DNA from: a virus
Taxonomy: Duplodnaviria > Caudoviricetes
Length of the DNA stretch: 37,169 nt
Reading direction: 5' to 3' (one strand)
Virus record (IMG/VR): IMGVR_UViG_3300037408_000121
Location: 1-37,169 of that record
Part shown: positions 1 through 37,169 of the stretch, one piece after another
Position numbering within the stretch: position 1 is the first letter of the stretch
Layout: each line of letters begins with the position of its first letter
Notes under the pieces: generated by a model
Told to the model about the DNA's origin: nothing
What the model saw: the letters and a program-made list of their open reading frames with translations, nothing else
The model's database searches: none
Position numbers and translations under genes: made by a program

Positions 1-1085
1 GGGCGGCCAAGGCCAAGGCCAGCCGGGAGCAAAAGGAGGCCGCAGAGCGCCATCTGGCCGCCTTGGAGCGGGAGCTACGGGACGCCAAGGCCCGCGCCTC
101 CAGCCTAGCCGCCGAGCGGGTCAAGCTGCTCTCCCAACTGGAGGTCGTCGAGGCGCTGGACGTCCGCTCCGAGCAGGTGAAGAAGCGGCTCGCATGGCTC
201 TCCCCCTCGGCCCCTAGCAAGGGGCATCGGGCGACCCTGACGCTGATGGTCTCGGACACGCACTTCGACGAGGTCGTGGACCCCGCCGAGGTCCAGGATG
301 CCAACGCCTACAACCGCGCCATCGCCGAGCAGCGCCTCCGCCGCACGTTCGAGGGCGGGGTCCGGCTGGCGAAGCACTACCTGTCCGGCGTGACCTACGA
401 CGGCTGCGTGCTGCTGCTCGGGGGCGACATCTTCAGCGGGAACATCCACGAGGAGCTTGCCCGGACCAACGCGGACACGATCTTCGGCTCCTTCCTCTAC
501 TGGATGGACCCGATGCTGGCGGGCATCGAGCTGCTGGTCAAGGAGTTCGGGCGGGCTCACATCGTCGCAGTGGTGGGGAACCACGGGCGGATGTCCCGCA
601 AGCCCATCGCCAAGCAGCGGGCGCTCGACAACCTGGACTACCTGTTCTACCGGACGCTGCACAAGCTCGCGCAGCGCGACGGCCGGATGGCGGAGCGGGT
701 GACGTGGGAGGTGCCGCGCTCGCCAGACGCGAACTTCTCCATCTACTCCGTGAAGTACCAGCTCACCCACGGCGACCAGTTCAAGGGCGGCAGCGGCATC
801 AGCGGCCTCATGGCCCCGCTCGCGCTCGGCCAGCACCGCAAGTCCAGGCGGCAGGCTCTCATCGGCAAGCCCTACGACTACCTCGTGCACGGGCACTGGC
901 ACCAGCAGACCGCGTGGAAGCAGATCATCGGCTCCGGCTCTCTGAAGGGCTACGACGAGTTCGCCTTCGTGAACAACTGGGACTTCGAGGTGCCGCAGCA
1001 GCCGCTCTGGATCACCACGCCCGAGCGCGGCATCACCTTCAGCGCCCCGGTCTTCTCGATGGACAGGAAAGAGGAGGGCTGGTGA
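1..1085 (+). CDS. Calcineurin-like metallophosphoesterase with coiled-coil N-terminus (5'-truncated)
   Basis: Motifs SDTHFDE, GGDIFSG, GNHG, HGD and GHWH in the expected order; frame is open from position 3, so the true start probably lies upstream. Confidence 0.85.
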   Translation, partial: AAKAKASREQKEAAERHLAALERELRDAKARASSLAAERVKLLSQLEVVEALDVRSEQVKKRLAWLSPSAPSKGHRATLTLMVSDTHFDEVVDPAEVQDANAYNRAIAEQRLRRTFEGGVRLAKHYLSGVTYDGCVLLLGGDIFSGNIHEELARTNADTIFGSFLYWMDPMLAGIELLVKEFGRAHIVAVVGNHGRMSRKPIAKQRALDNLDYLFYRTLHKLAQRDGRMAERVTWEVPRSPDANFSIYSVKYQLTHGDQFKGGSGISGLMAPLALGQHRKSRRQALIGKPYDYLVHGHWHQQTAWKQIIGSGSLKGYDEFAFVNNWDFEVPQQPLWITTPERGITFSAPVFSMDRKEEGW

Positions 1086-1309
1086 TGCTGCGCGTAGAGG
1101 TCATCCTCGACCCGGCCAGCGGAGGCCCGGACGAGACCATCGCCCACGTGAGAATCGTGAACGACGGGACCGGCTCGGCGGTGTTCGGCAACTACTACGC
1201 GGACGTGGTGGAGAACGGGCGGCGCAGGCGGGTCAAGGTCGCTAGGTTCCCGCGAGCGTCCGGCGCTCTCGCGCTGGTCCGTGCCGTGCTGGAGAGAGCC
1301 AAGGTATGA
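1085..1309 (+). CDS. Hypothetical protein (74 aa, MLRVEVILDP...)
   Basis: TGATG overlap with upstream stop; GGAGG upstream; 3' part of track ORF 704..1309. Confidence 0.7.
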   Translation: MLRVEVILDPASGGPDETIAHVRIVNDGTGSAVFGNYYADVVENGRRRRVKVARFPRASGALALVRAVLERAKV

Positions 1310-1575
1310 ACGGGCGCATCCAGAAGTCCGTCCGCCTCCCCTTCGGCTACGTCGTCCACATCGAGTTCGTGGACGAGCCGAAGATGCGAGACGAGGCGGA
1401 CTGCGACCATGAGGACCTGACCCCGGACGGGCTGTGGGACGACGAGACGCGCACCATCTGGATCATGCAGAACCTGCCGACGAAGCGCCTCCGCTACGTC
1501 CTGGCCCACGAGCTTCACCACGCCATCGTCGACTACCTGCACCACCTCTTCAACGAAGGAGCCGCCTGCCCATGA
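1306..1575 (+). CDS. Small HExxH metallopeptidase-like protein (ImmA/IrrE-like fold)
   Basis: GLWD...TIWI...VLAHELHHA; ATGA overlap with upstream gene. Confidence 0.7.
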   Translation: MNGRIQKSVRLPFGYVVHIEFVDEPKMRDEADCDHEDLTPDGLWDDETRTIWIMQNLPTKRLRYVLAHELHHAIVDYLHHLFNEGAACP

Positions 1576-1904
1576 GTGACCCGACGTTCTTTGACGCCTT
1601 CGCCAACTTCCAGACGCTCGTCGCCGACCTGCTGCTCAAGAAGGCCGTCGAGAAGGGCTACTCGGGTGGCGGAAAGGCTGGCGGGCGCAAGCTCATCGAC
1701 TTCGTCGCCGAGGAGATCGCGGACGGGGATGGTCACGCGCTCGGCGAGATCGTCTACAAAGCCCGGCGCTACAAGAACAAGCGCAATCCTGAAGACCTCG
1801 TGAAGGTGGCTGCGTGGGCGTTCCTGGCTTGGGACCGTAACGAGCGCCGTGCTACGCTCGCTGCGGAGGAGGCGGAGGAGGAGGATGCGGCGCAGCGACC
1901 TTGA
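1572..1904 (+). CDS. Hypothetical helical protein, possibly MazG/DUF3310-like nucleotide-associated
   Basis: ATGA overlap; pattern GEIVYKARRY.NK.NPEDLVKVAAW; family call is tentative. Confidence 0.55.
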   Translation: MSDPTFFDAFANFQTLVADLLLKKAVEKGYSGGGKAGGRKLIDFVAEEIADGDGHALGEIVYKARRYKNKRNPEDLVKVAAWAFLAWDRNERRATLAAEEAEEEDAAQRP

Positions 1905-4900
1905 GCTGGCGCGGCGAGAGTCGCCCTTCGTCGTCTTCCGGTTCCCTACACCTCACGCAGAGGTGGTCCTGGGGGGCATCCCGTGGTCCGTCCTGCGAGA
2001 CAAGGACTCGTTCCTCGTCGTCGACACGGACACGCGGCGCATCGTCTCCGAGCACGAAGCTGAGCCGGAGGCCGTCCGCGCGCTGACCATCCTCCACGCC
2101 GAGCACGCCGAGCGCCCGTGGGTCGGGGCTGGCGAAGCCCTGATGAATCCGTATCACGACGACAAAGGACGCTTTGCAACGAAGGGTGGGGGAGGCGGCG
2201 GCTCAGCGGCGATGGGCGTCCCGTCCCACACCGAGGCCGTCGGCGCTGCCGAGGCCGCTGGCGCGAAGTACGGCTTCTCCGTCAAGGCGAAGTACCTCCC
2301 CGGCGAACACCAGCAGGATCACCATGAGGCTAGGCTGCGGCGGTCGGCGCTGCACGTCGCGGCTGCGTCGGACAAGCTGGCCGAGGTCGGACTAGGGGAG
2401 GAGCTGAAGGGCCTAGAGGTCACGTTGCTCTCGCGCGGGGCCTCGAAGGGAGCGATCCACCCGAACACCATCGCCGAGTACAAGCAGGGGACGCTCAAGA
2501 CGGTCCTCGTGAACAGCACCAGCCCCGCGTTCGGGTCGCACTTCAAGGAGTCCCCAGGCTCCAAGTCCACGGACGCCTCCACCCACACCTTCGTCCATGA
2601 GGTCGGCCACCGCATCTACGAGAAGTACCGCACCGAGAAGTCGGGCGGGCAGTGGAAGGCGGACCAGGCGCTCATGCACAAGGCGGGCGTCGAAAAGAAG
2701 GTCAGCCGCTACGCGCAGGTGCACAGGTGGGAGTTCGTGGCTGAGGTCTTCGCGGGGATGGCTCACGGCAAGAGTTACCCGTCCGAGGTCATGTCGCTCT
2801 ACGACAAGTGGACCGGGCCGAAGATGCCGAGGCCGAAGGGCGCTCCGCCGTGGGAGCAGCACTTCAATCCTAACCACGACCAGCGAGGGCGCTTCGCAAC
2901 GGGCGGGGGCGGGAGCGGAGTCGCTGAGGTGGCGCACTTCGAGCTGGCCCGCTTCGACGCCAACCAGCCTCGCGCACCACGAGGCTCCACCATCGGCGGC
3001 CAGTGGGTGTCGGCGGTGTCTGGTCCCATCCCCACCACCGCAGTCGACGCGCAGGGCATGAAGAAGGTCGGCGGCAAGCTCGGCGGGTCAAGCGATGGTG
3101 GGCAGTACATCGACGCCGACGGCAACGCTTGGTACGTCAAGACCGCGTCTTCTCCAGAAGCGGCTCGCCAGGAGGCCCTCGCTGCCCGGCTGTACCGCCT
3201 CACTGGGGCGGAGACGGCAGAGGTTCATCTCGGCGTGGACGCGAACGGCAATCCGGCCGTCGCCTCCAAGCTGGTCCCGACAGAGGGTGCGGCTGGACCC
3301 GGTCACCCTGGCGCTCTGGAGAACTTCGCCGCAGACGCATGGCTGGCGAACTGGGACGTGGCCGGTCAGTCTCACGACAACCTGCTGGTCTCGAACGGCA
3401 AGGCCGTCCGCATGGACATGGGCGGGGCGCTGGAGTTCCGGGCGCAGGGCAAGCCGAAGTACGGCGGCCTCCCGAACGAGGTCTCCGAGATGAACACCCT
3501 GCGCGACCCAGGCGTCAACGCTCAGACCGCTGCCGTGTTCGGCGGCATGAGCAAGGGTCAGATCCTCGACTCCATCGGACGTCTGGAGAAGGTCTCCGAC
3601 GCCGACATCAACGCAGCGTTCGACGGGCTCGGGTTCCCCCCGGCGAAGAGGGCGGCGCTTGCTGCCACCATCATCGCCCGCAAGAACTACCTGCTCGACA
3701 TCCGATCCGCAGAGCTGAAGGCGAAGGCCGCAGGCCCGCAGAAGGACTACAGCGGCAAGCTCTACAAGGGCGACGACCCGATCCCGTTCAAGGACAACCG
3801 CTCGCACCTGCTTCAGGACCCGGCGAACCAGTCGCGTCCGCCGCTGATTCCTAGCGGCCCGCAGCTCAGGGCCTTGCGCGAGGCCGGTAGCTTCGACCAC
3901 TCGCCTTCGTCGTGGGATGCCCCGGACCACCCGAGGCCGGACGACTACGGCGTGCCGACCAACCCGAACTCGGCCGAGTACAAGCGGCTGGCGCAGGCTG
4001 GCCGGTCCATGCTCAACGACTGGTCCGGCGACGCGCAGAGCAAGGGCGCGACGCTCATCAAGAGAGCGGCTGGCCGCGTCTTCAACGCGAACGGCATCGC
4101 CTACAACGACAGCTACAAGCAGGAGTCGGAGCAGGAGCGGTGGGACAACGACCGCGTCGTCCGCATGATCTACAAGGACACCCAGTATCGGCTCCACGAA
4201 GCTGGCGTGACTGCGGACGACCGTGTGCACCTGTTCCGTGGGGTGAAGGGAACCGTCACGACCCCTGGAATCCTTGAGGGGCACTCCGCGAAGCTCTCCA
4301 AGGCTAAGGACTTCGCGGGGTCTAGCGGGCAGGTCTTCGACCGGGCCGTCCATCCGAGCGAGATATTCGTGGACCACCGCTCCGCGATGTGGAACGACGG
4401 GTTCGACTACGAGCGCGAGTACCTTGTGTTCGCTGGCGGCTTTGGGGCACCGGCCACCAAGACGAAGGTGATGCCTGGCGGCGTCAAGTCGGCGGTGAAG
4501 ACGATCAACACCTACCAGCAGAACAGCTCGCTCATCCCCGGACTCGCCGGAACGTCGGGGGCGAAGACCTACACGCCGCCGACCGCAGCGACGCCCGCTA
4601 TCGCCAAGCCAGCCGCACCAGCGGCAGCGCCGACGGCCTACACCATTAGCCCCGCAGCGATCAAGGCGGCGTCTGCGCCAGCCCTCTCGCCCGCCGATGC
4701 CTCTCTTGTCGCGGCGATCAAGGCCACGAAGCCGAAGAAGACCTACGCGAAGGTGACGGACGCAGCCATCGTCAAGGTCAAGGAGATGCACATCAGCGGG
4801 TCCAAGTTCACGGCTATCGCCAAGGAAACCGGCCTGTCGAACGGCGTCATCGTCGGCATCCTTCAGGGCTCCTCCAAGAAGTACGCTCAGACCGGCCCGA

Positions 4901-5067
4901 GGCTCCCTGGCATGGCGAAGAAGCTCGGCATCTCGCCCGATGTCTTCTCCAAGATCAAGGCGGCGGCGGTCATCGGGAAGGTCCCGCTCGACGTGATCGC
5001 AAAGCAGTACGGCATCCCGGTGTGGAAGGTCCAGGCCGTCGCCTACTCGAAGAAGAAGGGCACCTAG
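1885..5067 (+). CDS. Polyvalent protein: tag-zincin metallopeptidase, tag-kinase-like (HipA/CtkA/PI3-4K-like), ADP-ribosyltransferase-like, C-terminal HTHs
   Basis: ATG at 1885 after GGAGGAGG; HEVGH...VSRYA...EFVAEVF (2596 on); GGS..GG.Y..WYVK...EALA..LY...WLANWD...DNLLV...RMDMG (3070-3425); LFRG...HS...EREY (4231-4422); Ala/Pro linker then two HTH-like segments. Confidence 0.8.
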   Translation: MRRSDLELARRESPFVVFRFPTPHAEVVLGGIPWSVLRDKDSFLVVDTDTRRIVSEHEAEPEAVRALTILHAEHAERPWVGAGEALMNPYHDDKGRFATKGGGGGGSAAMGVPSHTEAVGAAEAAGAKYGFSVKAKYLPGEHQQDHHEARLRRSALHVAAASDKLAEVGLGEELKGLEVTLLSRGASKGAIHPNTIAEYKQGTLKTVLVNSTSPAFGSHFKESPGSKSTDASTHTFVHEVGHRIYEKYRTEKSGGQWKADQALMHKAGVEKKVSRYAQVHRWEFVAEVFAGMAHGKSYPSEVMSLYDKWTGPKMPRPKGAPPWEQHFNPNHDQRGRFATGGGGSGVAEVAHFELARFDANQPRAPRGSTIGGQWVSAVSGPIPTTAVDAQGMKKVGGKLGGSSDGGQYIDADGNAWYVKTASSPEAARQEALAARLYRLTGAETAEVHLGVDANGNPAVASKLVPTEGAAGPGHPGALENFAADAWLANWDVAGQSHDNLLVSNGKAVRMDMGGALEFRAQGKPKYGGLPNEVSEMNTLRDPGVNAQTAAVFGGMSKGQILDSIGRLEKVSDADINAAFDGLGFPPAKRAALAATIIARKNYLLDIRSAELKAKAAGPQKDYSGKLYKGDDPIPFKDNRSHLLQDPANQSRPPLIPSGPQLRALREAGSFDHSPSSWDAPDHPRPDDYGVPTNPNSAEYKRLAQAGRSMLNDWSGDAQSKGATLIKRAAGRVFNANGIAYNDSYKQESEQERWDNDRVVRMIYKDTQYRLHEAGVTADDRVHLFRGVKGTVTTPGILEGHSAKLSKAKDFAGSSGQVFDRAVHPSEIFVDHRSAMWNDGFDYEREYLVFAGGFGAPATKTKVMPGGVKSAVKTINTYQQNSSLIPGLAGTSGAKTYTPPTAATPAIAKPAAPAAAPTAYTISPAAIKAASAPALSPADASLVAAIKATKPKKTYAKVTDAAIVKVKEMHISGSKFTAIAKETGLSNGVIVGILQGSSKKYAQTGPRLPGMAKKLGISPDVFSKIKAAAVIGKVPLDVIAKQYGIPVWKVQAVAYSKKKGT

Positions 5068-6993
5068 ATGTTCATCAGGAACTCGATGTCGCGCGAGCGC
5101 GTGCCGCTCATGGAGTACGTTCCTGAGAACGACGAGGACCGTGCGCTCATCAGGCAGTGGCAGCTAGAGGGCACGATTCCAGACGAGGCCCCGGACAGCG
5201 GGCAGAGCATCAAGCCGCCGTCCATCGTCGAGCTGGCTGGAGTGGAGATCGGGGACGTCTGGACGCTGTCCCAGTCCTGCACCGAGCTGTTCGCACTGCC
5301 GCTGTCGGTGCGCGAGGAGTTCCTGCCGGTCATGTCCTGGCTCCACGACATGATGAACGGCGACCCGGTCGACGTGGAGGAGCTTGCCGGAAACGCCCGC
5401 GCCGCCATTACGCAGCCATGGGTGAACGGGCTGACCGAGGACACGCAACGGATGCTCGGCGTGCTTTCGACGCTCGATAACGGCGGCCCAGTGCTGAAAG
5501 AGCGCCATGCGAATCCGTACCACGATGACCGGGGCCGGTTCGCAAGCAAGGGGGTCTCGTCCTCGTCACTGCCGCTCGACGACTTCGCCAGCATCGCGCA
5601 GAAGGTCTACGACGAGTGGGACCAGAGCGACGAAGAGGGGGGCGACCCGGAGCTTGGCTTCGGCGGCATCTGTCAGGACATCGCCGAGGGGATTTCGGGG
5701 AAGCTCAACGAGATGGGCGTCGACGCGACGACCGTCTCTGCGACCATCGGCGACCAGCATGTGTGGGTCGTCGCCAAGCTGAACGACGGGGTCTACAGCA
5801 TCGACATCCCGCCCGGCGTGTACGAGTCGGGCGGCGGCTACAACTGGCAGAAGCTGCCAGGCGTCCAGTTCAGCAAGGACCACATCGTCGTCGACCGGCT
5901 TAGCTCCAACCCGGACGACTTCGACCAGTACACCGAGGAAGCCTTCGCCAACCCATATCACGACGACGCCGGTCGGTTCACCTCGAAAACTGGAGCGGAC
6001 GGAGTAGCCTTCGCCAACAAGCTCGGGGGCGCAGTCGGGCAGCGGGCTTGCCTGTCCGCGATCCGCAAGGCTGGCCTCGAAGGGAACGAGCGGTTGGTCA
6101 TGCACGGGACCGGGGCCTCGGCTCTCCCCTCCATCGCGTCTAGCGGGCTGCGCCCGGCGCAGGGAGCATGGGTGACGGACCCGAAGGCGGTCCACTTCAC
6201 CACCAACGGGATCGAGGCGGTGTCCAGTGGGAGCGTCGCTGAGCTGAAGGCCAGCGGGAAACAGAACGGCGTCATCCTCGTCGCACGACGGTCCTCGCTT
6301 GCTCTAGCTTCAGGACGGCGCTCGCTCATGGCCGTAGGGACCGTCCCACCGTCCGACCTGTTCATCCTCAAGAAGAACGGGAAGCTCGCGCGGCTGTCGC
6401 GGGCCGAGCAGCACGCCAACCCCTACCACGACAAGCGCGGGCGCTTTACGACGGGCGGAGGCGGAGGCGCGTGGAACCCAACAGACAGCCAGCGTGAGGC
6501 GCTGTATGAGTGGCAGGACGACTTCATGGTCGCCGACGAGTTCCGGTCGATGGACGCAGGCAAGACTGAGCCGACCGCTCAGTTTCAAGAGCTGAAGTCG
6601 ATGATCGAGTCTGCCCCGCGCTTTGACGGCCCCGTGTACCGAGGGCTGAGCGGCGTGGTGTCGAGGGACATGGCGTTCTTGCGCGGTAGCGTTGTTCAGG
6701 TACACGGAATGTCGTCTGGCAGCACGAGCTATCAGATGGCGGCCGGTTTTGCCGGAAGAACGCTGGACCTCGATGGCCCGGTCCCGACGATCAGGGACGC
6801 CCCAAAGGGAAGCTCGGTCGTGCTTGTGTTCGAGGGCGGGTCTCGTCACAAGGCAGACATAAGAAGCGCATCTCAGGGCGAGAACGTAGACATGTCGGAG
6901 ATCATCATTCAGAAGTCCAAGTGGAAGGTTAGAAGCGCCAGGACGGTCGGTGACGTTCTGGAGGTGGTGCTGCGTGAGCATGCGACTCGCTGA
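5068..6993 (+). CDS. Polyvalent protein: unknown N-domain plus three tagged modules (Cys-His-Asp papain/transglutaminase-like; HGT-type ART-like; R-S-E ART-like)
   Basis: Tags at 5512, 5950, 6418; GICQDIA..HVWV..SID; HGT..ALPSI..SGLRP..VHFT; YRGL..SSGSTS..SEII. Confidence 0.75.
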   Translation: MFIRNSMSRERVPLMEYVPENDEDRALIRQWQLEGTIPDEAPDSGQSIKPPSIVELAGVEIGDVWTLSQSCTELFALPLSVREEFLPVMSWLHDMMNGDPVDVEELAGNARAAITQPWVNGLTEDTQRMLGVLSTLDNGGPVLKERHANPYHDDRGRFASKGVSSSSLPLDDFASIAQKVYDEWDQSDEEGGDPELGFGGICQDIAEGISGKLNEMGVDATTVSATIGDQHVWVVAKLNDGVYSIDIPPGVYESGGGYNWQKLPGVQFSKDHIVVDRLSSNPDDFDQYTEEAFANPYHDDAGRFTSKTGADGVAFANKLGGAVGQRACLSAIRKAGLEGNERLVMHGTGASALPSIASSGLRPAQGAWVTDPKAVHFTTNGIEAVSSGSVAELKASGKQNGVILVARRSSLALASGRRSLMAVGTVPPSDLFILKKNGKLARLSRAEQHANPYHDKRGRFTTGGGGGAWNPTDSQREALYEWQDDFMVADEFRSMDAGKTEPTAQFQELKSMIESAPRFDGPVYRGLSGVVSRDMAFLRGSVVQVHGMSSGSTSYQMAAGFAGRTLDLDGPVPTIRDAPKGSSVVLVFEGGSRHKADIRSASQGENVDMSEIIIQKSKWKVRSARTVGDVLEVVLREHATR

Positions 6994-8158
6994 GGCGCGG
7001 TTCATCGGAGACCGGGATATCAGTACCGGGCTCCTCGTCGTCATCCCTCCTCGCCCGGAGGCCCACTTCAACCCGAACCACGCTGTCGGCTATCAACGAC
7101 ACTTCAACCCCTACCATGACGACAGGGGCAGGTTCGCGCCGAAGGCTGGCGGTGCGGGAGGCGCGGCCCCGATCATGGCGGAGCCGACCGTCCCACCCGC
7201 CGTCGGTCCTCCGTACTCCCCGGACCCCACGGAGGACGCCGATGGGGACGGCGTGACCGACCGCGCCGTCGTCGGTGTAGCTGCCAACGAGGTCCCACCA
7301 CCACCGGCCCACGTACCGCGCCTGCCGAACCTCACTGCGGACGAGCGCGCCGTCGAGTCGTCCTTCGCCGACAAGTACGAGGCCGACCCGGACGGCATGG
7401 CGAAGCAGTACCTAGACGACGTGAAGAGCGGTCGCGCGAACGCCGACGGGACCAACATCTTCGGCACGGACGACACGAAGTACCTCGCGGGGTTTGGCGG
7501 CGACAAGGACAAGGCCGCCCAGTACAACACGGCCATCCATCAGACGGCGAACGCGATAGCAAAGCGGGCCTTCGTGATGCGGCTGGACGAGCTGAAGGAC
7601 GCTCCAGAGGAGCAGCGGACGGTCCTAGTGACGGCGGGCGGCTGCGCGGCTGGCAAGGGCTACGCGCTCGGCAAGGTGCGCGAGACGCAGTCGATGGCGG
7701 CGAAGGTCGGAGCCGTGTGGGACTCGGCTGGCGAGCAGAATGGGACCGAGAACCCCTGGATTCTCGCCGAGTGCGCCAAGCGCAACATCAGGGTCGCCTT
7801 CGTCTACGTCCACGCGGACCCGGCCTCGGCCTACAAGCGGGCCATCAGCAGGGCGAACGAGAAGGGGCGCATGATCGACGCTCGCGTCTTCGCGGACTCC
7901 TACGCCATCGGCGGCCGGAACTTCCACCAGTTCATGCGCCGCAACGCGCAGAACCCGCTGGCGAGCTTCCACGTTATCGACGCCGAGCGCCCGGCCCCGG
8001 CGAGGGTCGCAACGCTCCCGCGCCGGGCCTACACGATGCGCTCCAGGCCGCTGTGGAAGAAGGCGCTCGACACCACGAGCGCCATGCAGGGGCAACTGAA
8101 GCCGTCCGTGATTCGCGGCGCGGTCGCTGGCACGCGCATCTGGGGCTCCAATGGTTGA
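6980..8158 (+). CDS. Tagged zeta-toxin-like P-loop kinase
   Basis: ATG 6980 with GGAGG/GGTGG upstream; Walker A-like VLVTAGGCAAGKG (7637-7660); lid motif RAISRANEKGRMI. Confidence 0.75.
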   Translation: MRLAEARFIGDRDISTGLLVVIPPRPEAHFNPNHAVGYQRHFNPYHDDRGRFAPKAGGAGGAAPIMAEPTVPPAVGPPYSPDPTEDADGDGVTDRAVVGVAANEVPPPPAHVPRLPNLTADERAVESSFADKYEADPDGMAKQYLDDVKSGRANADGTNIFGTDDTKYLAGFGGDKDKAAQYNTAIHQTANAIAKRAFVMRLDELKDAPEEQRTVLVTAGGCAAGKGYALGKVRETQSMAAKVGAVWDSAGEQNGTENPWILAECAKRNIRVAFVYVHADPASAYKRAISRANEKGRMIDARVFADSYAIGGRNFHQFMRRNAQNPLASFHVIDAERPAPARVATLPRRAYTMRSRPLWKKALDTTSAMQGQLKPSVIRGAVAGTRIWGSNG

Positions 8159-9002
8159 TATCAAGCAGCTCGGGGAAGAGATAGCCGAGGGCATGGCTGC
8201 GGCCATGCGCGACGGCGACCCGAAGGAGTGGGACGACCGCCAGTCGGAACACCAGGCCAGGCTCGCGGCAGAACACGAGGACCCGACGCTGCCGCCAGCG
8301 CCAGCCCTGAACGCTGACGGCTCGCTGCGCCGTGGCTACGACCGGCTCTACACCGAGGTTCGGGAGCGCCTTTTCAACCCCTACCATGACGAGCGCGGTC
8401 GGTTCACGGGCAAGACGGGCGGCGGCTACATGGCCGTCCGTGGCGGCACTTTTTACGAGACGGACGAGGGCGATATGTGGGGTGGCCGACCCATCACGAG
8501 GGGGCGAGAAAAGCAGCAGGCGAACGTGCGGCGGGCCGTCAAGGGCGCGCTCGCCAAGCTCAAGGCGCGTGGCGTTGACGTTGGCGAGGTGAACATCAAC
8601 TACACGTCGTGGGGGCCGAAAGGCCCGGTGGCCTCTGGCGCTGTCGGCAGCGGAGGCCCAGGCAAGGTCGGCAGAATCAGAATCAACATGGCGAACCCCT
8701 GTTGGGGCAATCCGAAGAAGTACGAGGCGGCCCAGGCCAGGGCGAAAATCTGGTCCTCCGACGCGGGAACCGCCGCCATCATCCACGAGGTCGGCCACAC
8801 CCTGCACCGCGCATCGCACAGGGTGATTAGGGCACGCGTCGACATGGCCGTGGCGAGCAAGGTCAGTTCCTATGCCTGCTCTTCACAGGGCGAGTTCGTG
8901 GCCGAGACGTTCGCTGGACTGGTCGCTGGCAAGCGATACCCGAACGAAGTGTTGGGCCTCTACCGACAGCTCGGCGGCCCGCCCGTTGGAGGAAGACGAT
9001 GA
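8151..9002 (+). CDS. Unknown N-domain plus tagged zincin metallopeptidase
   Basis: Tag at 8376; IIHEVGH (His at 8784)...VSSYA...EFVAETF; paralogous to the zincin in 1885..5067. Confidence 0.8.
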   Translation: MVDIKQLGEEIAEGMAAAMRDGDPKEWDDRQSEHQARLAAEHEDPTLPPAPALNADGSLRRGYDRLYTEVRERLFNPYHDERGRFTGKTGGGYMAVRGGTFYETDEGDMWGGRPITRGREKQQANVRRAVKGALAKLKARGVDVGEVNINYTSWGPKGPVASGAVGSGGPGKVGRIRINMANPCWGNPKKYEAAQARAKIWSSDAGTAAIIHEVGHTLHRASHRVIRARVDMAVASKVSSYACSSQGEFVAETFAGLVAGKRYPNEVLGLYRQLGGPPVGGRR

Positions 9003-9226
9003 CGACGATCTTGTCGCAGTGCGCTGTCTGCAAGCACCTGCGGGACGAGGGTGGGGCCTGCGACGCGTTTCCAGACGGCATCCCGATGGAGGTGATGTTC
9101 GGCGATGGCGACCCGTCCGAGCCAGAGAGCTTCAAGCCGCAGTTTGACCATCGCCAGCCGTACCCAGGCGACAACGGGGTGCGGTGGGAGGCGGCAGACC
9201 CGGAGCTTGAGCACCCGCTGGCATGA
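8999..9226 (+). CDS. Small Cys-containing protein (CxxC...CxAFPxGIP...DH..P.PGDNG), candidate immunity/inhibitor of the upstream zincin
   Basis: ATGA overlap; I recall this motif pattern in small genes following phage MuF-type metallopeptidase domains; function inferred. Confidence 0.7.
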   Translation: MTTILSQCAVCKHLRDEGGACDAFPDGIPMEVMFGDGDPSEPESFKPQFDHRQPYPGDNGVRWEAADPELEHPLA

Positions 9227-9480
9227 AGAACTCCGGCACCCCCGTCGCGGTGATCCAGACCAAGCGGGAGTACGAGGACCGCGACGTGGAGATGGCGCTC
9301 GCCTCGTTCCGCGCGTTGCTGCCGAAGGACCTGCTGATGCTGCTCTCCTTCCACCTGACGGGGATGAACCGGGAGCAGATGTACGGCCGCCTCGTGGTTA
9401 GCTTCAACCTCAAGGCTGGCAAGGTCCTCAGCGCCGACTTCGAGCGGAAGACGCACTGGTCCCCTGCCCCCAAAGAATGA
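9223..9480 (+). CDS. Hypothetical protein (85 aa)
   Basis: ATGA overlap; codon usage typical of the window. Confidence 0.7.
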   Translation: MKNSGTPVAVIQTKREYEDRDVEMALASFRALLPKDLLMLLSFHLTGMNREQMYGRLVVSFNLKAGKVLSADFERKTHWSPAPKE

Positions 9481-9496
9481 AAACATGGTCCGTTTC

Positions 9497-9526
9497 TTGA
9501 CCGTCACTCGTAAAGTGCCGTAGCGT
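9497..9526 (+). promoter_or_regulatory. Candidate sigma70-type promoter TTGACC-18 nt-TAGCGT
   Basis: Intergenic, upstream of the head-assembly genes; -35 is 5/6 consensus, -10 fits TAnnnT. Confidence 0.4.
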
Positions 9527-9564
9527 AAGGACCAGCAAGGGCGCACTCCCCCGACCGGGGAAAC

Positions 9565-9605
9565 CCCGAGCGAGCGCAGCGGATCGCGCAAGCTCGGGTT
9601 TTTTT
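9565..9605 (+). terminator. Intrinsic terminator-like hairpin with T7 tract
   Basis: CCCGAGC (9565-9571) pairs with GCTCGGG (9592-9598), followed by TTTTTTT. Confidence 0.55.
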
Positions 9606-9621
9606 GTGCCGAGAGGTTGAG

Positions 9622-11460
9622 GTGAACAAGAGACAGCAGCAGGCGTTCTCCTTCATCGAACAACACGCCTCGGCCACCATGGTCGAGGCCGAACCCGCCG
9701 CAGCCTACGAGCAGTTCCAAGCCAGCGTCTCCTACACCGCGAACCCGACCGAGGGATTGGTGTCGGGGCTGGCGAGCGTCTTCGACTCGACGGCATACGG
9801 CGCGAAGGGTCCCACCCGCTTCCGGCGCGGGGCCTTCAACGAGAGCCTGTCGCGCAACGGCGGCAAGTTCCCCTTCCTCTGGCAGCACGATGCCTCTAGG
9901 CCCATCGGCGTCGTCACCTCGATGGCCGAGACGAGCGAGGGCCTGTCCTTCACCGCCCGGATCTCCAAGACCACGCTCGGAAACGACGTGCGCGAGCTGC
10001 TGAAGGACGGGGCGATCACCGGGGTCTCCATCGGCTTCGACGCGGTCCCCAACTCCGTCACCTACGAGAAGCACGGCAACGAGCAGGTGCGCTTCGTCGG
10101 CGCGGCGAACCTGCACGAGCTGTCGGTCGTGACCTTCCCCGCCGACAAGAAGGCCCGCGTGCTGACGGTCCACAAGGCGGGCCAGCCTGACGAGACGGTC
10201 GCCTCCATGCTCCACGAGAGCTTCGACGAGGAGCAGCGCGGCTACCTGTCCGCCATGCTGAACGCCCTGCTCGACCCCTCCGCCACGGATGGCGAGGAGC
10301 TGGCGGGTCGCATGTTCTCCGAGACGAACCTGACCCGGATGAAGGACGCCCTCGCCGCGCTGGTCGAGCTGGTCTCTCGGGCCGATCCTGCTCACGTCGC
10401 TGGCGTAGCTAGCGCGATCCAGGTGCCGAAGGACCTCAAGTTCTACGGCGAAGGGCAGGCCGAGGCCGACGAGGAGCGCGAAGCCGCGTCCAAGGCCGTG
10501 CAGCAGGCCGTTCAGGAGACCATGAGCCTCCTGATCGCCGCCGAGGTCGAGGCGCAGGCGCGCGGGCTGGATGTCAAGCCATCGTTTGAGACCCTCGCTG
10601 CTTCGGCTGTCGTCGAAACGCATGCCGACGACGACGAAGAGGACGACGACGACCCAAAAGCTGACGCCGCAGACGACGAAGAGACCTGCCCGGACTGCGG
10701 CAAGCCGATGGACGAGTGCGAGTGCGACGAGGACGAGGACGAAGAGGACGAGGACGAGGACGGTGGCGAGGGGCACATGAACCCCTACCACGACAAGGGC
10801 AGCGGCCGTTTCACCACGAAGGGCGGCGGTGGCGGCGGGACGATCACTGTTGTTCCTGCCGCCAAGCTCGGTGCCGGTCGGGAGGCCGTTCTCACGAAGG
10901 CCGGGTTCAAGAAGGACGCGAAGGGCAACTACGTCGCCGCCGACAATGACAAGGCCCAGTACGCGGCGACCGTCGCCACTCAGGGGACCCTGCACGACAT
11001 CAAGATCAACCCAGGCAAAGCGGCGGGCGGCAGCGCCCCACCGGTCGTGGGGTCTTCCTCTGGACCATCGTGGGCCAAGCGACCGCTGTACAGCAGGTAC
11101 ACCGAGGCCGGGAACCCGCATCCGGATTCTGTTAGCACGGAGATCGGAAGCCTCAAGAGCTGGCACACCTTCGCTGGAGGGACGAGTGCGGCGGCCGGAA
11201 AGCACTCGTATCAATACCCGCTGACGAATCGCCATGGCGAGCACGTCGGCGACTACCACATCAGCCCGTTCACCACTAAGACCGGACGACACGCGGGATA
11301 CTCGCTCAAGTTCACGGACAAGGAAGCCCGTCTCGGCAAGGGGCTGTGGCACGACGTCGGCACGTTCCGCTCTCCGCAAAAGGCGGCGAAGGCCGCGCTT
11401 TCTCACGCGGATTCGAACGGCGCAAAGTGGAACTCTCCGCCCTATAACCGATTCTCCTGA
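9622..11460 (+). CDS. HK97-family prohead protease (peptidase S78) with helical/acidic extension and a C-terminal tagged module
   Basis: GTG 9622 after GAGG; LWQHD..RPIG, GVSIGF and LHELSVVTFPA catalytic motifs; Asp/Glu tract 10627-10765; tag at 10780. Confidence 0.9.
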   Translation: MNKRQQQAFSFIEQHASATMVEAEPAAAYEQFQASVSYTANPTEGLVSGLASVFDSTAYGAKGPTRFRRGAFNESLSRNGGKFPFLWQHDASRPIGVVTSMAETSEGLSFTARISKTTLGNDVRELLKDGAITGVSIGFDAVPNSVTYEKHGNEQVRFVGAANLHELSVVTFPADKKARVLTVHKAGQPDETVASMLHESFDEEQRGYLSAMLNALLDPSATDGEELAGRMFSETNLTRMKDALAALVELVSRADPAHVAGVASAIQVPKDLKFYGEGQAEADEEREAASKAVQQAVQETMSLLIAAEVEAQARGLDVKPSFETLAASAVVETHADDDEEDDDDPKADAADDEETCPDCGKPMDECECDEDEDEEDEDEDGGEGHMNPYHDKGSGRFTTKGGGGGGTITVVPAAKLGAGREAVLTKAGFKKDAKGNYVAADNDKAQYAATVATQGTLHDIKINPGKAAGGSAPPVVGSSSGPSWAKRPLYSRYTEAGNPHPDSVSTEIGSLKSWHTFAGGTSAAAGKHSYQYPLTNRHGEHVGDYHISPFTTKTGRHAGYSLKFTDKEARLGKGLWHDVGTFRSPQKAAKAALSHADSNGAKWNSPPYNRFS

Positions 11461-12836
11461 TGAGCGATCTCCTCTCCGCCGTCCGCGAGCGCCTGATGAA
11501 CCCCTACCATGACTCGAAGTCCGGCAAGTTCACCACGAAGGGCGGCGGGATGGGAGGGGCGGTTCCTTCTTTGGGAGCGTACCGCGACGCGATCTACAGG
11601 GCGCGGACGGGCCAGCTCAACAAGGCGCGGGCTGCCGCTTCCGACCGGCTCGCTTTTCCGGGCGGCATGGATGCGTCCGAGCTGAGCAAGGGACACGGAG
11701 ACTACAACCCGCCATACGCGGACGCTGAGGCCCCCGGCGTCGAGTCCAGAAACTCAGGCTACGGCTTCTACGGGACGGTTCGCAACGCCGAGCGCGGCGG
11801 AGCGCCGCAGGCGACCGGGGGAACGGAGCGCAGCAAGTCGGCCGACCAGAAGTTCGCTGCAGCCCGAAAGATGGTGCAGGACCAGTACGGCACCTCCGGC
11901 GCTGACGCCCGCGACTTCCTCGACAGCCAGGCCGGACGCCACATCGCCGAGTACGTGCTGGAGAGTCCAGCCGCGAAGCGCAGCGTGGTGTCGACGCTGA
12001 AAGAGAAGTGGGTCGCCAAGGCCGTGAAGAGCCACGTTGCCACGTCCGCCTCCTATCGCACCAAGGCGACGCGCGGCCAGCACGCCGTCGACGCCGCCAG
12101 CGAGAACCTCAACGCCATGGTCTCGGTCGAGGTGGTCGAAGAGGTCTGCCCGTCCTGTGCGGAGCTGATGCGGAAGCGGGGCTGGACGCACCTCTCGGCG
12201 CTCGCGCTGATCGAGGCGCTGTCCGAGTCCGAGGTCGAGACCGAGCAGCACGCCGGGGGCATCCCCGCGAAGCTCTGCTCTCGCTTTGCTGGTCTACAGC
12301 ACCCGTTCACGGCTTGCATGGCGTGGGCGCAGGGGAAGGGTCTCGGGGAAGGGTTCTGCGCGGCGCTCGTGAAGAAGTGCACCGGCCACTGGCCGGGGCA
12401 GGCCAAGGGCAAGAAGGCCGAAGGCCACATGAACCCGTACCACGACAAAGGAACGGGCAAGTTCACATCGAAGGGTGGGGGCGCAGGCAGCGCAGCGCCC
12501 GCCTCGCCCTCTGGCCCCGGAGAGAAAGTCAAGATCAAGGCGGCCGACGGCGGGACGATCTCGTACAACGACCATCCCGCCACCGCTCGCTTTGCAAAGG
12601 CACTCGCGGCTGGAATCGACTCGCCAGAGTTCACGTCGAAGTACCAGCACTACAGTTCGGGCGGGGCATCGGTCGATACGGTCCTCGGCCATGGCCGGAT
12701 GCAGCGACAGTCGCTCTACGAACCGAAGGCGCTGTCGAAGGACGTTTTTCACGTCACCACTCAGGTCGGCGGCGGCGGCCCGAAGAAGACGTGGATTCGT
12801 AGGTCTACCAGTGACGAGATGCGTTTTCACGAGTAG
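11460..12836 (+). CDS. Head-associated polyprotein with two tags and a central Cys-rich domain
   Basis: TGATG overlap; tags at 11499 and 12432; CPSC and C..FTACM..GFCAAL..CTGHWPG; lies between protease and capsid genes. Confidence 0.75.
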   Translation: MSDLLSAVRERLMNPYHDSKSGKFTTKGGGMGGAVPSLGAYRDAIYRARTGQLNKARAAASDRLAFPGGMDASELSKGHGDYNPPYADAEAPGVESRNSGYGFYGTVRNAERGGAPQATGGTERSKSADQKFAAARKMVQDQYGTSGADARDFLDSQAGRHIAEYVLESPAAKRSVVSTLKEKWVAKAVKSHVATSASYRTKATRGQHAVDAASENLNAMVSVEVVEEVCPSCAELMRKRGWTHLSALALIEALSESEVETEQHAGGIPAKLCSRFAGLQHPFTACMAWAQGKGLGEGFCAALVKKCTGHWPGQAKGKKAEGHMNPYHDKGTGKFTSKGGGAGSAAPASPSGPGEKVKIKAADGGTISYNDHPATARFAKALAAGIDSPEFTSKYQHYSSGGASVDTVLGHGRMQRQSLYEPKALSKDVFHVTTQVGGGGPKKTWIRRSTSDEMRFHE

Positions 12837-12851
12837 CCGTTTCGTAACCGT

Positions 12852-12874
12852 GCGCGGGTTGTCCGCGCCTTTTT
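12852..12874 (+). terminator. Short terminator-like hairpin directly before the capsid RBS
   Basis: GCGCGG-gttgt-CCGCGC followed by CTTTTT, then AGGAGG. Confidence 0.4.
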
Positions 12875-12888
12875 AGGAGGGGACACAG

Positions 12889-14208
12889 ATGTCTCAGCTT
12901 CAGAGCCAGCTCAAAGAAGCCCGCGACGGCATGGGGAAGGCTCTCTCGTTCATGCGGGAGAAGGCACTTGCCATGACGGAAGCGGCGAAGAAGGGGGAAG
13001 CCACCAGCGACCTCCAGAACGAGTACAACAGCGCCAGCGCCGACTTCGAGAAGTTCAAGTCGACGGCCGACAGCCTGGAGACCGTCATCCGCCGCGAGGC
13101 GGAGATGAACGTCGTGGTGAACGCCATCGACGCGAAGGGCGAGGAGAAGCACGCGGACCCCGCCGAGGTGGAGAAGAACCGCAAGGCGGCCGTCCGCGAG
13201 ACCTTCATGGCGTACCTGCGCGGCGGCGAGCGCAGCGGGGAGTACCACGCGGCCGTCGAGAAGCTCAGCGGCCTCGGGCCGTCCGAGAAGCACGCGCTGC
13301 TCGGCACGCAGGGCACGCTCGGTGGCTTCCTGGTCCCCGAGGACTTCCGGGCCGAGGTGGTCCGCAACATGGCGGGCTACGCGGTCGTGCGCGGCGCGGG
13401 CGCTCGCGTCGTCCCGACCAACAGCTCGACGCTGGTCTTCCCGTCCATCGCTGGCGGGACCGACCCGTACTCCAGCGGCGTCTCCGGCTCGTGGAGGGCT
13501 GAGGGGTCGCAGGGCACCGATGGCACCGCCCCGGCGCAGCAGAACCAGCCGACGTTCGGCCAGGAGCGCGTGCCGGTGCACGTCTGGCAGCCCGCAGCCA
13601 TCGTGGTGACCCGCGAGCTGATGCTCGACTCCGCCGTGAACCTCGACAGCATGATCGCGCAGCTCATCGCCGAGACGAAGGCGCTGGACGAGGACGCGGC
13701 GTTCATCAAGGGCGACGGTGTCGGCCGTCCGCGCGGCATCCTCGACTACTCGGCGACGGCTGGCTCGGCTGGCACGGCGCTGACCATCGCCAACGTCAAG
13801 AGCGGCAGCAACGGTGGCGTGCAGTACAACCAGCTCATCGACATGATGCAGACGCTCCCGGCGCAGTACCGCCAGCGGGCCGTCTGGATCACCAACTCGG
13901 CCACCTTCGGGAAGATCCTCCAGCTCAAGGACTCCAGCCAGGCCCCGCTGCTGTACAGCGGGTCCATCCCCGACTCGCTGTTCGGCCACCGCGTGTTCTT
14001 CTCCGAGCACGTCCCGGCTCCGTCCACCGGCACCAACTCGATCATCTTCGGCGACCTCAACTACTACTGCGTCGCCGAGCGGACGGACCTGCGGGTCCAG
14101 AGGCTCGAAGAGCGGTTCGCTCCGAACGTGGCGTTCCTGCCGACGGCCCGCCTCGGCGGTGCCGTGCTGCGGTGCCCCGCGTTCGTGATCCAGAACCTCG
14201 CGGCGTAG
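12889..14208 (+). CDS. Major capsid protein, HK97 fold, with N-terminal delta (scaffold) domain
   Basis: AGGAGG RBS; coiled-coil N-terminus; GGFLVPE, VTRELMLDS, GDGVGRPRGI, LKDS and IIFGDL motifs. Confidence 0.95.
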   Translation: MSQLQSQLKEARDGMGKALSFMREKALAMTEAAKKGEATSDLQNEYNSASADFEKFKSTADSLETVIRREAEMNVVVNAIDAKGEEKHADPAEVEKNRKAAVRETFMAYLRGGERSGEYHAAVEKLSGLGPSEKHALLGTQGTLGGFLVPEDFRAEVVRNMAGYAVVRGAGARVVPTNSSTLVFPSIAGGTDPYSSGVSGSWRAEGSQGTDGTAPAQQNQPTFGQERVPVHVWQPAAIVVTRELMLDSAVNLDSMIAQLIAETKALDEDAAFIKGDGVGRPRGILDYSATAGSAGTALTIANVKSGSNGGVQYNQLIDMMQTLPAQYRQRAVWITNSATFGKILQLKDSSQAPLLYSGSIPDSLFGHRVFFSEHVPAPSTGTNSIIFGDLNYYCVAERTDLRVQRLEERFAPNVAFLPTARLGGAVLRCPAFVIQNLAA

Positions 14209-14223
14209 TCGCGGCCTGAAGAC

Positions 14224-14262
14224 CGGGCCGGTAGCGTAGGCGGGAGAGGCGCTACCGGCCCG
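14224..14262 (+). terminator. 13-bp perfect hairpin after the capsid gene
   Basis: CGGGCCGGTAGCG / CGCTACCGGCCCG; no U-tract, so terminator versus RNA stabiliser is uncertain. Confidence 0.5.
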
Positions 14263-14336
14263 AACACAACGCTCTCCCTGAAACCCGGCGAGACCGGTCT
14301 CAGACCCGCTCGTCGGCACGAAAGGAGATACGTACC

Positions 14337-14816
14337 ATGGCGCAGCCCGCAGGAGTAGGGTCGGCTGTCAACCGCGACCTGAACACCGTCATCCGCATCG
14401 TCCCGGCTCTGGTTCCCGCCGTCAAGACGGCGACCGCGACCGGCCTGGACATCAACCTCAAGAAGTACGAGTCGGCCGTCTTCAACATCGCCATCGGCGC
14501 GAACGGCGACACCTGGAGCACCTCGGTCTACCAGACCTGGAAGTTCCAGCACGCCGACGACAACGGCTCCGGCGCGGCCGGGTCCTACGCCGACTGCGCA
14601 GCGGCGGACCTGATCGACGACCAGACCTCCAACAAGCTGACGACCGGCACCATCGTGATGAACGGCACGACGTACCAGAACGCCGTCTACCAGATCGGCT
14701 ACATCGGCGGCAAGCAGTGGGTCCGCGTGCAGATGCTCACCACCGGCACGCACACCACGGGCACCCCGGTGGCGGCGACCGTCATCAAGGGACACGCTCG
14801 GGTCAACCCGGCCTGA
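14337..14816 (+). CDS. Putative capsid decoration/cement protein
   Basis: AAGGAG RBS; beta-rich, Thr/Gly/Ala-rich; GYIGGKQWVR motif; directly after the capsid gene. Confidence 0.6.
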   Translation: MAQPAGVGSAVNRDLNTVIRIVPALVPAVKTATATGLDINLKKYESAVFNIAIGANGDTWSTSVYQTWKFQHADDNGSGAAGSYADCAAADLIDDQTSNKLTTGTIVMNGTTYQNAVYQIGYIGGKQWVRVQMLTTGTHTTGTPVAATVIKGHARVNPA

Positions 14817-14863
14817 GTGAGCTTCTAGGGGCGGGGGCCTAGCTCCCGCCCCGGTTCACGACC

Positions 14864-15757
14864 ATGGCGGTCGCTGCTGCCTCGAACGCGCTCGTCACGG
14901 CGACGGAGGCGATGGCGGTTCTCGGGACCGGCACCCTGACGGGTGACGACCTCGACAACCTCCAGCGCCAAATCAACTCCGCCAGCCGAAGGATCGAGGA
15001 CTACCTCGGCGTCCCGACCATCACGAAGTACGTCATCGAGTACCACTACGGCGGCTGCAAGGCGCTCTTCCTCTACAACTACCCGACCGTCATGGTCCTC
15101 AGCATCGGCGACCCCGCAGGGAACTACGTCGTCTCGTCCGACTACTTCGCCGAACAGGAGAAGGGCAAGCTCATCCACTTCGGCCGGTTTTGGGTCGCGC
15201 AGACCTCGCAGGGCCAGCCGACGCGGTGGGAGGTGAAACAGGTCGCCGGATGGTGGGCGGGGAACCGCAAGCTCACCGGCAGCGCCGGGTCTGGCACCTT
15301 CGCTGTCGGCAACGGCATCTACGTCGGTGCGTCCTGGGCCGCAGCCACGAAGAAGGCGGTCGTGACGGCCGTGGGCGGCACCGAGGCCGCTCCGCAGTTG
15401 ACCTACTGCCTCGTCGGTGTCTCGGACTTCTCGGTGTCGGACGTCATCAAGCAGTACATCTTCTCGACCACCTACTCGGGCAGCACCTACTCGCTCGGCA
15501 CCGATGGCGCGGCGACCTGTACGGCGGCTGCGCCAGCGGACACGACCGACAACGTGCCCGAGAGCGTGAAGCGGGCCTGCTACGCGCTGGTCTCTCAGCA
15601 GCGCGAGATCCTGACGCCGGACGCGAACTCGGTCAGCGTCGGCTCGCTCTCCATCAGCTACGGAGGCGGGAGTTCGGCGGCTGGCAGCGGTGGCGTGCTG
15701 GAGATGCCGAACGACGTGGCGGCCATGCTCGGTGAGTACCGGGGGAACATCCTCTGA
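14864..15757 (+). CDS. Head-tail connector (gp6/gp15-like adaptor) with an inserted domain
   Basis: LVT..EA..INSASRRIEDYLG at the N-terminus; VPESVKRAC..SVSVGSLSISY..MLGEYR at the C-terminus. Confidence 0.8.
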   Translation: MAVAAASNALVTATEAMAVLGTGTLTGDDLDNLQRQINSASRRIEDYLGVPTITKYVIEYHYGGCKALFLYNYPTVMVLSIGDPAGNYVVSSDYFAEQEKGKLIHFGRFWVAQTSQGQPTRWEVKQVAGWWAGNRKLTGSAGSGTFAVGNGIYVGASWAAATKKAVVTAVGGTEAAPQLTYCLVGVSDFSVSDVIKQYIFSTTYSGSTYSLGTDGAATCTAAAPADTTDNVPESVKRACYALVSQQREILTPDANSVSVGSLSISYGGGSSAAGSGGVLEMPNDVAAMLGEYRGNIL

Positions 15758-16080
15758 TGGCTTCGATCCCTGCCGGAATCCGCCAGCACATGACCGAGAC
15801 GGTCACGGTGAAGACCCTCACCACCACCGACGCCTACGGGAACGCCGTGCTCTCGACTGCCGCGACCGCCAAGGCCCGCATCGAGCGCGGCACGAAGCGA
15901 ACGTGGTCCAAGGATGGCACCGAGGTCGTGAGCGGGGTCCAGGTCTACCTCGACCGCGACTTCCCGACGCTGACGGCCGAGGGGCAGATCACCATGCCGG
16001 ACGGGACCACGCCTCCGATCCGTGACGTGAAGCGTCACCGCTGGCCGAACGGAGCGCACAGCATCGAGGTGTACTTCTGA
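15757..16080 (+). CDS. Head closure (stopper) protein
   Basis: Position, size, and TVTV..DAYGN..ARIE pattern. Confidence 0.7.
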   Translation: MASIPAGIRQHMTETVTVKTLTTTDAYGNAVLSTAATAKARIERGTKRTWSKDGTEVVSGVQVYLDRDFPTLTAEGQITMPDGTTPPIRDVKRHRWPNGAHSIEVYF

Positions 16081-16517
16081 TGCCGCAGCGCATCGAGGTA
16101 CGGCGCAACGCTGTCACCGGAAAGCCGGGGGCGATCTGGCTTCGCGTGGACGAGAGAGGGCTAAACCGTCTCAACGACTGGTTCAACCGCGTCGCGGGGG
16201 ACGTCGACGAGGAGATGTACGAGGAGATGGCGGCTGAGCTGTACGCCGTCCGTGACGAGTCGCTGCGACTCTGCCCAATCGACACGGGCCTGCTGCGCAG
16301 CACCATCTACGTCTACGTCCGTAAGTTCAGCGGCGGCTCGATGGCCGGTCAAATCTCCTACAACACGCCCTACGCGGTCTATGTTCACGAGAACCCGGAC
16401 GCCTATCACAAGCCGCCGACGCAGTGGAAGTTCCTCGAAGTCCCGTGGAACCAGAGGCGCAACGGCATGGTCGGAGCGATCAAGCGCCGGGTGCTACGTC
16501 TAGTGAGGGGCCACTGA
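16080..16517 (+). CDS. HK97 gp10-like tail completion/neck protein
   Basis: CPIDTGLLRST, YNTPYAVYVHE, KFLE motifs. Confidence 0.85.
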   Translation: MPQRIEVRRNAVTGKPGAIWLRVDERGLNRLNDWFNRVAGDVDEEMYEEMAAELYAVRDESLRLCPIDTGLLRSTIYVYVRKFSGGSMAGQISYNTPYAVYVHENPDAYHKPPTQWKFLEVPWNQRRNGMVGAIKRRVLRLVRGH

Positions 16518-16948
16518 TGCCGCTGCTCGACGACGTGGCGACCTATCTCCAGACGCAGGGCCTTGGTACGGTCAAGACCACCTCGGCGCAGACCGCTACC
16601 GCATGGCTCATTCTCAAGGGCGGCGGTGGCGAGAGCGACCGGCCTGACGTGATCGTGCTCTCCGAGTACGACGGTGGCCCACCCATCGACGAGATGGGAC
16701 CGACGGTCGGGTCGGTGATTGCCGAGGAGGTTGGCCTCAACGTCTCGGCGCGGCACGCGGACTACTCGCAGGCGCGGTCCAAGGCCGAGGCCATCTGGAC
16801 GAAGCTGCACAAGCTGGCGAACACGACGCTCGGCTCTACGCGCTATCTGCTCGTCATGGCGAAGGGGTCGCCAGCCCCAGTCGGACAGGACGGGAACAAG
16901 CGTTGGATGGTCGGCTTCAACTGCGCTGTCACGAAGGAGCGCGGGTGA
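16517..16948 (+). CDS. Tail terminator-like protein
   Basis: TGATG overlap; LLDDVATYL..GLG, PD.I.L.EY.G, G.D.NKR..NC pattern; position. Confidence 0.75.
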   Translation: MPLLDDVATYLQTQGLGTVKTTSAQTATAWLILKGGGGESDRPDVIVLSEYDGGPPIDEMGPTVGSVIAEEVGLNVSARHADYSQARSKAEAIWTKLHKLANTTLGSTRYLLVMAKGSPAPVGQDGNKRWMVGFNCAVTKERG

Positions 16949-17190
16949 TGGACAGAGACGCGCTGCTGCTTCAGCTTCGAGCGGTTCGTGCCGCCGCGTC
17001 CGCGCTCGTTCAGCAGGTGGACGGAATCGCGGCCTCGCTCGGGCCATCGCCTGTCGAGATGGAAACCACCAATGGCTGCCCGCACCGAAGCCGAAAGAAG
17101 GTCGCCGACTTCGACGACCCGGAGCGGACCATGTGCGAGGACTGCGGGGAGATCATCCCCGGCAGCCCGCGCGAGACAGCGGAGGGCTAG
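16948..17190 (+). CDS. Small protein with CxH...CxxC zinc-ribbon motif
   Basis: TGATG overlap, AAGGAG upstream; CPH...CEDCG. Confidence 0.6.
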   Translation: MDRDALLLQLRAVRAAASALVQQVDGIAASLGPSPVEMETTNGCPHRSRKKVADFDDPERTMCEDCGEIIPGSPRETAEG

Positions 17191-17937
17191 ATGGCTGTCA
17201 CGAAGTTCACCGATGCACAGATTTTCCTCGGCAACTACAACGTGTCGGGGAAGCACAACCAAGTCTCCGTCGACTACTCGGCGGAGATGCTGGACGCCAC
17301 CGCCTTCGGAGCGACGACGCGGCAGTTCCTGCCCGGCGTCTACGAATGGTCCGTCAGCGGTCAAGGGTGGTGGGAGGTCGGCGCGGTCTCTCCGGCCTTC
17401 GGCGATCACACCTTCTTCAGCCGGATCGGGGCCTCGGAGACCCCGCTGACTGTCGCTCCGGCGAACACGGACGGCGGCACCGCGTTCTTCGGGAAGGTCG
17501 TGAACCCGACGCTCAACTTCTTCGGCGCTCATGGCGAGCTGGCCCCGTTCACCCTGGACCACCAGCCCGGCACGCAGACGGGGAACTACCTCACGCGCGG
17601 CTACCTCGGGTTCCAGCCGACGCAGCGGGCGGCGTCCGCGAACGGCACCTACGTCCTGCTCGGCTCGACGGTCAGCGCCTCTCAGCGGCTCGCCGCCATC
17701 CTGCACGTCATCCAGTTCACGGGCACGTCGCTGGACGTGGTCATCGAGAGCGACGACAACTCGGGCTTCTCGTCCGCAACCAGCAGAATCGCCTTCACCC
17801 AGGCGACAGGGCTCACTTCGGAGTGGAAGGACGTGGCCGGACCCATCGCAACCGACACCTACTTCCGTGTCAAGACGACGTTCGTGGGGACCAACTTCAC
17901 CGCTCTCGTCTGCTTCGGCGTGGCGAGCGCATCGTAA
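17191..17937 (+). CDS. Tail tube-like protein (copy 1, with extra C-terminal beta domain)
   Basis: GGAGG RBS; VDYSAEMLDATAFG..RQFLPG pattern; N-terminus similar to the next gene. Confidence 0.7.
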   Translation: MAVTKFTDAQIFLGNYNVSGKHNQVSVDYSAEMLDATAFGATTRQFLPGVYEWSVSGQGWWEVGAVSPAFGDHTFFSRIGASETPLTVAPANTDGGTAFFGKVVNPTLNFFGAHGELAPFTLDHQPGTQTGNYLTRGYLGFQPTQRAASANGTYVLLGSTVSASQRLAAILHVIQFTGTSLDVVIESDDNSGFSSATSRIAFTQATGLTSEWKDVAGPIATDTYFRVKTTFVGTNFTALVCFGVASAS

Positions 17938-17952
17938 AAGGGAGGAAGCACA

Positions 17953-18402
17953 ATGGCTGTAATCAAGTTCACCGACGCAGTGGTGACGCTCAACGGCACG
18001 GGCGGCCCGCCGCCGACCGGGGGAACGGCTCTCCCGCACGTGCGCTCCGTCACCATCGACTACTCCGCCGAACTCCAGGATGTCACGGAGATGGGCATGA
18101 CCACGAAGGCGAACCTGCCCTCGCTGCTCGACTGGACCGTCACCGTCGAGTGCGTGCAGGACTACGCCTCGGGCAACGTCGACGCGACCCTGTTCCCGCT
18201 GGTGGGAGCGGCCGAGTTCTACATCCAGGTCAAGACGCAGAACACCACCGTCTCCACGACGAACCCGCAGTGGTACGCGAAGACGGTGCTGGAGAGCTAC
18301 GGGCCGGTCACCGGCTCGGTCGGCGACGCACAGATCGTGCAGGCCGTGTTCCGCCCCGGCACGTCGGTCACGACCAACGTGCTGACCCGTTCCGTCACCT
18401 AG
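17953..18402 (+). CDS. Major tail (tube) protein (copy 2)
   Basis: GGAGG RBS; IDYSAELQDVTEMG..L.DWTVTVE..QDY..NPQW..P..G.VGD; directly upstream of the chaperone genes. Confidence 0.8.
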   Translation: MAVIKFTDAVVTLNGTGGPPPTGGTALPHVRSVTIDYSAELQDVTEMGMTTKANLPSLLDWTVTVECVQDYASGNVDATLFPLVGAAEFYIQVKTQNTTVSTTNPQWYAKTVLESYGPVTGSVGDAQIVQAVFRPGTSVTTNVLTRSVT

Positions 18403-18525
18403 GTTTCCCCCTGACCTTCGCTGGAGTGGCCCCGAGGGGCCTGCCAGTCCAGCGGGGGAGCACCAAAAAAGGCCCCTCAACTCCCGCACCTGGCGGACCC
18501 ATGAACCCGCCAGAAGGAGGATGCG

Positions 18526-18879
18526 ATGCCGCAGCCGTACAACCTCGTACTCGGCAACGAGACGCTCGAACTCCAGTTCACCCTCGCCTCAATCGACTGG
18601 TTCAAGGCCAAGTCGGGCCAGCCGTTCCTCAAGGGCATCACGGACTACCTCGCGCCCGACACCGTCGTCTGGATGCTCCTGGCCGGAGTCCGCAAGTCCC
18701 GGCCGAAGCTGTCCTACGAGGACATGCAGGAGATCCTTCAGAAGTACCTCGACGATGGCGGGTCGTTCCCCGAGGTGACGGGCCGGATGTTCAAGGCTCT
18801 CCGCGCTCAGGGACTCCTCCGTCCTGACGATGAAGGCGAGGGCGAGGGCAACCGCCCTCCTCGCGCCCTCAACGCCTAG
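18526..18879 (+). CDS. Tail assembly chaperone (G-like)
   Basis: AAGGAGG RBS; lies between tail tube and tape measure. Confidence 0.75.
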   Translation: MPQPYNLVLGNETLELQFTLASIDWFKAKSGQPFLKGITDYLAPDTVVWMLLAGVRKSRPKLSYEDMQEILQKYLDDGGSFPEVTGRMFKALRAQGLLRPDDEGEGEGNRPPRALNA

Positions 18880-19166
18880 AGGCGCAGCCGTGGGTGCTGG
18901 CGGCCCGGCCCGAGCAGTTCGAGGAGCCGGTCTGCCAGCGCCTCGGTCTTGCCCCGGAGGTCTACTGGAACACGACGCCAGCGGACCTCTGCGTGATGCT
19001 GAGGGCCGAGCGTCGCAGGACGAACGTCGAGATTCGTAGGCTAGCGATGGCTGTCTCGTACATCACCGCCCCGCACGTCGACAAGACGCACCGCTCTGCG
19101 GTCTCGGCGAAGAACCTCGTGTTTTCCTTCGCTGACTACGACCCTGACCCGGAGGACGACCAGTGA
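18834..19166 (+). CDS. Tail assembly chaperone extension (T-like), probably reached by -1 frameshift
   Basis: The -1 frame is open from 18834 and overlaps the upstream gene; LGL.P..YW..TP.DL motif; no clear RBS for GTG 18894. Confidence 0.6.
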   Translation, partial: RRGRGQPPSSRPQRLEAQPWVLAARPEQFEEPVCQRLGLAPEVYWNTTPADLCVMLRAERRRTNVEIRRLAMAVSYITAPHVDKTHRSAVSAKNLVFSFADYDPDPEDDQ

Positions 19167-22100
19167 CCATCGAGAAGCTGCTCGTCGAGCTTGGGCTGGA
19201 CCCGACCGACTTCAAGCGTGGCGCGAACGAGGCCCGGCGCGACATGGAGGGGCTGAACGAGATGCTCAGCTCCTTCGGGATGGTGGGCGTCGGCCTTACC
19301 GCAGCCACGGCAGGGCTGGCGGCCATCGCGCGGGAGGCCGTCAACGCGGCTGGCTCGCTGGAGCAGACGAAGATCGGCTTCTCGACCATGCTCGGCTCGG
19401 CCGAGGAAGCCAACAAGTTCCTCAAGGAGCTGGAGGACTTCGCCGCGCGGACGCCGTTCCAGTTCAATGAGCTGGTCACCGGAGCGAAGCGGCTGATGGC
19501 GATGGGCTTCGCGGCTCAGGAAGTGCGCCCGATGCTGGAGGCCGTTGGAGACGCGGTCGCCGCTCTCGGCGGCAGCGGCGAGATGATCCAGCGCGTCACC
19601 CTGGCGCTCGGCCAGATGAGAGCGAAGGGCAAGGTCAGCGCCGAGGAGATGAGGCAGCTCGCCGAGGCTGGCATCCCGGCGTGGCAGATGCTCGCCGACA
19701 CCATCGGCACCTCGATCCCGCAGGCGATGAAGATGGCAGAGAGAGGCACGGTCAAAGCAGACCAGGCCATCGCCGGGATCATCGAGGGCATGAACAAGCG
19801 GTTCGGCGGCCTGATGGAGATGCAGTCGCAGACGCTCATGGGTCGCTTCTCGACCCTGAAGGACGAGCTGGAGTTCGCGCTGCGCGACATGGGCTCGGCG
19901 CTGCTGCCGTTCGCCGGACAGATGCTGGAGTTCGCCACCCTGTCCGTCAAGGGCCTCAAGATGCTGGTGGAGGGGTTCAACGCGCTGCCAGGCCCGGTGA
20001 AGAACATCATCATCCTCTTCGGCGGCGTCGCTGCGTCCATCGGCCCTGCGCTGATCGCCGTGACCGGCTTCATCAAGTCGCTGATGATGTTCCAGACGGC
20101 GCTCGCCACGGTGAACGGGGCGCTGGTCGCTCACAGAGCGGCCACGCTTGCGACCATCGACCCGCTGATGACCGCTGGCGGGGCAGCGACAACGGCGGCG
20201 GGCGGGTTCTCGGCGCTCCGGCTGGCAATCCTCGGTGCGGCAACGGCCTTCGGAGCCATCATTGTCGCCGCCGCCCTCTGGTACGAGAACAAGAAGAAGA
20301 AGGAGCTAGAGGACGCCGAGTTCGCCATGCGGATGCAGAGCCGCGTCGCGGCCGAGCACCTCAAGAACCTCGACGAGATCAAGAAGCAGTCCGAGGCGTC
20401 GCGGAAGGGGCAGACGCGCACGCTGATGGACCAGATCGACGAGGAGATCGCGGCCTATAAGAAGCTCTCGGCTGGCGGCTTCGACGCGGCGAAGAAGGCG
20501 GAGGAGGCCAAGCTCATCAAGCAGGCTGCCGACCTAATGGGCGTGGAGGTGACGGCGATACGCAACGTCACCCAGGCGCGCGAGATCCTCGCCGGGAAGT
20601 CGCGCTACGACGACCTCAAGAAGGAGCGCGAGGAGCACGAGAAGCTGGTCAAGGCGTTCCGCGAGAACGCGATGGAGGCCGGGAAAAACGCCGAGGAGAC
20701 GAAGAAGATCGGCGTCGCGCTGGAAGCGGTCGGCAACTACCTCAAGATGTCGGACTCGGGCCTGCAACAGTTCACGGCGACGCTTCGGTCCTATGGCACA
20801 GAGGGCGCAGCGGCAGCCAGTCAGGTACAGGACGCCTGGGAGAGCGCCAACGAGGTCCGCTTGCTGGTGAGCCGAAACGTCGGCGGAACGCTTCTCGCTC
20901 CGATGGACACCTCGGCTGGTCGGGAAGAGGCGGCGGCAATGCAGAAGGCCCTCGACCTCGTGAAGCAGCACAACGCGGCACTCATGGATCAGGACAGGCT
21001 TCGAGGGGCCATTCGCAAGCTCTACGAAGGCAACGTCATCGACGAGGCGCTGTACCGCGAGTTGATCGGGCTGAACAAGGTAAGCGAGGGAACGGACAAG
21101 ACCAAGGAGGCGACGGAGAAGTGGGTGGATTCCCTGTCCGACGCTCTTCAGGCGGCGGCGTCCCTCAAGACCATCTTCGGCAACACGTTTGGGAACATCG
21201 TCGCTCAGCTCGGGACGATGGCGAGCGGCTTCTCCAAGCTGTTCGGCAAAGGAGGGCTGCTCAGTCAGGGGTTCTCTGGACTCTTCGGGAAGAAGGACGC
21301 CGAGGGCAAGCTGCTCGGCGGGTTCGACTTCAAGTCCATCGTCGGCGGACTGGCTTCGGCTATCCCCGCCATCGGTGCGCTTGCTGGTCCGGTGCTTGGC
21401 GCGATCTCCTCCTGGTTCGAGGGCCGCAAGCTCAAGAAGATCGGCAAGGAGGCCGGTGCGGTGCTCGGCGAGTCCGTCTCCAAGGAGACCGCCAAGGCCA
21501 TCAAGGAGACCTCGAAGGAACTTGGCGTGTCGATCAAGGAAGCCGCGCTGCTGAACCTCGACAAGGTGATGTCCGAGTCCAAGCGCCAGATGTCCGCCTT
21601 CGTCCCGCAGGTGATGGGTCTGCTCGACATCATCAAGAAGGGCGGTCCAGGCGCGGCGAAGGCGCTGGAGCAGGTCGGTCAGGCGTTCGGCAAGATCGCA
21701 GACGAAGCCAAGCGAACCGGCGTCGTCGGCTCCAAGGCCGTCACCGACATCCTCAAGGCGGCGCGGAAGATGGGCGGCGCGGCCTACACCGAGGAGATGA
21801 AGGCGTACACCGAGGAGAAGCTGAACATCGCCGTCGAGGGCCTCAAGAAGTTCGTCACCGGGATCTCGGCGCTGGACGGCGAGTTCGCGCGGATGGGCAC
21901 CAACTCGGCAACGATCTTCATGGCGGCGTTCGGTGCGCTGGTCAAGGAGAAGGGGTGGGTCGAGGCGGTCGACGCTCTCGGCGAGACCTTCGATGCGCTG
22001 AAGGAGAAGTTCAAGAGCGTCTTTGGGGAGGACACGGCAGCCGTCGACGCCATCCTCGCCCCGTTCGAGAAGATGCGTGCGTACCTCGACAACGAGGTGC

Positions 22101-22843
22101 TGCGCGGGGCCATCGACGCGGCGACCGGGCTTCAGCAGATCATGGTCGGGCTGGCTGACGCGGGCTACCTAGACGCGGCTGCGTTCACGGCGATGCAGCA
22201 GACGGCCTACGACCTGTTCCTCCACATGACCGAGGGCGGCATGGACACTGCCTCGGCTCTCCTTACGCTGGCCCCGACGATTTCGGCAGCCGTCAGCGCC
22301 GCCGAGCAGTTCGGCGTCCCGCTCGACGCGGACATGCAAAAGCTCAAGGAGATGGCCGAGCAGAACGGCATCACCTTCGAGACCAGCCCGATGATGCGGA
22401 TGGTGAACGCGCTGGAGGCTATCGCCAAGGTCCTCGGAGCAGAGCTTCCGAGCGCAGCGGCGTCGGCGTCTGCCGCGCTCGACAACGTGGCCCGAGACCG
22501 TTCGTTCAAGATCCGGTACAGGTACGAGTCCGAAGGCCCCGTTCCTCCTGGCGACCCTACCGACCGCAACGGCGACCCTGGATACGCGGCTGGCGGCGTC
22601 GCCTCCGGCCCGGAGAGCGGCTACTGGGCGCTGCTGCACGGCACGGAGGCCGTGGTGCCGGTCGACAAGCTCGACGCCTTCATCAAGAAGGTCTCGGGTG
22701 GCGAGGGCGGAGAGGGCGGCGGCGGGCAGACCATCGTTGTCAACGTCACGCTCCCTGGCGGCGAGGTGCTGAAGTACGTGGAGAAGGCGACGAAGGCCGG
22801 GATGGTTCGCGTCCACCCGAACGCACTGAAGGGACCCTTCTAG
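19163..22843 (+). CDS. Tape measure protein
   Basis: 1226 aa, Ala/Gly-rich helical; tape-measure motif FAARTPF..ALGQM.AKGKV.AEEMRQLAEAGIP; C-terminal YAAGG..LHG.EAVVP. Confidence 0.95.
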   Translation: MTIEKLLVELGLDPTDFKRGANEARRDMEGLNEMLSSFGMVGVGLTAATAGLAAIAREAVNAAGSLEQTKIGFSTMLGSAEEANKFLKELEDFAARTPFQFNELVTGAKRLMAMGFAAQEVRPMLEAVGDAVAALGGSGEMIQRVTLALGQMRAKGKVSAEEMRQLAEAGIPAWQMLADTIGTSIPQAMKMAERGTVKADQAIAGIIEGMNKRFGGLMEMQSQTLMGRFSTLKDELEFALRDMGSALLPFAGQMLEFATLSVKGLKMLVEGFNALPGPVKNIIILFGGVAASIGPALIAVTGFIKSLMMFQTALATVNGALVAHRAATLATIDPLMTAGGAATTAAGGFSALRLAILGAATAFGAIIVAAALWYENKKKKELEDAEFAMRMQSRVAAEHLKNLDEIKKQSEASRKGQTRTLMDQIDEEIAAYKKLSAGGFDAAKKAEEAKLIKQAADLMGVEVTAIRNVTQAREILAGKSRYDDLKKEREEHEKLVKAFRENAMEAGKNAEETKKIGVALEAVGNYLKMSDSGLQQFTATLRSYGTEGAAAASQVQDAWESANEVRLLVSRNVGGTLLAPMDTSAGREEAAAMQKALDLVKQHNAALMDQDRLRGAIRKLYEGNVIDEALYRELIGLNKVSEGTDKTKEATEKWVDSLSDALQAAASLKTIFGNTFGNIVAQLGTMASGFSKLFGKGGLLSQGFSGLFGKKDAEGKLLGGFDFKSIVGGLASAIPAIGALAGPVLGAISSWFEGRKLKKIGKEAGAVLGESVSKETAKAIKETSKELGVSIKEAALLNLDKVMSESKRQMSAFVPQVMGLLDIIKKGGPGAAKALEQVGQAFGKIADEAKRTGVVGSKAVTDILKAARKMGGAAYTEEMKAYTEEKLNIAVEGLKKFVTGISALDGEFARMGTNSATIFMAAFGALVKEKGWVEAVDALGETFDALKEKFKSVFGEDTAAVDAILAPFEKMRAYLDNEVLRGAIDAATGLQQIMVGLADAGYLDAAAFTAMQQTAYDLFLHMTEGGMDTASALLTLAPTISAAVSAAEQFGVPLDADMQKLKEMAEQNGITFETSPMMRMVNALEAIAKVLGAELPSAAASASAALDNVARDRSFKIRYRYESEGPVPPGDPTDRNGDPGYAAGGVASGPESGYWALLHGTEAVVPVDKLDAFIKKVSGGEGGEGGGGQTIVVNVTLPGGEVLKYVEKATKAGMVRVHPNALKGPF

Positions 22844-22844
22844 C

Positions 22845-23978
22845 ATGGCAAGTGTCACCCCGCGTTTCCTCTGGCAGAACTTCCTTCACCTCACCAACAC
22901 GGCGGTCACCGTGTCGAGCGAGGACACCAGCTTCCCGAAGCGATGGCTGCTCGACCCGCTCAAGACGATGCGCTGGCGCTCGAAGCTCGGCTGGACCGTT
23001 GTGGCGGGCTTCAACGACAAGCTGGACTTCGACGAGGGCGGCTCCAATCGCGTCGCTACGCTCACGGCAGGGACGTACACGACCGGGGCGGCCTACGCAA
23101 CGATGCTCCAGACGGCGATCAACGCGGCTGCGGTCTCGAACACCTACACCGTCACCTACTCGGCGACGACGTTCAAGTTCACCATCGCTCGCGCCACGGG
23201 CAGCACGGCCGTCTCGCTGGAGTGGAGCACGGGCGCGAACGCCGGAACCTCGTGCGGGCGCGACATCGGCTTCATCGTCTCGGCCGACGACACCGGGGCC
23301 ACGACCTACACCTCTGACTACGCCTGCTACCAGTCGAGGCAGTACGTCAAGGCGGACCTCGGCTCAGCCATGACCGTGAAGGCGCTCGGCCTCGTCGGAA
23401 TGCAGACGCTCACCACGAACGGCCTCGTCCGGCTCCAAGGCAACGCGACCGACGCATGGACGAGTCCTTCCTACGACCAGAGCTTCGGCCCATCGGCTCA
23501 GGCGGACGACGTGATCGCGCACTGGCCTTCGACGTCGCAGACCTACCGCTACTGGCGCATCATGCTGGACGACCCGTACCTGTCCAGCGGCTACCAGCAG
23601 GTCGGCCTTGCGTACCTCGGGAGCTACCTGGAACCGACGCGAGCCCCGCAGTTCGGCGGCGTGACGGAGCAGCACCAGCCGCTCGCCGTCATCCAGCAGG
23701 GCGATAGCGGCGGCATCTTCACGGACAACAAGAGCCCGGCTCGAACCTTCAGCCTTACCTTTGTCATACTCCCCGACTCCGACCGCCTGCTGATCCAGGC
23801 CATGCAGAAGAGCATCGGTGCGAAGCCGATCTTCTTCGCGCTCGACCCGCAGAACGCACCGACCAACATCCTCTACGGAGCGGTCGTCGAGTACGGCGAG
23901 TTCGTGCACATGGCTGGCGGCGGAGCAACGACGGGCTACTGGTCCTGGCCTTGCCGGATTCTTGAGAGCCTGATGTGA
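22845..23978 (+). CDS. Distal tail-like protein with inserted domain
   Basis: Directly follows the tape measure gene; Thr/Ser/Gly-rich; YRYWRI motif. Confidence 0.7.
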   Translation: MASVTPRFLWQNFLHLTNTAVTVSSEDTSFPKRWLLDPLKTMRWRSKLGWTVVAGFNDKLDFDEGGSNRVATLTAGTYTTGAAYATMLQTAINAAAVSNTYTVTYSATTFKFTIARATGSTAVSLEWSTGANAGTSCGRDIGFIVSADDTGATTYTSDYACYQSRQYVKADLGSAMTVKALGLVGMQTLTTNGLVRLQGNATDAWTSPSYDQSFGPSAQADDVIAHWPSTSQTYRYWRIMLDDPYLSSGYQQVGLAYLGSYLEPTRAPQFGGVTEQHQPLAVIQQGDSGGIFTDNKSPARTFSLTFVILPDSDRLLIQAMQKSIGAKPIFFALDPQNAPTNILYGAVVEYGEFVHMAGGGATTGYWSWPCRILESLM

Positions 23979-26900
23979 GCGACCTCGGCCTTCAGTCCGG
24001 GCTGCCGACCTATGAGCAGCTCTGCGAGGCGTCGCATGGGCAGCGCAGGAGTCACTTCGTCCTGCGCCCGTCCGTCGCCCTCACGGACTGGAGCGTCCAC
24101 TCCGGCAACTGCTATGTGTCGGAGCTAGATAGGCAGTACCGTGGCCTGCGCCGCGACGTGGTCGGCGTCAAGGTGCTGGACGAGGCCCCGCTCACTCGCG
24201 CCGAGACGCTAGCGGCCTGCATCAGCACGGCCAACACCTTCTACTACGATCCCGACGAGGAGTTCGCCTACCCGCTCTTCGTATGGGATTCCTCCTACTG
24301 GGACATCGGCGTGCTCGGAGGCACCGACCCCGACGACTCTCATTACTGGGACCAGTTCACGCGCGTCTACGTCAACCTCGGCGGCACTGACCCCGAGACG
24401 ACGAGCGTGCTGTGCGAGTTGGGTTTCTACATCGGGCAGGAAGGGCTCGTGCAGCCGTCGCTCGGGGAGGATCTGCTCTCCATCGGGTCGTTCGAGACGC
24501 TGACCGGCTGGACGACGGCGGCGACAGCGCCCGACACCATCGCGCTCGACACGCCGCTCGCGCCATCGGGCAGCTACGCCGTGAAGCTGACGGCGGCGGG
24601 TTCGACCGGCGATAGCCTGCTCGCCTACAAGGTCTTGTCGTCTTCGTTCGTCGTTGGAAGGCGCTACCGGATCGCCGGGCACTACGAGACAGGAGCCGAC
24701 AACGCGAACGGGCTCTCGGCGCAGTTCGCCGTCTACAAGTCGCCCGACTACATCCAATCCAACGGCCGCGACCACTCCTCGACGGCAGCGTATCCGGCGC
24801 TGGCGAACACCGGGGGAGTGACGCGACGCTTCACGTTCGACTTCATCGCGTGGGACACGGAGCTTGGTCTCTATCTCTACGCGGGCAAGACCGGGGCCTC
24901 GTCCTCGGGCTACGTCAAGTTCGATAACGTGACCATCCGCCGCATCTGGCGCTACGACACCTACGAGGCGCGGATTGCGCGAGACGACGTGCCATCGTCG
25001 CAGCAGTCCTCGCCCGGCATCTTCTTCTCGGGCAAGTCGGTCGGCGTCGGCGGGCTGAGCTTCCGCAACGCGGACGGGGCCTACGACCTCGCGCTCGGCC
25101 AGTTGACGTGGATCGGGCACACGGTCGAGCACCACATCGGCGGCTCGGTCCCCGGAGTCGGCACCGTGGACCGCGAGGAGTGGGATCAGCGATTCACCGG
25201 AATCATCCAGAACGTGACGTTCACGGACGAAGAGGTTGAGTTCGCTCTGGACGACGCCCGCACGCGCTTCCACAAGGACCTGCCGACCAACTTCCTGAGC
25301 GCCGAGGACGCGAACATCGAGTCGCAGTCGCGCGGCAAGCCGGAGCCGCTCTTCTTCGGCGGCAAGGAGAACATCAGACCCATCCGCATCGGGTACGACG
25401 CCACCTATTCGAAGTACCCGCTCTGCCTGGTCGCGGACTGCGCCGATGCCCCGAACGGCATCTACGCCATCGACGGCGTGTGGGCCTACGAAGGCGTGGA
25501 CACGGCGACCGTCGTGGACACGGCGGCCCGTCTGACGCTGGCCGTTGTGTCTTCCGTCACCCCAACGCTTCCGCTGTTCAAGCCGCGCGTCGCCATGACG
25601 GAGACTTATCCCTCGTCCTACCAGACGACGTTGACCAAGGCGGCGTCGGCCTCGTGGACCGACAACGTGGCCGTCTCGACAGGCGTGCTTCACGGCGATG
25701 GCTACGTCGAGTTCGTGACGGGCAGCGCGACGGTGCAGCTCTGCCTCGGGCTGGCGACGCTCGACAAGCAGAAGCTCGACAAGGCCGACATCGACTACGG
25801 AGCCAACCTGAACGGCAGCGGCCAGCTCCAGGCCCGCATCCTCGACACGCTGACCGGCAGCACCTACGCGACCGGGACCACGACGAAGATCCGCGTGGAG
25901 CGCGTAGGCTCGACGGTCTACCTCAAGTACGCCGAGTCGCCCTACTCGACGTGGACGACGCTGCACACCTACGCCGCCACGACCTCGGCCCCGCTGTGCG
26001 TGAAGGTCTCCATCTACTCCTCGTCGGGCGTCGCTTCGTCCATCACGGTCCTCGGCTTCGGGCAGGTCAGCGCCGACCTCTCTACGGGGACCTTCACCGT
26101 GCGGGAGGACGTGGAGCCGGTTCGCGTCACGCTCGACAACCAGTTCCTCAACTTCGACGTGGGCGGCTCCGAACTCACGGCCACCATCCCGACCGGGCTG
26201 TACACGCGCAGGCAGCTCTCGTGCGAGATCGCCCATCAGATGAAGGCGCAGACCGGGGCATCGGCGCTGCACTGCTACTATTCGAACTCGACCAACTTCT
26301 TCACCATCTCGGCCCCGAGCGGCACGCTGAACCTCCGCATCACCACCGGCAGCAACAAGGACGCGAGCGCATGGGGTCTGCTCGGCTTCACGCGCGACGC
26401 GAACGACACGGGCGCGCTGACCTACAGCAGCAACGCTGCCGTGTGGGACGTGACGCAGATCGACAGCAAGATCATCCTTCGCGTCACCGGACGCGGGTAC
26501 AAGGACGACGCTCTCGGCACCTACACGGGGACGGCAGACGCGCTTATCCAGAAGGGGACGGACATCGCTCGCGCCATCATTCGGCGCTGGCTGAAGCGCC
26601 CGGCGTCGGAGATCGACGAGACCACCTTCACGGCATCGCGGACCACGGCCCCGGAGTCGCTGGCGATCTATCTGCAAGCGCAGGAGTCCTCGCAGCGCAT
26701 CTTCGAGCGGCTGGAGAGCAGCAACGCCGCCAACATCATCATCGGCGGCGACGGCAAGGTCTACTACATCGTCAACGCCTACGACAACGAGGAGGTGCCG
26801 CTTACGTCGCGCATCGAGGAGCGCGACTACCTGGCAAAGCCCGTCTTCGAGCGCAAGATCGAAGAGGTCTTCCGCACGGTCATCGTCAAGTACAACCAGC

Positions 26901-27871
26901 GGCCCGACAACGGGAACTGGGAGTTCACGACCGCGACCGACCCGACCGTCGCCAACAAGTACCAGCGGATCGAGACGAAGGAGATCGAGACCTACGTTCG
27001 CTTCCTCGCCCCGGCGACCACGCTGGCGGGCCGGATGCTCGTGCTCGCGCAGCGGCCTCCCGTTCGCGCCCGCGTGGTCACTCACTCCAAGCTGTTCCGT
27101 CGTCGGATCGGCGACATCGTCTCGGTCACGCGCAAGCGGGCGCTGGCCCAGGACGGCACCTTCGTAAACAAGCCGTTTCGCATCATCGCCATCGAGCCGA
27201 ACGCCATCGAGGGCCGCGTGCAGGCAGACCTCGTGGAAGCTGAGGCGCTGGTCGCTGGCGTCAACTGCATCTCCACATGCCAGGAGCTGTGCCAGCTCTC
27301 CACGCAGAGCGAGTGCTCCGTGGTGTCGCAGACGTCCTGCGTCGTCGTATGCCAGAGCAACTGCATGGTGTCGTGCCAGAACTGCGGAGAGAGCGGGTTC
27401 TGCCAGACATCCTGCGAGCTAGTCTGTCAGGCATGCGGGCAGACCGGCTTCTGCCAGACCTGCGGTCAGGTCGGCTTCTGCGAGGTCTGCGGTCAGGCGG
27501 CGGGGCCATGTCAGACTGTCTGCGAGCTTGGATCGCAGACCTGTTCCGAGGGCTGTGAGGTTTCCTGCCAGCTCTGCGGAGAGTCCGGCTTCTGTCAGAC
27601 ATCCTGTGAGGTGGCGTGCCAGGACTGCGGGCAGGCGGCGAACTGTCAGACGTGCGCTCAAGGCGTCGGATGTGAGACGTGCGGTGAAGCGGCGGGACCG
27701 TGTCAGACTTGTGCTCAGGGTGTCGGGTGCGAGAGTTGCGGTGAAGCGGGAGCCTTCTGTGAGGTGTGCGGCCAGTCGAGCGGCCCATGCCAGACGACCT
27801 GTCAGCTAACAGGGTGCGAGACGGCGTGTCAATTTTCCTGTCAGACGGAGGTCCAGACAGACATACCATGA
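23975..27871 (+). CDS. Large tail-tip/hub protein with carbohydrate-binding-like domains and a C-terminal Cys-repeat domain
   Basis: GTGA overlap; 1298 aa; FRN.DG..F.G.I, P.FFG and IGDIVSVT hub-like motifs; GSFE..GW...FDNV CBM-like segment; the last ~200 aa contain 42 Cys. Confidence 0.8.
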   Translation: MSDLGLQSGLPTYEQLCEASHGQRRSHFVLRPSVALTDWSVHSGNCYVSELDRQYRGLRRDVVGVKVLDEAPLTRAETLAACISTANTFYYDPDEEFAYPLFVWDSSYWDIGVLGGTDPDDSHYWDQFTRVYVNLGGTDPETTSVLCELGFYIGQEGLVQPSLGEDLLSIGSFETLTGWTTAATAPDTIALDTPLAPSGSYAVKLTAAGSTGDSLLAYKVLSSSFVVGRRYRIAGHYETGADNANGLSAQFAVYKSPDYIQSNGRDHSSTAAYPALANTGGVTRRFTFDFIAWDTELGLYLYAGKTGASSSGYVKFDNVTIRRIWRYDTYEARIARDDVPSSQQSSPGIFFSGKSVGVGGLSFRNADGAYDLALGQLTWIGHTVEHHIGGSVPGVGTVDREEWDQRFTGIIQNVTFTDEEVEFALDDARTRFHKDLPTNFLSAEDANIESQSRGKPEPLFFGGKENIRPIRIGYDATYSKYPLCLVADCADAPNGIYAIDGVWAYEGVDTATVVDTAARLTLAVVSSVTPTLPLFKPRVAMTETYPSSYQTTLTKAASASWTDNVAVSTGVLHGDGYVEFVTGSATVQLCLGLATLDKQKLDKADIDYGANLNGSGQLQARILDTLTGSTYATGTTTKIRVERVGSTVYLKYAESPYSTWTTLHTYAATTSAPLCVKVSIYSSSGVASSITVLGFGQVSADLSTGTFTVREDVEPVRVTLDNQFLNFDVGGSELTATIPTGLYTRRQLSCEIAHQMKAQTGASALHCYYSNSTNFFTISAPSGTLNLRITTGSNKDASAWGLLGFTRDANDTGALTYSSNAAVWDVTQIDSKIILRVTGRGYKDDALGTYTGTADALIQKGTDIARAIIRRWLKRPASEIDETTFTASRTTAPESLAIYLQAQESSQRIFERLESSNAANIIIGGDGKVYYIVNAYDNEEVPLTSRIEERDYLAKPVFERKIEEVFRTVIVKYNQRPDNGNWEFTTATDPTVANKYQRIETKEIETYVRFLAPATTLAGRMLVLAQRPPVRARVVTHSKLFRRRIGDIVSVTRKRALAQDGTFVNKPFRIIAIEPNAIEGRVQADLVEAEALVAGVNCISTCQELCQLSTQSECSVVSQTSCVVVCQSNCMVSCQNCGESGFCQTSCELVCQACGQTGFCQTCGQVGFCEVCGQAAGPCQTVCELGSQTCSEGCEVSCQLCGESGFCQTSCEVACQDCGQAANCQTCAQGVGCETCGEAAGPCQTCAQGVGCESCGEAGAFCEVCGQSSGPCQTTCQLTGCETACQFSCQTEVQTDIP
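27266..27868 (+). repeat. Cys-rich peptide repeats (CxxxC / CxxC; units such as CGESGFCQTSCE, CQTCAQGVGCE.CGEA)
   Basis: 42 Cys in ~200 aa; duplicated units at 27383/27575 and 27644/27701 differ mostly at synonymous sites. Confidence 0.9.
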
Positions 27872-29313
27872 AGCCCACCGGCCAGCGACACATCTGGCTG
27901 TGCGTCACGCGGACTTGCAATCTCGCGTGCACGTACTGCTATCAGGGCAGCCACGTTCACGTCCCCGACCGGCTCACGAAACACATGAGCGTCGAGGTGG
28001 CGCAGAAGGCTATCGACTGGTCGCACGAGTGGGCGCAAGGCCCGCTGACGGTCTGCTACTACGGGGGCGAGCCGCTGCTGCGATTCGAACTCCTCAAGCT
28101 GATCCCCGAGTGGCGCGAGGCCCGCAAGCAGCGCGGCCTTCCCTCGCTGGCCGTCTCCGTGACGACCAACGGGACGCTGCTGACGCCCGAGGTCCGCTCC
28201 TTCATGGATAAGAACGGCGTCGGGATGCTGCTCTCGCTCGATGGGCCTAAGCGGTTCCACGACAAGAGCCGCCCGTACCACTCCGGCGTCAAGTCCTCGT
28301 GGGACCAGATCGACCCACTGAGCGTCCTCAAGTGGAGGCCACGGCTGGAGATCGCATGGCAGTTGGACCCCAGGAACTTCGACCCTGCCAGCGGCGCAGA
28401 GCAGATCACCCCCGACGTGGTCCGCGAGATGATGGAGATGGGGTTCCGCAACATCAACTTCAACGTGAACTGGCTCGACCGCTGGTCGGAGGTCGCCCGC
28501 TGGAACGTGCAGTGGCTCTTCAAGAGCCTCACGCTCTGGATGCTGGAGCGACAGGCGGCGATGGAGCGCAACGACCCGAAGGCCCACGAGATCGGCCTCG
28601 GCTGCAACTGGTTCGGGAAGCTGAGGAAGGCCCTGGAGACCGACGTGAAGATGGTCCAGCCCTGCGGCACGGGCCTGATGATGGTCGGCGTCTCCCCCGA
28701 GGGCTGGCTCTATCCGTCGCAGGAGATGGTCTACACGGTGGAGAAGCCCGACCGCGCGCCGGGCACGAGCGAGTTCTACCGCATCGGAGACCTGAACAAG
28801 ACCCCGGTACTGGACGTGGTCAGGCTGGCCGAGGTCTCGACCATCAGGACCGAGCAGATGCGCCCGCCCGCGCCGTTCAAGTGCGAGACCTGCGTCGCCA
28901 AGAGCGCCAGCATCGGCGGCTGTCACTGCCGCTACGTCGGGCAGGACGGAATGGACCCGAGCAACCGCTTCGACGTGACGCCCGGCTACTGCGAGTCGAC
29001 GGTCGCCATCCATGCCGGGATGCTCATGGGGGCCTCAGTCGCCCGCTGGATCAGGCCGCAGGGCTGGAGCGGGAAGCCCTACACGGGCTCTATGGAGGGC
29101 TTCGGGGCCTACAAGGGGGGAGGGCCTACCCCGGCCGCGAAACCCCTGCCTGCGGCCAGCCAGGGGCCTTCTCCGGCCGGTCTGGAGCTTGCCGCCGTGC
29201 CCGGTAATGGCAAAACGCAGCCCGCTCGCGTTGAGGGCGTCGAGGCGCTCGTTCGCAAGGTCATCCGCGAGGAGCTGAGCCGCTCGCCGCTCGTGCGGAT
29301 AGAGGAGGTCTGA
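27868..29313 (+). CDS. Radical SAM enzyme with SPASM-like domain (peptide/protein maturase-type)
   Basis: ATGA overlap; CNLACTYC, GGEPLL, TTNGTLL, SLDG; C-terminal CG.G..SPEG.LYPS..CETC..GGC.C..YC. Confidence 0.9.
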   Translation: MKPTGQRHIWLCVTRTCNLACTYCYQGSHVHVPDRLTKHMSVEVAQKAIDWSHEWAQGPLTVCYYGGEPLLRFELLKLIPEWREARKQRGLPSLAVSVTTNGTLLTPEVRSFMDKNGVGMLLSLDGPKRFHDKSRPYHSGVKSSWDQIDPLSVLKWRPRLEIAWQLDPRNFDPASGAEQITPDVVREMMEMGFRNINFNVNWLDRWSEVARWNVQWLFKSLTLWMLERQAAMERNDPKAHEIGLGCNWFGKLRKALETDVKMVQPCGTGLMMVGVSPEGWLYPSQEMVYTVEKPDRAPGTSEFYRIGDLNKTPVLDVVRLAEVSTIRTEQMRPPAPFKCETCVAKSASIGGCHCRYVGQDGMDPSNRFDVTPGYCESTVAIHAGMLMGASVARWIRPQGWSGKPYTGSMEGFGAYKGGGPTPAAKPLPAASQGPSPAGLELAAVPGNGKTQPARVEGVEALVRKVIREELSRSPLVRIEEV

Positions 29314-29314
29314 C

Positions 29315-30553
29315 ATGGCGCTCGACCTGACCAAGCCGGTAGCGAACAGCAAGGGCGCGAGCGCCGAGATGCGGGCCAACTTCACGGCCCTCGCTCGCGC
29401 GCTCGGCCACGTCAGCCTCGTCCGCGACGGCGGTTTCCGCGTGTGGGCCGAGAGCGACAGCGCCGCACCCTCGCACTACACGACCGTAGGCACTGTGCCG
29501 ACCATCGCGCGGGTCGGAACGATCACGGGCACGCTCGACGCCAGCACGGACACGGACACCGCCTACGAGAGCGGAATCGAGAGCACAGCCAAGGTCGGCG
29601 ACATCTTCCGCAATACCACTCGCAGCAAGACGCGCCTCGTCACGGCTGTCGGCACGAACTACGTGGACCTTGACTCGGCCATCACGTCTCAGGCCAGCGG
29701 CGACACCTTCTACTTGATTCCGTGTCTCTATCCACACAACGCCCTCAAGCTGACGCGCGGCGCTAGCGCGGGAGGCGTCAAGCAGATCGTCCTCAACGCG
29801 ACCGATGCGCTGGAGTGGCTCGGCCGGTTCCGTGGCGGCTACGTTTCCATCGGCTGCGCTGTTCATGCGCTCGTCGGATCGAACGCGCGGCTCGCCATCT
29901 ACGACGGCGTTGACACGACCTACAGCGACTACCATACGAACGTGGCCGGGTGGGAATGGCTCGAAGTCGTCCATCCGTTCGACGATGACTGGAACACGCT
30001 GGAGTTCCACATGCTCGTCGAGGCGTCGTCGAGCGCCGCGTGCTTCTCTGGCCTGACGGGTCTGCTCGGCGACGCTGCACCGCAGGGGTACATCCCCGGT
30101 CGCGTGCAGCCGGGACTCATCCAGTTCACGTATCCCGGCACGCCAGTGGTGGACAGCGGCTCGCCGAACGGCTACCAGCGAGTCACCCTCGGCTGGCCCG
30201 CGTGGATCTCGGGTGTGAGCGCCTCGATGTCGGACCCGACCGACTCGACGGCGATGACCGTCGATCTCTACAAGTACGAGAGCGCGGCGTGGGCGTCGAT
30301 CCTGTCCTCGGCCATGAGCATCGGCACGTCCGGTGTCCCCTCGTCGCATCCGGCCTTCAGCAGCTACAACAAGCAGTGCCTCGACGGGCGCATCGCGCTC
30401 GACACGCCAGCGGCAGCGTACTCCGAGATCGGCAGCAAGATCACCGGCGCGGGCAGCGGCACGCTCTCGGACCTGCGCGTGCTGATCCACACGCTGCAAT
30501 ACTTCGGGGCACTCGACGGCCATCAGCGCCTCGGCAGCTTCGGGAGACAGTAG
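29315..30553 (+). CDS. Putative tail/virion protein
   Basis: GGAGG RBS; N-terminal SAEMRANF..L motif; beta-rich; YH...GWEWL.V CBM-like segment. Confidence 0.65.
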   Translation: MALDLTKPVANSKGASAEMRANFTALARALGHVSLVRDGGFRVWAESDSAAPSHYTTVGTVPTIARVGTITGTLDASTDTDTAYESGIESTAKVGDIFRNTTRSKTRLVTAVGTNYVDLDSAITSQASGDTFYLIPCLYPHNALKLTRGASAGGVKQIVLNATDALEWLGRFRGGYVSIGCAVHALVGSNARLAIYDGVDTTYSDYHTNVAGWEWLEVVHPFDDDWNTLEFHMLVEASSSAACFSGLTGLLGDAAPQGYIPGRVQPGLIQFTYPGTPVVDSGSPNGYQRVTLGWPAWISGVSASMSDPTDSTAMTVDLYKYESAAWASILSSAMSIGTSGVPSSHPAFSSYNKQCLDGRIALDTPAAAYSEIGSKITGAGSGTLSDLRVLIHTLQYFGALDGHQRLGSFGRQ

Positions 30554-31354
30554 GTGCCCGGCCCGATCACCGCGAAGCTCTCCCCGAGCGCCTACGACAG
30601 CGGCAGCGGGGCGTGGAGCGCGACCGGGGGCTCGATCCCCGACATCCTCAAGGACGCGAGCAGCGGGACGTATCTCTACAAGTCGATTCTGTTTACAGTC
30701 GGTGGCACCCTCTACACGTTCTACTACACGCTTGAGGACATCCCGACGTTCGCGCTCGATGTTGGAGCAGCAAAGGCCCTCTGTTGGGTCGGAGTCCAAG
30801 TTCCCTACGACGGAAACTGCGAATTCAAGGCCGGTTTCCGAACCGATGGAGGCTCGGATAGGTGCTGGCACGGAGCGTATCTCTACTATCCGTCCACGAG
30901 CGGAACCTACGGCGCGAACAACTCGCTGGTGGACATCACGAGCGTCTCGCCGCACTACGGGTCAGGCACCTACAATCCGACCACTCCGACACAGGTGAAC
31001 GCGATCAAGGCGTTCTGGCTTTGCGACGCTCAGGCAGACCCGCAGGATTCAGCCAACGAGTATCTCTACGAACACTACCTCCAGATCCAGTATGGAGTGC
31101 CATCAGGGTCAGTCCTCCACAACGTCGCCTCGTTCCTCGGGCCGATCTTCGGGGCGGCGCTGACGTGGGCCGAGTGGTGCAGGATGCGGACGATGTTGGC
31201 CGACAGCCGCTACATCATCACCCGGAGTGACGGACGACGGCACGGCCCTATCGTCATGGACGACGAGGAGGCCGCGCGGTGGTGGCGCGAGCTACGGGAT
31301 ATCAGCTTCCGGCCGAAGCGGTACTTCGATCTTCGCGGGCTCTGCCCCGCATAG
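30554..31354 (+). CDS. Putative virion protein (Tyr/Ser/Thr-rich beta domain)
   Basis: GTG start after GGAG; end of the tail module; looks slightly more AT-rich than its neighbours. Confidence 0.6.
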   Translation: MPGPITAKLSPSAYDSGSGAWSATGGSIPDILKDASSGTYLYKSILFTVGGTLYTFYYTLEDIPTFALDVGAAKALCWVGVQVPYDGNCEFKAGFRTDGGSDRCWHGAYLYYPSTSGTYGANNSLVDITSVSPHYGSGTYNPTTPTQVNAIKAFWLCDAQADPQDSANEYLYEHYLQIQYGVPSGSVLHNVASFLGPIFGAALTWAEWCRMRTMLADSRYIITRSDGRRHGPIVMDDEEAARWWRELRDISFRPKRYFDLRGLCPA

Positions 31355-31363
31355 GAGGACAGG

Positions 31364-31651
31364 ATGGCGCACGAGAACGCAATCAGGACGGTGACGCGGT
31401 GCCGCACGGCGGCGAAGCTGCTGCAAGAGGCGATGGACGCGGCGGCGGCGGCAAACGCCGAGTACACGGCAATGGGCGGCATCGGCTCGGCGGGACCGCT
31501 GGACGACTACCTCGCGGTGGCCGCGAAGGACGGCACGGTGCCGTCGCTCGACTTCACGGCCTCGGAGTTCGCCACGGGCGTCGCCAACATCAACTCGCTG
31601 GCGGGCGAGGTCGAGGCTGTGCTGCCCGCGCTGGTGAAAATCAAGGGCTAG
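31364..31651 (+). CDS. Hypothetical Ala-rich protein (95 aa)
   Basis: AGGAGG RBS; last rightward gene of the late operon. Confidence 0.7.
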   Translation: MAHENAIRTVTRCRTAAKLLQEAMDAAAAANAEYTAMGGIGSAGPLDDYLAVAAKDGTVPSLDFTASEFATGVANINSLAGEVEAVLPALVKIKG

Positions 31652-31917
31652 TCGCGGTGCAGGCAGGCGTCGGGCTGGCGGTTCGTGGAGTGGATCTCGT
31701 TGTGGAGGTAGGTGCGCCGCGCTCCCGCGAAGTCGTACTCCACCCGCCAGCGCCCACACCGGCACAGGCCCACCGTGACGGTGTCGGCGGAACCAGCGCC
31801 AGGCACGAACGGCTCAGCCCGCAGGAACATCAGGTAGCCGCCGACCGCCCGCACGTCGCTCTCGCTGGTCATCGGCGTGGTGGTCCGAACGCGCCCGGCC
31901 TTCATTCTCACGCTCAC
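31648..31917 (-). CDS. Hypothetical protein (CxC, HxxxH..C motifs)
   Basis: GTGA overlap with the upstream minus-strand gene; convergent with the late operon. Confidence 0.55.
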   Translation of the reverse strand: MSVRMKAGRVRTTTPMTSESDVRAVGGYLMFLRAEPFVPGAGSADTVTVGLCRCGRWRVEYDFAGARRTYLHNEIHSTNRQPDACLHRD

Positions 31918-32429
31918 AACAGCCCCCTTCCGCTCGCATGGCGCAGGCGGTGCTCGATGAGCGCCGCCTCGCCGAAGATCGACTCGATGCTCGCCTCCAG
32001 CCGCTCCCGCGTCTCGGCGCGGAGACGGTCCCGGTTCTCGGCGAGGTAGCTCTCCCGCCAGCGCACGCGGTCCTCGGCCAGCGCCGCCTCATGGTCGCGG
32101 CCGACGCACTCGCACGTCACGCCGGGGACCTCTAGGCACTTGTCGCCTTCCGGTCCCATCTCCGGGTCGCACTCGACTCCCGTCCAGCGACCGCACTCGT
32201 CGCACAGCGACAGGTAGATGCCGCTGGAGAGAACCTGCCCGTGGTGGACGTAGTGGTGGCAGTGCAACCGGACCTCGCCATCCTCGGCGAACCCGACCAC
32301 GGACTCGACGGGGAGGAAGCGACCGTCGTCCATCAGCACGGGCACGCCGGACTCGGCGTGGCAGTGCGCTCCCTCGGACTCAACGAAGGCCCGCCCGCCC
32401 CCGCACTCTCGGCATTCGCTGGTGTGCAT
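31914..32429 (-). CDS. Cys/His-rich hypothetical protein (MHTSECRECGG...)
   Basis: ATG at 32429 with GGGAGG RBS on the minus strand; two CxxC motifs plus CxC and a His cluster; helical charged C-terminus. Confidence 0.7.
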   Translation of the reverse strand: MHTSECRECGGGRAFVESEGAHCHAESGVPVLMDDGRFLPVESVVGFAEDGEVRLHCHHYVHHGQVLSSGIYLSLCDECGRWTGVECDPEMGPEGDKCLEVPGVTCECVGRDHEAALAEDRVRWRESYLAENRDRLRAETRERLEASIESIFGEAALIEHRLRHASGRGLL

Positions 32430-32527
32430 CTGAGCCTCCCTACCTGCTAGACGCCGCACCGCCCCCGGCCTGACAGTAAGAGGAGTGGGCCGCCCCCGGC
32501 CCCCCGGCGACCGGCCGGGGCCTGCCG

Positions 32528-32586
32528 GGGGCTTTCGGGGGGCCTCCTGGCCGCCTACGAGGGCCGTGGAGGGGCTTTCGGGGGGC
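32528..32586. repeat. 16-bp direct repeat GGGGCTTTCGGGGGGC (2 copies)
   Basis: Exact copies at 32528-32543 and 32571-32586; partial inverted relatives at 32641-32670. Confidence 0.75.
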
Positions 32587-32675
32587 GGCTAGGGCTGGTG
32601 GCCTACGCCCCATTCCCCCGCCCCGCCAAGGGCCTAAAGGCCCGGAAAGCCGCCAAAAGCCCCCGAAAAAGGGGG

Positions 32676-32704
32676 TTGACTCCCCTACCTTTCTTTAATA
32701 AAGT
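32676..32704 (+). promoter_or_regulatory. Strong sigma70-type promoter TTGACT-17 nt-TAAAGT
   Basis: Near-consensus hexamers with optimal spacing, in one of very few AT-rich patches in the window; upstream A-tracts. Confidence 0.75.
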
Positions 32705-32709
32705 TCCGT

Positions 32710-33575
32710 TCGGCGGGCAGCCGCCGGGCTCATTAAAAACCCACCGGGAAGGGCAAGCGGGACCGAGCGCGAACGGCCACCGGGTGCCGGGGCTGGCGAG
32801 GCCCGGCGACGGCGGAAGCGGAACGCGACGGCGAGACACCGCAGGGACCCGAGGGAAGCAAGGGCGCGACGCGTGCGCGGCCAGTAGCCGCCGAAGAGCA
32901 TCCAAGAGCGACAGCCGCATCCACGCGACGCGCTAGATCAGCCACCCTCGTGGAACCAGCCCTCAGCGGGGTGGGCGAGAATCCACCCCGCGCGGACGCA
33001 GGGAGCAGACCTTGCCCCACCCGCGCAAAGCCGCCCAACGGCGACACGCGCGGTGCAGCGAAAACGCCGCCGACCATCAGATGTCGGGCTCGCGGCGGGG
33101 CACACGGTCCCCCACCAGGATTCGCAGCCTGAACCTCGACGCCGCACCGACCGCACCGGCCGCCGAAGTGCTTTCAAGAGCTGGTCGGATGGTTCGAAAG
33201 GAAGCCAGCGACGAGGAGGATGGGGAGCAACCGCGACGAACGATCTCCAGCCCTCGGAACCAGAACCGAGGCGGTGTTCCTGACAGGCGATCCGCAGGGG
33301 CAGCAGCCACGGCGCGACTGAGAGGCGCACGGGCTGCCGCCTCCCCGCTAGGGTCGAGGACCATGGACTCCGAGCGCCGTTCGGACGGGCCGAGTAGCGC
33401 AGAGGCGCACCTTGAAAGGGTGCTGCGCGGAAGGAGCCACCCGGTCGGACGGGACGCAGGAGACTTCGACCCTAGCGTGGAGGCGAGGCCGCTCCCGATG
33501 CTCACGAGCGCACGCCGGGCGAGCGGCGTGAAGAGCCGGAGGAAGGAGCGGCCGAACCTTTTGACTGAAGGAATG
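32710..33575 (+). ncRNA. Candidate large structured ncRNA or very long structured leader
   Basis: No credible ORF; many nested inverted repeats; lies between a strong promoter and the first gene with an RBS. Confidence 0.45.
32711..32740 (+). promoter_or_regulatory. boxB-like hairpin followed by boxA-like antitermination site
   Basis: CGGCGG-gcag-CCGCCG then GCTCATTAAAAA (10/12 match to boxA GCTCTTTAACAA), just after the predicted +1. Confidence 0.5.
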
Positions 33576-33585
33576 GAGGCCGACA

Positions 33586-33894
33586 ATGGCGAAGACGAAG
33601 CTGGAGAAGATCCGCGAGCGGGCAAGGGCGCAGTTCGAGGCGGTCGAGGCGGTCCTCAAGAAGTTCGTCCCCGGCGACCTTGGCGGTCTGGTGGACGCGG
33701 TCATCGAGGAGGACCGCGACGGCCGCATCGTCAACAGCCTGATGGTCAACCTCGGGCTGACGCGGGTCGAGGCGCTGGAGGTGAAGGACGCCCTCAACGG
33801 GACGCCCTGCGCGAAGTGCAAGAAGTGGGTCCCGGCTCGCCGGGAGCGCCTGACCGTTTGCGAGGCGTGCAGGCCCAAGCCGTCCGTCAACTGA
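33586..33894 (+). CDS. Hypothetical protein with C-terminal CxxC...CxxC zinc finger
   Basis: GGAGG RBS; CAKC...CEAC. Confidence 0.8.
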   Translation: MAKTKLEKIRERARAQFEAVEAVLKKFVPGDLGGLVDAVIEEDRDGRIVNSLMVNLGLTRVEALEVKDALNGTPCAKCKKWVPARRERLTVCEACRPKPSVN

Positions 33895-33910
33895 AGAAGG
33901 GAGACCGACA

Positions 33911-34126
33911 ATGCCGAGCATCTTCAAGACGTGCCGTTCCTGCAAGACGCCGGACCTGACGGTTCGGTGGCGGGGCGCGTTCCACATGGCGCTCTGCTCC
34001 CCCTGCGCCCTCGACGCCGAGCGCGAGGCCGTGAGGCAGGCCGCCGAGAGCCTCAAGGCCAGCGTCGCCGACTTCGAGATGGTCCGCCTCAGCCCCAAGG
34101 CCGCCGCGCTCGCGGCGAGGGGGTGA
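33911..34126 (+). CDS. Small CxxC...CxxC protein
   Basis: GGGAG RBS; CRSC...CSPC. Confidence 0.7.
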   Translation: MPSIFKTCRSCKTPDLTVRWRGAFHMALCSPCALDAEREAVRQAAESLKASVADFEMVRLSPKAAALAARG

Positions 34127-34130
34127 CGCC

Positions 34131-34364
34131 ATGACAGTGAACGTGGTGGCCGTGAGGCGGGACGGGCTAACGGTGACGACGCAGGCCGAGGGCTGCGTCG
34201 AGGCGGGGCGCGAAGTCCTCCGATGGGTGAGGGGCGGCTTCTACACGAAGGATGGCTTCTCGGTGGTGCTCTTCGGGTACCCGGACGACCCGCACGCGAA
34301 GCTGGAGCAGTACAGCGTCAGCGAGATCCGCGCGATGGTGGAGGAAGAGGAGCGCATCCGATGA
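34131..34364 (+). CDS. Hypothetical protein
   Basis: GAGGGG upstream; tight packing. Confidence 0.65.
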   Translation: MTVNVVAVRRDGLTVTTQAEGCVEAGREVLRWVRGGFYTKDGFSVVLFGYPDDPHAKLEQYSVSEIRAMVEEEERIR

Positions 34365-34519
34365 GCTACTGGATGGAGCCGCCCGACTCGCCGCCCGAGG
34401 ACGACGTCGTCAACCGCGCCGAATGCGTCGGCTGCGGCGTCGCGCTCGACCCCAAGCTCGACCCGGCAGAGGGGCCGTTCCTCTGCGACGACTGCCATGG
34501 CCCGGAGGAGGAGGACTGA
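34361..34519 (+). CDS. Small acidic zinc-ribbon protein (MSYWMEPPD...)
   Basis: ATGA overlap; GAGGAG RBS; CVGC...CDDC. Confidence 0.65.
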   Translation: MSYWMEPPDSPPEDDVVNRAECVGCGVALDPKLDPAEGPFLCDDCHGPEEED

Positions 34520-34833
34520 TGCACCCGCGAACGACCTACTGCCGCGCCTGCGACCGCTTCTACACCTCCGAGGTGTTCTGCGCCGTGAAGCACGGGCCGG
34601 ACGAACCGGCCTGCGCCTCGGAGCCTTGCTTCTTCCACGCGGCAGAGGAGGAGGACGGGCACCCGATGGCGCAGCAGGACGACCTCGACCCGGAGAGCGG
34701 GCCAGAGCGCCAGCCGCACAGCCATGCCCCACAAGTTCGACTCGCGCCGGAAGTGGTGGCGGCGCGAGCGCAAGCGCCGCTGCCGTCGCCGCCACGGACG
34801 CGCCATCTGACAAGGAAGGGAGACCGAAGATGA
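34519..34833 (+). CDS. Cys-containing hypothetical protein (MHPRTTYCRAC...)
   Basis: TGATG overlap; GGAGG RBS; the C-terminal third is less convincing. Confidence 0.5.
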   Translation: MHPRTTYCRACDRFYTSEVFCAVKHGPDEPACASEPCFFHAAEEEDGHPMAQQDDLDPESGPERQPHSHAPQVRLAPEVVAARAQAPLPSPPRTRHLTRKGDRR

Positions 34834-35093
34834 AGAACCTGAACCACGAGGCCGCCGTCGCCCGCGCGAAGCGCGCGGCGCAGCAGTTCCACAACCAGCC
34901 GTTCGCGTCCTTCTTCACGCACCACTTCGAGGAGAAGTACGAGACCGAGGCCCGCCGCGCCGCGTGGCGCGAGAGCAAGCGCCGCAGCCGCGCCCGCCAG
35001 CGCAAGGCGGCGGCCTTCGAGCGGGCGTGCGAGGAGCAGGCCGGGCACCTGCTCGACGGGCGCGTCATCAAGCCGATCCCGGCGAGGGGGTAG
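34830..35093 (+). CDS. Basic helical hypothetical protein (MKNLNHEAAV...)
   Basis: GAAGGGAG RBS; codon usage typical of the window. Confidence 0.7.
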   Translation: MKNLNHEAAVARAKRAAQQFHNQPFASFFTHHFEEKYETEARRAAWRESKRRSRARQRKAAAFERACEEQAGHLLDGRVIKPIPARG

Positions 35094-35095
35094 CC

Positions 35096-35371
35096 ATGGC
35101 GACGGTTCGGTTCGGCGCACGCTGCGACGGCGAGTTGGACCGCGACGACGCGGACGGGGTGGCGGTTCTGGAGCGGCGACGCTACTGCCCGGAGCAGGCG
35201 TGCGACATCTGCAACGGCTCGGCGCAGCACGCGGAGTGGTGCCCGGAGGCGCAGGCTGAGGCCGAGGGCGACAAGGTGGACGCGGCCTACGAGCGGCTGC
35301 GCGACACCCTGGACGATGGCGAGTTCGCCCCTGACGGGGCGCAGCGCGACGTGCGGCGCGAGGAGGAGTGA
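35096..35371 (+). CDS. Acidic hypothetical protein with CxxC..H..C motif
   Basis: ATG 35096 after GAGGGG; CDIC...HAEWC. Confidence 0.65.
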   Translation: MATVRFGARCDGELDRDDADGVAVLERRRYCPEQACDICNGSAQHAEWCPEAQAEAEGDKVDAAYERLRDTLDDGEFAPDGAQRDVRREEE

Positions 35372-35556
35372 TGCACGACACGATGGCGCGGAACAAGCTG
35401 CTGAGGGCCGTGCAGGACATCCGCCCGCTGCTCGGCGAGATCGTCGAGGCGCTGGAGCAGCCGACGGTCGACCACCGCGAGGTGAAGGAGAAGCTGGACG
35501 GGATCGAGACCGAGGTGGCAATCGCCAAGGACGCTGCCGCGTGGTTGGGTCTCTAG
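35371..35556 (+). CDS. Small coiled-coil hypothetical protein
   Basis: GAGGAG RBS; TGATG overlap. Confidence 0.65.
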   Translation: MHDTMARNKLLRAVQDIRPLLGEIVEALEQPTVDHREVKEKLDGIETEVAIAKDAAAWLGL

Positions 35557-35565
35557 GAGGGAGCC

Positions 35566-35796
35566 ATGTACGCTGCCAAGGGCTGCGAGAAGTACGCCGA
35601 GCTGTTCACCTGCCTTGAAGGAGCCACGGTCGAGAGCATCATCGCCGTCCCCGACGGCTTCGGCGGCGGGCCGATCTTGGGCCTGACGTTCCGCCTCAAG
35701 GATGGTACGCCGATGGCCGGATGGGTCCAGAGCGACGCCGAGGGCAACGGCCCCGGCTTCCTGTCGCTGACGACCGAGGGGCTGGAGGGCAAGTGA
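35566..35796 (+). CDS. Hypothetical protein (ends D.EGNGPGFL)
   Basis: AGGAGG RBS; I recall the DxEGNGPG motif from other small phage proteins. Confidence 0.7.
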   Translation: MYAAKGCEKYAELFTCLEGATVESIIAVPDGFGGGPILGLTFRLKDGTPMAGWVQSDAEGNGPGFLSLTTEGLEGK

Positions 35797-36116
35797 TGGG
35801 TGCCTGCAACTTCAGTCAGTACGAGGCCGTGCGAAAGGGAGAGCACGGACCTGACGCGAAGACCTGCTTTCGCCGCGCCGTCGAATCCGCTCAGTGGGAG
35901 CATGGGCACGGAGGCTACACGGGGACGCTCGCCGAGAAGCATGGCTTCGTGATGATCGAGCCTCCGGTCAGGAACCTGAAGGCGGCCTACAAGCGAGCGC
36001 ACGAGCTTGTGATGGACGACCGCGTCAGCGACAAGTGGGGACCGGCTGGCTGCATCCGCGTCGGCGCGGGGAAGCGCCCGCACGGGTTCCTGTTCTTCGG
36101 ATGGGCCTCCTCGTGA
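35796..36116 (+). CDS. Conserved-looking phage hypothetical protein (EHGHGGYTGT.AEK...DKWGPAGC...FFGWASS)
   Basis: TGATG overlap; GGAGG RBS; motif-rich sequence. Confidence 0.75.
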   Translation: MGACNFSQYEAVRKGEHGPDAKTCFRRAVESAQWEHGHGGYTGTLAEKHGFVMIEPPVRNLKAAYKRAHELVMDDRVSDKWGPAGCIRVGAGKRPHGFLFFGWASS

Positions 36117-36358
36117 GCGGTAGCGGCTGGATCGGCATGGCGAATCAGGTCGAGCACTTCCTTGCGGTCGTCGGTGCGGATCGGGACGAGGAGGGGCGCT
36201 TCCTGATCGGCGGGCCGAGCGCGGTCGTCTCGTTCATGGGTGCAGGCGAGGAAGTGGTGGTGCCAGCCGATGCCGTCTACTTCGTCGGCGGCAAGCCGTG
36301 CCCGCTCGTTGCCGGTCTGCGGACGACGAGCTACGGCATGGGGGTGGTGGTGATATGA
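36113..36358 (+). CDS. Hypothetical protein (start GTG 36113 or ATG 36137)
   Basis: Fills the gap between overlapping neighbours. Confidence 0.5.
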   Translation: MSGSGWIGMANQVEHFLAVVGADRDEEGRFLIGGPSAVVSFMGAGEEVVVPADAVYFVGGKPCPLVAGLRTTSYGMGVVVI

Positions 36359-36711
36359 GCGGCATCGACTGGACGGGCTTCGTCGACATAGCCGAGGAGA
36401 AGGCGCGGTTCGTAGCCGAGACCGAGCAGCGGCTCAAGCAGGCGCTGGCGGCGCTCCCGCCGCGCCCGCTGGTCCGCATCGTCTACAAGGACCGCCATCG
36501 CCTGAACGAGGGCGACCGCTTTCGCTTCATCGGCGGCGACGGCACCATTTTCGAGGTGACGCGCGTCTCGCCCTGCGCCGCCTACTACCGCCGTGAGGCC
36601 GAGCACCGCGTCATCCGCAGCAAGCGAACCGGCCAGGTGCTTGCCGAGTTCGAGGCGCCCGGAGAGGCCAGAGCCATCGCACCGACGGCCTTTGTGGAGG
36701 TACTCAAGTGA
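36355..36711 (+). CDS. Hypothetical protein (118 aa, MSGIDWTGF...)
   Basis: ATGA overlap; GGTGGTG upstream. Confidence 0.65.
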   Translation: MSGIDWTGFVDIAEEKARFVAETEQRLKQALAALPPRPLVRIVYKDRHRLNEGDRFRFIGGDGTIFEVTRVSPCAAYYRREAEHRVIRSKRTGQVLAEFEAPGEARAIAPTAFVEVLK

Positions 36712-36806
36712 GGTGCCCGGCCTGCGGCGACCGGCTGCGCTGGAGCGACCTCTTTGCGAGGTGGGAGTGCTTCCTGCTCCTCTTTTTTGGTCTGCCCAAG
36801 GAGTAA
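36708..36806 (+). CDS. Possible 32-aa peptide MRCPACGDRLRWSDLFARWECFLLLFFGLPKE
   Basis: GTGA overlap and GGAGG RBS; too short for the ORF track; translated by hand. Confidence 0.4.
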   Translation: MRCPACGDRLRWSDLFARWECFLLLFFGLPKE

Positions 36807-36811
36807 CCCTG

Positions 36812-37169
36812 ATGGCGACGAGGTGCATCACGGAGTTCCGCGACGGCGACCATCTGGTCGCTCTGCTGTACCGCTCGATGGATGGCTGGCCCTATCACCA
36901 CGGCGTCGACCTCGTCCGGCTTCTTCGAGGCCGCAAGGTGGTCGGTAGCGCGTGGGGCCGCACTTGTGACTTCGAGTCGTTCGGCGACCTCACCATCCGC
37001 GTCATCGCCGGATTGAAGCAGTTGACGGGCGAGCGACTGGCAAAGTGGTGGACAGACCCGGTGTGGGAGCAAGGCCGTTCGGCCTGGGATTACGCTGGCC
37101 TGCTAGGGTTGCTGCCTCTGGCGGAGAAGGACCGCTCGGTCGACTTCTTCTACCGAGTCTGGAGCACCA
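36812..37169 (+). CDS. Hypothetical protein, 3'-truncated (MATRCITEF..LYRSMDGWPYHHG)
   Basis: AAGGAG RBS; frame open to the window end; resembles the M(S/A)TR...Y.H.DGYP..G pattern of phage early proteins. Confidence 0.7.
   Translation, partial: MATRCITEFRDGDHLVALLYRSMDGWPYHHGVDLVRLLRGRKVVGSAWGRTCDFESFGDLTIRVIAGLKQLTGERLAKWWTDPVWEQGRSAWDYAGLLGLLPLAEKDRSVDFFYRVWST

Follow-up and report, generated by a model that had tools for sequence, protein, structure and literature searches.

The tail-tip locus

The window (the whole stretch of 37,169 nucleotides of viral DNA that was analysed) carries a tail-tip gene whose 3′ end encodes a Cys-rich repeat, followed by a gene for a radical SAM/SPASM enzyme. 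The features of the region are:

19163..22843, + strand: tape measure protein gene, context (PF20155, 7.7e-32; PHROG tape measure families)
22845..23978, + strand: gene at the Dit (distal-tail) position, upstream of the hub (phrog_8610, unknown function)
23975..27265, + strand: predicted baseplate hub/tail-tip body (aa 1-1097) that bears the repeat (AF2 model, Foldseek)
27236..27265, + strand: conserved linker from hub to first Cys (family pattern DD-x-V-T-V-A-G/S-x-x-C)
27266..27868, + strand: predicted substrate, a C(Q/E)xx repeat domain of 201 aa with 42 Cys
27868..29313, + strand: 481-aa radical SAM/SPASM enzyme lacking an N-terminal RRE
27916..27939, + strand: CxxxCxYC SAM-cluster motif (C17, C21, C24) within the enzyme gene
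28663..28992, + strand: rearranged SPASM region of the enzyme (family alignment and alignment to CteB)
29315..30553, + strand: conserved downstream tail gene marking the right border of the module (context)

The hub-repeat ORF (23975-27871) encodes 1298 aa and the enzyme ORF (27868-29313) 481 aa. The stop codon of the former shares the ATGA at 27868-27871 with the start ATG of the latter, an overlap noted in the original prediction and confirmed in the sequence. The composition described there, 42 Cys at the end of the 1298-aa protein in a segment devoid of Lys, Arg, His, Trp and Tyr, also proved correct: residues 1098-1298 comprise 42 Cys (versus 10 in the first 1097 aa), 28 Gln, 24 Gly, 19 Ser, 18 Thr, 17 Glu, 16 Val and 13 Ala, and none of those five residues. 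Cys spacing is mostly 4, 3, 6 or 7, with two spacings of 8. The repeat exists at the protein level; a tandem repeat of DNA was ruled out, only two short 27-base arrays (2.7 and 2.2 copies) being found inside it. An assembly artefact, which the original prediction had named as a possible refutation, was excluded by a contig of run X1 (possibly the source of the record) covering 23500-30000 with zero differences, by one from another sample, X4, that bridges the hub-repeat junction (26722-27467), again with zero differences, but not the repeat-enzyme junction, and by relatives at 35-55% identity in which the fusion and the order of the genes are unchanged. Short contigs of RNA runs X5 and X6 fell on the enzyme gene, in small shares and without a silent-stretch control.

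The carrier was modelled from aa 320 to 1298; the hub part scored mostly above pLDDT 90 and the repeat below 50. Top Foldseek matches of the hub model were the T5 tip (4.9e-14), DT57C, the lambda tip, T1, Chi and JBD30. The protein has both a predicted hub-domain fold and a position after the tape measure and distal tail genes. The model supports the original view of a structural tail-tip protein, namely a siphophage baseplate hub whose fold is predicted to resemble T5 pb3 and lambda gpJ, and which by analogy with its homologues would be trimeric at the virion tip. Pfam, PHROGs and NCBIfam named neither hub nor repeat, the ESM Atlas gave no usable match for the repeat, and the hub core had no match in the cultured-phage collection. 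The linker is well conserved (D 51/57, T 48/57, V 47/57 and A 53/57 rows, not fully de-duplicated) and is a candidate docking site for the enzyme. As for the neighbours, the gene at 22845..23978 has a short domain in common with the hub, stands 5′ of it in loci with and without the repeat-enzyme module, and by its position is presumably Dit. The gene at 29315..30553 is likewise conserved in both kinds of loci; its ESM Atlas look-alikes, a lead only, were unnamed viral clusters with scores below 0.9. Comparison of the flanking genes to Pfam, NCBIfam and PHROGs revealed no peptidase or transporter family, several genes having no match at all.

The enzyme and its association with the repeat

The enzyme is assigned to the radical SAM superfamily by PF04055 (1.2e-15; 58.5 bits, cut-off 29.5). 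Its CxxxCxxC motif, present in the window and in 14 of the 15 other distinct loci, begins at residue 17; in 55 motif-bearing relatives, 6-45 residues precede it. The exception, L024, has an intact repeat and a frameshift within the CxxxCxxC codons. Judged by its sequence, the enzyme is free of an RRE, and neither such a domain nor an N-terminal leader is there to account for the way it finds its substrate. No NCBIfam family cut-off was passed. The best model was PapB (NF047865; 134.5, cut-off 340), as it was for 4/4 relatives tested (scores 114-157). Membership in the CXXX-repeat or SCIFF maturase families, which the original prediction had suggested checking, was not borne out, the scores being 78.4 bits for TIGR04115 (cut-off 350) and 91.2 bits for TIGR03974 (cut-off 425). 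TIGR04463 and TIGR03906 gave 59 (cut-off 525) and 114 (cut-off 453). The closest solved structure was CteB (5WGG, 5WHY; 6.7e-39 by sequence, 4.9e-18 by fold), with anSME and the cyclophane synthase ChlB scoring nearly as well by fold; the fold match to CteB/anSME spans about 400 columns.

Residues C266, C339, C342, C352, H353, C354, C375 and S284-Q285-E286 were invariant in 87/87 aligned rows, while position 348 was Ser in 58/87 and Cys in 29/87. Compared to the canonical seven-Cys SPASM domain, one Cys is thus always Ser, another is Ser in 58/87, and an extra Cys-His-Cys is invariant. The position of the auxiliary-cluster ligand Cys362 of CteB is the invariant Ser. At the six catalytic-proximity positions, taken from PMC10288494, the family has Y/F-Y-T-S-Q-E where CteB has F-F-T-S-H-Q. 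Alignments and models describe a probably ranthisynthase-like enzyme, nearest to CteB and PapB, with a rearranged SPASM domain; the Ser at the Cys362 position and the Gln-Glu at proximity positions 5-6 imply that its chemistry may differ.

Scanning viral contigs with the single enzyme sequence gave no match, and an alignment was needed as query to find relatives. The cultured-phage collection held only distant radical SAM genes, none spanning 80% of the query. Many database copies begin past the CxxxCxxC motif and are labelled sulfatase maturases, which explains how the system stayed hidden from automatic annotation.

The survey for tail genes ending in Cys repeats beside radical SAM genes, proposed originally, turned up 16 distinct loci with both parts (one with the frameshifted enzyme gene), 11 with neither and none with one alone. 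Where the DNA could be inspected, the Cys domain was never seen without an enzyme gene, contrary to what would be expected if it were commonly independent. Loci found through the enzyme had the hub-repeat fusion directly upstream in 7/7 cases; 21 found by hub-body patterns comprised 14 with both parts, 5 with neither, 2 cut by contig ends and no single ones, and six additional loci had neither part. In 6 of the 11 loci lacking the module, the hub ends within 9 residues of the would-be repeat start and is followed by the conserved downstream gene. More widely, the hub simply ends, without a repeat, in 103/150 relatives, and 34 hub representatives are Cys-bearing; the hub family thus does not need the module. 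One lead to a module-bearing phage is L028, a prophage lineage in an Acidobacteriota genome. In a quick tree, three module-less loci (L014, L018, L037) nest in module-bearing clades (SH-aLRT 92, 96, 99), so that both parts appear to have been lost in three lineages. Since they are adjacent, a single deletion can remove both. Enzyme and repeat are kept or lost together; the same tree gave only two independent contrasts on strongly supported branches (four on all branches; p = 0.5), too few pairs for a sign test to reach significance. The gene context of a distant Cys-bearing hub clade (P0135, P0274, P0215, P0253, P0254) was searched for and not found: L029 was cut, L030 was an inserted-domain match only, P0253 gave nothing and P0215 matched an unrelated myophage.

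Spacing of Cys and Gln/Glu in the repeat

Analysis of 48-49 related repeat domains brought out a regularity that is new here: each Cys is tied to a Gln or Glu five residues downstream. In the window, 41 of 42 Cys have Gln/Glu at +5 or immediately after the next Cys; family-wide the figure is 1753/1809. The residue at +5 is Gln in 1054 cases, Glu in 446, Asn in 26 and Asp in 2. With hardly any Asp or Asn, this strict preference suggests a role for side-chain length, which would be expected of an acceptor on a side-chain carbon.

The residue at +4 from Cys is itself Cys in 77% of cases. In all 48 of 48 domains the first Cys is followed by Gln at +5, and in 2/48 by Gln/Glu at +1; for the last Cys, Gln/Glu occurs at +5 in 43/48 and at +2 to +4 in 4-5/48. 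Upon in-register loss of a single Cys, the Gln/Glu five residues downstream stays in 3/31 contexts, while the one directly after the missing Cys is kept in 29/31 and one three residues before it in 9/9. These contexts come from 16/49 domains, some shared by descent; the same test in domains of other phages replicated weakly (1/5 vs 4/5, p = 0.2). Adjacent Cys-Gln pairing was ruled out by the first-Cys and single-loss tests. An NxxcB-like Gln-x-x-Cys pairing, with the acceptor upstream, was also rejected, since positions where Gln/Glu has its sole Cys at +3 were no more frequent than background (12/197). Taken as a sequence pattern, the grammar favours thioether rings that overlap and run from Cys to Gln/Glu over disulfides or metal sites.

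The C(Q/E)xx repeat is also found in unrelated phages, paired with PapB-like enzymes. In 9/12 flanked loci with a non-tandem run, a radical SAM gene lay no more than 5 kb away, in contrast to 0/69 for tandem-DNA matches. In L043 (baseplate region) and L066 (after a tape measure gene) other proteins of the tail module carry the repeat as a fusion, and short versions stand alone in L044, L057 and L087. We found no phage enzyme/Cys-repeat pair of this kind in print, and no paper on Cys-Gln ranthipeptides.

Proposed modification and known systems

The presence of a Gln/Glu partner for nearly every Cys, together with the co-retained enzyme, makes thioether stapling of the repeat on the virion likely. 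We consider it probable that the enzyme cross-links the C-terminal repeat of the hub, bonding each Cys through its sulfur to a Gln/Glu side chain, usually at +5, and that the product stays on the particle. By analogy with PapB, QhpD and CrpC, hydrogen would be abstracted beside the side-chain carbonyl, at the gamma carbon, before formation of the C-S bond, each ring costing 2 Da as in ranthisynthase chemistry. About 40 overlapping rings per monomer would form a chain-like structure, presumably a stiff central fibre, with three copies per tail (from the hub architecture) projecting where lambda gpJ has its central fibre. One may guess at a role in host contact, in penetration, or in rigidity resistant to proteases and redox changes. 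On a broader reading we are evenly divided: tailed phages would build part of the particle with a dedicated leader-free, RRE-free RiPP-type enzyme with a new auxiliary-cluster layout, making up to about 40 Cys-to-Gln/Glu rings, and the portable repeat would be a new covalent polymer, a central tail spike, grafted onto the hub, baseplate or fibre proteins of phages that are not related.

Some features of the enzyme leave room for another chemistry on the same repeat: a sactionine (sulfur to alpha carbon), another residue, or a Gln/Glu-guided radical reaction yielding no thioether. The enzyme falls below every family cut-off, its SPASM ligands are rearranged, it has Gln-Glu at proximity positions 5-6, and GggB and QmpB, according to PMC10288494, resemble ranthisynthases yet make sactionines. 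We regard this as unlikely, since the near-absence of Asp/Asn at +5 suggests that side-chain length counts, which favours a side-chain carbon acceptor. The original prediction had allowed for either a thioether-stapled or a metal-loaded tip; the latter fits the grammar less well than the former. A metal- or Fe-S-binding or disulfide-bonded domain, with the enzyme supporting it or modifying a few sites, would be in keeping with the CxxC/CxxxC spacing and with the Fe-S clusters in the tail tips of lambda gpL and GTA gp13 (PMC10721106). The Cys count, even in 32/48 domains (p = 0.03, related rows), is a slight point for disulfides, but it is odd in 16/48; moreover, single Cys losses are tolerated and the +5 Gln/Glu is lost alongside, the last Cys, with no Cys as its partner, retains the Gln/Glu at +5, and His ligands are absent. 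Nor is any radical SAM/SPASM enzyme known to act as a metal loader, and we think such a domain quite improbable.

That the repeat is a RiPP core, cross-linked and then cut off as a free peptide acting in the host or in tail assembly, the hub being a mere carrier, strikes us as very unlikely. The leader-then-core order, the conserved linker at the junction and the short stand-alone versions would suit it; the lack of a peptidase or transporter match in the flanking genes (several of which matched nothing) and the same repeat on other tail-module proteins would not. Hub proteins are low-copy and would be a poor source of diffusible peptide. Finally, the two parts might merely be linked neighbours, the enzyme acting elsewhere. 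Adjacency does account for joint deletion, independent contrasts are few, and L024 keeps its repeat beside a frameshifted enzyme gene; with none of the 27 distinct, informative loci discordant in gene content, and the same repeat beside PapB-like enzymes in unrelated phages, we give this very little credence. Should thioether stapling of the repeat be correct, enzymatic radical cross-linking would join the means by which virus particles are built, and would do so where the particle meets the host. The enzyme would be a processive, RRE-free stapling catalyst, apparently using Gln, with about 40 sites per chain, of use in peptide and protein engineering. The grammar predicts the exact residues, among them Cys1098-Gln1103 and Cys1102-Gln1107 as the first pairs, and the mass loss, up to about 41 times 2 Da; module-less relatives are a natural control.

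Among characterised systems, PapB/PapA (freyrasin) has the Cys upstream of the acceptor and forms in-line and nested rings, and the gamma carbon of Glu can serve as acceptor (PMC9413430). It differs in motif (CX3D/E, which the repeat family does not follow, versus CX4(Q/E), mostly Gln), in having 6 sites rather than about 40, and in its substrate, here a 1298-aa predicted virion protein; RRE and leader are both lacking here. PapB acts beside a carboxylate (PMC12373016, PMC9413430), which counts against the proposed reading. CteB, a SCIFF maturase, matches the window enzyme at proximity positions 1-4 but has an N-terminal RRE region, the match beginning at its residue 97, and Cys362-His363-Gln364 where the window enzyme has Ser-Gln-Glu. 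The NCBIfam CXXX-repeat system (enzyme TIGR04115; targets TIGR04114 and TIGR04117), predicted and uncharacterised, likewise has a Cys at every fourth position next to a radical SAM gene; the TIGR04114 cut-off (20 bits) was reached by one relative, out of 5 other records compared, and the window repeat had no match to it at E 10. A RiPP has a short precursor whose leader is removed and whose product is released, and ranthipeptide synthases an RRE for leader binding; here the predicted substrate is a 1298-aa tail hub with no peptidase or transporter match among the flanking genes, and the enzyme has no RRE. Precedent for protein substrates comes from CrpC/CrpA (Methanococcus voltae, TIGR04463) and QhpD/QhpC, radical SAM/SPASM enzymes that put ranthionine bonds into proteins, CrpA having a C-terminal Cys repeat (PMC13692751, whose text and three supplements contain no phage term). 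Those are cellular proteins, and their enzymes carry an RRE. On the structural side, T5 pb3 and lambda gpJ share with the window protein the predicted fold and a hub gene that is second in line downstream of the tape measure gene; in gpJ the hub is followed by a receptor-binding domain and a central fibre (PMC10721106), in the window protein by the Cys-Gln/Glu repeat.

A cysteine-rich extension of the tail-tip hub

The window, estimated to represent 46% of the virus genome, carries a siphophage head-tail operon recognized by family-profile matches (prohead protease, capsid, connectors, major tail and tape measure); these searches named neither a terminase nor a portal among the 30 ORFs scanned. 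At 1849-9002 and 11460-12836 lie several long ORFs, of 1072, 641, 402, 283 and 458 aa, that matched no named family. The hub ORF lies two genes downstream of the tape measure:

23975..27871, tail-tip/baseplate-hub protein (hub), 1298 aa
27266..27868, C-terminal 201 aa of the hub (repeat), predicted substrate
27868..29313 (+), radical SAM/SPASM protein (enzyme), 481 aa

As originally noted, the hub has a Cys-rich end (42 Cys in the final 201 residues versus 10 in the first 1097, with Lys, Arg, His, Trp and Tyr all absent from the former), and its stop codon overlaps the ATG of the radical SAM gene. The fusion gave no indication of being an assembly artefact, as the hub-repeat junction is backed by contigs from two runs, one of which may be the record's source. 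The DNA under the repeat contains only two short 27-base arrays, and its GC3 is 0.75 versus 0.92 in the rest of the gene.

No family library searched gave the hub a name; a precomputed PF27846 label is carried by 11 of 24 hub proteins. Residues 320-1298 were modelled with AF2 from a 76-row alignment; the model was confident across most of the body, with pLDDT below 50 across the repeat. Among solved structures, Foldseek matched this model best to tail-tip hubs, those of T5, DT57C, lambda, T1, Sf11, Chi and JBD30, with a best E of 4.9e-14 and a TM of about 0.3 across the whole query. Because the central fibre and receptor-binding domain of lambda gpJ are a continuation of its hub (PMC10721106), the repeat likely occupies, by analogy, the distal end of the tail. 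The hub core alone matched 347 clusters; among the best 150, 103 stop where the hub stops, 34 carry the Cys repeat at their end, 9 bear a different short tail and 4 are ambiguous. The repeat is an optional add-on. Two distant hubs (P0135, P0274) finish with another kind of Cys repeat, whose cysteines are spaced by 3 in CxxC runs and which has polar residues at +4 and +7. The hub (about 26100-26450) also shares an inserted homologous domain with the gene in the distal-tail position (22845-23978; profile E about 1e-7 in the window as in many loci).

Coupling of repeat and enzyme

The hub-repeat fusion lies directly upstream of the enzyme in all seven loci found via the enzyme. Hub-body patterns yielded 21 loci, 14 with repeat and enzyme, 5 with neither and 2 cut by contig ends; six further loci, three of them distant hubs, have neither. 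Merging duplicates left 16 distinct loci with both, window included, and 11 with neither; thus the Cys domain does not commonly occur without the enzyme in relatives, an outcome that would have told against the original prediction. Downstream DNA is limited to 767 bases in one locus (L027), and PF04055 had no match in the records, all fragments, of L013, L014 and L015. In L024 the repeat is intact and a short frame-breaking insertion (4977-5170) adjoining an intein site interrupts the CxxxCxxC codons of the enzyme, reflecting recent decay, a mobile-element scar or an assembly error.

On a quick tree of 39 rows the module changed state 4 times among the 24 rows of known context, and L014, L018 and L037, which lack it, are nested in module-bearing clades; with just 2 contrasts on starred branches, the sign test gave p 0.5. 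Repeat and enzyme being adjacent, a single deletion can remove both. One Vicinamibacteria (Acidobacteriota) genome, G001, holds two related prophage tail loci, L028 (contig C2) with the module and L038 (C1) without it.

As an independent test, 13 of the 64 parts of the viral contigs were scanned for five C(Q/E)xx units, giving at least 124 loci. Among the matches listed, 81 were flanked, of which 69 were 12-base DNA tandem repeats. The anticipated pairing of Cys-repeat genes with radical SAM genes was found in 9 of the 12 non-tandem loci, L002 included (8 by our own profile, the ninth, L117, via NCBIfam), versus 0 of the 69 by our own profile; of the other three, one runs off a contig end and two are apparent off-frame readings. 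PapB was the best-scoring model for 8/8 scanned enzymes from these loci, always under cut-off. Repeat carriers include genes following tape measure genes (L066, L117), a gene following baseplate genes with a Hoc-like match (L061) and short stand-alone ORFs. In a myophage fragment (L043) two tandem baseplate-region genes both end in the repeat; the downstream DNA is missing. Single ORFs reach 151 Cys (L071:4926-7142) and 138 Cys (L117:1133-2971), with a radical SAM gene directly or nearly directly downstream. Together, these findings describe a two-part module, tail-tip hub repeat plus dedicated radical SAM enzyme, that is real, conserved and optional.

Pairing of Cys with Gln/Glu

The 52 repeat domains span 107-210 aa and 16-44 Cys, mostly at spacing 4, with Gln/Glu at position +1 from the Cys in 87% and at +5 in 84%. 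Sites that break the regular pattern distinguish between the candidate pairings. Wherever an in-register Cys was replaced in the 49 hub-family domains compared, from which five distant ones were excluded, Gln/Glu stood five downstream of the lost Cys in 3 of 31 distinct contexts, directly after it in 29/31 and three before it in 9/9, the contexts being drawn from 16 domains and some shared by descent. The same direction was seen in 24 other domains (1/5 vs 4/5, p 0.2; few cases).

Domain borders were compared in 48 domains, with two starts corrected and the incomplete domain of L008 dropped. For the first Cys, Gln/Glu occupies +1 in 2/48 and Gln occupies +5 in 48/48. For the last Cys, +5 is Gln/Glu in 43/48; the Gln/Glu counts at +2, +3, +4 and +6 are 4, 5, 4 and 13. 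Asp and Asn are nearly absent at +5. In the window a partner occurs at +5 for 29/42 Cys, and at +5 or directly after the next Cys for 41/42 (family total 1753/1809). Thus, each Cys is tied to Gln/Glu five residues downstream; against this grammar counts the even number of Cys in 32/48 domains.

The enzyme and the proposed reaction

The enzyme search returned 111 proteins at E <= 1e-20 among 7996 candidates, 90 of which form a clade (all E <= 3.6e-54; next protein 6.1e-30). Membership of the CXXX-repeat or SCIFF maturases, a check proposed originally, was not upheld: NCBIfam ranked the PapB model first, then other thioether-type maturases, all far under cut-off. The description of the CXXX-repeat TIGRFAMs reportedly dates from 2011. 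The closest solved relative, by profile and by fold, is CteB, with anSME and ChlB near by fold; the enzyme lacks an RRE. In an alignment of 86 clade members plus the window protein (four with large insertions left out), the position matching CteB Cys362 is Ser in 87/87 rows, with an invariant Gln-Glu after it. The SPASM region also has an additional invariant Cys-His-Cys, whose extra Cys may replace the lost cluster ligand. At the six proximity positions defined in PMC10288494, the enzyme has Y/F-Y-T-S-Q-E versus F-F-T-S-H-Q in CteB. Its C-terminal end (29240-29313) comprises a low-complexity linker followed by a helix and then a short hydrophobic strand, possibly an oligomerisation or docking element; at least 10 of the 90 relatives have a comparable helix-strand end. 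Intein-like insertions with mostly weak LAGLIDADG and intein-splicing matches occur in five clade members (L017:4026-6254, P0009, P0010, P0021, P0066), at two sites, one preceding the third Cys of CxxxCxxC and the other at the last SPASM Cys. Inteins favour conserved sites in needed genes.

To the observed fusion, coupling, fold class and grammar, our model adds catalysis, bond position and Gln use: the enzyme would join Cys to the gamma carbon of Gln/Glu, giving CX4(Q/E) thioethers. Each ring would enclose the next Cys, and the domain would therefore be a chain of overlapping rings. The enzyme would dock on the conserved linker before the first Cys, or on the hub, in place of an RRE, and the repeat would be retained in the virion. 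We lean towards regarding the module as an enzyme-stapled virion fibre; any function at the tail tip is a guess.

The module would set known thioether chemistry in a new setting, a virion protein. Literature searches on phage and CXXX-repeat radical SAM systems, with most subscription papers out of reach, turned up no account of a virion protein modified by a radical SAM enzyme; a cyanophage paper treats its own radical SAM enzyme as an antibiotic gene (PMC12801897). PapB joins Cys to the carbon adjacent to the Asp/Glu carboxylate in CX3D/E and tolerates CXnD with n from 0 to 6 as well as nested rings (PMC9413430, PMC12373016). QhpD links Cys to Glu and to Asp within a protein, while CrpC forms ranthionines in a Cys-repeat protein of 29 kDa (PMC13692751). 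Ranthisynthases read Cys and a downstream carbonyl-bearing residue one-to-one, and the window repeat has the same tie. Although the enzyme belongs to none of the named families, the module would work like a protein thioether system of the QhpD/CrpC/PapB type.
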